DNA of 46,861 nt from Acholeplasmataceae bacterium (GTDB lineage: Bacteria; Bacillota_I; Bacilli_A; Acholeplasmatales; Acholeplasmataceae), in the NCBI GenBank assembly GCA_028690555.1, contig JAQVBA010000002.1:1-46861 (forward strand), read 5' to 3'. The notes under the pieces were generated by a model. That model made no database searches and had not been told where the DNA came from. It saw nothing but the letters and a program-made list of their open reading frames with translations. Made by a program: the position numbers and the translations under genes. This document shows, piece after piece, positions 1 to 46,861 of the stretch. Positions within the stretch are counted from its first letter, which is position 1; each line of letters begins with the position of its first letter.

Positions 1-917
1 GCGAATGGTTTATCTAATACTTTTTTAAGTCTTTCAATAATACCAGGTTCAACAAACTTATCAAAAAACTCCATTTCTTCGGGAAGTTTATCAAAAACAT
101 AACGAATAATATGTTTAACCATCGCTTCAGCGACTTCCATGTTGTCTTTTAGATCTGCAAATGCCATTTCGGGTTCAATCATCCAAAATTCTGAAGCATG
201 ACGTTGAGTATTCGAGTTTTCAGCTCTAAATGTTGGTCCAAAGGTATAAACATCTTTAAATGCTAAGGCATAAGCTTCAGCTTCAAGTTGGCCTGTAACA
301 GTTAAATTTGCTCTTTTACCGAAGAAATCTTTCTTATAGTCAATCGTTTTATCATCATTTCGTGGAATGTTATCTAAATCAAATGTTGTGATGTTAAACA
401 TTTGACCAGCACCTTCTCCATCATTTGCTGTAATGATTGGTGTATGAACATAAATGAAATTACGACTTTGAAAGAAATCATGGATCGCAAATGCTGCAAC
501 ACTTCTTAAACGAAAGACAGCATGAAAAAGGTTTGTTCTTGGTCTTAAATGAGCCACTTCTCTTAAAAATTCTCTGGAATGCCTTTTGGGTTGAATTGGA
601 TAATCTTCCGGCGCATCTCCTAATAATTCGATGTGAATTGCTTTAACTTCAAAAGGTTGTTTGGCTTGTGGCGTTAAAATCAGCTCTCCTTTTACTAAAA
701 TCGAACTTCCTACACGTATTTTTTGAACCTCTTTGAATTCATCAATATTTTTTTCTTCATAAACAACTTGAAGACTCTCAAAGAAAGTTCCATCGTGAAA
801 ATTGATGAACCCGAATTCTTTTTGAGCTCGATGATTTCTTACCCAACCTTTGAGAGTTAATTCCTTACCTAAGTATTTTTCTTGATCTCTAAAAATTTGT
901 TTTACAGTTGTTTGCAT
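1..917 (-). CDS. asnS: Asparagine--tRNA ligase, N-terminal ~305 codons (C-terminus lies beyond the window start)
   Basis: Absent from the ORF track because it runs off the window. The reverse complement from the ATG at 915-917 reads MQTTVKQIFRDQEKYLGKELTLKGWVRNHR ... GPTFRAENSNTQRHASEFWMIEPEMAFADL. This gives an OB-fold N-terminus and a class IIb catalytic core typical of AsnRS. The frame was checked (917-239 is divisible by 3). A GGAGG RBS lies at 921-928 (rc). The upstream T-box carries a candidate AAC (Asn) specifier. Confidence 0.85.
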   Translation of the reverse strand, partial: MQTTVKQIFRDQEKYLGKELTLKGWVRNHRAQKEFGFINFHDGTFFESLQVVYEEKNIDEFKEVQKIRVGSSILVKGELILTPQAKQPFEVKAIHIELLGDAPEDYPIQPKRHSREFLREVAHLRPRTNLFHAVFRLRSVAAFAIHDFFQSRNFIYVHTPIITANDGEGAGQMFNITTFDLDNIPRNDDKTIDYKKDFFGKRANLTVTGQLEAEAYALAFKDVYTFGPTFRAENSNTQRHASEFWMIEPEMAFADLKDNMEVAEAMVKHIIRYVFDKLPEEMEFFDKFVEPGIIERLKKVLDKPF

Positions 918-929
918 GATATGCCTCCT

Positions 930-1172
930 GATAAAAAATAAAACGCCCTTAAATGCTAAGGACGTAAATATTACGCGGTACCACCTTAGTTCTAGAAGTC
1001 ATTCTAGCCCTTAAATACACATAACGGGTGTCATCCGGATAGTTCTACTTTTCTTTCGAATTTCTTCTATCTCTCCGAGTGTTGATCATCATAAAGATTT
1101 TTATCTAGGCTCGCACCCTCCCTAGTTCGCTTTTAAAATCTTTTTTTATGATGACGGTCTCATCAACGATTT
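930..1172 (-). promoter_or_regulatory. T-box leader (tRNA-sensing transcription attenuator) upstream of asnS
   Basis: On the minus strand the conserved T-box motif AACTAAGGTGGTACCGCG is the rc of ~974-991. A terminator hairpin ACGTCCTT/AAGGGCGT (rc of 943-965) follows, then a U-run (rc of 932-942). A stem-I-like segment reads GCGAACTAGGGAGGGTGCGAGCC. The candidate specifier AAC-A is the rc of 1081-1083, in the context GATCAACACTC. A TATAAT -10 is the rc of 1179-1184. Confidence 0.85.
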
Positions 1173-1203
1173 GTCATTATTATACTTTCATTAAGCCTTT
1201 TTG

Positions 1204-2349
1204 TCAATCAAGTTCGTCCGTGGATTCTGATTCTTCATCAAATTCGATTTGATCAAATTTAGCTTCAGAGATATTTTGGAATTTTGTGCTAATTTTTTGA
1301 CTTGTAATTTGAACTTGATCTGCTGTTTTAGCAACCGTATCAATGGATCGTTTAAGCTTATCCCATCGATCCACATAACGTTTAAATTCATCGCCTAATT
1401 TATTTAATTCATCAATGATCACTTTGGCTTGTTCATCACGTTTTAAATTGTTTACAACTACTTGAATCATCGATAATTGTGAAATTAAAGTTGTCGGTGA
1501 AACAATCCAAACAGAATATTTTGATGCATAATCGATAAGATCTTGATGATAAGCTGCAATTTCTGCAAATATCGCTTCAGCAGGAACAAACATGAATGCT
1601 TGATCGCTTGTTTCCCCTGTAATAATATATTTCGTTCTAATGTCATTAATATGTTTTTTAACATCAAGTTTAAATTCTTTTTCAGCAGTTTTACGATCGC
1701 TATCTCCTAACGTTTGATCAACCATTCTTTTATAGTTATCTAAAGGAAATTTTGAATCGATTGCTACCATCCCTAATGGCTCTGGAGCGTAGACAACAGC
1801 ATCGGCTAAGGCTTTATTTGATAGCATTTTTTGTCGCTCATATAATTTAGGATTGTTTCCAAAAATAGCAGTGAGTAATTGGTATAGTTGAACTTCCCCA
1901 AAAGTTCCTCTCGCTTTTTTATCTGTAAGAAGATCATTCAATGAAACAACCTCAGTTGATAAAAGTTCGATTTTCTTTTGTGCTTCATCGATTTTCGTTA
2001 ATCTTTCCATCACATTCGTAAATGTCTCACTCGTCTTTTCAAACCCTTGGCCAAGACGTGCCTCAACTTTTTCATTGATTTCTTTGAGATGACGATCAAT
2101 ATGAAGCATCATGTTATCTTTAAACGTGTTTAAATCATTTTGATTCATCTTATTTGATTCACTAAATAGCTTTGCCATCTCATATTTAAGATCACCATAT
2201 TCTTTTTGAAAATAGATTTTAAGCTCATTTTGAAGTTCTTTTTGTTCATCAACAAGCTCAATATGTTTATTCTTTTTAAATGCTTTGATGACTAAAATAA
2301 TCACAACAATCAAAATCGCACTTAGTAATCCAATTTGAACATATTCCAT
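1204..2349 (-). CDS. rmuC: DNA recombination protein RmuC
   Basis: 381 aa with an N-terminal TM helix (LLSAILIVVIILVI), a long coiled-coil region and a C-terminal nuclease-like core (ARGTFGEVQLYQLL ... VAIDSKFPL ... FMFVPAEAIF). This matches the RmuC family. A GGAGG RBS sits 7 nt upstream. Confidence 0.8.
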   Translation of the reverse strand: MEYVQIGLLSAILIVVIILVIKAFKKNKHIELVDEQKELQNELKIYFQKEYGDLKYEMAKLFSESNKMNQNDLNTFKDNMMLHIDRHLKEINEKVEARLGQGFEKTSETFTNVMERLTKIDEAQKKIELLSTEVVSLNDLLTDKKARGTFGEVQLYQLLTAIFGNNPKLYERQKMLSNKALADAVVYAPEPLGMVAIDSKFPLDNYKRMVDQTLGDSDRKTAEKEFKLDVKKHINDIRTKYIITGETSDQAFMFVPAEAIFAEIAAYHQDLIDYASKYSVWIVSPTTLISQLSMIQVVVNNLKRDEQAKVIIDELNKLGDEFKRYVDRWDKLKRSIDTVAKTADQVQITSQKISTKFQNISEAKFDQIEFDEESESTDELD

Positions 2350-2363
2350 GTCATTACCTCCAA

Positions 2364-3305
2364 TTAATTTACATCTTCTAAATAATAGATGTGTACAACC
2401 TCATCAATAATTTCAACATAAAATGCTAAGTAAACATCTTCTGACATAATCATATCATTGACTGAAGTTATAAACCGGTCATCGTTTAGTGCTCTTGCAT
2501 AATTTCTTTGGTTCTCTGGCTCTATTAGAACACTTTGATATGCTCTACTAATTAAATCTGTGCAATAAAACTTATATTCTAAATCCAATGCGAATGTGAA
2601 ATTGTATAAGCTAATATCGACTTTATCATCTGCGTATGCCACAGCACCATCAATTTGTTCTTGTGTGACATTTTTAACGCGTATACCGATAAATTCAGGA
2701 CGGTAATAATTGCCGTAATACTTATAGCTTGGACTTGATTCACTCCGAAAATTTGGGTTTAACCAATAATTCGAACTCGTCACACTTACGGTTGCGCTAA
2801 AATTATGTGGTTCATCACCGGGGTGAAATATAAAATCGAGAATTGTCTCACCAGGTTGAGGAAAACCTACAGCTTCAATAAAGCGATTATTCCCGTTATG
2901 GATTGCTGCATGACCTCCAAAATTATAACTAATCCAGGGGTGAATTATCGGAACCCCGGGAAATGGTGATTGTTGTGATAAAAAGATATCTCCTTTTTGC
3001 CCAATTAACCTACGAGATTCATCGGTAAAAATGCTACGTGTATCATTTAATTCGTAAGATGTTTCACGTGAAACCTTGTGATAAACTCGCGTTTGGAAAG
3101 TCCCGGGATAATATTCAATTGTTTCCTCATGCTCATATACACTGCGTGATTTAAAATCATTAACGATTTTATTGACTTTTATATTTTCATAAGTCGCAAT
3201 CCCCATACTATACGTGAATGACATAATCAAAAACACTAAAATAACGATTAAAAATCGTTTCAATCGCTGGATTAATGTGCGTTTTTGATGTTTTCTAAAT
3301 GCCAT
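2364..3305 (-). CDS. Membrane-anchored hypothetical protein, probable permuted papain-fold (YiiX/YaeF C92-like) hydrolase
   Basis: 313 aa with an N-terminal TM anchor (LIVILVFLIMSFTYSMGIA). The order of catalytic-looking elements is His then Cys: GGHAAIHNGNNRFIEAVGF, then ~115 aa later YNFTFALDLEYKFYCTDLISRAYQ. This resembles the SH..G...EA / YCSELV pattern of permuted NlpC/P60-like C92 proteins. The assignment rests on motif memory only. Confidence 0.45.
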   Translation of the reverse strand: MAFRKHQKRTLIQRLKRFLIVILVFLIMSFTYSMGIATYENIKVNKIVNDFKSRSVYEHEETIEYYPGTFQTRVYHKVSRETSYELNDTRSIFTDESRRLIGQKGDIFLSQQSPFPGVPIIHPWISYNFGGHAAIHNGNNRFIEAVGFPQPGETILDFIFHPGDEPHNFSATVSVTSSNYWLNPNFRSESSPSYKYYGNYYRPEFIGIRVKNVTQEQIDGAVAYADDKVDISLYNFTFALDLEYKFYCTDLISRAYQSVLIEPENQRNYARALNDDRFITSVNDMIMSEDVYLAFYVEIIDEVVHIYYLEDVN

Positions 3306-3351
3306 AAATTCACCTACTTATGTGCCTATTATTATATCATGAAATATAGTA

Positions 3352-3387
3352 ACAAATAAAAAGCTCTTCCTATTTAAAGAAAGAGCG
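3352..3387 (-). terminator. Probable intrinsic terminator after jag/khpB
   Basis: On the minus strand, GCTCTTTC...GAAGAGC forms a hairpin (plus 3363-3386, one bulge). It is followed by TTTTTATTTGTT. Confidence 0.5.
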
Positions 3388-3393
3388 TAATCT

Positions 3394-4017
3394 TTATTTC
3401 TTAACCGGTTTAATCACAAGTGCGCGGTTTTCGCCTTCGCCTTCTGATTCAGTGGTTACATCGCGCCATTCACTGAGTTTCGTGTGAATGATTCTGCGAT
3501 CATAAGCATTCATTGGATCTAATTTGACAGCAATTCTTGTTTGTGCAACTTCTTTCGCTGTTTTTGTTGCGAGTATCTCAAGTTGTTTTCTATGATTTTC
3601 GTGATAGTTTCCAATATCTAAAGAAACGATTAAATGCCCATCAACAAAAGTGTTTAAGTAGTTTCTAAGCATATACTGTAAACTAATCAACGTACGTCCT
3701 TCGCGACCGATTAATAAGGCATTTTCATCACTTTCGACATGGAAATGGATTTCTTCGCCATCAGAGAGTGTACGAACTTCCATACGTGTTTCAATTTCAA
3801 GTGTTTTTAAAATGCTTTCTAAGTAAATTTTCCCTTCTAATGCAAGATTCACATTAGGCGTTGCTTCATAAGTTGCTGATGTACCAAAGCCTAATAGTCC
3901 TTTTTTCTCACGTAATACCGTGAGTTTAATTTTATCGAGTTGTAATCTAAGTTGTTCAATCGCTATTTTTTCGGCTTCTTGCAAAGATTTTGCTTCAAAT
4001 TCTACGCGTTTTAACAT
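3394..4017 (-). CDS. khpB: RNA-binding protein Jag/KhpB (Jag_N + KH + R3H)
   Basis: 207 aa. A KH-like core (IGREGRTLISLQYMLR) and an R3H motif region (DRRIIHTKL) are present. The position immediately downstream of yidC is the conserved one. Confidence 0.85.
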   Translation of the reverse strand: MLKRVEFEAKSLQEAEKIAIEQLRLQLDKIKLTVLREKKGLLGFGTSATYEATPNVNLALEGKIYLESILKTLEIETRMEVRTLSDGEEIHFHVESDENALLIGREGRTLISLQYMLRNYLNTFVDGHLIVSLDIGNYHENHRKQLEILATKTAKEVAQTRIAVKLDPMNAYDRRIIHTKLSEWRDVTTESEGEGENRALVIKPVKK

Positions 4018-4021
4018 ATGA

Positions 4022-5434
4022 TCACCCCAATATTTGTTTTTCTTGTAATTTTTGGTGTTTCTTTTCTGCCATCTTGCGGTTGATTAATGTTTGTCCTAAA
4101 GAATAAATGTTTCCAAAAATCCAGTAAAGTGCTAAAGCATTGCTTTGGTAAGATGCAAATACCATCATTACGACCATAAAATACATCATGTATTTCATCG
4201 TTTTTTCAGTTTGCATTGCTTGTGGGTTGTTGTGAGTCGTTGTTTTCTTTTGATAAGATGGTTTCTTTTGAGCAATTAGTTGTAGTAAGAACATTGTAAT
4301 ACCTACAATACCTGCTAAAACCATACCAATAATGCCATCTTGTGTATTTGCAAGATTAATTCCTAAGAAGCCTGTATGAGCTACTGAATCAGTGAACATA
4401 CCACCTTCGATTGTAATTCTTCTAACCACACCATACATTGCAATAAAGATTGGCATTTGCAAGAATGGAAATAGACAACCTAAAGCACTTATTCCATGTT
4501 TTTTATAAACTTGCATCATTTCCATTTGCATTTGTTGTTGTGATGCTGGATCTTTTCTCGTTGCATATTTCATTTGTACACGTTGCATGTCTGGTTGAGC
4601 GAGATTCATTTTTAACGACATATCGTTACTCTTCGCATAAATAGGCCATGCAAGAGTACGTACAACGATGGTCGTAAATAAGATACCAAGTGCAAATGAA
4701 TTCCCCATGAGTCCGCCGAAGAATGCCATGATATATGAGATCGGAATTACGAAAATCCAGTCAAATACGTTTGCATCCTCAGTAGTTACTGGTCTTTCAC
4801 CACCGGCAACATAAATATCGAATTCTTCTGAGATGCCTTGATATGTAACAGAAACTGGGTAACTAATCTTATCTTTAAATCCATCGTCATCCAATGGTTG
4901 ATAATCATAATCATCAAAAAGCGCAATAAATGCATCTTCGCTTAAAGTTTCATGCAGTGCTTGAATATCACCATCTTTTTCAATGGCATAAACTTCCATA
5001 CCGATTGGATTAAATGTTTTACCAATATGGTGTGAAACATTTTCTTCACTATATCGAATTGCTAACATTGCGATTGTGTTATCTTCGACAGGAACTTCTG
5101 GTTTAATGTAAATCTTAAAAGAGTGTTGTTCACCTTCAGCGATAAAATAGTAAGTACGTACACCATTATTATCTTCAAATAGGGTTGGAAGATCTCCATC
5201 ATACGTGACGAGTGTTGGAATACCAACCTCATTCACTGTCCAATAAGATAATCCATTTTCACCTTTAAATACAATTTGATCTTGTTCATCATATTCAAAC
5301 ACGACTTTTTCACCGTTTTCTCCATAAGGATTATTAACGGCAATTGAAGCAATGTTATCATCTGATGAATTACAAGCTGCAAGACTCAATGTCAAGATTA
5401 ACATCATGACAATAAATATAATGCGTTTATTCAT
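4022..5434 (-). CDS. yidC: Membrane protein insertase YidC/Oxa1 family, lipoprotein type, with ~200-aa extra N-terminal extracytoplasmic domain
   Basis: 470 aa with a signal peptide plus lipobox LSLAAC. The C-terminal ~250 aa is a typical Oxa1 core (FALGILFTTIVVRTLAWPIYAKS ... LGCLFPFLQMPIFIAMY ... ALYWIFGNIYSLGQ). The gene overlaps the rnpA stop by 8 nt. Confidence 0.9.
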   Translation of the reverse strand: MNKRIIFIVMMLILTLSLAACNSSDDNIASIAVNNPYGENGEKVVFEYDEQDQIVFKGENGLSYWTVNEVGIPTLVTYDGDLPTLFEDNNGVRTYYFIAEGEQHSFKIYIKPEVPVEDNTIAMLAIRYSEENVSHHIGKTFNPIGMEVYAIEKDGDIQALHETLSEDAFIALFDDYDYQPLDDDGFKDKISYPVSVTYQGISEEFDIYVAGGERPVTTEDANVFDWIFVIPISYIMAFFGGLMGNSFALGILFTTIVVRTLAWPIYAKSNDMSLKMNLAQPDMQRVQMKYATRKDPASQQQMQMEMMQVYKKHGISALGCLFPFLQMPIFIAMYGVVRRITIEGGMFTDSVAHTGFLGINLANTQDGIIGMVLAGIVGITMFLLQLIAQKKPSYQKKTTTHNNPQAMQTEKTMKYMMYFMVVMMVFASYQSNALALYWIFGNIYSLGQTLINRKMAEKKHQKLQEKQILG

Positions 5435-5777
5435 CTGTGTTCTCCAATAGTTTTGATTTTTTCATAAGTTCAATCAATTGATACTTCATGTCGTTATACG
5501 ATAAATCTTTAGAATTAGGTTTTATAACGATGACGAAGCATACATCTGATTTCATATGGTTACTTTGTTCAGTAACAATCATTCGAATCCGACGTTTTGC
5601 GAGATTTCGTTTAACAGCATTTCCATATTTCTTTCCAATAGATAATGCGAAACGAAAATGACTCGCTTGTGGATCAGTCGATTGATAGATCGCATAATAA
5701 CTGTTTGATTTTGATGTTTTTTTCTTAAAGATCGCATCGATTTCGCTATTCTTCTTTATGCGATATTCTTTTTTCAT
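5427..5777 (-). CDS. rnpA: Ribonuclease P protein component
   Basis: 116 aa, basic. The RNR-like motif KKYGNAVKRNLAKRRIR is present. The position between rpmH and yidC is the conserved one. Confidence 0.9.
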   Translation of the reverse strand: MKKEYRIKKNSEIDAIFKKKTSKSNSYYAIYQSTDPQASHFRFALSIGKKYGNAVKRNLAKRRIRMIVTEQSNHMKSDVCFVIVIKPNSKDLSYNDMKYQLIELMKKSKLLENTDE

Positions 5778-5779
5778 AG

Positions 5780-5840
5780 TTTTTTAAAAAATAAGGACTA
5801 CTCAAAATAACGAAAAGTTATTATTTTAACGAGTAGTCCT
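5780..5840 (-). terminator. Long hairpin plus U-run between rpmH and rnpA (terminator or partial attenuator)
   Basis: AGGACTACTC (5794-5803) pairs with GAGTAGTCCT (5831-5840), with an inner AT-rich helix. On the minus strand the hairpin is followed by TATTTTTTAAAAAACT. Confidence 0.5.
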
Positions 5841-5861
5841 AGTGTTTTAAAATAATTTAGA

Positions 5862-5996
5862 TTAAACAGTTAACTCAGCGCGGCCTTTCAATCTGCGACG
5901 AGCAAGTACTTGACGACCACCAACGGTTGCCATGCGAGCTCTAAATCCGTGAGTCTTTTGGCGCTTTAACTTACTTGGTTGATATGTTCTTTTCAC
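5862..5996 (-). CDS. rpmH: 50S ribosomal protein L34
   Basis: (V->M)[43 protein letters not shown], 44 aa, is a textbook L34. I place the start at the GTG (rc of 5994-5996) with an AAAGGTGG RBS. The longer 66-aa track ORF runs into the promoter. Confidence 0.9.
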
Positions 5997-6034
5997 AAAT
6001 AAAACCACCTTTCTTGCGAAACCATGCTTTTTAA

Positions 6035-6063
6035 TTATATATAAAGATATATCTTTTGTCAAC
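6035..6063 (-). promoter_or_regulatory. Consensus sigma-70-type promoter for rpmH
   Basis: The minus strand reads TTGACA (rc of 6058-6063), a 17-nt spacer, then TATAAT (rc of 6035-6040). It lies ~35 nt upstream of the rpmH GTG. Confidence 0.7.
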
Positions 6064-6154
6064 TCAAAATATCATTGTTTTTTATGTGTTTGATTGAACC
6101 ATGATTTATGAAATGATTTTTACTCATTTTTCATAAGTCTATCTTAATCCAAAT

Positions 6155-6308
6155 TGTGGATAACTTAGCCACATTTTTGTGGGATTGTGGAAAACTGGAA
6201 AATTATTACAAACGGCTCCATTAAAGCCTATTTTTATCTATTTTTACCACAATATGCCCACATATTTACATTTTGATCAAAAGAGTTACCCACGAATAAT
6301 GTGGATAT
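6155..6308. other. oriC, upstream DnaA-box cluster (rpmH-dnaA intergenic)
   Basis: Matches to TTATCCACA:
- TGTGGATAA at 6155-6163 (perfect, rc)
- TTAGCCACA at 6165-6173 (1 mismatch)
- TGTGGGATT at 6178-6186 (2 mismatches)
- TGTGGAAAA at 6186-6194 (1 mismatch)
- TTTACCACA at 6243-6251
- ATGCCCACA at 6254-6262
- TTACCCACG at 6286-6294
- TGTGGATAT at 6300-6308 (1 mismatch)
AT-rich stretches lie between the boxes. Genes to the left are all on the minus strand; those to the right are almost all on the plus strand. Confidence 0.85.
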
Positions 6309-6371
6309 CTTTTTAATCTTTTTTGGTTTCTATATGTTATCATGAAATCACGAATAGAGGGGTATCAACAT

Positions 6372-7736
6372 ATGAATAATTACGATCAATTATGGCAGCG
6401 AATCCTTGGTGATTTAGAATCAACTTTTAATGAAGAAACTTACCAAGATGTTTTTGAGCCAATCAAATCTACACATAAATTCGTTAATGGCCATATCTAT
6501 GTTCTTGTCCAAAGTGAATTTATCAAAAATAGAATCAATCGTTTTTATCTTACGAAAATTAATGAACTTGCAACAAAATATCAAGGTGAACCGATACGTT
6601 TTAAATTTGTCACTGAACAAGAATTGCTTCCAGAAGAAACTTTAGTGAGTCCTGAAAGGAATCTAAACTTAAAGTATCGTCCTGGTAACTTAAATGCAAC
6701 CTATACATTCGATAATTTTGTAGTCGGTAAAAGTAACATGTTTGCTTTTAGAATGGCAATGAAAGTTGCTGATCAACCGGGTGCGGTTGCAAACCCATTA
6801 TACATCTTTGGTGATGTGGGATTAGGTAAAACACACTTAATGCAATCCATCGGTAACTACATTTTAGATCAAGATGTAAGTAAAAAAATTCTTTATGTAA
6901 AAGCTGATGGTTTTATTGAAGATTTTGCAAATTTATTAAAACGTGAAAAAATGGATGATTTTAATCATAAATATCGTGAAATTGATGTCTTATTAGTCGA
7001 TGATATTCAAATCATGGGTGGGGCTACTAGAACCCAAATGGAGTTTTTTAAACTCTTTGATTATTTATATCAACAAAATAAACAAATCGTCATTACAAGT
7101 GATAAACCAGCATCTGAATTAAAGAACATTATGACACGCTTAACATCACGTTTTGAAGTTGGTTTAACTGTAGATATTCAAGTACCAGATTTAGAACATC
7201 GCATTGAAATTTTAAAACGAAAACTTGCGACTGAATCGTCAGATATTCATGACATTCCAAATAATGTTTTAGAGTTTATTGCTTCTTCATTTGTAACGAA
7301 CATTAGAGAGCTTGAAGGCGCATTAAAACGTGTATTATTTTATTGCTTAACAAATAACCTTGACTTAACCGTAGAATCCACTGCTGAGGCTCTAGAACCA
7401 CTTTTAAGAACAAAGAGAAAGAGTGACTCCTTGAATGAAAATAATTATGACAAAATTCAAAGTGTTGTAAGTGATTTTTATGGGATATCTTTAGAGGATT
7501 TAATTGGTAAAAAGAGACATTCAAAATATGTAGTTCCACGCCACATAGCAATGTATTTAATTAAGTCAAGATATAACATTCCATATAAGACGATTGGAGG
7601 CTTATTTGGAGATCGAGATCATTCCACAGTTTTAGCTGCTTGTGAGAAAATTGATAATGATATCAAACAAGACCCTTCATTAAAATTAGCTATCGATACA
7701 ATTCTTAAAAAAATTGATTTTCTAAGTAAAAATTAA
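6372..7736 (+). CDS. dnaA: Chromosomal replication initiator protein DnaA
   Basis: Walker A GDVGLGKTHL, Walker B LLVDDIQ, and a C-terminal DNA-binding helix region (VVPRHIAMYLIK ... DHSTV). I place the start at the ATG at 6372 (MNNYDQLWQRI...), with an AGAGGGG RBS at 6356-6362. The track start at 6342 has no RBS. Confidence 0.93.
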   Translation: MNNYDQLWQRILGDLESTFNEETYQDVFEPIKSTHKFVNGHIYVLVQSEFIKNRINRFYLTKINELATKYQGEPIRFKFVTEQELLPEETLVSPERNLNLKYRPGNLNATYTFDNFVVGKSNMFAFRMAMKVADQPGAVANPLYIFGDVGLGKTHLMQSIGNYILDQDVSKKILYVKADGFIEDFANLLKREKMDDFNHKYREIDVLLVDDIQIMGGATRTQMEFFKLFDYLYQQNKQIVITSDKPASELKNIMTRLTSRFEVGLTVDIQVPDLEHRIEILKRKLATESSDIHDIPNNVLEFIASSFVTNIRELEGALKRVLFYCLTNNLDLTVESTAEALEPLLRTKRKSDSLNENNYDKIQSVVSDFYGISLEDLIGKKRHSKYVVPRHIAMYLIKSRYNIPYKTIGGLFGDRDHSTVLAACEKIDNDIKQDPSLKLAIDTILKKIDFLSKN

Positions 7737-7865
7737 GTGTTTATAAATTGTTGTAAATATGGTATAATAATTACGGTATAAAGCCATTCTAGGTTTTTCC
7801 CACAAATCCACATTTGTAACAATAATTTAAAGACTAATCTATAAGAAAATAAAGGAGCCGTCGTT
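7737..7865. other. oriC, downstream part (dnaA-dnaN intergenic: AT-rich region plus DnaA boxes)
   Basis: Two adjacent boxes keep the TCCACA/CCCACA core: TTTCCCACA at 7796-7804 and AAATCCACA at 7804-7812. They are flanked by very AT-rich sequence (7741-7790 and 7813-7850), which is a candidate unwinding region. The bipartite arrangement resembles Bacillus-type origins. Confidence 0.6.
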
Positions 7866-8996
7866 ATGATTTTTACTATCGATCGAGACGTTTTACTTAA
7901 TCACCTTTTAATCATTCAAAAAGGATTACCAAATAAAACACCACTTCCAATTTTATATGCCATTAAATTTGAAGTGTACGATGATTATCTATTATTAACA
8001 TCATCAAATACTGATGTTGCAATTCAAGTACATATTGATAGTTCTTCTTTAGCAATTAAAAAAACTGGTAAAGTAGCAATTAACGGACGTTACCTAATTG
8101 AAATTATTAGAAAAATTTCTTCTCAACGTGTTGAATTTGCACTTATCGAAGATAAATTAATTGTCATTAAAGCTGACCGTTCAGAATTTAAACTTCGTTT
8201 GATGGATATTGAAGATTATCCAGATATCGATTTCTTAGATTTAGATGATCCAATCGTTTTAGATAGTCAATTAATTAAAACAATTATTAAAGAAACAAAT
8301 TATTCAACAGCAACCAATGAGAAAAGACCAATATTGACCGGTGTTAATTTTAAATATTTAGATAACCATCTTTACTGTGTAGCAACCGATAGTTATCGAT
8401 TAAGCCAAAAAAATGTGAAACTTAGAACACATAGTAAAACATTTGATATTGTAATACCTAATCGTAGTTTAGATGAATTATCTAAAATTTTAGATACTTA
8501 TAATAACGATGTGGAATTATATATTAATCCAAATAAAGTCTTATTTAAAATGGAAAATACATTATTTCAGACACGTTTATTAGAAGGAACATATCCAGAT
8601 ACAATGCGGATTATTCCTACTGAATTTCCAGTGATTATTCCATTCAACAAAGAAGAATTACTACAAGCTGTTGAACGTGTATCACTTCTCTCTCCAAGAG
8701 ATCGTGAAACAAATTACAACATCATTAAAATGAGTTTAAGACCTGATTCAATAGTTGAAATCAGCTCAACTAATAACGAAATTGGGGATGCACTTGAAGA
8801 AATCATTCCAGCATCAGATGTCACAGGACCTGTGATTAAGATTGCGTTTAGTTCAAGATACTTAGTTGAAGCATTAAAATCATTTAGTTCAAGTGAAATT
8901 ACGATTAATTTTGCAGGCGAAGTTAAGCCGTTTGTCATCAAAGGAAACCTTGATCAAGATCTATTACATTTAATCTTACCTGTTCGAATTGATTAA
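7866..8996 (+). CDS. dnaN: DNA polymerase III beta subunit (sliding clamp)
   Basis: 376 aa. The pattern MIFTIDRDVLLNHLLIIQKGL ... ATDSYRLS ... LILPVRID is typical of DnaN. An AAAGGAG RBS is present and the synteny after dnaA fits. Confidence 0.93.
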   Translation: MIFTIDRDVLLNHLLIIQKGLPNKTPLPILYAIKFEVYDDYLLLTSSNTDVAIQVHIDSSSLAIKKTGKVAINGRYLIEIIRKISSQRVEFALIEDKLIVIKADRSEFKLRLMDIEDYPDIDFLDLDDPIVLDSQLIKTIIKETNYSTATNEKRPILTGVNFKYLDNHLYCVATDSYRLSQKNVKLRTHSKTFDIVIPNRSLDELSKILDTYNNDVELYINPNKVLFKMENTLFQTRLLEGTYPDTMRIIPTEFPVIIPFNKEELLQAVERVSLLSPRDRETNYNIIKMSLRPDSIVEISSTNNEIGDALEEIIPASDVTGPVIKIAFSSRYLVEALKSFSSSEITINFAGEVKPFVIKGNLDQDLLHLILPVRID

Positions 8997-9002
8997 AGTG
9001 TA

Positions 9003-9036
9003 AAAGCCTTAATTTCAATTTTAAGGCTTTTTTTAT
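9003..9036 (+). terminator. Intrinsic terminator after dnaN
   Basis: AAAGCCTTAA (9003-9012) pairs with TTAAGGCTTT (9021-9030). TTTTTTATT follows. Confidence 0.8.
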
Positions 9037-9104
9037 TATTCAGATGACACAAAGATGCTACCCTAAAAAAATGCGCTTAAATGAGTGCATTTTTCCTTAT
9101 ATTA

Positions 9105-9113
9105 TGTTATAAT
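9105..9113 (+). promoter_or_regulatory. Extended -10 promoter element (TGtTATAAT) for yaaA-recF-gyrBA
   Basis: TG at 9105-9106, one nt, then TATAAT at 9108-9113. It lies downstream of the dnaN terminator. Confidence 0.45.
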
Positions 9114-9137
9114 ATAAATGAAGGAATGGTGTATCTT

Positions 9138-9342
9138 GTGAAAAAATTTGTTTTAAAAACTGAATTTATAACTTTGGGACAATTATTAAAAGCTACCGAC
9201 AAAATTGGTTCTGGTGGAGAAGCCAAGTTTTTTTTATTTAATCACAAGTGTTTAGTCAATGGAATTCACACCCTAGAACGTGGTAAAAAGATTCGTGATA
9301 AAGATGTTGTTGTGATTGATCAAGATACGTATACAATCGTCC

Positions 9343-9353
<11 letters not shown>
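9138..9353 (+). CDS. yaaA: S4-domain RNA-binding protein YaaA
   Basis: (V->M)KKFVLKTEFITLGQLLKATDKIGSGGEAKFFL...ERGKKIRDKDVV. It is ~71 aa from the GTG at 9138, which matches the usual size and N-terminal register of YaaA. The alternative start ATG at 9126 abuts the putative -10/RBS. The track ORF start at 9081 is upstream of the promoter-like element. Confidence 0.7.
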
Positions 9354-12271
<2,918 letters not shown>

Positions 12272-12285
12272 GAAAGGAGAAAAAC

Positions 12286-14889
12286 ATGAACGAAGAAACA
12301 TCAAAAACCACCGAGGGTTACGTCAAAGAGATTAATATATCTTCTGAAATGAAGACCTCCTTTTTAAATTATGCAATGTCTGTTATTGTTTCAAGAGCTT
12401 TACCGGATATTCGAGATGGGCTTAAACCGGTTCAAAGACGTATTTTATACGCGATGAATGATTTAGGTATGTCAGCAAGTTCTGCACATAAAAAATCAGC
12501 GCGTATTGTCGGTGAAGTTATTGGTAAATATCATCCTCATGGTGATTCATCTGTCTATGATGCGATGGTCCGTATGGCACAACCATTTAGTTATAACATG
12601 CCTTTAATTGATGGTCACGGTAATTTTGGTTCTGTAGATGGTGATGGCGCAGCAGCCATGCGTTATACAGAAGCTAGAATGTCAAAGATTGCTGGTGAAT
12701 TAGTTAGGGATTTAGATAAGAACACGGTTGATTTTATCGATAATTATGATGGATCAGAACATGAACCATCTGTTTTACCTGCAAGATATCCAAATTTATT
12801 AGTTAATGGATCTACAGGGATTGCTGTAGGTATGGCAACAAATATTCCACCACACAACTTGAGTGAAGTTATCGATGGAATATTAGCTTACATGGACAAT
12901 GAAGAAATTACTTCAACTGAATTGATGCAATACATTAAAGGACCAGATTTTCCAACGGGCGGTCAAGTTTTAGGTCTTACAGGACTTAGACAAGCTTATG
13001 AAACTGGTAAAGGGATTATCGCAATTAGAGCAACCGCTGAGATTGTGACTCACAAAAACCGTAACAGTATCATCATTACAGCAATTCCATATCAAGTGAA
13101 TAAAACCACACTCATTGAAAAAATTGCAGAAATTGCGAAAGAGAAGATTGTGGATGGAATTACGGATTTAAGAGATGAATCCAATCGTAAAGGTATGCGG
13201 ATTGTCATCGAACTTAGAAGAGATGTTAATCCACACGTGATGTTAAACAATCTTTATAAGTTCACACAGCTACAAACATCATTTGGTATCAATATGATTG
13301 CTCTTGTTAAAGGGCAACCGATGATGGTTACACTTAAAGACATGCTCAAATATTATGTTGAGCACCAAATTGAAGTGATTCAACGCCGTACGACCTATGA
13401 TCTAGAAAAAGCGGAAGCTCGCGAACATATTTTAGAAGGATTATTAATTGCATTGCATGATATCGATCATGCGATTGAAATTATCAAGCAATCCAAAACA
13501 GGTGATGAAGCACGTGAAGCGTTGATTAACACATACAATCTCACTGAAATTCAAGCAAGAGCTATATTAGATATGCGCTTGCAGCGTTTAACGGGTCTTG
13601 AAATTGAAAAGATTGAACTTGAACAAAAGGACTTAGCGATTAAAATTATTGATTTCAAAGAAATTATTGGAAGTCATGAACGTAAAATGACGATTATTAA
13701 AGATGAACTTGGACAAATGAGAAATCAATACCAAATTAATCGACAATCAGAAATTAATCTACATGAAGATTTAAGCATTGAAAATGAAGATTTAATTCCG
13801 GTAGAAGATGTTATTATTACTGTCACGAATAATGGGTATATCAAACGTATGAAAGTTGACCATTATAAGACACAAAATCGTGGTGGGGTTGGTATGTCAG
13901 GAATCAAAGTTCACGAAGATGATTACGTTGAACACATCTTAATGACTTCAACGCATGATTATCATTTGTTCTTCACAAATAAAGGTCGAGTTTATAAGAT
14001 CAAAGGATACCAAATTCCTGAAGGTTCAAGACAATCTAAAGGGTTACCACTTGTTAACTTATTACAACTTGATAAAGATGAAACACTTGCTTCATTTACA
14101 AGTGTAAAAGACTTTGAAAATAATGAAAACAATCTTACATTTGTTACAAAAAAAGGCATCATCAAGCGTACTAAAATTTCTGAATACCAAAATATTAGAA
14201 CGAATGGAATTATTGCAATTAACTTAAGAGAAGATGATGAATTATTAGCTGTAAAAGCAACCGACGGTAATAAGGATATTATCCTTGGCGCATCCAACGG
14301 TAAAGCAATTCGATTTAAAGAAACTGATGTTAGAGTCATGGGAAGAACTGCAACCGGAGTTAAGGGAATGAGTATTGGCAAAGATGATTTCTTGGTCGGA
14401 GCTGCTATTGTTGAAAACAGCGAACAACAAATTCTTGTAATTACTGAAAATGGCTTTGGAAAGCGAACTAATGTTGATGAATATCGCTGCCAATTACGTG
14501 GTGGTAAAGGTGTTAAAACATTAAATGTCACTGAAAAGAACGGCCGTTTATCAACATTAAAATCTGTTTCTGATGATGATGATTTAATCGTTGTTTCCGA
14601 TAAAGGTGTTGTGATTAGAACGCATGTCGATCAAATTTCACAGACCAAACGTGCAACACAAGGTGTCAGAATTATTCGTTTAAGACCAGATCATAAAGTA
14701 TCAACAATCGCTTTAGTTCCAAGACAAGATGAAGAAGAAATCGAAGTTGTTGAACAAACACCATTCATTCAAGAAACTATGGATGTAAACACTGAAAGAA
14801 AAGTTGTTGAAGTTTCAAATTTAGAACCTGAAGAAATCGAAGATGAAGATGATGAAGTCATTACAACAGATTCATTATTCGATGAATAA
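12286..14889 (+). CDS. gyrA: DNA gyrase subunit A
   Basis: [14 protein letters not shown] and the active-site region [10 protein letters not shown] are present. The C-terminal beta-pinwheel repeats are followed by a ~50-aa acidic tail. Confidence 0.97.
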
Positions 14890-14921
14890 TCTACCTTTTC
14901 TAAAAAATTAATTATAGATTA

Positions 14922-14962
14922 AAAAAGGCACGTGATGGATGAATCAAACGATGCCTTTTTTA
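14922..14962 (+). terminator. Probable terminator after gyrA
   Basis: AAAAAGGCA(cg) ... (cg)aTGCCTTTTT, with a large loop, followed by a T-run. The stem is imperfect. Confidence 0.5.
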
Positions 14963-15031
14963 TTCGCTTTATGTGCATAATTAGTTTTCTTAATGTATAA
15001 TGAATGTAGATAAAAATAAGAAGGATGAAGT

Positions 15032-17149
15032 ATGTATAAAAATCAAAAAATATATATAGGTTATGTGTTGATTTTCTTTTTGCTTAATATCTTAAATACC
15101 TATTTTTTAACGCTACAAGAACTGAATCGATACATCGCTCCTTTTCCGCATACTTTTTTAGGTGCATTAAATGCGATATTAGGTAATTTTTCAATACTTC
15201 TTTTACTCGTTTCTCTAGGATTTTTACTATTTAAAACGATTAAATCCCGTATGAAATTTTTACTTGGTTTAACGTTTTTCTTAAACTTTATGATTTTTGC
15301 GTCAAGCATTTTTAATATGTATTATGGGACTTCGTTTTCGATGGATAGTATCGTCATGTTTAAAAACCCTGCAGATGGGTTTGCTTTTGGTGTCATTCTT
15401 GAAATTTTATTAGAGTTATTCATTTATTATCGGATACTCTTATTTATACCTTTCATTGTTCTTCTCGTGATATTTATTGTGGTTCGAAAAAACCCATCAA
15501 TCCATACTAGATTAGGTATTGATAAAGTGAAGCACTCGATTTATTTACTCGGTTCATTACTCATCGTTTTCGCATCATTTTATAGTTACATGGAACAATT
15601 TAAAAAGACATTGCCCATCAATTCTCTTCAAAGTACGTTTGCACTACAAAATTTTGGAGTTTATCCTTACTATTTTAGTGATTTTTTAGGTCTACACCCT
15701 GAAGTTGATCCTAATGACATCTTAAAACTAACATCAGATGAGAGCGTGGCACAAGCCTTTTTGGAATATAACAAAAACCAAGATAGTTATGTCAATTTTT
15801 TTGATGGGAACACCTACAGCAATCGTTTAACATTCGATCAAGCAGTTCCTAATTTGTATGTCGATGAATCCATTTCTAAAGGAACAAGTCTTCATGGAAT
15901 CCTCGAAGGAAGGAATTTAGTCCTTGTTCATGTCGAATCGATGAATTATTTTCTTTTCCAAAATGAGCAAACCAATGAAAAACTTTCATTTTTTAATCAT
16001 TTGCTCGACCAAAGCTTTGTTTTTAGAGAATTTTATAATAATGTCGGTATGGGTGTGAGCTCTGATGCTGAGTTATCCATTCTTACTGGTCTTTATCCTT
16101 CTGGGTATCGCACATTATATTGGGAACACAATAAAAAAGACTACGAACTCAACTCTTTAGTCGATTATTATAATGAGTTAGGTTATTATACAGATGCCAT
16201 TCATGGCGATAAAGAAACATTTTACAATCGTGATTTTGTTTATCCAAATCTTTATGGGTTTGATGAATTTTATAGTTTAGAAGATTTCATCAAAGATGGT
16301 TATGACGTCGATCTAGGGTATATGTATGATCAAGAAAATGAACTCGTTCACAGATCACCTTGGATTAGTGACTATCATCTCGCTGATGAAGTTTATAAAC
16401 GAGGTTTATCATACCAAAACAACTTAACACCATTTATGATGTTTCCAGTGATGATGATGCCTCATACGCCATTTGACTTTGATCCCAATGGGGATAGAAC
16501 TAATGTTTATCCTGAATTTGAAGATTCAATGAAACGCCTCACATTAAAATATTTAAATTATGTGGATTACTATGATGATATTATGAAACGGATGTTTATC
16601 AACGAAGACGCGGAAGATCAAACATTGGATGATACAGTCTATATCTTTTATAGTGATCATGGATCTGGATTAAAAAATGGAGATATTGATGAATTATTTA
16701 ATCGAACTTTAACCCCCATGGAATCCAGAAGAATTCTTCAACAAACGCTAGCTTTCATCTATGTTCCTGGCCAAGACTATGTCGATTATGGTGATTATTC
16801 CATTCGCAAAGGATTATTAACTGGCGATCAATATCTTGTTCGAAGTCAAGTTGATTTATATCGAACTATAATTGAATTATTTAATTTACCAGTTGGTGAC
16901 GATCCTTATTATGGAGTTCATGGATTAAGTATTGAACCCACATTTGCTTTAGATAATCGGTTATTAGATGTGGTTACGGATGAGTATTTTTACTCCATGA
17001 GAAACCCAATCATGACTGATCCACAGCACATCATGGTGAATGAGGATGTTATAGAATACATTAAGAGATTCAAGTTACTTAGTGATTATTTAATTTCAAC
17101 GGGAGATATGCAAAAAGATGTTCATGAAGCGATTAGAAAATATCAATAA
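15032..17149 (+). CDS. LtaS-family (alkaline-phosphatase/sulfatase fold) polytopic membrane transferase
   Basis: 705 aa. About five N-terminal TM helices are followed by an extracytoplasmic sulfatase-fold domain. It carries the metal-site motif LVLVHVESMNYF and the nucleophile-region motif GMGVSSDAELSILTGLYPSG. Compare the GKT-DAE region of lipoteichoic acid synthases; here Ser occupies the Thr position, as far as I recall the motif. Confidence 0.7.
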   Translation: MYKNQKIYIGYVLIFFLLNILNTYFLTLQELNRYIAPFPHTFLGALNAILGNFSILLLLVSLGFLLFKTIKSRMKFLLGLTFFLNFMIFASSIFNMYYGTSFSMDSIVMFKNPADGFAFGVILEILLELFIYYRILLFIPFIVLLVIFIVVRKNPSIHTRLGIDKVKHSIYLLGSLLIVFASFYSYMEQFKKTLPINSLQSTFALQNFGVYPYYFSDFLGLHPEVDPNDILKLTSDESVAQAFLEYNKNQDSYVNFFDGNTYSNRLTFDQAVPNLYVDESISKGTSLHGILEGRNLVLVHVESMNYFLFQNEQTNEKLSFFNHLLDQSFVFREFYNNVGMGVSSDAELSILTGLYPSGYRTLYWEHNKKDYELNSLVDYYNELGYYTDAIHGDKETFYNRDFVYPNLYGFDEFYSLEDFIKDGYDVDLGYMYDQENELVHRSPWISDYHLADEVYKRGLSYQNNLTPFMMFPVMMMPHTPFDFDPNGDRTNVYPEFEDSMKRLTLKYLNYVDYYDDIMKRMFINEDAEDQTLDDTVYIFYSDHGSGLKNGDIDELFNRTLTPMESRRILQQTLAFIYVPGQDYVDYGDYSIRKGLLTGDQYLVRSQVDLYRTIIELFNLPVGDDPYYGVHGLSIEPTFALDNRLLDVVTDEYFYSMRNPIMTDPQHIMVNEDVIEYIKRFKLLSDYLISTGDMQKDVHEAIRKYQ

Positions 17150-17789
17150 TTGGAAAAATAAATCTTTATATATTGTCTCAGCCAGCTATGTTTTTATAGC
17201 GATTACATTAGGCTTTATATTAAATAATGGTCTCGTCATTTTTTTAGGTTGGAATATGATTTTAGCAACCATACCTTTATTATTAACACACTTTTATACA
17301 TATCAAAAAAGCAAGTTCCTTAGATTAGGAATTGCTTTTTTATACATCCTATTTTTTCCAAATTCAATCTATATTATGACGGATTTTATTCATTTTCAGG
17401 AGTACACATATTTTCTAGATTACCCCAATATTTATGCATATTTAATTGAAGATTGGATCATTTTTGTTCACGTGGTAATTGGCGCCTTGATAAGCAGTAA
17501 AATTGGAATGAGATCACTCGATATTCTTTCTAATGAATTAACAAATATACATCCACATGTGAAAAATTTATTGATCCATGCCTTATTTTTACTTTCAAGT
17601 ATCGCAATTTTTATTGGTCGATTTATTCGGTTTAATTCATGGCAATTTTATAAAATCAATTTGATGATTGAAGATATTTTATCGCATTTTCAATTTTTTA
17701 TTTTCTTTGTTTTATTAATGTTCATCTTGCATTGGGTCATATACTTTGTTTTTCACGAAAAAAAAGAGCCAATGGCTCACATAAAGTAA
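17118..17789 (+). CDS. Polytopic membrane protein, DUF1361-like
   Basis: 223 aa with ~6 TM helices. The motifs GWNMILATIPLLL, FFPNSIYIMTDFIHF and IGRFIRFNSWQ resemble DUF1361 hallmarks as I remember them. The start at 17118 (GGGAGA RBS at 17101-17106) overlaps the upstream gene by 32 nt. An alternative ATG lies at 17124. Confidence 0.5.
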   Translation: MFMKRLENINNWKNKSLYIVSASYVFIAITLGFILNNGLVIFLGWNMILATIPLLLTHFYTYQKSKFLRLGIAFLYILFFPNSIYIMTDFIHFQEYTYFLDYPNIYAYLIEDWIIFVHVVIGALISSKIGMRSLDILSNELTNIHPHVKNLLIHALFLLSSIAIFIGRFIRFNSWQFYKINLMIEDILSHFQFFIFFVLLMFILHWVIYFVFHEKKEPMAHIK

Positions 17790-18586
17790 ATAACGATCGA
17801 TAGTATGCCAATGACAAGGCAGTAGGCCCCAAAGTATATCAAGTTTTTAACTTTGATAAATCTAAAAATCCACATGACAGATAGCAAACTAAAGAGAAAA
17901 CTCATCATGAACGCTAATATATAACCTAAGACGTTAATGGATTCAGTTACATTCACCGCATCATAAATACCTAAAATAGAAACCGGAACAGATACGACAA
18001 GGTAACTTAGAAATGAGAAACGTAAAACTTTTTTAAGTTCTAACTTTTGAACTAAACCACCTGTCATGGTGATTCCACTTCTAGATATACCTGGAAGAAC
18101 TGCAAACATTTGAAATGCACCAATAATTAATGCATTACGATAAGAAATATCTTTTTTCCATTGAATATCTTTAGAACGATAAACGAATAAAAGTAATAAA
18201 CCGGTGATGATTAACGAAAATCCGATGGATAATAAATCGTTTGGTAAATAATCTTTAAAAAAGAATCCAAAAATACCAATCGGTATAACAGCGATTAATA
18301 ACTTTAAAACATATTGAAAATCTTCTTTTCTTGCTTCATCTTTTTTGATAATAAATTTCCATGTACCGCTAATGAGTTGACCGACATCTCTTCTAAAATA
18401 AAAGAGTAAAGCTAAAAATGATCCCATATTCGTAATCATCAGAAAGACAGTCAAATTCGTTAAGTCGATTTGAAATAAACGACTAAATAAAGTTAAATGT
18501 CCACTTGAAGAAATGGGAAGGATCTCTGTAATCCCTTGGATGATTCCAAGAACTATATATTTTAAGATTTCGTAAAAGTTTTCCAT
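17777..18586 (-). CDS. uppP: Undecaprenyl-diphosphate phosphatase (BacA/UppP)
   Basis: 269 aa and polytopic. GIIQGITEILPISSSGHL near the N-terminus and PGISRSGITMTGG in the second half are the two UppP signature motifs. Confidence 0.92.
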   Translation of the reverse strand: MENFYEILKYIVLGIIQGITEILPISSSGHLTLFSRLFQIDLTNLTVFLMITNMGSFLALLFYFRRDVGQLISGTWKFIIKKDEARKEDFQYVLKLLIAVIPIGIFGFFFKDYLPNDLLSIGFSLIITGLLLLFVYRSKDIQWKKDISYRNALIIGAFQMFAVLPGISRSGITMTGGLVQKLELKKVLRFSFLSYLVVSVPVSILGIYDAVNVTESINVLGYILAFMMSFLFSLLSVMWIFRFIKVKNLIYFGAYCLVIGILSIVIYFM

Positions 18587-18686
18587 CGTTTTATCACCTT
18601 CTTTATTATAGCATAGAAAATCAATATAAAATATGCTAAAATATAGTCAATCTTATCTAATAAAACAGCACAATTAAGGAGATAAT

Positions 18687-19559
18687 ATGAATCACCTTAT
18701 TAAAATAATTAAAGGCAGTTTAGTAGGAATGGGAAGCATTCTTCCAGGAGTTAGTGGCTCGATGATTGCTGCTATTTTTAATATCTATCAATCGCTTGTG
18801 AATGCGTTAAATGATTTTACTAAACACCCGATTAAAGCGATTAAATCTGTATGGCAATACATTGCGGGTGTAATCATCGGACTATTTTTAGGTTTTTTTG
18901 TCATTAATTTATTTTTAGATATCGCGCCACTCCCCATTACTTTATTATTTATTGGATTTATTTTGGGCGCGATACCAAGTATGATTAAAAAAGTTAGAAA
19001 TACACAGTTTAAGTGGCACCATATACTTGTTTTATTAATTTCAATGGTATCGATGATATCGATGGTTTTTATTCAAGAGAATAATGGATCAGGTGAGCAA
19101 GAATATCTCATCGTCTTTCTTATCGGTGCGATCACAGCAATTGCATTAATTATCCCTGGTTTATCTGGAGCAACCATGCTTATGGCACTTGGGTTCTATC
19201 AAAAATTATTGGATTTAATTGATGATTTGCTCAAAGGATTAGCAATTTTCGATTTTTCTAGTGTTCTGAAACAATTACCGCTATTCTTATTACTTGTTCT
19301 TGGTGTTGTGGTTGGTTTGATACTCATGGGGAAAGTCATGTTTGTTTTACTTCAAAAATACCAAACACATTTTTATATGGCAGTTATTGGAATTGTTATC
19401 GTATCACCATTTAACATTTTATTCACACTTGAACAAAACACGAATGACCATGTTTTTCAAACAGATTGGTACTTTTGGGTTGTTGGTCTCATATTATGTG
19501 TGATTGGTTTTATGGCATCTAAATTATTATCAGTTGAACCAAAAAAATTGGAGGAATAA
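18687..19559 (+). CDS. DUF368-family membrane protein (family implicated in undecaprenyl-phosphate translocation)
   Basis: 290 aa and polytopic. It has the internally repeated motifs LPGVSGSMIAAIF (N-terminal half) and IPGLSGATMLMALGFY (C-terminal half), characteristic of DUF368. It is divergent from uppP across a 100-nt intergenic region. Confidence 0.7.
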   Translation: MNHLIKIIKGSLVGMGSILPGVSGSMIAAIFNIYQSLVNALNDFTKHPIKAIKSVWQYIAGVIIGLFLGFFVINLFLDIAPLPITLLFIGFILGAIPSMIKKVRNTQFKWHHILVLLISMVSMISMVFIQENNGSGEQEYLIVFLIGAITAIALIIPGLSGATMLMALGFYQKLLDLIDDLLKGLAIFDFSSVLKQLPLFLLLVLGVVVGLILMGKVMFVLLQKYQTHFYMAVIGIVIVSPFNILFTLEQNTNDHVFQTDWYFWVVGLILCVIGFMASKLLSVEPKKLEE

Positions 19560-19562
19560 AAC

Positions 19563-20429
19563 ATGATTCGTAAAGCAGTAATCCCTGCAGCGGGATATGG
19601 AACTAGATTTTTACCAATAACAAAGGCTCTACCTAAGGAATTACTTCCGATTATTGATCGGCCTACGATTGAGTTTATTGTGAATGAAGCGATTGAGAGC
19701 GGAATCACAGATATTTTACTCATTGTGAGTTCAAATAAAAATGCGATTATTGATTATTTCGATTATAATCTTGAACTTGAGCAAATTTTAACCAATAAAA
19801 ATAAACATGAAGATGTCAAAATGTTAAGATCCATCGGCAAAGGAGCTAATATTCATTTTATTCGTCAAAAAGAACAACTTGGCTTAGGCCATGCTGTCTT
19901 GCAAGCTGAAGCATTTGTAGGCGATGAACCCTTTGTTGTTTTATTAGGCGATGACATGTATATTGGTAAAGAAAAGCCAGCTATAAGACAATTAATGGAT
20001 GTTTTTAATGTTGTCAAATCTCCAGTCTTGGGAACTATGGAAGTTTCATATAAAGACACCTCAAAATATGGCATTTGCATCCCAAAAGAAAAAACGGACA
20101 AACCTTATATTGAATTAAAAGGTGTCGTTGAAAAACCAAAAATTGAAGAAGCCCCATCTCGTAGTGCAATTGCTGGAAGATATGTGTTAACACCAACTAT
20201 TTTTAAGTATTTAAAGAATCAAACAAGAGGTGCAGGCAACGAAATTCAATTGACAGATGCGATATTAAGACTTATGAGTGAAGAAAAAGTCTTTGCATGT
20301 GATCTAATTGGTAAGCGTTATGACGTGGGCAAAAAAATTGACTATATTGAAGCAATCCTCGATTTTGGGTTCAAATCTGATGAACTAAAAGATGAATTAA
20401 AAGAACTCATTGAAAAGAAATACAAATAA
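19563..20429 (+). CDS. galU: UTP--glucose-1-phosphate uridylyltransferase
   Basis: KAVIPAAGYGTRFLPITKALPKELLPI, LGLGHAV, VVEKPK. 288 aa. It starts 3 nt after the DUF368 gene. Confidence 0.92.
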   Translation: MIRKAVIPAAGYGTRFLPITKALPKELLPIIDRPTIEFIVNEAIESGITDILLIVSSNKNAIIDYFDYNLELEQILTNKNKHEDVKMLRSIGKGANIHFIRQKEQLGLGHAVLQAEAFVGDEPFVVLLGDDMYIGKEKPAIRQLMDVFNVVKSPVLGTMEVSYKDTSKYGICIPKEKTDKPYIELKGVVEKPKIEEAPSRSAIAGRYVLTPTIFKYLKNQTRGAGNEIQLTDAILRLMSEEKVFACDLIGKRYDVGKKIDYIEAILDFGFKSDELKDELKELIEKKYK

Positions 20430-20476
20430 TATCAGGGCTTCTTTACTTTCTCTTAAGGTTTCACTATAATAAAGAT

Positions 20477-20690
20477 AACACGTTAAAAAGAGCATAGTAA
20501 TTTGAAATATGCATGAAAAAGAGACATCACAAAAGGTGAAAGTGATGATGCATTTCAAATGAATCCACTCTTTAGTGGCGCTAATCACGTCCGTTATCCT
20601 GCGTTAAAGGAAATGAGGGCTAGGAATTCCTAGAACTAAGGTGGTACCGCGATGATTCGTCCTTAGATTTTTATCTAGGGACTTTTATTT
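20477..20690 (+). promoter_or_regulatory. T-box leader upstream of serS
   Basis: A TATAAT -10 lies at 20465-20470. Stem I elements are AGAGCATAGTAA and GGTGAAAG. The candidate specifier TCC-A lies at 20564-20566 (GAATCCACTC); it aligns with the AAC-ACTC of the asnS leader. The T-box motif AACTAAGGTGGTACCGCG is at ~20635-20652. The terminator is GTCCTTAGAT (20659-20668) paired with ATCTAGGGAC (20673-20682), followed by TTTTATTT. Confidence 0.88.
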
Positions 20691-20707
20691 TGATAGGAGG
20701 AATATAA

Positions 20708-21985
20708 ATGTTAGATTTAAAATGGTTAACTGAGAATATGGATGAAGCAATCCAAAGATTAGAAACACGTCAAGGTGATTTTTCATTTGTTCGGGAGCTT
20801 TCCACGCTTCAAAATGCTCGGAAAGATAAAATTGCTGAAGTTGAGAGGTTAAAAGCTTTTCGCAATGAGCAATCAAAAAAAATTGGTGAATTAAAAAGAC
20901 AAAAATTAGATGCATCAGAAGTTTTAAATGATGTTGCTCATATTGGTGATGAAATTAAAACGCTTGATGATGAACTTCAAGGAATTGAGACGAAAATTTT
21001 TGAAATTTTATCAATTATTCCTAATCTTCCACATCAAAGTGTGCCTATTGGCAAGGATGAAAATGATAATCAAGTCATCCGTGTCGTTGGCAAGCCAAAA
21101 GAATTTAATTTTAAAGTAAAAGATCATGTTGAACTTGGTGAAAAATTAAATATTTTAGATTTTGAACGTGCAGCGAAAATTACGGGCGCTAGATTTGTTG
21201 TTGATAAAGGATTAGGCGCACGTTTGGAAAGATCTTTAATTCAATTTATGATGGATTTACATGCCCATGAACATGGATATACGGAAATTATCCCTCCTTA
21301 TATCGTCAATGAAAAAAGTATGTATTCCACCGGGCAATTTCCTAAGTTTAAAGATGATGCTTTCCGTGTAGGCACAGATGAAAACAATTGGTATTTAAAT
21401 CCTACAGCTGAAGTACCGACGATCAATCTTTATCGTGATGAAATTATTGATGGTGATGCATTACCATTCCATTATTGTTCATATACCACAGCATTTAGAG
21501 CTGAAGCGGGATCAGCAGGTAGAGACACAAGGGGAATTTTGAGACAACATCAATTCAATAAAGTAGAATTGATTAAATTTACCAAACCCGAAACGTCATA
21601 TGATGAACTTGAAGCGATGCTGATTAATTCTGAAGAAGTCTTAAAACGATTAGAATTACCATATCGTGTGGTTTGTTTATCCACTGGAGATATGGGTTTT
21701 GGAATGGCTAAAACCTATGATATTGAAGTATGGTTACCCGGACAAAACACATATCGTGAAATTGGATCAATTTCAAATGCTGAAGACTTTCAAGCAAGAC
21801 GGGCAAATATTCGTTTTAAACGCTCAAAGGATAGCAAAACAGAGTACGTCCATACATTAAATGGTTCTGGGCTAGCGGTTGGAAGAACGATGATTGCGAT
21901 TATCGAAAATTATCAAAATGAAGATGGTTCAATTACAGTGCCAAAAGCATTAATTCCATACATGAAAGTTGAATGTATTAAATAA
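20708..21985 (+). CDS. serS: Serine--tRNA ligase
   Basis: 425 aa with an N-terminal coiled-coil arm. Class II motifs are [21 protein letters not shown] and [16 protein letters not shown]. An AGGAGG RBS is present. Confidence 0.95.
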
Positions 21986-22081
21986 CACAATTTCACATGA
22001 AAAATACATTGACATCCCATACTCTTTTGCTAGAATAAGGGTACTTCAATTTTTCTCCCTTATTTCTCAATATGGTATAAT

Positions 22082-22110
22082 AAGTGTGCTCAGGCACGCT
22101 TATTTTCTTT
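22082..22110 (+). terminator. Hairpin plus U-run between serS and the two-component operon
   Basis: AAGTGTGC (22082-22089) pairs with GCACGCTT (22094-22101), giving 8 bp with one G-U. ATTTTCTTT follows. An extended -10 (TGgTATAAT, 22073-22081) directly abuts it. Confidence 0.5.
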
Positions 22111-22127
22111 AAAAAGGTGGTTTGTAT

Positions 22128-22781
22128 ATGCGTATATATTATGTAGAAGACGAAAAAGATCTCGCTGAGATCATTCGCAAGTATTTAAATCGTGAAGGTT
22201 ATGAAACTACAGTTTTTCACGATGGTGAATCAGCGATGGAACACATCAAGGATTCTGTGGATTTATGGATTTTAGATATTATGCTTACAGGTGAAGTTAG
22301 TGGGTATGATCTGATTAAAGCTTTAAAAGAAAACCACTCATCAGCAGCGGTTATTTTTACATCAGCACGTGATCAAGATTTAGATAAAATTATGGGCTTG
22401 GAATTAGGTAGTGATGATTACTTAGCGAAACCTTATTCACCAAGAGAACTAATTTTAAGAGTAAAAGCCGTGCTTCGTAGAGCATCAACGAATGAAAAAG
22501 ATTTAATGACCTACGGTCCTTATGAAATCAATCTTACCAAACGTGAAATCCGTGTGGGACAAGAGATGATTGATTTAACGAATAAGGAGTTTGAACTCTT
22601 GTTATTTTTTGTTAAAAATATGAATACAGCATTTCAAAGAGAAGACATCTTAGAACATGTTTGGGGAAAGACATATTATGGCAGTGATCGCGTGGTTGAT
22701 GATTTATTACGTCGACTACGTCATAAAATGCCTGAATTAAAAATTGAAACTATTTATGGATATGGTTATCGCTTATTATGA
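22128..22781 (+). CDS. OmpR-family response regulator
   Basis: The receiver domain shows YYVEDEKD and a phospho-acceptor context LWILDIML. The winged-helix output shows LTNKEFELLLFF and YGYGYRL. I place the start at the ATG at 22128, with an AAGGTGG RBS 7 nt upstream. The track start at 22122 is a TTG. Confidence 0.9.
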   Translation: MRIYYVEDEKDLAEIIRKYLNREGYETTVFHDGESAMEHIKDSVDLWILDIMLTGEVSGYDLIKALKENHSSAAVIFTSARDQDLDKIMGLELGSDDYLAKPYSPRELILRVKAVLRRASTNEKDLMTYGPYEINLTKREIRVGQEMIDLTNKEFELLLFFVKNMNTAFQREDILEHVWGKTYYGSDRVVDDLLRRLRHKMPELKIETIYGYGYRLL

Positions 22782-24040
22782 AAGAAATGAAGCTCACGAC
22801 CCAATTAAATATTATATTTACGGTAGTGACGCTATTAACAAGCTTCATATTTTTAGTGCTTTTAAATCGCGTATTTGATGCGTTTAGAGTTGAACAAAAT
22901 GAACAACAATTTGAATTTTACTATGAAAACTTATTTAGAAACTATGAAACACCACCAGATAGTCCGTATAACGGATTTGTGATTGCCTATGATGGTGTGG
23001 TGGTTAATTCGGATAATTTAGAGATTTTAGAGAATAAATATTCTGCAAATGAACTTGTCGATATGTTTTCTCACACAACATTAGTTTATACAAGAAGAGA
23101 AGTCATAGAACATGAAACATTTTATTTTAGAGTCAATCGACAAGATGATGGTACGATGATTGTTGCTTTTACCGGAGAAGACTATTTATCCATTGTTGGG
23201 AAATCATTTAATATGATTGTTCGAATTAGTTTTATTGCGCTTGTACTTTTAGGGAACTTAATCATTTTGATTTGGTCAAGAATCACAGTTGAACGCGTCA
23301 AGAGGCTAAAAGGTGAAATTGAACGCATGACTTTAAATAGTTACAAAGTACCCATTGAAATTGATGGAAACGATGAAATTACGGATTTATCATTAACTAT
23401 TGAGAAAATGCGACGAGAAATTCAATCCAGTGAAAAAACAAAACAAGAAATGCTTCAAAATATTTCACATGATTTTAAAACACCGATTGCAGTGATTCAG
23501 TCTTATGCAGAAGCGATTTATGATGGCGTTTCTGATATAGAAGAGGCATCAGTCATTGTAAAACAAGCTGAGCTATTAAATGTTAAAGTGAAACAATTAT
23601 TAGAATTGAATAAGCTTGAATATTTAAAAGATCAAAATGAATTTGAGGAAGTTTCAATTAAAGAAATTGTTCAAAACATTGTTGATAATCATAAGTATCG
23701 TACAGAATTGATTTGGGATGTTTCTTTAGATGATTCGATTTATTATGGGGTTAAAGAAAATTTCTATACAGCATTTAATAATATCGTTGATAATGCCATA
23801 AGGTATGCAAAAACAAGAATTGAAATTAAATTAAAAAATAAAAAACTCACCTTCTATAATGATGGTGAGCCAATTAATCAAAAATTCATTGATGAGTTAT
23901 TCAAACCTTATGAAAAAGGTAAAAAAGGCGAATTTGGATTGGGTATGAGTATTGCCCAAAAGACATGTTCACATTTTAACTTAATTTTAAAAGTTGAAAA
24001 TATAAACGATGGAGTAATGTTTACTATAGAGCCGATGTAA
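22778..24040 (+). CDS. Sensor histidine kinase (HisKA + HATPase_c), two TM helices flanking a ~125-aa extracytoplasmic region
   Basis: H-box ISHDFKTPIAVIQSY, N-box VDNAIRYA, G-box GEFGLGMSIA. There is an ATGA start/stop overlap with the regulator. Confidence 0.88.
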   Translation: MKEMKLTTQLNIIFTVVTLLTSFIFLVLLNRVFDAFRVEQNEQQFEFYYENLFRNYETPPDSPYNGFVIAYDGVVVNSDNLEILENKYSANELVDMFSHTTLVYTRREVIEHETFYFRVNRQDDGTMIVAFTGEDYLSIVGKSFNMIVRISFIALVLLGNLIILIWSRITVERVKRLKGEIERMTLNSYKVPIEIDGNDEITDLSLTIEKMRREIQSSEKTKQEMLQNISHDFKTPIAVIQSYAEAIYDGVSDIEEASVIVKQAELLNVKVKQLLELNKLEYLKDQNEFEEVSIKEIVQNIVDNHKYRTELIWDVSLDDSIYYGVKENFYTAFNNIVDNAIRYAKTRIEIKLKNKKLTFYNDGEPINQKFIDELFKPYEKGKKGEFGLGMSIAQKTCSHFNLILKVENINDGVMFTIEPM

Positions 24041-24437
24041 TTTCTTTGGCTCTATTTTTATAATCTTCTGGATTTAAATCATTCATGTGATTTGAAAAAC
24101 GCATTGACACACCATCGTTTTCATATCTTGGGATTAAATGCATATGAAAGTGGAAAACGCTTTGTCCTGCGATTTCACCGTTATTATTTAGTAAATTTAA
24201 CCCAGCGGGTTTAAATGCTTTTTGAATTGCTTTTGCAAGTTTAATTGATATTTTCATTACATGAGAAGCAAGTTCATCAGGCATCTCATATAGATTTTCA
24301 TATACTTTTTTCGGAACAACTAATGTATGTCCTTTTGTGGCTTGTGATATATCTAAAAAAGCAATCACTAGGTCATCTTCATATACAATGTAAGCGGGTA
24401 TTTCTCGTTCGATAATACGTGTAAATATACTCTTCAT
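24024..24437 (-). CDS. HIT-family (histidine triad) nucleotide hydrolase
   Basis: 137 aa. The motifs are IFTRIIEREIPAYIVYEDD and the histidine triad HFHMHLIPR. The 3' end overlaps the convergent kinase gene by 17 nt. Confidence 0.9.
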   Translation of the reverse strand: MKSIFTRIIEREIPAYIVYEDDLVIAFLDISQATKGHTLVVPKKVYENLYEMPDELASHVMKISIKLAKAIQKAFKPAGLNLLNNNGEIAGQSVFHFHMHLIPRYENDGVSMRFSNHMNDLNPEDYKNRAKEITSAL

Positions 24438-24535
24438 CTTAACACCTCTCTTTTCAATTTTATTCTAACATAGTAACATTGAAATGAAGGTGTTTAAATG
24501 ATATAATCATTTCGTATGTAGGAGGAGTAAACCAT

Positions 24536-25126
24536 ATGAAAAAAATACCAGTCGGCATTTCTGGCCGTCATTTGCATTTAACGAAAGAACATTTAGAAAC
24601 GCTTTTTGGTGAAGGTTATGCGTTAACCGTTCTAAAAGACTTAAGTCAACCTGGGCAATATGCAGCCAACGAAAAAGTTGATGTGATGAGTCCACAAGGT
24701 AAGCTTTTAGAAAGCGTTCGCATTTTAGGACCTGTTCGTCCTGAATCACAAGTTGAAATTTCAAAAAGTGATGCCATTCGTTTTAAATTTATTGCCCCAT
24801 ATAGATCATCTGGGGATGTTAAAGGATCTGGTCCATGTACTTTAATCGGTCCAAAAGGTCAAGTTGAGTTAAACGAAGGCGTCATTATTGCTGATCGACA
24901 CATCCATTTTTCCGATGTTGAAGCTAAAGAGTTTGGCGTAAATGATCGTCAGATGGTTAGCATTAAAATCAATGGTGAAAAACCTGGGATATTAGACAAT
25001 GTTTTATGTCGTGTAAGCCCTAAATTTAAGTTAGATTGTCACTTAGATACAGACGACGGAAGTGCCTTTATGTTAAATACAGGCGATTTTGTTGAACTTA
25101 TTAAATCATATACCATTAACGAATAG
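24536..25126 (+). CDS. pduL: PduL-type phosphate acyltransferase (phosphotransacetylase/propanoyltransferase)
   Basis: 196 aa with duplicated PduL repeats: IPVGISGRHLHLTKEHLETLFG and VIIADRHIHFSDVEAKEFG. An AGGAGG RBS is present. Confidence 0.85.
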   Translation: MKKIPVGISGRHLHLTKEHLETLFGEGYALTVLKDLSQPGQYAANEKVDVMSPQGKLLESVRILGPVRPESQVEISKSDAIRFKFIAPYRSSGDVKGSGPCTLIGPKGQVELNEGVIIADRHIHFSDVEAKEFGVNDRQMVSIKINGEKPGILDNVLCRVSPKFKLDCHLDTDDGSAFMLNTGDFVELIKSYTINE

Positions 25127-25146
25127 TGCCTTTTTGGCACTTTTTT
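25125..25146 (+). terminator. Intrinsic terminator after pduL
   Basis: AGTGCC (25125-25130), loop TTTTT, GGCACT (25136-25141), then a T-run. It overlaps the pduL stop codon. Confidence 0.75.
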
Positions 25147-25162
25147 GACCGAGGAGGTCAGT

Positions 25163-26368
25163 ATGTTTAAAAAACTTGAAAGAACACAAGTATTTAAAGA
25201 CCCATTATATGGGTATATTCAAGTCGAGAGCGAACTTATTTTAGATCTCATTAACACAAGCATATTTCAACGCCTAAGAAGAATTCGACAATTATCTGGT
25301 GTTCACATGGTTTTCCATGGTGCAGAGCATTCCAGATTTAGTCATAGTTTGGGTGTTTATAATGTTGCTTATCGCTTTTTAAGTGTTCCTGATATAGAAC
25401 AAGCCCTTGATGAACGCAAAAAAATGCTGTTTTTATGCGCTGCATTATTACATGATATCGGACATGGTGCATATTCACACGCTTTTGAAGATGTTTTTGG
25501 TGTCAATCATGAACACATTGGAGCAAGTCTAATTTTAAACCATCAAGAATTAGTGACAATTTTTGATGCAATCGATCCGGATTTTAAATCTGATCTATCA
25601 TCTATTTTATTAAAATCAAAGAAATTTCCAATCATTGAGCAGCTCATTTCAAGTCAACTTGATGTGGATCGTCTGGACTACTTAGAACGCGATGCATATT
25701 TTACAGGTGCTGCGTATGGGCATATCGATTTAGATCGTTTAATTCGTGTTTTGTACATCAGAAACGGTCAAGTTGTTTTTAAAATTTCTGGAATTCATGC
25801 CATCGAAAATTATTTAATTAGTCGTTATCATATGTATTGGCAAGTTTATTATCATCCGGTTGCTCGTGCTTATGAAGTTATACTTGAAAAAATATATCGT
25901 CGTGTGAAAGATTTACTTCAAATGAATTATCATTTTGAATCAAATGTTTTACCGCTTCAAAAGGTCATAGAAAATCCAAATAATCTTGAACATTTTCTTG
26001 AAATCGATGACTATTATATTAATGGCTTGATTCAAAGTTTTAAAAAGTCTAAAGATCATATTTTAAGCGAATTATCCACGGATTTTTTAAATCGTCACAT
26101 TTGGGGTTACATGAATCAGTCTTTAGAAAATAAAACCAAAATTGATGAAATATTATCAGCATATAAGACTGAAGAGAAACCTTATTATCATGCGTTTAGA
26201 AGCGTAGAAAATAGTACGTATAAAGATGATGACGTGAGTTTTGGTGAAGAAATATTTATTTTATTAGAAAATGGTGAAATATCAACACTAAAGAAGCAAT
26301 CAGCAATCATTGAAAGTCTAATGAAGAGTGGCACCAAATCTGATGATAAATTCTTTTATAAGAAATAA
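25163..26368 (+). CDS. HD-domain metal-dependent phosphohydrolase (dNTP triphosphohydrolase-like, YwfO/EF1143-type)
   Basis: VFKDPLYGYIQV ... FQRLRRIRQL ... HSRFSHSLGVY ... LLHDIGHGAYSH ... DVDRLDYLERD. I place the start at the ATG at 25163, with a GAGGAGG RBS at 25151-25157. Confidence 0.8.
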   Translation: MFKKLERTQVFKDPLYGYIQVESELILDLINTSIFQRLRRIRQLSGVHMVFHGAEHSRFSHSLGVYNVAYRFLSVPDIEQALDERKKMLFLCAALLHDIGHGAYSHAFEDVFGVNHEHIGASLILNHQELVTIFDAIDPDFKSDLSSILLKSKKFPIIEQLISSQLDVDRLDYLERDAYFTGAAYGHIDLDRLIRVLYIRNGQVVFKISGIHAIENYLISRYHMYWQVYYHPVARAYEVILEKIYRRVKDLLQMNYHFESNVLPLQKVIENPNNLEHFLEIDDYYINGLIQSFKKSKDHILSELSTDFLNRHIWGYMNQSLENKTKIDEILSAYKTEEKPYYHAFRSVENSTYKDDDVSFGEEIFILLENGEISTLKKQSAIIESLMKSGTKSDDKFFYKK

Positions 26369-26901
26369 TGAAACCAATCGCAATTGTTGTTGAAGGAATT
26401 CATGATTTAAACAGAATTAGAAGTATCTATCAAGATGTTTTAGTTATTACAACTAATGGCAGCGCGGTAGAAGTTGAAATTCTTGAACAATTAAAACAAT
26501 TATCATTAACGCACGATATCATTTTATTTCTTGATCCTGATCATGCGGGTGAACGTATACGTAGAATTATTTCAAAATACGTCGGATCAGTCAAACATGC
26601 ATTTCTTTCTAAGGAAGAATCAATAAGCAAGAATTTGAAAAAAGTTGGAATTGAACATGCGTCAAAAGATGCCATTATTAAGGCATTAAGTGAACTTAGT
26701 GTTGAATATGATTACAAAAAAAGTGATGTAGATTTTGCCTTTTTATATGAAATGGGATTAGTTGGACAAAATCAAAGCCAACAAAAACGCAATCTTTTAG
26801 CAAAAAGTTTAAACTTAGGGCACGTGAACGGTAAAACGCTCCTTTATCGAATCCAAAGATTTCAAATAACGCGAGATCAAATTATTGAGGTACTCAAGTG
26901 A
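26368..26901 (+). CDS. rnmV: Ribonuclease M5 (Toprim)
   Basis: 177 aa with IVVEGIHDLNRI and FLDPDHAGERIRR. The synteny immediately upstream of rsmA fits. There is a TAATG overlap with the HD gene. Confidence 0.85.
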   Translation: MKPIAIVVEGIHDLNRIRSIYQDVLVITTNGSAVEVEILEQLKQLSLTHDIILFLDPDHAGERIRRIISKYVGSVKHAFLSKEESISKNLKKVGIEHASKDAIIKALSELSVEYDYKKSDVDFAFLYEMGLVGQNQSQQKRNLLAKSLNLGHVNGKTLLYRIQRFQITRDQIIEVLK

Positions 26902-27683
26902 ACCATCAACCCAAGAAAAAATTCGGACAAAATTTTTTAAGAGACAAAAATCTTTTACAAAAAATTGTGAAAGAATCTTATATTGATCATAAACATGTGA
27001 TTGAAATTGGTCCAGGGCAAGGAGCTCTTACCACTTTTCTTGCTGAAAAAGCTTTAACGGTTACGGCTTATGAAATTGATGAGTCATTAAAACCCATCTT
27101 AAGTGAGTTGCAAGATAAATATTCTAATTTGACGATTATTTATGGAGATTTCCTAGAGACTGAGATCAATAAAGACACGGAATACCATGTGGTAGCAAAT
27201 ATTCCTTATAATATAACATCACCGATTTTGTTCAAAATTCTTGAATCGCCCCAAATTAAAACAGCCTCAATTATGATTCAAAAAGAAGTTGCTGATCGAC
27301 TCCTTGCAAAACCTGGAACAAAAGACTATAATGCATTGTCGATATTATTACAAATAGAAGCGAAAGCATTTAAGCTTGTTGACGTAAAACGGCAAATGTT
27401 TTATCCGATTCCAAATGTTGATAGCATCGTCATACGTATCGAAAAGTTTTCTAAGCCCATCATTTCGAGTGAACTTATGCCTTTTTTAAGAAAAATGGTA
27501 AAAGAAGCATTTCGACAAAAACGTAAAACACTTGTCAATAATTGGCATGAAGCATATCATATAGAAAAGAAGTCTCTCATCGATTTTCTAATCGAACAAG
27601 GTGTAGATCCATACGCGAGAGCTGAAAGTTTATCCATTGATACATTCTTAAAATTAAGGGAGGCATGGCCTTATGCTTGTTGA
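26898..27683 (+). CDS. rsmA: 16S rRNA (adenine1518/1519-N6)-dimethyltransferase
   Basis: PKKKFGQNFL, EIGPGQGALT, ANIPYNITSPI. The GTG start overlaps the rnmV stop. Confidence 0.92.
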   Translation: MNHQPKKKFGQNFLRDKNLLQKIVKESYIDHKHVIEIGPGQGALTTFLAEKALTVTAYEIDESLKPILSELQDKYSNLTIIYGDFLETEINKDTEYHVVANIPYNITSPILFKILESPQIKTASIMIQKEVADRLLAKPGTKDYNALSILLQIEAKAFKLVDVKRQMFYPIPNVDSIVIRIEKFSKPIISSELMPFLRKMVKEAFRQKRKTLVNNWHEAYHIEKKSLIDFLIEQGVDPYARAESLSIDTFLKLREAWPYAC

Positions 27684-28494
27684 AAAAGCTTATGCAAAAT
27701 TAAATCTTGCACTGGATGTTACAGGTAAAAGAAATGATGGTTATCATGATCTTGAAATGATTATGGTTTCATTAGAACTACACGATGTGTTAACTTTTGA
27801 GCCATATGAGCGTATTGTTTTAAATTGCAATGTGGATATTCACGACAATACGGTACTTAAAGCAGCTAAAGTCATTCAAGAAAAATACAAAGTGACTGAA
27901 GGTGTAAAAATCACTTTGGAAAAAAATATTCCTATTGGTGCTGGCTTAGGTGGAGGTTCATCAGATGTTGCAGCAACCATTAGAGGGCTTGATGAGTTTT
28001 GGAATTTAAATTTGTCAAAACAAGATAAAGAAGAACTGGCTTTATCACTTGGTTCAGACACGTTGTTTTCATTATATGGTGATCCAGCTTATGTGACAGG
28101 ACGTGGTGAACATATGGAGTTTTTAAAACCAATTCACATCCCATTTGTCTATTTGTATCCATCTTTAATCGAAGTATCGACAAAGACGATATTTGAGAAT
28201 CATGAAATTAAAAAACCTGAAATACCCTTTGAATCTTTAGTGTATGATTATCAAAATCAAATTTTCGATCGATTCAATGAAAAATCATATAATGCCTTAA
28301 CGCCAACCACATTAAAAGTTTATCCAGCACTTAAATCACATGTCAAAATGTTAAAAAAAATTGATCCAAACGTGAAAATGACAGGTAGTGGATCAACGTT
28401 TTACTCGATTTTATTCAACCCCGATGATGAAGCATTATTAAAAAAACTACTCAAAAACTCAGTAAACTTTATTAAAACACAAACAAAAGCCTAA
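27673..28494 (+). CDS. ispE: 4-diphosphocytidyl-2-C-methyl-D-erythritol kinase (MEP pathway)
   Basis: AYAKLNLALDVTGKRNDGYHDLEMIM and the GHMP ATP-binding motif PIGAGLGGGSSDVAA. Confidence 0.9.
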   Translation: MLVEKAYAKLNLALDVTGKRNDGYHDLEMIMVSLELHDVLTFEPYERIVLNCNVDIHDNTVLKAAKVIQEKYKVTEGVKITLEKNIPIGAGLGGGSSDVAATIRGLDEFWNLNLSKQDKEELALSLGSDTLFSLYGDPAYVTGRGEHMEFLKPIHIPFVYLYPSLIEVSTKTIFENHEIKKPEIPFESLVYDYQNQIFDRFNEKSYNALTPTTLKVYPALKSHVKMLKKIDPNVKMTGSGSTFYSILFNPDDEALLKKLLKNSVNFIKTQTKA

Positions 28495-28500
28495 AAAAAT

Positions 28501-28529
28501 TTAACATTTTTATATCTATATGTTATAAT
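28501..28529 (+). promoter_or_regulatory. Promoter for spoVG (TTAACA-17-TGtTATAAT)
   Basis: The -35-like TTAACA is at 28501-28506. A 17-nt spacer ends in TG (28521-28522). TATAAT is at 28524-28529. Confidence 0.55.
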
Positions 28530-28560
28530 TTAGCCAAAGAAGGTCGTCACGGAGGGCAAA

Positions 28561-28842
28561 ATGAAAATTACCGATGTAAGAGTGAAATTGGTTAGTAGTG
28601 AAAGTCGATTAAGAGGTGTAGCAACCATAACCTTTGATGAAAGTTTCGTTGTACACGACATTCGTATTATTGAAGGGGAAAATGGAATTTTTGTAGCAAT
28701 GCCAAGCAAAAAAACACCAAATGGAACCTTTAGAGACATCGCCCATCCAATTCACGGAGAAATGCGTAAGGCGATTGAAGATGCAATCGTAGTTGCCTAT
28801 CAAGAAGCATTGGCTAATCCAGTAGAAGATACTGAAGAATAA
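28561..28842 (+). CDS. spoVG: SpoVG family nucleic-acid-binding regulator
   Basis: MKITDVRVKLV...RGVATITFDESFVVHDIRIIEGENGIFVAMPSKKTPNGTFRDIAHPI is near-canonical SpoVG. Confidence 0.95.
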   Translation: MKITDVRVKLVSSESRLRGVATITFDESFVVHDIRIIEGENGIFVAMPSKKTPNGTFRDIAHPIHGEMRKAIEDAIVVAYQEALANPVEDTEE

Positions 28843-28867
28843 TTAATGATTAGACGTTGCAAACATT

Positions 28868-28904
28868 AAAATCTTTTTTGCGCCAGCAAAAAGATTTTTT
28901 TTTG
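28868..28904 (+). terminator. Intrinsic terminator after spoVG
   Basis: AAATCTTTTTTGC, loop GCCA, GCAAAAAGATTT, followed by a run of 9 T. Confidence 0.8.
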
Positions 28905-28969
28905 ATGATTGACAAGCATTTAAACCCTATTTTGGGTATAATGAATATAGAGATTAAAGGAGTGAGAAA

Positions 28970-29953
28970 ATGGCTATAATTGATGGAAAAAAGATTAAAC
29001 TATTTTCATTAAGTTCAAATCGTGCACTTGCTGAAGAAATATCAAAAGCATCGGGAATAGAACTTAGTAATGCAGATGTTGTGAGATTTGCAGATGGCGA
29101 AATCTCAGTAAACATTGAAGAAAGTGTTCGTGGACATGATGTGTTTGTTGTGCAATCAACATCGAGACCTGCAAATGAACATTTAATGGAATTACTTATT
29201 TTAGCAGACGCTGTAAAGCGAGCTTCCGCAAAAACATTGACAGTTATTATGCCTTATTTTGGGTATTCTAGACAAGATAGAAAATCGAAATCGCGTCAAC
29301 CAATTACTGCAAAACTCGTGGCTGACCTATTACAAGTCGCAGGGATTGATCGTGTAATTTCTATTGATTTACATGCTGCACAAATTCAAGGTTTTTTCAA
29401 TATTCCAATCGATAATTTCCCAGCTGCTCCACTTCTCGCAGATTATTTTTGTTATTCAAAAAAATTAGAAAATGTTGTGGTTGTATCCCCAGATCACGGC
29501 GGTGTGACAAGAGCACGTATTTTCGCTAGATTTTTTGATGCACCATTAGCAATTATTGATAAAAGACGTCCTGAACCGAATAAAGCTGTTGTTCAAAATA
29601 TTGTCGGTGAAGTTAAAGGCAAAATTGCAATTATGGTCGATGATATCATCGATACTGGTGGAACATTAATTGCAGGAGCTGAAGCATTACTCGAAGCAGG
29701 TGCTACAAAGGTATATGCAGCAGCAACTCATGCAGTATTTTCTAACGATGCTTTAGATCGACTCCAAGAGTCTGTTTTTGAAGAAGTCGTTGTTTCCAAT
29801 ACAATTAAAATCGATCATCAACCCTATCATACAAAAATTAAGCAACTCTCGATTGGACCACTTCTAGGACAATCTATTTTACACATTGTTAAAGATGAAC
29901 CAATCAGTCAAATTTTCGATCAAATATCTCACGGCGAACCGAGCAATCAATGA
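28970..29953 (+). CDS. prs: Ribose-phosphate pyrophosphokinase
   Basis: YFGYSRQDRK, DLHAAQIQGFF, and the PRPP-binding loop VDDIIDTGGT. Confidence 0.95.
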   Translation: MAIIDGKKIKLFSLSSNRALAEEISKASGIELSNADVVRFADGEISVNIEESVRGHDVFVVQSTSRPANEHLMELLILADAVKRASAKTLTVIMPYFGYSRQDRKSKSRQPITAKLVADLLQVAGIDRVISIDLHAAQIQGFFNIPIDNFPAAPLLADYFCYSKKLENVVVVSPDHGGVTRARIFARFFDAPLAIIDKRRPEPNKAVVQNIVGEVKGKIAIMVDDIIDTGGTLIAGAEALLEAGATKVYAAATHAVFSNDALDRLQESVFEEVVVSNTIKIDHQPYHTKIKQLSIGPLLGQSILHIVKDEPISQIFDQISHGEPSNQ

Positions 29954-30519
29954 AACTCATTATTGGGTTAGGAAACCCAGGAAGCAAGTATCAAAAAACC
30001 AGACATAATATTGGGTTTATGGTGATTGATGATTTTATAAAAAAACACCAAATTTCTTTAAAATTTGATGCGAAATTTAATGCTGAAACAGCACAATTTT
30101 CAATAAATGGCGAAAAAGTGTACGTGATGAAACCTTCAACATACATGAATTTATCTGGGGAAGCCGTCTTAAAATTTGTAAATTATTATCAAATAGATTT
30201 AGAGAATATGCTCGTTTTTGTTGATGATATTAATCTTCCTACAGGGAAACTAAGACTTAGAGAAACTGGTGGTCATGGTGGTCATAATGGGCTTAGAAAT
30301 ATCATAGGATTACTAAAAACGGAAGATTTTAAACGTGTAAGAATCGGAATCGATAATAATCCAATGATGGCACTTGATAGTTACGTGCTTGGTCAATTTA
30401 ATGAAACTGAATTGGCATCATTAGGAAAAACGATCGAAATATCAACAAAAATTATTGAAGACTTTGTTAATTGTATGCCATATAAAGATATTATGACAAA
30501 ATATAACACCCAAACTTGA
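29950..30519 (+). CDS. pth: Peptidyl-tRNA hydrolase
   Basis: MKLIIGLGNPGSKYQKTRHNIGF ... GGHGGHNGLRNI. There is an ATGA overlap with prs. Confidence 0.95.
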   Translation: MKLIIGLGNPGSKYQKTRHNIGFMVIDDFIKKHQISLKFDAKFNAETAQFSINGEKVYVMKPSTYMNLSGEAVLKFVNYYQIDLENMLVFVDDINLPTGKLRLRETGGHGGHNGLRNIIGLLKTEDFKRVRIGIDNNPMMALDSYVLGQFNETELASLGKTIEISTKIIEDFVNCMPYKDIMTKYNTQT

Positions 30520-30549
30520 GTTTGGGTTTTACTTATCTAGAGGTAGTTC

Positions 30550-33500
30550 ATGATTGGTTATATCGAGAAGAATACAAAACTTAATGAATTAATAAAACCA
30601 AAAAATAAGACTGTTTACTATTATGGATCCAATGAAACGTATAATGCATATATGATGGCACTGGATTTTATGAATCATAAAAAAACGGTTTTTGTTGTTA
30701 CACCAAATCTTTATGAAGCTCAAAAGTATTATGATCGATTAAGCCAAATCATTGAAAATGAAAATGTTCTTTTTTATCCCGCCGATCAAACCCTTACATC
30801 CATAATGGCTTTAGGAAGCCCTGAATTTAAGTCTGAAAGACTCTATACACTAAAGCAATTATTAACAGGAAATCCTTATATTGTGGTTACTACGCTTCAA
30901 GGATTTTGTCAAAGACAATTAACACCTAAAGATTATATAAATGGTGTTAAATGGATTAAATCAGGAGAAAATCATCATTTAGAATCACTCATACAATTTC
31001 TAGTCTATAGTGGTTATTCTAAAACATATACAGTTGAAAAACCGGGTGAGTTTAGTGTTCGAGGGAACATTATCGATATTTTCACACTAAATTTTGAAAA
31101 TCCTTATCGACTTGACTTTTTTGATGATTTCTTAGAGCAAATAAAGATTTTTGATGTAGAAACACAACGCTCATTTAGTGTCGTTGATCAAATTGAGATT
31201 GCACCAATGCATGAGTTGTTTTATACTGATAAAATGAAAGATGATGCCATCAAGGAAATCAAAAAATTCTTTGAATCTAAAACACTTTCTGAACGTGAAA
31301 AAGAAAAATTAGATACAGACTTAGAATCGATTGAAATGCGAACAAAGCTTGATGGATTGAATTTATATATTCCTTTTTTTAATCATCATAAATCAACTTT
31401 ATTAGATTTTTCAAATGACTATCACTTATATGTAATTGAACCATCAAAAATGTTTATCAATGAGGAATCTATAGACAGTGATTTAGATACCTATGCTGTT
31501 TCAATGAACGGGCGTAATTTTTTAGATATTCCGTTTAGAATTCAACTTCAAGATCAATTAAATAATAAACATATCGAAATTGAATATTCAACGGTTGGGC
31601 CTCATGAAAAATCAATCAATTTAGGGGTCATAGATCCTAATCAATACCGCGGCAATTTAAAACTTTTAATATTGGATTTAAAAGACATTATTCAAACCTA
31701 CAAAATAGTGATTTCAACACACACAAAGACATTTTATGATGAGATCACAACATATTTTAAAGATAATCACGTTTCTTTTCAGCATGAAATTGATGATTCA
31801 GTCGGTTTATATGTGATTGATGAACCAACTTATGGTTCATTTTGGTCATCCAAAGATCAATTGGTTGTATTAGATGAAACTCAAATTTTTCAATCTCGCA
31901 TTAGACCTGCTATTCGTTATCGAAGTGTATTGAATCAGTCACAAAAAATTCGAAGAGTCGAAGATTTAAATGTGGGTGATTTTGTCGTACATTACGATTA
32001 TGGTATTGGTCAATATATGGGATTAAAGACCATGGAGTTGTCTTTAGAAAAAAGAGATTATCTACATATCATTTATGCAAATAATGAAGCGCTATATGTT
32101 CCAATGGATCAAATTGATATGGTTTTAAAATATAGTAGTCATGATGGTTTTCATCCGAAATTGTCAAAACTTGGTGGTAAACAATGGTCTAAAACCAAGG
32201 CAAGCGTCAGAATGCGCATCAAAGATTTAAGCGATCGTTTGATTCAACTTTACGCATCAAGACAACAAGCGATTGGATTTAAATATGAAGAAGATAACGA
32301 GATGCAGTATGCTTTTGAAAGAGATTTTATGTATGAAACGACAAAAGATCAACAAAAAGCTATTCTAGATACGAAACACGATATGGAATTAGAACGACCA
32401 ATGGATCGTTTAATTTGTGGTGATGTTGGATTTGGAAAAACTGAAGTAGCACTTCGCGCAGCATTTAAAGCTGTACTCAATCAGAAACAAGTACTTTATT
32501 TAGTTCCAACAACGGTTTTAGCGAGACAACATTTTTACACATTTAAAGAACGATTTGAAAAATATGGGGCTAATGTCGCTCTAATGAGTCGTTTTGTGAC
32601 ACCAAAAAAAATTAAAGAAACCATCGAAAAATTAAGAAAAGGGTTTGTTGATGTTGTCATTGGAACGCATCGCTTGCTTTCTGAAGATGTAAAATTTAAA
32701 GATTTGGGTTTGTTAATTATCGATGAAGAACAACGTTTTGGTGTCGAACATAAAGAGAAAATTAGAGAAATCAAAGTCAATGTAGATACACTCACTTTGT
32801 CTGCAACACCAATCCCTAGAACCCTACAAATGTCAATGATGGGATTAAAAGATTTATCGATGATTGAAACACCGCCGCTCAATCGGTATCCTGTTCAAAC
32901 GTATGTGGTTGAAAGACATGAACCTCTAATCAAAGAAGCTATCAATCGGGAATTAGCGCGTGGTGGGCAAGTGTTTTATTTATTTAATCGTGTTCAAGGG
33001 ATTGAAGGAATGGTTCATAAACTTGAAAAGCTTGTTCCTGAAGCAAGAGTATGCCACGCACATGGAAAAATGAGTCGAGATCAATTGGAACAAGTTTTAA
33101 GTGATTTCATCGATCATCACTATGATGTATTAGTTGCCACGACAATTATTGAAACAGGCGTTGATATTCCAAATACAAACACTCTAATCATTCATGATGC
33201 GGATAAATTAGGATTATCACAACTTTATCAGATTAGGGGTAGAGTTGGAAGAAGTGACCGTATCGCTTATGCGTATTTGTTATTCGATGCATATCGAAAT
33301 ATCAATGATGAAGCGAAAAAGAGATTAAGTGCTATTCAAGATTTTACTGCTTTAGGCAGTGGATTTAAAATTGCCATGCGCGATTTATCGATACGTGGTG
33401 CGGGTGATGTATTAGGATCTGAACAATCAGGATTCATTGATTCTGTGGGTATGGAATTATACATGAAATTGCTTGAAGAAGCCGTTACCGGTATATCATT

Positions 33501-33969
33501 GGATAAGCCGAAAGAAACGCAAATTGATGAAATTTACGCACCGAGACATGTTGATCCGAATTATGTCAGTATGGAGAGTGTCCGTATTGAAATACATAAA
33601 CGAATCAGTGAGTTAAATCGTCTAAAAGATGTTGAAGATTTAAAACAAGAACTTATTGATCGATTTGGCCCACTTGATGCTGACTTATTGCTCTATATGT
33701 ATGAAAGACTATTTAAAAAATATGCATCTAAATTAGGTGTGTTAAAAACGATAGTTGATAAGAATCAAGTGACTTTAGTCTTAACATTAGAAGCCTCACA
33801 AAAATCAAACGGAGCTCATCTTTTTGAAAAATCAAACGCGTTTCATACACAAATGAGACTAGCATATATTAAAGGTCACATACATATCATTTTAGTGACG
33901 AAAGGGAAGAATGAGCATTGGCTCTACTTGTATGACCAATTTTTGGATGATTTGATTTATAATGAATAA
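30550..33969 (+). CDS. mfd: Transcription-repair coupling factor
   Basis: 1139 aa. It has a UvrB-homology N-terminus, a CarD-like RID domain (DLNVGDFVVHYDYGIGQY), and SF2 translocase motifs GDVGFGKTEVALRA, IIDEEQRFG, LSATPIPRT and QLYQIRGRVGR. Confidence 0.96.
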   Translation: MIGYIEKNTKLNELIKPKNKTVYYYGSNETYNAYMMALDFMNHKKTVFVVTPNLYEAQKYYDRLSQIIENENVLFYPADQTLTSIMALGSPEFKSERLYTLKQLLTGNPYIVVTTLQGFCQRQLTPKDYINGVKWIKSGENHHLESLIQFLVYSGYSKTYTVEKPGEFSVRGNIIDIFTLNFENPYRLDFFDDFLEQIKIFDVETQRSFSVVDQIEIAPMHELFYTDKMKDDAIKEIKKFFESKTLSEREKEKLDTDLESIEMRTKLDGLNLYIPFFNHHKSTLLDFSNDYHLYVIEPSKMFINEESIDSDLDTYAVSMNGRNFLDIPFRIQLQDQLNNKHIEIEYSTVGPHEKSINLGVIDPNQYRGNLKLLILDLKDIIQTYKIVISTHTKTFYDEITTYFKDNHVSFQHEIDDSVGLYVIDEPTYGSFWSSKDQLVVLDETQIFQSRIRPAIRYRSVLNQSQKIRRVEDLNVGDFVVHYDYGIGQYMGLKTMELSLEKRDYLHIIYANNEALYVPMDQIDMVLKYSSHDGFHPKLSKLGGKQWSKTKASVRMRIKDLSDRLIQLYASRQQAIGFKYEEDNEMQYAFERDFMYETTKDQQKAILDTKHDMELERPMDRLICGDVGFGKTEVALRAAFKAVLNQKQVLYLVPTTVLARQHFYTFKERFEKYGANVALMSRFVTPKKIKETIEKLRKGFVDVVIGTHRLLSEDVKFKDLGLLIIDEEQRFGVEHKEKIREIKVNVDTLTLSATPIPRTLQMSMMGLKDLSMIETPPLNRYPVQTYVVERHEPLIKEAINRELARGGQVFYLFNRVQGIEGMVHKLEKLVPEARVCHAHGKMSRDQLEQVLSDFIDHHYDVLVATTIIETGVDIPNTNTLIIHDADKLGLSQLYQIRGRVGRSDRIAYAYLLFDAYRNINDEAKKRLSAIQDFTALGSGFKIAMRDLSIRGAGDVLGSEQSGFIDSVGMELYMKLLEEAVTGISLDKPKETQIDEIYAPRHVDPNYVSMESVRIEIHKRISELNRLKDVEDLKQELIDRFGPLDADLLLYMYERLFKKYASKLGVLKTIVDKNQVTLVLTLEASQKSNGAHLFEKSNAFHTQMRLAYIKGHIHIILVTKGKNEHWLYLYDQFLDDLIYNE

Positions 33970-33984
33970 TAGAGGTGATACGAT

Positions 33985-35166
33985 ATGGCAGTAGATATTT
34001 TAAAGATTTCTAAGGATGCACGCGACGCAAAAAAAATATATAACGACGTCATCGATGCATCGATTGGTATGTTTTTTGATGAAGATAAATCCATCGGGGG
34101 AATGCCATCAGTTTCAAAAGCAATCCGGGAATTATCAGATGATCAAATACTTCCTTATCCATCAGTAGATGGAGGACCAGGATTTAAAAAAGATTTGATT
34201 TCATGGGTTTTAGGAAAATATGAAGATGAAATCAAAAAGACGATGTATGTCGATGCATGCGCAACTCCAGGTGGCAGTGGAGCAATCGCATCAACATTCT
34301 CAATTATGACGAAACCGAAGGACTATATATTTGTATCGGACGTTAGATGGCAATACGAACGTTTTGCTGATCGGGCAAAATTAAACATTTTTGAGCATAA
34401 ACTCTTTGATGGCGATGCATTCAATCTACAAAGCTTTAAAGAAAGATTAGATGCACTCTGTGCAATTCAACACCGTGTAGTCGTTATTGTGAATGACCCA
34501 TGTCATAATCCAACGGGATATACTTTAACACTTGATGAATTTAACAAAATAATAGACATATTAAATAGCAAGACTGAAAATGAAATTATTTTCCTTTATG
34601 ATGTGGCGTATTTAGAATTCACTCACGAAGAAGATAATCGATTAAAGATGAGCTATTTACCTAAATTAAAAGAACATGTAATGACTATCGTCACATTTAG
34701 CGGTTCTAAAACTTTTGGTGTTTATGGCTTACGTATGGGAGCCGCGATTATACTATCTAAAAACAAAGATCAAGTAGCGGATGCTCACAAAAAATATGTG
34801 AATGAAGCAAGAGGATCGTGGTCAGCGACACCAACCATCTCCATCGAATTATTTAATCATTTTGCTAAACCAGAAAATAAAAAAGTCTTTCTTAAAGATC
34901 TTGCGCGATTAAATGATATTGTACAAAAAAGATCGATGTCATTTAATGAACAAGCCAAAGAGATTGGCTTAGTCACATACCCCTTTAGAAGTGGTTTTTA
35001 TACCGTGGTTTTAACCGATAACCCAGATCAGGATTATTTAAAATTACAAGAACACCACATCTATGCAGTTCCAATGAATGGTGGTATCCGCCTTGCATTG
35101 TGCAGTTTGTCAATTCATGAAATTCAAGGACTCCCGAGTAAGATTAAATCAATTCTTAATCTCTAA
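33985..35166 (+). CDS. Class I PLP-dependent aminotransferase (aspartate/aromatic, AspC-like)
   Basis: 393 aa. The PLP-lysine context FSGSKTFGVYGLRMG resembles the SYSKNFGLY of subgroup Ia enzymes. NDPCHNPTG is also present. Confidence 0.75.
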   Translation: MAVDILKISKDARDAKKIYNDVIDASIGMFFDEDKSIGGMPSVSKAIRELSDDQILPYPSVDGGPGFKKDLISWVLGKYEDEIKKTMYVDACATPGGSGAIASTFSIMTKPKDYIFVSDVRWQYERFADRAKLNIFEHKLFDGDAFNLQSFKERLDALCAIQHRVVVIVNDPCHNPTGYTLTLDEFNKIIDILNSKTENEIIFLYDVAYLEFTHEEDNRLKMSYLPKLKEHVMTIVTFSGSKTFGVYGLRMGAAIILSKNKDQVADAHKKYVNEARGSWSATPTISIELFNHFAKPENKKVFLKDLARLNDIVQKRSMSFNEQAKEIGLVTYPFRSGFYTVVLTDNPDQDYLKLQEHHIYAVPMNGGIRLALCSLSIHEIQGLPSKIKSILNL

Positions 35167-35207
35167 TAGAAGCGCTTTCATCAAAACACATCATATGATA
35201 TAATAAA

Positions 35208-35235
35208 AGTATCTTGGTACAAGGTACTTTTTTAT
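35208..35235 (+). terminator. Intrinsic terminator after the aminotransferase gene
   Basis: AGTATCTT (35208-35215), loop GGTAC, AAGGTACT (35221-35228), then TTTTTTATT. An extended -10 (TGaTATAAT, 35196-35204) sits just upstream, so the fhs transcript probably starts inside the 5' arm. Confidence 0.7.
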
Positions 35236-35250
35236 TGCAAAGGAGAATTT

Positions 35251-36837
35251 ATGGAAAAAATAACAGTTTTATGCGAAAAAATGGGCGTCATTGGTGATGA
35301 ATGTATCCCTTATGGCTTTGATAAGGCTAAGATTGATCTATCTGTTTTAAAAAGATTAGAAAACAAGCCCAATGGGAAACTTATTTTAGTGACTGCGATT
35401 AATCCTACACCCGCTGGTGAAGGAAAAACAACCGTATCAATCGGACTCACTCAAGGACTTAAAGAAATTGGCAAACATCCTGTTTTAGCATTAAGAGAAC
35501 CAAGTTTAGGACCAGTTTTTGGTCTTAAAGGTGGAGCAACTGGTGGTGGAAAAGCCAGTGTTACTCCTTCGGATGATATTAATCTTCATTTTACAGGTGA
35601 TCTTCATGCGATAACAGCTGCAAATAACTTATTATCAGCATTGATTGACAATCATATATTTCAAGGAAACGAATTAGGTATTGAAACTGTCACTTGGAAG
35701 CGTTGCATGGATATGAACGATCGTAGTTTAAGAGACATTGACACACCGATAAGAAAAGATGGGTTTGTCATTACTGCAGCAAGTGAAATCATGGCTATTT
35801 TAGCCTTGGCTACTGATCTTAAAGATTTGAAAGCAAGAATTAATCGTATTCTTGTAGGATATACGAACGAAAATAAACCTGTTTACGTCAAAGATTTAGG
35901 TGGCGCAGATGCAATGACATTACTTTTAAAGAATGCGATTAATCCAAATCTAGTTCAAACAGTTGATGGTGTTCCAACATTTGTTCACGCTGGACCATTT
36001 GCTAACATCGCACATGGATGTAATTCGATTGTTGCAACTAAACTTGCTTTAAAACTTGGAGACTATGCTGTGACTGAAGCTGGATTTGGTGCAGATTTAG
36101 GTATGGAAAAATTTATTGATTTAAAAATGCCTTATCTTGATAAAAATGTGGATGCAATCGTCATTGTGGCAACTTTAAGAGCATTAAAATCCCATGGAGG
36201 TGCTGAAGATTTTTCAGCTGAAAACCATGAAGCGCTTCGTTTAGGAATTCCTCATTTAAATAAGCATATTGAAAACATTAAAGGTTTTGGCTTACCATAT
36301 GTTATTGCGTTAAATCATTTCTATACTGATACCGATGAAGAACTTAAGATATTGATGGATTGGGCGAAAGAAAACAATCATCCAATCGCTTTAGCTAAAG
36401 GATTTTCTGAAGGTGGCAAAGGTATGGTTGACTTAGCGAATATTGTAGTTGAAATTGCAAATCAAAAATCAACAATTAAACCAACGTATAGTGCAGAAGA
36501 TTTGCCACAAACCAAGATTGAGAAAATCGCAAAAAACTTGTATGGTGCTAAAGAAGTTGTATTTACTAAGAAAGCAAAAGAACAACTTGAACAATACGCA
36601 TCACTTGGATGGAATCTACCTGTATGTATGGCGAAAACGCCGCTTTCACTCACTGGAGATCCTAAAATAAAAGGTTTACCTACCGATTTTACATTAACGA
36701 TTCAAGAAATTAGACCCTCACTAGGTGCAGGCTTTTTAGTGGCTTTAACCAAAGGCATTATGGTTATGCCGGGTTTAAATAAAACACCACGTGCCATTTC
36801 AATGGTTTTGGACGATGAGGGAAATCTCATCGATTAA
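35251..36837 (+). CDS. fhs: Formate--tetrahydrofolate ligase
   Basis: LILVTAINPTPAGEGKTT plus family-typical blocks (GPVFGLKGGATGGG, PTFVHAGPFANIAHGCNS). At 528 aa it is somewhat shorter at the N-terminus than the ~555 aa I expect. Confidence 0.93.
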   Translation: MEKITVLCEKMGVIGDECIPYGFDKAKIDLSVLKRLENKPNGKLILVTAINPTPAGEGKTTVSIGLTQGLKEIGKHPVLALREPSLGPVFGLKGGATGGGKASVTPSDDINLHFTGDLHAITAANNLLSALIDNHIFQGNELGIETVTWKRCMDMNDRSLRDIDTPIRKDGFVITAASEIMAILALATDLKDLKARINRILVGYTNENKPVYVKDLGGADAMTLLLKNAINPNLVQTVDGVPTFVHAGPFANIAHGCNSIVATKLALKLGDYAVTEAGFGADLGMEKFIDLKMPYLDKNVDAIVIVATLRALKSHGGAEDFSAENHEALRLGIPHLNKHIENIKGFGLPYVIALNHFYTDTDEELKILMDWAKENNHPIALAKGFSEGGKGMVDLANIVVEIANQKSTIKPTYSAEDLPQTKIEKIAKNLYGAKEVVFTKKAKEQLEQYASLGWNLPVCMAKTPLSLTGDPKIKGLPTDFTLTIQEIRPSLGAGFLVALTKGIMVMPGLNKTPRAISMVLDDEGNLID

Positions 36838-36848
36838 GGAGGATAATC

Positions 36849-37694
36849 ATGATCCTATTAGATGGGAAGAATGTTGCAAAAGAACGGAATTTATTACTTA
36901 AACAAAAAATTGAAGAACATATAAAATCACAACGCGAACCACATCTTTCAATTATTTTGATTGGTGAAAATCCAGCGAGTATTTCGTATGTAACCGGTAA
37001 AGGAAAAGCATGCAAACTTGTTGGTATAAAACACACATTACATCATCTAAGTGATACCGTGACTGAAGATGAAGTGGCAGCACTCATCGAAACACTCAAT
37101 CAAGATGATTCAGTGGATGGAATCTTGTTACAACTACCAATACCTAAACATTTAAATGATTCAAAACTAATCGATCTGATCTCAAGAGATAAAGATGCTG
37201 ATGGTTTTCATGTGATTAATCAGGGATACCTTTATCAAAAAAAGCCAACGATTTATCCTGCAACCCCTAAAGGAATCATCTCTTTATTGGAACATTACAA
37301 CATTGAAATAGCTTCAAAACACGCAGTGATTGTTGGAAGAAGTAATATTGTAGGTTTTCCTGTAGCAAGATTACTCATGGACCGTGGAGCAACCATTACT
37401 GTATGTCATAGACAAACAAAAGATCTTTCATATCACACAAGACAAGCAGATATCATTATTGCATCTGCGGGAACTCCACTACTCATTAAGAAAGAAATGG
37501 TTAAAGAAGGAGCAATTGTCGTTGATGTTGGTGTAAACCGCTTAGAAGGAAAACTTGTAGGAGATGTATGTTTTGATGAAGTTTCGGAAGTTGCAAGTTA
37601 TCTTTCACCTGTGCCGGGTGGCGTTGGACCGATGACAATTAATGCATTACTTGAAAACACGTATGAGTTATATTTAAAGCATATAAATCGTTAA
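36849..37694 (+). CDS. folD: Bifunctional methylenetetrahydrofolate dehydrogenase/methenyl-THF cyclohydrolase
   Basis: ILVGENPASISYV, GILLQLPIP, VIVGRSNIVGFPVA, SPVPGGVGPMT. Confidence 0.95.
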   Translation: MILLDGKNVAKERNLLLKQKIEEHIKSQREPHLSIILIGENPASISYVTGKGKACKLVGIKHTLHHLSDTVTEDEVAALIETLNQDDSVDGILLQLPIPKHLNDSKLIDLISRDKDADGFHVINQGYLYQKKPTIYPATPKGIISLLEHYNIEIASKHAVIVGRSNIVGFPVARLLMDRGATITVCHRQTKDLSYHTRQADIIIASAGTPLLIKKEMVKEGAIVVDVGVNRLEGKLVGDVCFDEVSEVASYLSPVPGGVGPMTINALLENTYELYLKHINR

Positions 37695-37710
37695 TCTCAT
37701 TAAATCAATC

Positions 37711-37738
37711 AACACCCATTTTTTGGGTGTTTTTTTTA
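37711..37738 (+). terminator. Intrinsic terminator after folD
   Basis: ACACCC (37712-37717) pairs with GGGTGT (37725-37730). A run of 8 T follows. Confidence 0.85.
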
Positions 37739-37786
37739 ACATATAATGTTACAATAGAAATGTAAAAAAAGTAAGGGGCATATCCG

Positions 37787-38335
37787 ATGAATATTTGGCA
37801 TGATATTAGCAAATCTAGAATTAAACCAGAACGATTTGTAGCATGTATTGAAATCTCTAAAGGCAGTAAAAAAAAATATGAACTTGATAAAGAAACAGGC
37901 ATGATTATTCTTGATCGAATCTTGTTTACATCTACACATTATCCAGCAAATTATGGATTTATTCCAAGAACTTATGCTGGTGATAATGACCCACTAGATG
38001 TTTTGGTCTTATGTCAAGAAGATATTGAACCTTTATCAATTGTCGATTGTTATCCCATTGGGGTGATTAAAATGATTGATTCTGATGAAATCGATGAAAA
38101 GATTATTGCTGTACCTTTTGGTGATCCTTCGCTTACACAATATAAGGATATTGGTGAATTACCGCAGCATTTATTAACTGAAATGAGTCATTTTTTCGAA
38201 GTTTATAAATCGCTTGAAGGAAAAAAGACGTATATTTTAGATATTGAAGGCGTTGAAGAAGCGAAAAAGATTATAAATTCATGTATTGACACTTACGAAG
38301 AAAAATTTAAAGATAGAGCAAAGAAAGAGGAATAA
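37787..38335 (+). CDS. ppa: Inorganic pyrophosphatase, family I
   Basis: 182 aa with EISKGSKKKYELDKETG, YPANYGFIP and DNDPLDVLVL. Confidence 0.92.
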   Translation: MNIWHDISKSRIKPERFVACIEISKGSKKKYELDKETGMIILDRILFTSTHYPANYGFIPRTYAGDNDPLDVLVLCQEDIEPLSIVDCYPIGVIKMIDSDEIDEKIIAVPFGDPSLTQYKDIGELPQHLLTEMSHFFEVYKSLEGKKTYILDIEGVEEAKKIINSCIDTYEEKFKDRAKKEE

Positions 38336-38339
38336 TATT

Positions 38340-39065
38340 ATGGGAAGAGCATTTGAAGTACGAAAGGTAGCGATGCAAAAAACTGCTGCTGCTAAAGGTA
38401 AACTCTATGCGAAATACGGCAAAGAAATTTATATGGCCGCAAAATCTGGAACTCCTGATCCAGACACGAACCAAGCATTAAAACGCATCATTGAAAAGGC
38501 TAAGAAAGAACAAGTAACTGCGGATGTGATCAAGCGTGCGATTGATAAAGCTAAAGGCGGAAGCGATGAAAACTATGCAGAAGCGCGATATGAAGGCTTT
38601 GGTCCAGGGAATTCAATGATTATCGTTGAATGCCTAACAGATAATCCAAATCGTACGATTGCAGAAGTACGTAATTGTTTTACAAAAACAGGCGGTAAAC
38701 TAGGTGTTTCTGGTTCAGTGATGCATCAATTTAATCATTATGCGGTCTTGACAATGCCAGGATTAACAGAAGATGAAGTATTAGAAATATTAATCACAAA
38801 TGACCTAGATGCACAAGAGATTGAAACCGATGAAGAGGGTGTCACTGTATATTCTGATGCATCGAATTATAATAACATTCGTCAAGCAATTTTAGATGTA
38901 CATCCGGATTTCGATTTCCAAACAGAAGAAATTATGTGGTTACCAATTATGGAAACATCGTTTGATCATGAAGAAGACCAAGATAAATTTGATCGTTTGG
39001 TTGGTATGCTCGATGAACTTGATGATGTTCAAAACGTTTATCATAACGTGAGTTTCAAAGAATAG
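38340..39065 (+). CDS. yebC: YebC/PmpR-family DNA-binding transcriptional regulator
   Basis: MGRAFEVRKVAMQKTAAAKGKLYAKYGKEI ... YEGFGPG. I place the start at the ATG at 38340, after the ppa stop, with an AAGAAAGAGG RBS. The track start at 38286 lies inside ppa. Confidence 0.9.
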   Translation: MGRAFEVRKVAMQKTAAAKGKLYAKYGKEIYMAAKSGTPDPDTNQALKRIIEKAKKEQVTADVIKRAIDKAKGGSDENYAEARYEGFGPGNSMIIVECLTDNPNRTIAEVRNCFTKTGGKLGVSGSVMHQFNHYAVLTMPGLTEDEVLEILITNDLDAQEIETDEEGVTVYSDASNYNNIRQAILDVHPDFDFQTEEIMWLPIMETSFDHEEDQDKFDRLVGMLDELDDVQNVYHNVSFKE

Positions 39066-39110
39066 AAATTAAATTTTGAAGGTTACTTAAATTCTATGAA
39101 ATACTTAATA

Positions 39111-39150
39111 AAAGAAGCGTTTTCAGTGACTTGAATGCTTCTTTTATTTT
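39111..39150 (+). terminator. Intrinsic terminator after yebC
   Basis: AAAGAAGC (39111-39118) pairs with GCTTCTTT (39137-39144), with additional inner pairing. TATTTT follows. An extended -10 (TGcTATAAT, 39162-39170) lies downstream and would serve glyA. Confidence 0.7.
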
Positions 39151-39198
39151 GACTTTTATTATGCTATAATAAACTGAAGAATCATCGAGGAGGATAGA

Positions 39199-40446
39199 AT
39201 GAATCTACGATTGAAAGATGCCGAGATCGATAGTTTTATCCAAAAAGAACTAAATCGACAAGAAGAGCACATTGAATTGATTGCGTCTGAGAATTTTGTT
39301 TCACCCGCAGTTTTAGAAGCACAAGGATCAATTTTGACCAATAAATATGCTGAAGGATATCCGAAAAAAAGATATTATGGTGGTTGTGAGTTTGTGGATG
39401 AGATTGAAACACTTGCGATTGAACGATTAAAAAAATTGTTTGACGCTAAATATGCCAATGTACAACCACATTCTGGTTCACAAGCCAATATGGCAGTGTA
39501 TCAAGCATTATTAAATCCAGGTGATAAAATTTTAGGTATGTCACTTGCTGAAGGTGGACATTTGACACATGGATTTAGTTTAAATTTTTCTGGAAAATTT
39601 TATCAGTCTTATTTTTATGGTGTTGACCAAATAACAGAACAAATTGATTACGATAAATTGAGGGAACTTGCATTAGAAATTAAGCCCAAACTTATTATTG
39701 CTGGAGCGAGTGCATATTCTAGAATTATCGATTTTAAACGTTTTAGAGAAATTGCGGATGAGGTTGGGGCATATCTTCACGTAGATATGGCGCATATCGC
39801 TGGATTAGTTGCTGCTAAGCTTCACCCATCACCACTTCCATATGCGCATGTCGTATCATCAACGACACATAAGACTTTAAGAGGTCCTCGAGGAGGTATC
39901 ATCTTAACGAATGATGAAGTGGTAGCTAAGAAAATTGATAAAGCTGTATTTCCTGGTGTTCAAGGCGGTCCATTAATGCATGTGATTGCAGCTAAAGCTG
40001 TTGCGTTTAAAGAAGCTTTAACCGATGAATTTTTAGATTACCAAAAACAAGTTGTAAAAAATGCACAAGCATTTGCGGATGAAATGATGAAATTAGGTTA
40101 TCCGATTGTGAGTGGCGGAACTGACAATCATCTATTCTTAGTCAATGTGAAAAAGACATTAGGAATTACAGGATTAGATGCAGAAAATACGCTGCATCGC
40201 GTAAGTATTACATGCAATAAAAATGGTGTTCCTTTTGATACTGAAAAACCTGCATATGCAAGTGGTATTCGTTTAGGCACTCCCGCAGTTACAACAAGAG
40301 GATTTAAGGAAGATGATATGCGACTTGTTGCAAGTTTCATTGATCAAGCATTACGACATAAAGATAATCCAGAAATTATTGAAACCATTAGAAAAAAAGT
40401 CATCGAACTGACTAAAAAATATCCATTATACACGAAGGGAGTATAA
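39199..40446 (+). CDS. glyA: Serine hydroxymethyltransferase
   Basis: [24 protein letters not shown], and the PLP-lysine motif [14 protein letters not shown]. Confidence 0.96.
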
Positions 40447-40449
40447 AAG

Positions 40450-41748
40450 ATGATAGCAAGAACAAAATATATTCCAGATGGTAAAAAACATCTTAAAGAA
40501 TTACCAATCTTGCATTACCTTGATGCAGAATATTTATATTATCCTGTGACAAGTGCGCGTTGTCCAGAAGGGGAAACGTGCGTTAGAGGTGGCCAATTTG
40601 TTAAAGTTGGAGAAGTTATCGGAACAAGAAAAGGTGCATTCTTCGAACAACCAATGCATGCCACAGTAAGTGGAGAAGTTGTGGGTTATGAAAATCACAT
40701 TGATCAAAGTGGTAAAGTTGTTAACTGTTTAATCGTTAAAAACGATAAAAAGTATGAACTTCATGAATCCATTGTGGATCGTACCGATGAAGAAATTGAC
40801 GCTTTAACAAAACAAGAGTATGTTGAAATTGTTAAAGAAGCTGGATTAGTAGGACTTGGAGGAAGTGCATTCCCAAGTTATATTAAACTCGATTCAAAAG
40901 ATCCAATTGATGTTGTCATCGCAAACGGTGTTGAATGTGAGCCTAATCTAATCAGTGATTATGGTCTCATGATGACCAGTCCTGAGATGGTGATTCGCGG
41001 ATTAATTTATGCGATGAAAGCTTCAGGAGCTAAACGCGGTGTGATTGCCATTAAGAAGAAATATGTTGAACTTTATGAACGCTTGAGTTTCAAGCTTAAA
41101 GAATTCCCAAATGAAAATATCGAAGTGATTAACGTTGGCAATTATTATCCACAAGGATGGGAACTTGCAATGATTAAAGAAGCCTTAAAGATTAAAATTC
41201 CTCAAGGCAAATTACTTTCAAAATATGGCGTTTTAAACTTTAACGTTTCAACTTTAGCAAGTATTTATATGGCTGTTAAAAAGAGACTTCCAGTTTTAGA
41301 AAGATTCATCACATTTAGTGGTGATGGCATTCATAATAAAACGTTTAGAGCACGTATTGGTACATTAATGACCAATCTTATTGAACTTGCTGGTGGTTAT
41401 ATCGATGAAGAAAAACCTAAAGTACTCATATTAGGTGGACCGATGATGGGAACGAACATTAATCGTGATGATATCGTGATGACGCATACGACAACAAGTT
41501 TGATTGTTATGAATGAAGAAATCGTGAAAGAAGAACCATGTGTACACTGTGCTTCATGTGTGTATTCTTGCCCGGTTCAAATTCAGCCAGTTCAAATTAT
41601 GAACGCTTATAAAGTTCGTGATAAAGATGCGTTAAAGATGCTTGAGGTTAGTAAGTGTATTGAATGTGGATTGTGCTCCTATGTATGTCCATCGAAGATT
41701 CACTTAACCGAATATATGCGTTCTGGTAAACGCTTTGCTAGTAAATAG
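40450..41748 (+). CDS. rnfC: Rnf complex subunit C (NADH/FMN-binding, 2x[4Fe-4S])
   Basis: 432 aa. It has an RnfC N-terminal barrel region, GLVGLGGSAFPSYIK (51-kDa-like nucleotide/FMN site), and two ferredoxin motifs CVHCASCVYSCP and CIECGLCSYVCP. It starts 3 nt after the glyA stop, with its RBS (AAGGGAG) inside glyA. Confidence 0.9.
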   Translation: MIARTKYIPDGKKHLKELPILHYLDAEYLYYPVTSARCPEGETCVRGGQFVKVGEVIGTRKGAFFEQPMHATVSGEVVGYENHIDQSGKVVNCLIVKNDKKYELHESIVDRTDEEIDALTKQEYVEIVKEAGLVGLGGSAFPSYIKLDSKDPIDVVIANGVECEPNLISDYGLMMTSPEMVIRGLIYAMKASGAKRGVIAIKKKYVELYERLSFKLKEFPNENIEVINVGNYYPQGWELAMIKEALKIKIPQGKLLSKYGVLNFNVSTLASIYMAVKKRLPVLERFITFSGDGIHNKTFRARIGTLMTNLIELAGGYIDEEKPKVLILGGPMMGTNINRDDIVMTHTTTSLIVMNEEIVKEEPCVHCASCVYSCPVQIQPVQIMNAYKVRDKDALKMLEVSKCIECGLCSYVCPSKIHLTEYMRSGKRFASK

Positions 41749-41759
41749 GAGGAAATGAT

Positions 41760-42836
41760 ATGCAAACAGTAAAACAAACAAGTCCTTATATTCGTAAAGC
41801 CGTTTCGACCAAACGAATGATGACGGATGTATTAATTGCATTATTACCTGTCACCGCTTTTGCGATTTATCGCTTTGGATTTGATGCGATTATAAGAATT
41901 ATCGTATCACTTGTTGTGATGATAGGTTTAGAAGCTTTAGCATTTGGCATGATGCATAAGCCAAAAAAAGATGGAACTAAAATCGAAAAAATCAAATCAA
42001 GATATGCAGAGTTTTCAATAAACAATGTGATTACTCCTGCAATTAGTGGTTTGATTTTTGCAATGATTATTCCATCTAAATTACCAATTTATGCTGTGAT
42101 TGTTGGTGCAGCTTTCGGTATTATCGTTGGGAAAATGTTATTTGGCGGATTAGGATCAAATATCTTCAATCCTGCTGCAGTTGGCCGTATATTTATTACA
42201 TTGGCTTTAACTCCGATGTTTACAGGAACTTATGTTGGTGTTGATTTAGTTGCAGGCAGTACAGCACTTTCAACTTTGCGCAGTGGTTTAGGATTCCCTG
42301 GTGTTTTAAATAGTTATCCATTGATGGACATGTTTATGGGCTTCACACCTGGTGCCATGGGGGAAATTAGTGCTCTAGCAATTTTAATTGGTGGCGTATA
42401 CTTATTAATTCGTCGATCAGCAGATTATAGAGTCGTACTCTCTGCGTTTTTAACATTCATAGTTTTAATTGGTTTAGCCGGTTTGAGATTATATCCTGAT
42501 CAAATCTTATCTTACACATTAATGCATTTATTATCTGGCGGTTTAATGTTTGGATTCATCTTCATGATTACTGACCCAGTGACATCACCAGTAACTCGTC
42601 CAGGACGATTTGCATATGGTGCGTTAGTTGCCGTATTGGTTGTACTCATTCGTTTATTTGGATCTTATCCAGAAGGTGTTGCATTTGCAATATTATTTAT
42701 GAACATGTTTGTTCCATTGATTGACTATCCAAAATGGTCAACCAATAAAGTGAAACCTGTATTTATCGCAAGTTACGTCGTGGGCTTAATTGTCTTTGGC
42801 CTCGTCGTATTCTTTGGTGTAGGAGGTAGTGTATAA
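41760..42836 (+). CDS. rnfD: Rnf complex subunit D (polytopic, NqrB-like)
   Basis: 358 aa with ~9-10 TM helices. Motifs are NIFNPAAVGR and TDPVTSP. A candidate flavinylation-type segment DLVAGST lies at codons 162-168 (nt 42243-42263). Confidence 0.9.
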   Translation: MQTVKQTSPYIRKAVSTKRMMTDVLIALLPVTAFAIYRFGFDAIIRIIVSLVVMIGLEALAFGMMHKPKKDGTKIEKIKSRYAEFSINNVITPAISGLIFAMIIPSKLPIYAVIVGAAFGIIVGKMLFGGLGSNIFNPAAVGRIFITLALTPMFTGTYVGVDLVAGSTALSTLRSGLGFPGVLNSYPLMDMFMGFTPGAMGEISALAILIGGVYLLIRRSADYRVVLSAFLTFIVLIGLAGLRLYPDQILSYTLMHLLSGGLMFGFIFMITDPVTSPVTRPGRFAYGALVAVLVVLIRLFGSYPEGVAFAILFMNMFVPLIDYPKWSTNKVKPVFIASYVVGLIVFGLVVFFGVGGSV

Positions 42837-43801
42837 TGAAAGAATTTTTCAAAAAACCTCTGGTTCATTACACAACAGTTTTAACAATCGTCGCGATCAT
42901 CTGTGGTCTATTAATCGGTGGAGTTAATGCAATTACTGCACCAGTGATTAAACAAAATGAAATAGATGCTCAAAACAAGTCTTACCAAGAAGTATTGCCT
43001 GCTGGAGAAACATTTGAAGTGATTGAACTTGATAATGCACCAGCATCAATTACGACTGCAGTTAAAGGTTTAGATAGTTCTAATCAAGTGGTTGGCTACA
43101 TTTATATCGCATCTGGTACAAATAAACATGGATCGATGACAATCGCGATTAGTATTGATGCACAAGGTAAAGTTTTAGGTGCACAATTTGTGAGCATTCA
43201 ACAAACTTTAAATGTTGAAGGAACTCGTTTTAATCTTTCACTATTTGTGGGAACTCAAATTAGCGCACTTGCTCCGGATGGTGATTTAGTCAGTGGTGTA
43301 ACAAACAGTTTGAATACTGTTAGAGCGTTATTAACTGATGTCGCAACAGTCCATGCAGAAGTTGCAGATGTCCCACTTGATCCTTACACTGTCATGTTCG
43401 GTGAAGGATTCACTAAGGAAGTTGATAGTTCATTTGTAGCAACCGAATATGTTAAATCAAAAGAACTTGTTAAAGACTCAAATGGAACCGATATTGCTTT
43501 CCTATACAAGTTAAATGGATTTGGCATTTATAATAGTGAATCTACTGAAGAAAAAGATATAACACTTTATGTTGGTGTTGATAATGATGGTAAAATTTTA
43601 GGTATTGTTGTACCTGCTGATGAATATCATCATACAGGTGGTGGGTTATATACAAACACAGTAACATTCCTTGAAATTTATGCAAACACCATGTTAAGTG
43701 ATGTTGAAACTACAGGTGCTGACTTAACTTCAGGAGCAACTAATTCCAAGAATTTGGCAAATCAACTTATGGCAGCATTGAAGGAGGTTGTTCTCGGATG
43801 A
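42836..43801 (+). CDS. rnfG: RnfG-like subunit, paralogue 1: TM anchor plus two tandem FMN-binding-type modules
   Basis: 321 aa, against ~180-210 aa for usual RnfG. It has an N-terminal anchor (TVLTIVAIICGLLIGGV) and VLP. Module 1 ends in DLVSGVT (nt 43283-43303). Module 2 has HHTGGG and ends in the canonical DLTSGAT (nt 43721-43741). There is a TAATG overlap with rnfD. Confidence 0.8.
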   Translation: MKEFFKKPLVHYTTVLTIVAIICGLLIGGVNAITAPVIKQNEIDAQNKSYQEVLPAGETFEVIELDNAPASITTAVKGLDSSNQVVGYIYIASGTNKHGSMTIAISIDAQGKVLGAQFVSIQQTLNVEGTRFNLSLFVGTQISALAPDGDLVSGVTNSLNTVRALLTDVATVHAEVADVPLDPYTVMFGEGFTKEVDSSFVATEYVKSKELVKDSNGTDIAFLYKLNGFGIYNSESTEEKDITLYVGVDNDGKILGIVVPADEYHHTGGGLYTNTVTFLEIYANTMLSDVETTGADLTSGATNSKNLANQLMAALKEVVLG

Positions 43802-44778
43802 AAAAAGAAAATTTATGGTTATTAATTAATACTGGAATTATGCTTGTTATTGGTATCGTTTTAGTTATTGTGGCAAATACCGTAATTCCAAAAGAACCTA
43901 AAGATCGTCTCTTCAATCAAGTGATTCAACTTGAAAACCAAGAAACAGTTGAAGGCGTTCCAGCAGGTAGTAGTTATGCAACTATTGATTACAAAGCTGA
44001 CGCTGTATCGAGATCCGGTGATGTTTTAGGAACTGTTTATAATGTAAAGGTTAGAAATGGTTACAAACTCTCAGCTGATGATACAAGTGGATATATTGAA
44101 TTACTTATTGCCATCGACGAAAATGATTTAGTCTTTGTTGAAATTGTGGTTCTTAATCAATCAAACTGGACCGTTAAAGGCATTCAAAACTATATCGTTG
44201 AATATTATGATGGTGTTCTACTTGAACAAATCGAAAAATTCCCAGCATACGATGCTGCTGATTTAGAAGCAGGAGCAACCGCTGTGGATAGTACAGGAAC
44301 AATTAAGAATCTGATTATTAGAACTTTAAAAGTACATTTTAATATTCAAGATGATCCATATATTGATTATTTCGGTGAAGGTTACACATTAGAAGATGAT
44401 GCTACATTTATTCCGACAGAACATGTCATCTACAAGCAAAATGTGAAAGATTCATCTGGTAATGATGCGGGAACAATCTATGAATTAGAAGGTACTGGAG
44501 AATATTTAGGATATGATGGCATTTCATCTGGATCCATCACAATGTATGTTTTATTTGATGAAAATGCAGAAATCATTTCAATTCTTATGCCAGATTCACT
44601 CTATGGGCATACTGCAGGATTTAAAGCAAGAAATGATGCGTACTTAAATGAATTTATCGGATTAACTATTTTAGAAATTCAAGCAGTTATCGATGAAAAT
44701 GTTGATTTGAAAACTGGTGCGACAGGATCTAGAGCACTTATTGATATATTGCTAGCTGCACTAAGTGAGGTGAACTAA
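43798..44778 (+). CDS. rnfG: RnfG-like subunit, paralogue 2: TM anchor plus two tandem FMN-binding-type modules
   Basis: 326 aa with the anchor LLINTGIMLVIGIVLVIVA. Module 1 ends in DLEAGAT (nt 44260-44280). Module 2 (GHTAGF) ends in DLKTGAT (nt 44704-44724). It is clearly paralogous to the preceding gene; compare DPYTVMFGEGFTKE with DPYIDYFGEGYTLE. There is an ATGA overlap with paralogue 1. Confidence 0.8.
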   Translation: MKKENLWLLINTGIMLVIGIVLVIVANTVIPKEPKDRLFNQVIQLENQETVEGVPAGSSYATIDYKADAVSRSGDVLGTVYNVKVRNGYKLSADDTSGYIELLIAIDENDLVFVEIVVLNQSNWTVKGIQNYIVEYYDGVLLEQIEKFPAYDAADLEAGATAVDSTGTIKNLIIRTLKVHFNIQDDPYIDYFGEGYTLEDDATFIPTEHVIYKQNVKDSSGNDAGTIYELEGTGEYLGYDGISSGSITMYVLFDENAEIISILMPDSLYGHTAGFKARNDAYLNEFIGLTILEIQAVIDENVDLKTGATGSRALIDILLAALSEVN

Positions 44779-44779
44779 C

Positions 44780-45469
44780 ATGACTGATGCTAAAAAAGTT
44801 CCAGCTAAAAAAACAGCTGAAAAAAATGAAGATTCTCTTTTAAATATTTTCACCAAAGGTATTTGGAAAGAAAATGGCATTTTCGTGATGGTTCTTGGTA
44901 TGTGTCCTGCGCTTGCGGTGACATCGACATTTGAAGGTGCATTTGGAATGGGAATTCTTGTGTTCTTAGTGCTCACCATGACTAACATATCCGTCTCAGC
45001 TATTAGAAAACTAGTGCCAAACACAGTGAGAATTCCTGTATACATTATTATTATTGCAACTGAAGTAACCGTTATTAAGATGTTGGTTGATGCATTTGCA
45101 CCTGCACTTGCTGCTGAACTTGGTGTATTCATTGCTTTAATTACAGTGAACTGTGTTGTCTTCGGGCGTGCAGAATCATTCGCTTCTAAAAATACAGTCA
45201 TTAAATCAGCACTTGATGGTATGGGAGTTGCTGTTGGATTTGCGTTAGCCTTAGTCATCATTGGATTCTTTAGAGAATTCTTTGGAACTGGCATGATTCA
45301 ATTAGGGAAAATATTACCTCTTGGTTTTGAATATGCTGTATTAGGAAATGCGGGATTAGACAAATATGCATTCTCTGTACTCGTTCAACCTCCAGGAGCA
45401 TTCTTAGTAATTGGATTTATCTTAGCAGTAATTGTAGCTATAAGACAAGCAAAGGGGGCTAAGAAATAA
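44780..45469 (+). CDS. rnfE: Rnf complex subunit E (NqrD-like)
   Basis: 229 aa and polytopic. Conserved Cys contexts are VLGMCPALAVT and ITVNCVVFGRAE. Confidence 0.9.
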   Translation: MTDAKKVPAKKTAEKNEDSLLNIFTKGIWKENGIFVMVLGMCPALAVTSTFEGAFGMGILVFLVLTMTNISVSAIRKLVPNTVRIPVYIIIIATEVTVIKMLVDAFAPALAAELGVFIALITVNCVVFGRAESFASKNTVIKSALDGMGVAVGFALALVIIGFFREFFGTGMIQLGKILPLGFEYAVLGNAGLDKYAFSVLVQPPGAFLVIGFILAVIVAIRQAKGAKK

Positions 45470-46041
45470 TGAACTTAATTGCAATTTTAATTTCCGCGAT
45501 GATTGTTAATAACATCGTGTTGATGCAGTTCTTAGGCCTTTGTTCATTCTTTGGTGTTTCCACTAAGATGAAATCTGTTGTGGGTATGGGGGCAGCGGTT
45601 ATCGTCGTTATTTTCCTATCTGCAGCCATTACATTTCCACTCTATAAATTTGTATTAATTCCATTAAAAATTGAATACATTGATACAATCGCATTTATTC
45701 TAGTTATCGCATCACTCGTTCAGTTGACTGAATTAGTGATTAAGCGTTTTTCCCAAAGTTTATATAAAGCACTTGGGGTTTATCTTCCATTAATCGCGAC
45801 CAACTGTGCCGTACTTGGTGTTGCTTTAACAAACATCACTATTGATCAAACATATGTTGAGGCTTTATTTAATGCACTTGGCGGCGGAATGGGTTATGCA
45901 TTCATTATCATCACTTTCACAGCCATTCGCATGCGTTTAGATTCAGCAAGTGTTCCTAAAGCACTAAAGGGTATGCCTATTGCGCTAGTAACTGCTGGGC
46001 TTATGGCGTTAGCATTTATGGGATTGGCAGGTATCATCTAA
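45469..46041 (+). CDS. rnfA: Rnf complex subunit A (NqrE-like)
   Basis: 190 aa and polytopic. Conserved Cys contexts are FLGLCSFFGVS and LIATNCAVLGVAL. There is a TAATG overlap with rnfE. Confidence 0.9.
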   Translation: MNLIAILISAMIVNNIVLMQFLGLCSFFGVSTKMKSVVGMGAAVIVVIFLSAAITFPLYKFVLIPLKIEYIDTIAFILVIASLVQLTELVIKRFSQSLYKALGVYLPLIATNCAVLGVALTNITIDQTYVEALFNALGGGMGYAFIIITFTAIRMRLDSASVPKALKGMPIALVTAGLMALAFMGLAGII

Positions 46042-46253
46042 TGTGGACAAGTTATTTAATTTTAATTGGAATCATTTCAGGATTCATTGGTCTCTATATG
46101 CTTACGATGCATTTAAATAAAAAAATAGCCGTTCCAGAAAGTTGTAAAGCAGCCTATTTAGAAGCCCAATCTTGCGAATCTTGTGCTTCTCGAGGCGGAG
46201 GCTGTGGTTTTAGTGACGCCATTGAATTTATGAAGGAGGTAAAACCAGAATGA
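46041..46253 (+). CDS. Small single-TM Cys-rich protein (NqrM-like architecture) embedded in the rnf operon
   Basis: 70 aa. One TM helix (YLILIGIISGFIGLYMLTM) and a basic patch are followed by C35-x9-C45-x2-C48-x6-C55 (ESCKAAYLEAQSCESCASRGGGCGF). The start overlaps the rnfA stop (TAATG) and the stop overlaps the rnfB start (ATGA). That coupling argues it is a real, co-translated gene. Confidence 0.6.
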   Translation: MWTSYLILIGIISGFIGLYMLTMHLNKKIAVPESCKAAYLEAQSCESCASRGGGCGFSDAIEFMKEVKPE

Positions 46254-46567
46254 CATTACTCTATCCTTTCATCGTCCTTGGTGGACTAGGTATCATTCTT
46301 GGAGTTGTTTTATCATTAGCTAATCAATATCTAACAGTAAAAGAAGATCCGAGAATTGATGACATTGAAAAATTATTACCTAATTATAATTGTGGCGCAT
46401 GTGGAACTCCGGGTTGCCGTGCATTTGCAACAGGTATTGTTGAAGGTGAAGTCAAAAATTTATCAAGATGTAAACCAGGTAAAGTAGATAAACATTATAA
46501 TCCTATTTTAGAGTATTTAAAGGACCATCCAAATCCGGATGGATCACATATTGATGTGAAGATTTAG
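46250..46567 (+). CDS. rnfB: Minimal RnfB: TM helix plus N-terminal RnfB-type Fe-S domain only (no ferredoxin-type domains)
   Basis: 105 aa with the TM helix LYPFIVLGGLGIILGVVLSL. LPNYNCGACGTPGCRAFATGIVEGEVKNLSRCKPG gives C-x2-C-x4-C-x17-C, the RnfB N-terminal cluster motif. The protein has only these four Cys and no CxxCxxCxxxCP motif. A strong AAGGAGG RBS is present, and a hairpin plus T-run follows the stop. Confidence 0.8.
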   Translation: MTLLYPFIVLGGLGIILGVVLSLANQYLTVKEDPRIDDIEKLLPNYNCGACGTPGCRAFATGIVEGEVKNLSRCKPGKVDKHYNPILEYLKDHPNPDGSHIDVKI

Positions 46568-46589
46568 GACATTCATTGTCCTTTTCTTT
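46566..46589 (+). terminator. Probable terminator at the end of the rnf operon
   Basis: AGGACA (46566-46571), loop TTCAT, TGTCCT (46577-46582), then TTTCTTT. The stem is short, at 6 bp. Confidence 0.5.
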
Positions 46590-46625
46590 ACAAATTTTAA
46601 GTTTATAAATGAAAAAGAGGTTTTT

Positions 46626-46861
46626 ATGAAAAAATTTATATTTATACCTATATTAATCTTTATGTCTTTTATATTAATCGCATGTCAAGAAAAGGTCACA
46701 CCTATCAAAGTGACTTTTAGCGATTATATGTATACGTTCATATCGATTGATATTAAGCAAGCACCACAAGACATGGAAGAAGAAATAAAAGAAAACCTCG
46801 AACAAATTTTTCGTATGTATCATGAATTAGCGACTAATGAGGACCCTCTTCCTGAAGATTC
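46626..46861 (+). CDS. Lipoprotein, possible ApbE-family FAD:protein FMN transferase (5' part; continues beyond the window end)
   Basis: Absent from the track because it runs off the window. AAAAAGAGG lies upstream of the ATG at 46626. The product reads MKKFIFIPILIFMSFILIAC|QEKVTPIKVTFSDYMYTFISIDIKQ...IFRMYHELATNE. The lipobox LIAC is clear. The segment after the lipobox resembles the start of ApbE domains (an F.DT.I.I block followed by a helix). That match and the location after the rnf genes are the only support for the ApbE call. Confidence 0.4.
   Translation, partial: MKKFIFIPILIFMSFILIACQEKVTPIKVTFSDYMYTFISIDIKQAPQDMEEEIKENLEQIFRMYHELATNEDPLPED

Follow-up and report, generated by a model that had tools for sequence, protein, structure and literature searches.

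The closest described relatives of the locus analysed here are the clostridial-type Rnf complexes, known from Acetobacterium woodii and Clostridium tetanomorphum (7zc6), which are encoded in the order rnfCDGEAB and have a single outer FMN module. Their RnfB carries a C-terminal domain with 2-7 [4Fe-4S] clusters, and in every complex that has been characterised this domain accepts the electrons of ferredoxin (PMC12174285, a 2025 review). A second described group consists of gene clusters with multi-flavinylated RnfG (Meheust et al. 2021, eLife, PMC8238504), in which more than one FMN domain with [S/T]GA[S/T]-like motifs occurs next to ApbE; a side branch leading from such RnfG proteins to outside acceptors was already proposed there. 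One multi-flavin protein has a measured potential of about -184 mV and is oxidised by O2 (PMC10339131). Two other systems resemble single parts of our locus, namely NqrM (DUF539), the maturation factor of Na+-NQR, and PplA, a surface protein of the Listeria flavin-based extracellular electron transfer (EET) pathway.

The DNA studied is a stretch of 46,861 nt (the window) from an Acholeplasmataceae bacterium (GCA_028690555.1, contig JAQVBA010000002.1), and its Rnf-type locus occupies positions 40450-46861 of the + strand, on which all features given below lie. The genes follow one another as rnfC, rnfD, two rnfG paralogues (G1, or G, and G2, or G'), rnfE, rnfA, a small gene X, rnfB and the start of apbE, each at the position first assigned to it. 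Our results confirm the preliminary description in its claims of a clostridial rnfCDGEAB order and of tight junctions from rnfD to rnfB (TAATG, ATGA or 1-nt gaps), which measure -1 nt for D/G1, -4 for G1/G2, +1 for G2/E, -1 for E/A, -1 for A/X and -4 for X/B. They likewise bear out the two tandem, lengthened RnfG proteins, the small four-Cys protein wedged between rnfA and rnfB by overlaps, the reduction of RnfB to its helix and first Fe-S domain, and the ApbE-like lipoprotein that follows. Purifying selection acts across the operon (pN/pS 0.01-0.15) and, together with recurrence in 62 related loci, argues that these genes are not a chance pattern. On sequence grounds we regard the locus as encoding the Rnf complex of Acholeplasmataceae, with a predicted activity as ion-translocating ferredoxin:NAD+ oxidoreductase. 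Multi-flavinylated RnfG was put forward as early as 2021, and no Acholeplasma entry occurs in the parts of the supplement to PMC8238504 that were covered; a literature search turned up no account of X, nor of an RnfB lacking a ferredoxin domain.

The catalytic core is complete, comprising RnfC, RnfD, RnfE and RnfA with the four intramembrane [2Fe-2S] Cys ligands, and a canonical RnfG module; all of these, together with the small [4Fe-4S] domain of RnfB and the flavinylation motifs, are common to the clostridial-type complex. RnfC (40450..41748, 432 aa; TIGR01945, 313 bits, cut-off 246) has the NADH/FMN-binding domain and two CxxCxxCxxxCP [4Fe-4S] motifs, with matches to PF01512 and the Fer4 families. 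The stop codon of glyA lies 3 nt upstream of the rnfC start. RnfD (41760..42836, 358 aa; TIGR01946, 234 bits, cut-off 207) contains a flavin-attachment motif, DLVAGST (T168, nt 42243-42263). The only two cysteines of RnfE (44780..45469, 229 aa; TIGR01948, 218 bits, cut-off 213) are C42 and C125, and those of RnfA (45469..46041, 190 aa; TIGR01943, 229.8 bits, cut-off 229.3) are C25 and C113, all at the expected [2Fe-2S] ligand positions.

The first departure from the clostridial plan concerns RnfB (46250..46567, 105 aa), which consists of a membrane helix and its small mobile [4Fe-4S] domain (PF04060; C48, C51, C56, C74), followed by a 30-aa tail that is conserved, and covers positions 9-79 of the 190 in the rnfB model. 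It scores 62.5 bits against TIGR01944, under the cut-off of 68.7, and no Fer4 family matches it; the multi-cluster domain of the clostridial protein, and with it every ferredoxin-type domain, is absent from the rnfB of this 46.9-kb window, which our inventory of the gene covers. Many positions of the tail are at least 90% conserved over 65 distinct sequences, and the tail is lineage-specific.

Compared with clostridial-type Rnf, the locus also gains a membrane protein of 70 aa and a second G paralogue. The former (X70, 46041..46253) overlaps rnfA through TAATG and rnfB through ATGA, and has a membrane helix (residues 2-28), a predicted cytoplasmic PESC-x9-CxxC-x6-C region (Cys35, 45, 48 and 55) and a C-terminal helix. 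Its pN/pS of 0.01-0.03 is the lowest in the operon, and the constraint extends over all of X, taking in the C-terminal helix as well as residues other than Cys. Searches with X detected neither a functionally characterised homologue nor a matching fold. The four cysteines are conserved inside the Acholeplasmataceae; more distant relatives (L090, L068) have only two or three, which argues against a fixed four-ligand cluster.

The second departure is on the outer face, where four FMN modules replace the single one of clostridial-type Rnf. G1 (42836..43801, 321 aa) has an N-terminal anchor helix, a canonical RnfG-type FMN module and an added C-terminal FMN module, whereas G2 (43798..44778, 326 aa) has an anchor helix and two FMN-type modules. 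Each paralogue carries two flavin-attachment motifs of the pattern D-L-x-[STA]-G-[AV]-T: DLVSGVT (T156, nt 43283-43303) and DLTSGAT (T302, nt 43721-43741) in G1, DLEAGAT (T161, nt 44260-44280) and DLKTGAT (T309, nt 44704-44724) in G2. Residues 15-124 of G1 match the rnfG model, with 45.6 bits against the curated TIGR01947 (cut-off 102), and its N-module aligns with canonical RnfG at an hhalign probability of 97.4% (E 9e-12); flavinylation at T156 is predicted from the SGVT motif. The preliminary description expected the extra modules to score as FMN_bind domains, which holds for residues 241-306 of G1. G2 matched none of the models in the HMM library, and its assignment comes from its homology to G1 (32% identity over the full length, E 4e-28), its motifs and profile-profile comparison, by which all four modules are pairwise homologous with probabilities of 96.7-99.1% and are also linked to canonical RnfG. 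An AlphaFold model of G' has two beta-rich modules whose low-confidence loops coincide exactly with the motifs; the best PDB match of the predicted fold is RnfG (7zc6_G), a weak one (Foldseek E 0.019), and profile searches with G' against PDB sequences gave no match. Of about 55 orthologues compared, nearly all retain the G-[AV]-[TS] acceptor at each of the four sites, and pN/pS is 0.12-0.15 for G1 and G2. With more than one motif-bearing FMN module in each G and ApbE adjacent, the locus belongs to the multi-flavinylated RnfG class. It differs from the clusters of PMC8238504 in having two tandem helix-anchored paralogues with 1 to 6 modules in total among close relatives, in its wall-less host, and in that its added modules accompany X and a minimal RnfB.

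A terminator-like hairpin and T-run, found by consensus scan only, lie directly 3' of rnfB (46566..46592). They are followed by the 5' part of apbE (46626..46861), which runs to the end of the window and encodes a lipoprotein with the lipobox LIAC. Its product shares 79-81% identity with the N-terminal part of full-length ApbE orthologues (PF02424), from which we assign the product as a probable FAD:protein FMN transferase; apbE stands directly 3' in all complete orthologous loci.

When the same architecture was sought in related genomes, as the preliminary description had proposed, X and the short RnfB were present in 62 of 62 related loci, while the G layout varied. Counted as modules in G + G', the layouts are 2+2 (n = 29), 2+1 (14), 1+2 (3), 1+0 (4), 2+3 (2) and 3+3 (1); they are interleaved on the tree of core subunits and shift among close relatives as the RnfB side stays constant. 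In the L090 lineage, G and G' have near-identical C-terminal modules. Short RnfB and X also occur with a single ordinary-length RnfG in four loci, and an Erysipelotrichales locus with a short RnfB has a single G of 172 aa. In an Erysipelotrichales locus the place of X is taken by an ORF of 52 aa that has one helix and the motif CxxCxxxxC and adjoins a 94-aa RnfB. Because G modules vary over a constant X and short RnfB, the trimming of RnfB and the expansion of the flavins are separate evolutionary events. The co-occurrence of X and short RnfB lies inside one clade, and could result from shared ancestry instead of functional coupling. The cultured relative Peloplasma aerotolerans M4Ah has the same operon; its species description listed a plain rnfCDGEAB, passing over the two extra genes. 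The species encodes pyruvate:ferredoxin oxidoreductase (PFOR) and Fe-Fe hydrogenases (PMC11122141).

Strong purifying selection on RnfA, RnfE, RnfB and X, together with PFOR and hydrogenases in the cultured relative, leads us to favour, by a modest measure, an Rnf that still works between ferredoxin and NAD+, with its input side reduced to two pieces and a side branch of flavins at the outer face. Ferredoxin or flavodoxin would pass low-potential electrons directly to the single RnfB cluster. X would be a stoichiometric accessory subunit at the cytoplasmic face, where a metal or Fe-S site formed by its four cysteines, together with the RnfB tail, may substitute for the lost ferredoxin-like docking domain. 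The onward route, which would be reversible, would lead through the [2Fe-2S] centre of RnfA/E to the RnfG FMN, RnfD, RnfC and NAD+. The downstream ApbE lipoprotein would flavinylate RnfD and all four G/G' modules at the outer face, which would also be the surface of these wall-less cells. From the RnfG flavin, the other three may then form a side branch leading to acceptors outside the cell, for example O2, flavins or Fe(III), and since module number differs among relatives, its length is probably an adjustable accessory.

The alternative that survives best concerns X alone, which might be an assembly factor instead of a subunit, its cytoplasmic cysteines delivering iron or a nascent cluster to the [2Fe-2S] site of RnfA/E, and perhaps to the RnfB cluster, with X itself absent from the mature complex. 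We consider this possible, if rather doubtful. Like NqrM, X is small, with one helix and four conserved Cys, and the two are encoded with apbE in the operons of homologous pumps; the resemblance is one of build, with no detectable sequence similarity, and NqrM belongs to the Nqr complex and stands at the operon end, whereas X belongs to Rnf and stands between structural genes. The conservation of the four cysteines in Acholeplasmataceae speaks for such a role, as do sub-threshold similarities of distant X members and the Erysipelotrichales equivalent to the FeoB-associated Cys-rich membrane protein family, which is linked with the handling of iron (E 1e-4 to 2e-3); distant X members score 15-23 bits against its model PF12669 (E 1e-4 to 0.03; gathering threshold 27 bits), and X70 itself gave no match. 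Against it, Pfam NqrM (PF04400/DUF539) matched none of 28 X-family members at E values up to 1, a search in which HMMER filters may hide very weak matches. Moreover, X lies between two structural genes and is translationally coupled to both, its extreme whole-length constraint better fits a permanent interface, and no factor of this kind takes part in the assembly of other Rnf complexes.

Less probable still is that ferredoxin coupling was given up, so that NADH would drive electron export through RnfC, RnfD and the RnfG flavin to the outer flavins and external acceptors, the RnfA/E/B side being vestigial or regulatory. In its favour, the ferredoxin acceptor domain described in PMC12174285 is missing from RnfB, conservation extends to four outer modules that could be flavinylated, and a related two-subunit Nqr/Rnf-like system has been proposed to work one-way from NAD(P)H to outer flavins (PMC8238504). 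However, the constraint on RnfA, RnfE, RnfB and X is among the strongest in the operon (pN/pS 0.01-0.13), every [2Fe-2S] and [4Fe-4S] ligand is kept, and the PFOR and hydrogenases of the relative need a ferredoxin sink. Short RnfB also accompanies a single ordinary RnfG, which implies that trimming and expansion are unlinked. The preliminary description had combined an expanded outer flavin path with loss of the ferredoxin:NAD+ role in one design. The path itself fits the conserved motifs in about 55 orthologues and the proposal of PMC8238504; the single design is not supported, given the 62-locus survey, the constraint and the PFOR and hydrogenases of the relative. The comparison that the preliminary description drew with PplA extends to the two ApbE-flavinylated modules, which are predicted for G/G', and is otherwise an analogy: PplA, a lipoprotein, receives its electrons by way of Ndh2, quinone and EetA/B, while G and G' are RnfG paralogues anchored by helices, without lipoboxes, and fed by the Rnf core, and neither the window nor the 10-kb flanks of orthologous loci contain Ndh2, EetA/EetB or DmkA/B.

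It is similarly improbable that G' and the added FMN modules, instead of conducting electrons to outside acceptors, buffer the redox state locally or scavenge oxygen, shielding the exposed RnfG/RnfD flavins of a cell without wall or periplasm, or that G' is a redundant paralogue outside the complex: the very variable and at times lost modules would suit a dispensable accessory, O2 reacts with a multi-flavin protein that has been characterised (PMC10339131), the relative in culture is aerotolerant, and no external acceptor protein or acceptor reductase gene was seen near the locus, but each module conserves its acceptor motif under purifying selection, G' is translationally coupled within the operon, and the near-identical C-terminal modules in L090 suggest selection on both copies.

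Current structural models of Rnf place ferredoxin docking on the multi-cluster C-terminal domain of RnfB, yet in an entire clade Rnf lacks this domain while staying under strong constraint, and is always paired with a tiny Cys4 membrane protein. A bolder and less probable reading is that Acholeplasmataceae and related Erysipelotrichales rebuilt the electron entry of Rnf, either with a Cys-rich X of 50-76 aa whose own Fe-S or metal centre would form, with a one-cluster RnfB, a minimal ferredoxin port, or with X as the first NqrM-type assembly factor for Rnf. With a variable set of two to six surface flavins, the pump would become a three-port machine that connects ferredoxin, NAD(H) and acceptors outside the cell directly, at a membrane not covered by any wall. 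The clade thus offers a natural minimal system for electron entry into the pump and for the building of its intramembrane [2Fe-2S] centre. The varying outer flavin modules, which sit on a surface without wall or periplasm, form a natural series for probing the electron diversion proposed for multi-flavinylated RnfG, and the presence of the operon in cultured P. aerotolerans M4Ah makes these questions experimentally tractable.

Nine ORFs in a row occupy the forward strand of the window at 40450-46861. Curated models, all above cut-off, identify rnfC (40450-41748), rnfD (41760-42836), rnfE (44780-45469) and rnfA (45469-46041), and RnfD carries the motif DLVAGST. Between rnfD and rnfE lie two genes, G1 (G; 321 aa, 42836-43801) and G2 (G'; 326 aa, 43798-44778), and a 70-aa ORF, X70 (46041-46253), stands between rnfA and a 105-aa rnfB (46250-46567) recognised by its PF04060 match. 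A terminator-like hairpin follows rnfB on its 3' side, and the ninth ORF, an apbE with the lipoprotein signal LIAC, starts at 46626 and is cut by the window end. The junctions from rnfD to rnfB measure -1, -4, +1, -1, -1 and -4 nt, as tight as the preliminary description had stated.

G1 and G2 are paralogues (32% identity over the full length, E 4e-28), each anchored by an N-terminal helix and carrying the motif D-L-x-[STA]-G-[AV]-T twice; the acceptor threonines are T156 and T302 in G1 and T161 and T309 in G2. Library matches to G1 are partial, comprising the rnfG model at residues 15-124 (below cut-off) and FMN_bind at 241-306, and G2 matches no library model at all. We split the orthologues into modules and compared their profiles by local hhalign, which linked the G1 N-module with canonical single-module RnfG (probability 97.4%, E 9e-12), with the C-modules (99.1%, E about 1e-18) and with the G2 N-module (96.8%, E 3e-10), and the G2 N-module with the C-modules (96.9%, E 2e-10). 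Because these comparisons connect the modules with one another and with canonical RnfG, all four are, by sequence, of the RnfG/FMN_bind type. The earlier proposal of two tandem RnfG paralogues with two FMN-type modules apiece therefore stands.

In the AlphaFold model of G2 (pLDDT 79.8), a helix closes each of two beta-rich modules, and the low-confidence loops coincide exactly with the two motifs. The best PDB match of the model by Foldseek is RnfG of C. tetanomorphum, a weak one (E 0.019), and profile searches of PDB sequences with the G2 N-module and the C-modules returned nothing relevant, so that the module homology rests on local hhalign. An identical-sequence look-up gave no record for the G2 of the window, and its analysis was thus built on homologues, a small set of 35 clusters from Acholeplasmataceae that includes the cultured Peloplasma aerotolerans. 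The G-[AV]-[TS] acceptor is retained at the four sites, almost without exception, in a set of about 55 distinct orthologues, and pN/pS of G1 and G2 is 0.12-0.15.

Matches to RnfB are limited to PF04060 and, in the rnfB models, their first 80 positions, its cysteines are C48, C51, C56 and C74, and the library model search found no Fer4 domain in the protein; its reduction to the membrane helix plus the first Fe-S domain, as first described, is thereby confirmed. The 30-aa tail reads CKPGKxDKHfNPILEyLKdHPNpDGs..dvKi, with many positions at least 90% conserved in 65 distinct sequences. According to a 2025 review (PMC12174285), the C-terminal RnfB domain is the ferredoxin acceptor, with two to seven [4Fe-4S] clusters, and the small domain is an electron shuttle to the [2Fe-2S] centre of RnfA/E; compared with that RnfB, the window protein is left with the shuttle domain alone. 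No second RnfB or ferredoxin is encoded within the window, where RnfC is the only real gene product with CxxCxxCxxxC motifs.

In the predicted layout of X70, residues 2-28 form a membrane helix and are followed in turn by a basic stop-transfer stretch, a second, short helix, the Cys loop PESC-x9-CxxC-x6-C and a helix at the C-terminus. The loop is of low confidence in the AlphaFold model, for which Foldseek found no fold match, and searches against Pfam and NCBIfam returned no significant family for X70 and nothing that matched NqrM, the Na+-NQR maturation factor. Only 41 relatives were found among 1.84 billion representative proteins, nearly all of 49-81 aa, and some of the more distant ones match the FeoB-associated Cys-rich membrane protein family at scores below the threshold. 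A distant member of the X family (P0073, 65 aa) is encoded in a Bacillota MAG (locus L089, 7001-7198) between phosphoglucomutase and uracil-DNA glycosylase genes, with ECF transporter components nearby; since it has no rnf neighbours, the wider family of small proteins is not confined to Rnf operons.

Our comparative survey covered 91 loci. An Acholeplasmataceae MAG, whose RnfA is 98% identical, gave the best match among genomes, and the conserved synteny is fhs-folD-ppa-yebC-glyA-rnfCDGG'EA-X-rnfB-apbE-NusG_II-Gx transporter. The operon also stands in the complete genomes CP017948.1, CP076021.1, OY775910.1, OY782823.1 and OY781090.1 and in the Peloplasma assembly GCA_030012175.1. X is present in 62/62 Acholeplasmataceae-type loci that have both rnfA and rnfB, and its pN/pS of 0.01-0.03 is below the RnfA value; on these grounds we rejected the idea that X is an RnfB fragment or an annotation artefact. 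RnfB is 105-106 aa long in 57 of these 62 loci, longer values being artefacts of upstream starts chosen by the ORF caller, and Bacteroidota outgroups have an RnfB of 288 aa and no X. The module layouts of G + G' vary (2+2 in 29 loci, 2+1 in 14, 1+0 in four, 1+2 in three, 2+3 in two and 3+3 in one) and are interleaved on the core-subunit tree. An Erysipelotrichales locus (L068) has one G of 172 aa, an RnfB of 94 aa and, between rnfA and rnfB, a 52-aa ORF with one helix, a CxxCxxxxC motif and TAATG overlaps at its joins. With a single G accompanying such a pair there, X plus the short RnfB predates the G expansion and varies less than it does; the two features are not coupled, and the supposed link between RnfB trimming and flavin expansion is not borne out. 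The association of X with a short RnfB is confined to one clade, and shared ancestry alone may be its cause.

Several relatives depart further from the window. In the more distant L090 (GCA_964552625.1), X is reduced to CxxC, and G and G' (3852-7529) have nearly identical C-terminal FMN modules, suggesting that gene conversion or a transfer of modules took place recently. Locus L006, from a close relative in the same metagenome as L001, encodes three-module G and G' proteins (462 and 466 aa; 6616-9401), giving six outer flavin sites. In L091 (1-8234, Logan SRR33677551, GC 25.5%) rnfC is missing and rnfD (380 aa) directly follows glyA; a 684-aa multi-module G, some degenerate-looking flavinylation motifs, a 191-aa G', an RnfE with a Lys-rich N-terminal extension of 170 aa, a retained rnfA, an X of 64 aa and an RnfB of 107 aa complete what may be an Rnf minus its NAD(H) port.

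The multi-flavinylated RnfG class is already published, together with a side pathway proposed for it by Meheust et al. (PMC8238504), and the available part of their supplement text contains no Acholeplasma entry. In the literature we found neither X nor an RnfB without the ferredoxin domain described, and nothing specific on duplicated rnfG or truncated RnfB. The Peloplasma species paper assigns the accessions MDI6452236-38, 40-41 and 43 to the rnf genes and names the operon rnfCDGEAB (PMC11122141); the two accessions missing from this series belong to G' (MDI6452239) and X (MDI6452242), which are both annotated as hypothetical proteins, with RnfB annotated as (Fe-S)-binding protein.

The first 15000 nt of the window are the chromosomal origin region, where rnpA, yidC and jag (reverse strand, 3394-5777) face dnaA, dnaN, recF, gyrB and gyrA (forward, 6342-14889) and the sign of the GC skew switches near 6 kb; about 34 kb from the origin, the rnf operon is on the leading strand. 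A 313-aa ORF between rmuC and jag (2364-3305, reverse) matches no Pfam family at E up to 1e-5. At 15032-20429 this presumed wall-less Mollicute carries an envelope-type cluster encoding a large membrane sulfatase-domain protein (LTA-synthase-like), DUF1361, a BacA undecaprenyl-diphosphatase, an undecaprenyl-phosphate translocase-like protein and a nucleotidyl transferase, and a T-box leader (20474-20667, forward; 104 bits, above the gathering score) directly precedes serS (20708-21985). The one-carbon genes fhs, folD and glyA, with ppa and yebC, lie directly 5' of rnfC in the window (35251-40446) and always so in L001, L003, L006-L008, L068 and L090; this constant adjacency and the glyA-to-rnfC gap of 3 nt in the window suggest that folate/serine metabolism is co-transcribed with the redox pump. 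Just past the window end (L001, 12825-14906), a NusG_II-domain protein and a 'Gx transporter' (PF07456, ECF-like) always follow apbE and may together supply or export flavin for flavinylation on the outer face.

The preliminary description had proposed that the complex may not be a standard ferredoxin:NAD+ oxidoreductase, a view that our data do not uphold. Since the Rnf core is complete, strong constraint acts on RnfA, RnfE, RnfB and X, and genes for PFOR and hydrogenases occur in Peloplasma (PMC11122141), the most economical reading is a working ferredoxin/NAD+-linked pump. On its input side the single RnfB cluster would be reduced directly, and X would be an accessory subunit bound permanently at the cytoplasmic face, replacing the lost domain together with the RnfB tail. 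The main alternative, only slightly less probable than an accessory subunit, is that X acts in NqrM-like assembly. Membership of the Listeria flavin-based extracellular electron transfer (PplA/EET) system is rejected, its defining genes being absent from the window and from the 10-kb flanks of orthologous loci. In the ferredoxin/NAD+-linked pump, ApbE should flavinylate all four G/G' modules, and the most probable role of the extra flavins would be a side branch that leads from the flavin of RnfG to external acceptors, as Meheust et al. suggested for multi-flavinylated RnfG (PMC8238504); such a branch is compatible with the potential of -184 mV and the O2 reactivity measured for a multi-flavin protein (PMC10339131).

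Follow-up and report, generated by a model that had tools for sequence, protein, structure and literature searches.

Why should an Rnf operon carry two G genes instead of one, each encoding two flavin-binding modules? Rnf is central to energy coupling in anaerobes, and to our knowledge every solved Rnf complex has one G subunit with one flavin, which has to travel between two partners. The question is raised by a stretch of 46,861 nucleotides from an Acholeplasmataceae bacterium (contig JAQVBA010000002.1, here called the window), in which two adjacent genes, G1 and G2, lie between rnfD and rnfE. The first-pass annotation of this DNA described them as tandem RnfG paralogues, each with an anchor followed by two FMN-binding-type modules, a view that PDB profiles, hhalign and AlphaFold models now support. 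The novelty that it implied holds in part: multi-flavinylated RnfGs were described bioinformatically in 2021 (Méheust et al., eLife, PMC8238504), but the conserved second G subunit had indeed been overlooked. The reading that we favor, with a probability of roughly 60%, is that wall-less bacteria of the Acholeplasmataceae type have an Rnf complex specific to their lineage, with G1 and G2 together forming its outer, flavin-carrying face.

A Compact and Conserved Rnf Operon

The operon lies on the plus strand in the order rnfC-rnfD-G1-G2-rnfE-rnfA-ORF70-rnfB. Its junctions overlap or abut, and no plus-strand terminator was found inside it between rnfC and rnfB. It opens 3 nt downstream of the glyA stop codon with rnfC (40450..41748, 432 aa), whose product matches Pfam RnfC_N (1.3e-12), Complex1_51K (1.7e-37) and 4Fe-4S domains. 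Then comes rnfD (41760..42836, 358 aa; Pfam NQR2_RnfD_RnfE 2.5e-91; PDB chain 7zc6_D, E 2.8e-47), which has base 42836 in common with G1. G1 and G2 overlap by an ATGA (43798-43801) and are translationally coupled, while the G2 stop at 44778 is followed directly by rnfE (44780..45469, 229 aa; Pfam Rnf-Nqr 9.1e-58) and rnfA (45469..46041, 190 aa; Rnf-Nqr 1.2e-52). ORF70 (46041..46253) encodes a clade-specific 70-residue protein with a membrane helix and a conserved Cys cluster; it is present in every complete related locus, and its family consists of 16 clusters, all from this clade. The closing rnfB (46250..46567, 105 aa) is truncated to the anchor and the first Fe-S domain (Pfam FeS 1.1e-12), and its match to RnfB structures is limited to the first ~75 residues. 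A terminator-like hairpin, identified by consensus match only, marks its 3′ side (46566..46582, plus strand).

The identical order, including G1, G2, the 70-aa Cys-rich ORF and the 105-aa RnfB, recurs in about 20 species of Acholeplasmataceae, Mariniplasma and Peloplasma, and in these the two genes keep the RnfG gene position between rnfD and rnfE. Such conservation refutes any artefactual origin of the pair, whether through duplication during assembly, a gene split or frameshifted, or the decay of a pseudogene copy, and we give this idea virtually no credence. Misassembly can indeed yield tandem similar genes, and one database protein (P0011) is a chimera of a G1 N-terminal module and a G2 C-terminal module. 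However, the two proteins in the window are only 32% identical and no long DNA repeat connects their genes; both ORFs are intact, each with a GGAGG-type ribosome-binding site; and G1 and G2 are separate conserved families in the ~20 species, including the cultured Peloplasma aerotolerans, whose operon is the same as that of the window.

G1, an RnfG with an Added Module

G1 (42836..43801, plus strand, 321 aa) can be identified, from its sequence and predicted fold, as an RnfG orthologue with one additional C-terminal FMN-binding module. Its residues 9-128, covering the anchor and the N module, can be aligned with the RnfG chains of three Rnf complexes of known structure (7zc6_G, E 9.4e-15; 9eri_G, 3.1e-8; and 8ahx_G), and its model matches solved RnfG/NqrC in Foldseek at E 4.3e-7. 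Pfam FMN_bind recognizes G1 at 4e-7 (31 bits, above the cut-off of 22), in two stretches at E<=1, and matches all 27 members of the G1 family. The NCBIfam rnfG model (TIGR01947) gives a partial match over residues 15-124 that stays far below its cut-off (45.6 vs. 102 bits).

The membrane helix (residues 12-33, 42869..42934), followed by a stalk helix (AF2 helix 8-53), aligns to the anchors of 7zc6_G and 9eri_G. Among the long segments of G1 it has the highest conservation (0.76); the only higher value belongs to the short N-motif segment (0.79). The N module (42998..43369), a canonical RnfG FMN domain according to hhalign and the partial NCBIfam match, carries the motif DLVSGVT (43283..43303; D150 to Thr156). 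The pattern GD[LI]xxG[VA]T is retained in nearly all orthologues, and T156 is at least 90% conserved. A linker, VPLDPYTVMFGEGFTKE (43370..43420), with P183 and G189 invariant, leads to the accessory C module (43421..43798), which contains the best FMN_bind stretch (241-306) and ends in a canonical ApbE motif, DLTSGAT (43721..43741; D296, Thr302), variable across orthologues. In three-module relatives, a DPY..FG boundary like that of this linker stands ahead of every extra module.

G2, a Paralogue that Profile Searches Overlook

G2 (43798..44778, plus strand, 326 aa) is called “hypothetical protein” in public records (e.g., its orthologue MDI6452239.1). BLASTP finds it collinear with G1 (32% identity, E 4e-28, residues 43-318 vs. 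43-325), and orthologues occur in the ~20 species. In the HMM comparison with FMN_bind that had been proposed, G1 is recognized but G2, taken literally, is not: it has no match at E<=1, just 1 of 26 orthologues matches (E 0.05), and NCBIfam and PDB profile searches likewise return no match. Foldseek of the whole model gives RnfG 7zc6_G as the sole high-probability match (0.99), but with E 0.033 and TM-scores of 0.25/0.40. The assignment of G2 to the FMN-binding-module kind rests on profile-profile comparison and predicted fold, and the protein is best described, on sequence grounds, as an old and fast-diverged RnfG paralogue.

Its membrane helix (residues 6-28, 43813..43881; AF2 helix 3-29) has conserved L6, L8, I10, N11 and I14. 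The N module (43930..44346, delimited by hhalign) is the most divergent of the four, with the signature S-x-W-T-V-K-G-I-Q, and its motif is DLEAGAT (44260..44280; D155, Thr161). This segment shows the highest conservation in G2 (0.86), with D155, A158, G159, T161, A162, S165 and T166 invariant in 26 orthologues. The linker, QDDPYIDYFGEGYTLE (44347..44394), has an invariant P187 and nearly invariant G193 and Y196; the DPY..FGEG linker noticed earlier in both proteins is therefore real, and it is kept in orthologues (P183/G189 in G1, P187/G193 in G2). The C module (44395..44775) matches that of G1 in hhalign (100%, E 2.9e-58), and its motif DLKTGAT (44704..44724; D303, Thr309) is variable and at times lost in orthologues.

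Is G2 then an Rnf subunit at all? It might instead be a separate, PplA-like anchored surface flavoprotein, merely co-transcribed, which would take electrons from the outer module of G1 or another donor to soluble or extracellular acceptors (O2, flavins, metals). PplA of Listeria monocytogenes and SaFMN3/CbFMN4 are surface-tethered too, with 2-4 tandem FMN-binding domains, each flavinylated covalently at a Thr by ApbE/FmnB, and reduced SaFMN3 is able to reduce O2 (PMC10339131). Each solved Rnf complex has one G chain, and the known structures leave no place for a second; moreover, proteins with a G2-type N terminus can have as many as six modules (P0108), resembling free multi-flavinylated proteins (PMC8238504, PMC10339131). 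We nevertheless hold this alternative to be quite improbable. PplA and SaFMN3/CbFMN4 are lipoproteins or secreted and are encoded outside Rnf operons, whereas the anchor of G1 and G2 is an RnfG-type N-terminal helix, and sequence-profile searches with full-length and module profiles found no PDB chain other than RnfG at E<=1. In the ~20 species the G2 gene is flanked by G1 and rnfE, always inside the operon and at coupled junctions, and the conserved polar and apolar positions of its helix (N11, L8 and others) suggest specific helix packing. Finally, growth of P. aerotolerans was not stimulated by AQDS or ferrihydrite, and its O2 consumption was insignificant (PMC11122141). For the conditions used, this speaks against an outward electron path that sustains growth, and it counts against the reading that we favor as well.

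Common Ancestry and Unequal History of the Modules

The four motifs reported by the first-pass annotation are all in frame at the positions given above, and profile alignment confirms that the modules, of ~125-145 residues, are mutually homologous with their motifs in register. In hhalign, the two G1 modules match at 98.7% and the two C modules at 100%. With an enriched profile, the G2 N module matches that of G1 at 98.3% (E 1.6e-14) and the C modules at 97% (89.7% in another run, motifs in register), so that profile-profile comparison links all four at 97-100% probability. At least two FMN-binding domains plus an anchor are thus found in G1 and, via hhalign though not via Pfam alone, in G2. 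The AlphaFold models (pLDDT 83 for G1, 79 for G2) predict one fold order for all modules, namely five strands, a helix, the motif loop and a last helix, and place the C-module motifs in the loop ahead of that helix. The pattern D..[STA]G[AV]T occurs nowhere outside G1 and G2 in the window's ORFs of at least 100 aa (14,577 aa), and 0 of 20,000 shuffles of G1+G2 contained three or more matches. The motif segment is among the best-conserved parts of each module and the very best in both N modules, a sign of selection on the motifs.

The earlier proposal that a double-module gene was duplicated in place was right about paralogy but too simple about history. The N modules of G1 and G2 share 19-27% identity in every genome, while identity between the two C modules within a genome runs from 15 to 95%, and one related locus (L019) contains a 300-nt tract at 99% identity between them. 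The N modules diverged long ago; the C modules have been repeatedly homogenised by gene conversion between G1 and G2. Their number also varies, from 0 to at least 2 in the close relatives examined and to ~5 in one distant representative. Counted per protein, all modules together number 1 to 3 in relatives and reach 6 in P0108 (899 aa). Between orthologues, C modules are ~30-40% identical vs. 70-85% for RnfC, RnfD, RnfE and RnfA. The Thr motif is lost from some C modules (DDLISGFVV in L019, VAGAIYT in P0086), an exception among orthologues, and the G2 of another locus (L021) has no C module, which together indicate that part of the flavin array is dispensable. The N modules make up the conserved core; the C modules are accessory and fast-evolving.

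Are the Four Sites Flavinylated?

Taken together, motif and conservation suggest flavinylation at each of the four sites. The ApbE substrate motif is D-x-x-[S/T]-G-A-[S/T] (PMC12052999). Both C modules carry it in its strict form, as the first-pass annotation had said, while each N module deviates at one position, with Val for Ala in G1 and Ala for Ser/Thr in G2. To call the N modules degenerate was nonetheless an overstatement, since AG[AV]T and SGVT turn up often across the family at large and are widespread in multi-module relatives, spaced regularly at ~143 residues, and RnfD has a comparable variant. Its own flavinylation-site motif here is DLVAGST (42243..42263, plus strand), with Ala at position 4 and Ser at position 6, in register with DGVTTAT of C. 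tetanomorphum RnfD and DGYSGAT of V. cholerae NqrB; in the RnfD of L019, the site that aligns with the NqrB motif reads DGLAGAT. Because RnfD itself shows it in both, Ala at position 4 is plausibly accepted. As for the Val, an A-to-V change in a model substrate leaves ~50% flavinylation (PMC12052999). The enzyme is close at hand: a lipoprotein gene for an ApbE flavin transferase begins downstream and runs off the window (46626..46861, plus strand). The translation of this 5′ portion shows a lipobox, LIAC, and is 79% identical to an orthologue (L001) that matches Pfam ApbE at 1.8e-46, and the gene is also present in L021 and L022. Multi-FMN proteins co-expressed with ApbE carry several covalent FMN (PMC10339131).

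Nevertheless, the G1 N module might be the only functional flavin site, with G2 and both C modules consisting of FMN_bind-derived structural domains. These could cap or scaffold the outer side of Rnf, which is exposed in a cell that has neither wall nor periplasm, their motifs kept for folding or other flavin-independent reasons. The failure of FMN_bind HMMs to see G2, the N-module deviations from the strict motif (PMC12052999), the motif losses and C-module deletion in some lineages, the rapid evolution of the C modules and the lack of an acceptor phenotype in Peloplasma all speak for this possibility. It is, however, hard to reconcile with a motif stretch that tops the conservation of G2 and keeps Thr161 invariant, with an AG[AS]T variant at the RnfD site of these same organisms, with the wide occurrence and regular spacing of AG[AV]T and SGVT in multi-module relatives, and with the rarity of motif loss; we rate it as unlikely.

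A Proposed Flavin-Carrying Outer Face for Rnf

How might two such proteins work in one complex? G1 and G2 resemble RnfG/NqrC (FMN_bind PF04205; TIGR01947) in having an N-terminal anchor helix, then an extracytoplasmic FMN-binding domain with an ApbE-type motif ahead of the last helix, and in their gene position between rnfD and rnfE. They differ in being two genes with two modules each instead of one gene with one module, and the RnfG loop, ETAGLG in canonical relatives and ETPGL in solved chains, is replaced in all their modules. In the reading that we favor, the G1 helix and N module would take the canonical RnfG position, relaying electrons between the RnfA/E iron-sulfur center and the RnfD flavin, and G2 would be an additional anchored subunit or a tightly associated partner. 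Both proteins are predicted to be N-in/C-out, so that all four modules would lie outside the single membrane. The downstream ApbE lipoprotein would link FMN through a phosphoester to the final Thr of each motif (Thr156 and Thr302 of G1, Thr161 and Thr309 of G2), so that as many as four covalent flavins, rather than one, may be exposed at the cell surface. The modules may jointly make the extracytoplasmic relay longer or give it a branch, the role proposed for multi-flavinylated RnfGs. The membership of G2 in the complex, as well as the direction and partner of electron flow, are points that we infer.

The RNF clusters surveyed in 2021 likewise include G subunits with more than one FMN-binding domain and, in some cases, several FMN-binding proteins, for which a second or extended extracytosolic electron path was proposed (PMC8238504). 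Pfam FMN_bind, the model on which that survey was based, does not detect G2, and neither the survey nor the other literature searched describes a conserved second anchored G paralogue in an Rnf operon. Unlike those clusters, this clade also has the truncated RnfB and the extra 70-aa Cys-rich ORF. A bolder view, which we consider doubtful, is that Rnf is here a rebuilt machine, with a minimal RnfB of one cluster, a new, small membrane subunit rich in Cys, two anchored G subunits and at least four covalent flavins lined up outward in a fixed chain on the surface of the naked cell. The G2 N module would then be an obligatory second relay site, and the C modules of G1 and G2 would pair as a pseudo-symmetric two-flavin unit; pairing of this kind would account for the tolerance of gene conversion between the two. 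For FMN-bind2 proteins, which also have an even number of tandem domains, the idea is that two domains pack sheet-to-sheet into such a unit (Huang et al., 2024 preprint, PMC10979944). By analogy, this pairing would fit the concerted evolution of the two C modules, but the even parity is broken in some relatives of G1 and G2 (3+2, 2+1). If true, the rebuilt Rnf could link the oxidation of NADH or ferredoxin with an acceptor or donor outside the cell; another option is that a static flavin wire could replace the swinging-domain step of canonical Rnf/Nqr.

Implications

G2 reveals an annotation gap: it is “hypothetical” in the databases and missing from the published Peloplasma Rnf gene list, and Pfam-based surveys of flavinylated proteins would overlook it. 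By conserving a second G-like subunit, extra flavin modules and a stripped-down RnfB, this clade, with its cultured members Peloplasma aerotolerans and Mariniplasma anaerobium, provides a natural experiment on two questions: which path electrons take across the outer face of Rnf, and whether multi-flavin RnfGs branch electrons outward, as proposed in 2021.

Two Double-Module Proteins in Tandem

Two RnfG-type genes, G1 (42836-43801, plus strand, 321 aa) and G2 (43798-44778, plus strand, 326 aa), lie in tandem between rnfD and rnfE, and each encodes an anchor helix followed by an N module and a C module (G1N, G1C, G2N, and G2C). The first-pass annotation had read one heptapeptide in each module, and all four are in frame with exact coordinates: DLVSGVT (43283-43303), DLTSGAT (43721-43741), DLEAGAT (44260-44280), and DLKTGAT (44704-44724), respectively. 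Across the 14,577 aa of window ORFs scanned, the pattern D..[STA]G[AV]T is confined to these sites, and three or more matches arose in 0 of 20,000 shuffles of G1 plus G2. The proteins align collinearly (32% identity, E 4e-28), as expected of the paralogues with the same module order that they had been taken to be.

The reading of two FMN-binding modules per protein is likewise borne out, by profile-profile comparison and by matching predicted element order. With hhalign, G1C and G2C are linked at 100% (E 2.9e-58), G1N and G1C at 98.7%, G2N and G1N at 98.3% (E 1.6e-14, with a G2N profile of 75 sequences), and G2N and either C module at 97.1%; the built-in hhalign tool gives 89.7% for this last comparison, and places DAADLEAGAT in register with GADLTSGAT. 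The G1 and G2 models share one order of elements in each module, namely five strands, a helix, a low-confidence motif loop, and a long last helix. Because of these links and this shared predicted fold, all four modules are assigned, on profile and model grounds, to the FMN_bind type.

Identity of G1 and G2

G1 is an RnfG orthologue with an extra module, and G2 is its divergent paralogue. In profile searches, the anchor helix and N module of G1 prove homologous to RnfG from three solved Rnf complexes (7zc6_G, 9.4e-15; 9eri_G, 3.1e-8; 8ahx_G, 5.8e-4), and its AlphaFold model (pLDDT 82.8) retrieves the same three chains and NqrC with Foldseek. The NCBIfam rnfG model covers only residues 15-124 of G1, with a score of 45.6 bits where the cut-off is 102. 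The comparison with Pfam FMN_bind proposed at first reading succeeded for one protein only: G1 matches at 4e-7, with its best stretch in the C module, as do 27 of 27 G1 orthologues, whereas G2 has no relevant match in Pfam or NCBIfam and just one of its 26 orthologues touches the model (E 0.05).

PDB profile searches with full G2, its N module, or the C modules returned nothing significant. The assignment of G2 is based on similarity to G1 and on the module-level profile-profile comparison. That G2 is instead a separate PplA-like surface flavoprotein is quite unlikely. The sole high-probability Foldseek match of its whole two-domain model is RnfG 7zc6_G (probability 0.99, with a weak E of 0.033). 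The G2 orthologue of Peloplasma aerotolerans, MDI6452239, is annotated “hypothetical protein,” and the genome paper gives the Rnf genes as MDI6452236-38, -40-41, and -43, omitting both -39 (this orthologue) and -42 (the 70-aa ORF described below).

A bioinformatic study of 2021 (PMC8238504) described multi-flavinylated RnfGs as well as clusters that contain several multi-FMN proteins, and the double-module G1 belongs to this group; no mention of Acholeplasma entries was found in the portion of its supplement text searched. A literature search returned nothing relevant on two or duplicated rnfG genes, nor was any description found of a conserved second G paralogue within an rnf operon, of the invisibility of G2 to FMN_bind models, or of split evolutionary regimes for N and C modules.

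The Operon and Its Unusual Neighbors

At the end of the window, a plus-strand string of genes runs fhs, folD, ppa, yebC, glyA, rnfC, rnfD, G1, G2, rnfE, rnfA, a 70-aa ORF, a 105-aa rnfB, and the 5′ part of an ApbE lipoprotein gene. G1 and G2 overlap or abut their neighbors, both are preceded by GGAGG-type ribosome-binding sites, and no terminator-like site was found on the plus strand within the rnf operon; one lies 3′ of rnfB (46566-46582, plus strand). The five genes from fhs to glyA (35251-40450) stand immediately upstream of rnfC, with 3 nt between the glyA stop and the rnfC start, and about 20 species retain this syntenic linkage of one-carbon/folate genes to rnf.

The short rnfB (46250-46567, plus strand) encodes a membrane helix and the first Fe-S domain (PF04060) with four Cys. 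Unlike the solved RnfB chains (174-333 aa), it has no ferredoxin-like 4Fe-4S domains, and it is 74-93% identical in all related loci. Between rnfA and rnfB, the 70-aa ORF (46041-46253, plus strand) encodes one membrane helix and then PESCKxAYxEAQSCxSC...C, with its Cys conserved; it is represented by 16 clusters, in this clade only. Its build resembles that of NqrM, a maturation factor for Nqr; the likeness is one of analogy, and homology was rejected since the ORF matches no Pfam family. No description was found of a second G paralogue co-occurring with an RnfB of one cluster and a Cys-rich ORF of this kind specific to the clade. RnfD carries a hydrophobic C-terminal extension, KPVFIASYVVGLIVFGLVVFFGVGGSV (42750-42836), past the end of its alignment with C. 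tetanomorphum RnfD, which may form one more membrane helix. The N terminus of RnfE is extended by a Lys-rich stretch, MTDAKKVPAKKTAEKNEDS... (44780-44850), which is variable, since the alignment of several related loci begins only at residue 14-19. An antisense 177-aa ORF overlapping rnfE (44761-45294, minus strand) most likely arose by chance in sequence of low GC content.

The window itself (GC about 34%) is a chromosome segment across replication origin genes. A dnaA-dnaN-recF-gyrB-gyrA run, assigned from N-terminal sequences only, occupies 6342-14889, and the sign of the GC skew switches at about position 6000; the window therefore appears to contain the replication origin. A T-box leader (Rfam RF00230, 104 bits; 20474-20667) lies upstream of an ORF resembling seryl-tRNA synthetase (20708-21985).

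Motif Conservation and Candidate Flavinylation

The motif Thr is invariant in the G2 N module and at least 90% conserved in that of G1, and conservation in both modules peaks at the motif stretch (0.79 in G1N, 0.86 in G2N). In the C modules this stretch is among the best-conserved parts of G1 (0.68), and in G2 (0.65) only the last helix exceeds it (0.71). The motif is occasionally absent there, as in locus L019 (DDLISGFVV) and protein P0086 (VAGAIYT). Such losses would suit modules that are structural and non-redox, an unlikely reading.

The site in RnfD (42243-42263) reads DLVAGST, non-canonical at two positions, and aligns with DGYSGAT of NqrB and DGVTTAT of C. tetanomorphum RnfD; in L019 it is DGLAGAT. 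This RnfD/NqrB site is flavinylated in characterized Rnf/Nqr complexes, so Ala at position 4 is found at a site flavinylated in such complexes. Across the wider family, AG[AV]T and SGVT are both common. The flavinylation motif is given as D-x-x-[S/T]-G-A-[S/T], and an Ala-to-Val change in a model substrate lowered flavinylation to about 50% without abolishing it (PMC12052999). We infer that all four sites are plausible targets of flavinylation. The ApbE lipoprotein gene 3′ of the operon (46626-46861, plus strand) continues past the window end; in relatives (L001, 12827-14909; L021; L022) the ApbE gene is followed by genes for a NusG_II-domain protein and a Hpre_diP_synt_I-type membrane protein, and the three together might act in exporting and attaching flavin.

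Distribution and Evolution

About 46 G1-type and 33 G2-type protein clusters were recovered, the named ones belonging to Acholeplasmataceae, Tenericutes, or Peloplasma. Scanning a single genome for each species with G2-specific peptide patterns, and hence for G2-bearing loci, yielded 20 loci in which the order from fhs to the short rnfB is uniform wherever the locus is long enough; two further contigs have the same order. An artefact or pseudogene was rejected on this conservation across species and on the 32% G1-G2 identity, and the artefact reading is given next to no weight.

Outside the closest relatives, identity to the window is 70-85% for RnfC, D, E, and A (61-84% overall), but only 37-50% for G1 and G2. 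G1N and G2N are 19-27% identical in every genome, and the nearest relative of an N module is the same paralogue in 39 of 39 cases; the duplication therefore predates the clade. G1C-G2C identity within genomes ranges from 15 to 95% (37% in the window). In L004, L015, and L019, G1C is closest to its own genome's G2C, and in L019 a 300-nt tract (9574-9873 versus 10566-10865) has 99% DNA identity between the two C modules, indicating recent gene conversion; these are copies of an N-type module that lack the Thr motif. Some relatives of both proteins have three modules: in one genome, G1 (P0010) and G2 (P0065) are both three-module proteins with almost identical last two modules, and another combines a three-module G1 and a two-module G2 (proteins P0007/P0067). 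P0011, a G1N/G2C chimera, is either a recombinant or an assembly artefact. In L021, a single-module G2 of 193 aa adjoins a 315-aa G1. P0108, a G2-type protein of 899 aa from a library of 1.84 billion proteins, carries six motifs at a spacing of about 143 residues. The variable within-genome identity, own-genome nearest relatives, and near-identical tracts show that the C modules undergo concerted evolution by gene conversion. The original proposal that a double-module gene was duplicated in place agrees with the collinearity but is incomplete, since N and C halves have separate histories; simple duplication was dropped for an ancient N-module split with recurrent C-module exchange.

Proposed Working of the Paired G Proteins

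In solved Rnf and Nqr complexes, the FMN of RnfG/NqrC, situated at the outer face, shuttles electrons between the RnfA/E center and the RnfD flavin. The anchor and N module of G1 would form this canonical relay. Peloplasma aerotolerans carries the same operon (L005); its growth was not stimulated by AQDS or ferrihydrite, and its O2 consumption was insignificant (PMC11122141), so an outward respiratory path is without phenotypic support so far, and extracellular electron transfer as a growth-supporting function, a minority reading, is weakened by the AQDS and ferrihydrite results. Multi-FMN proteins are biochemically real (PMC10339131), and the C modules may be accessory parts by which the outer relay is lengthened or branched, in agreement with the proposal for multi-flavinylated RnfGs (PMC8238504). 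G2 would be a further anchored partner, with its conserved N module as a second obligatory flavin site, and, in a wall-less cell, the flavins of both proteins would be directly exposed to the medium.
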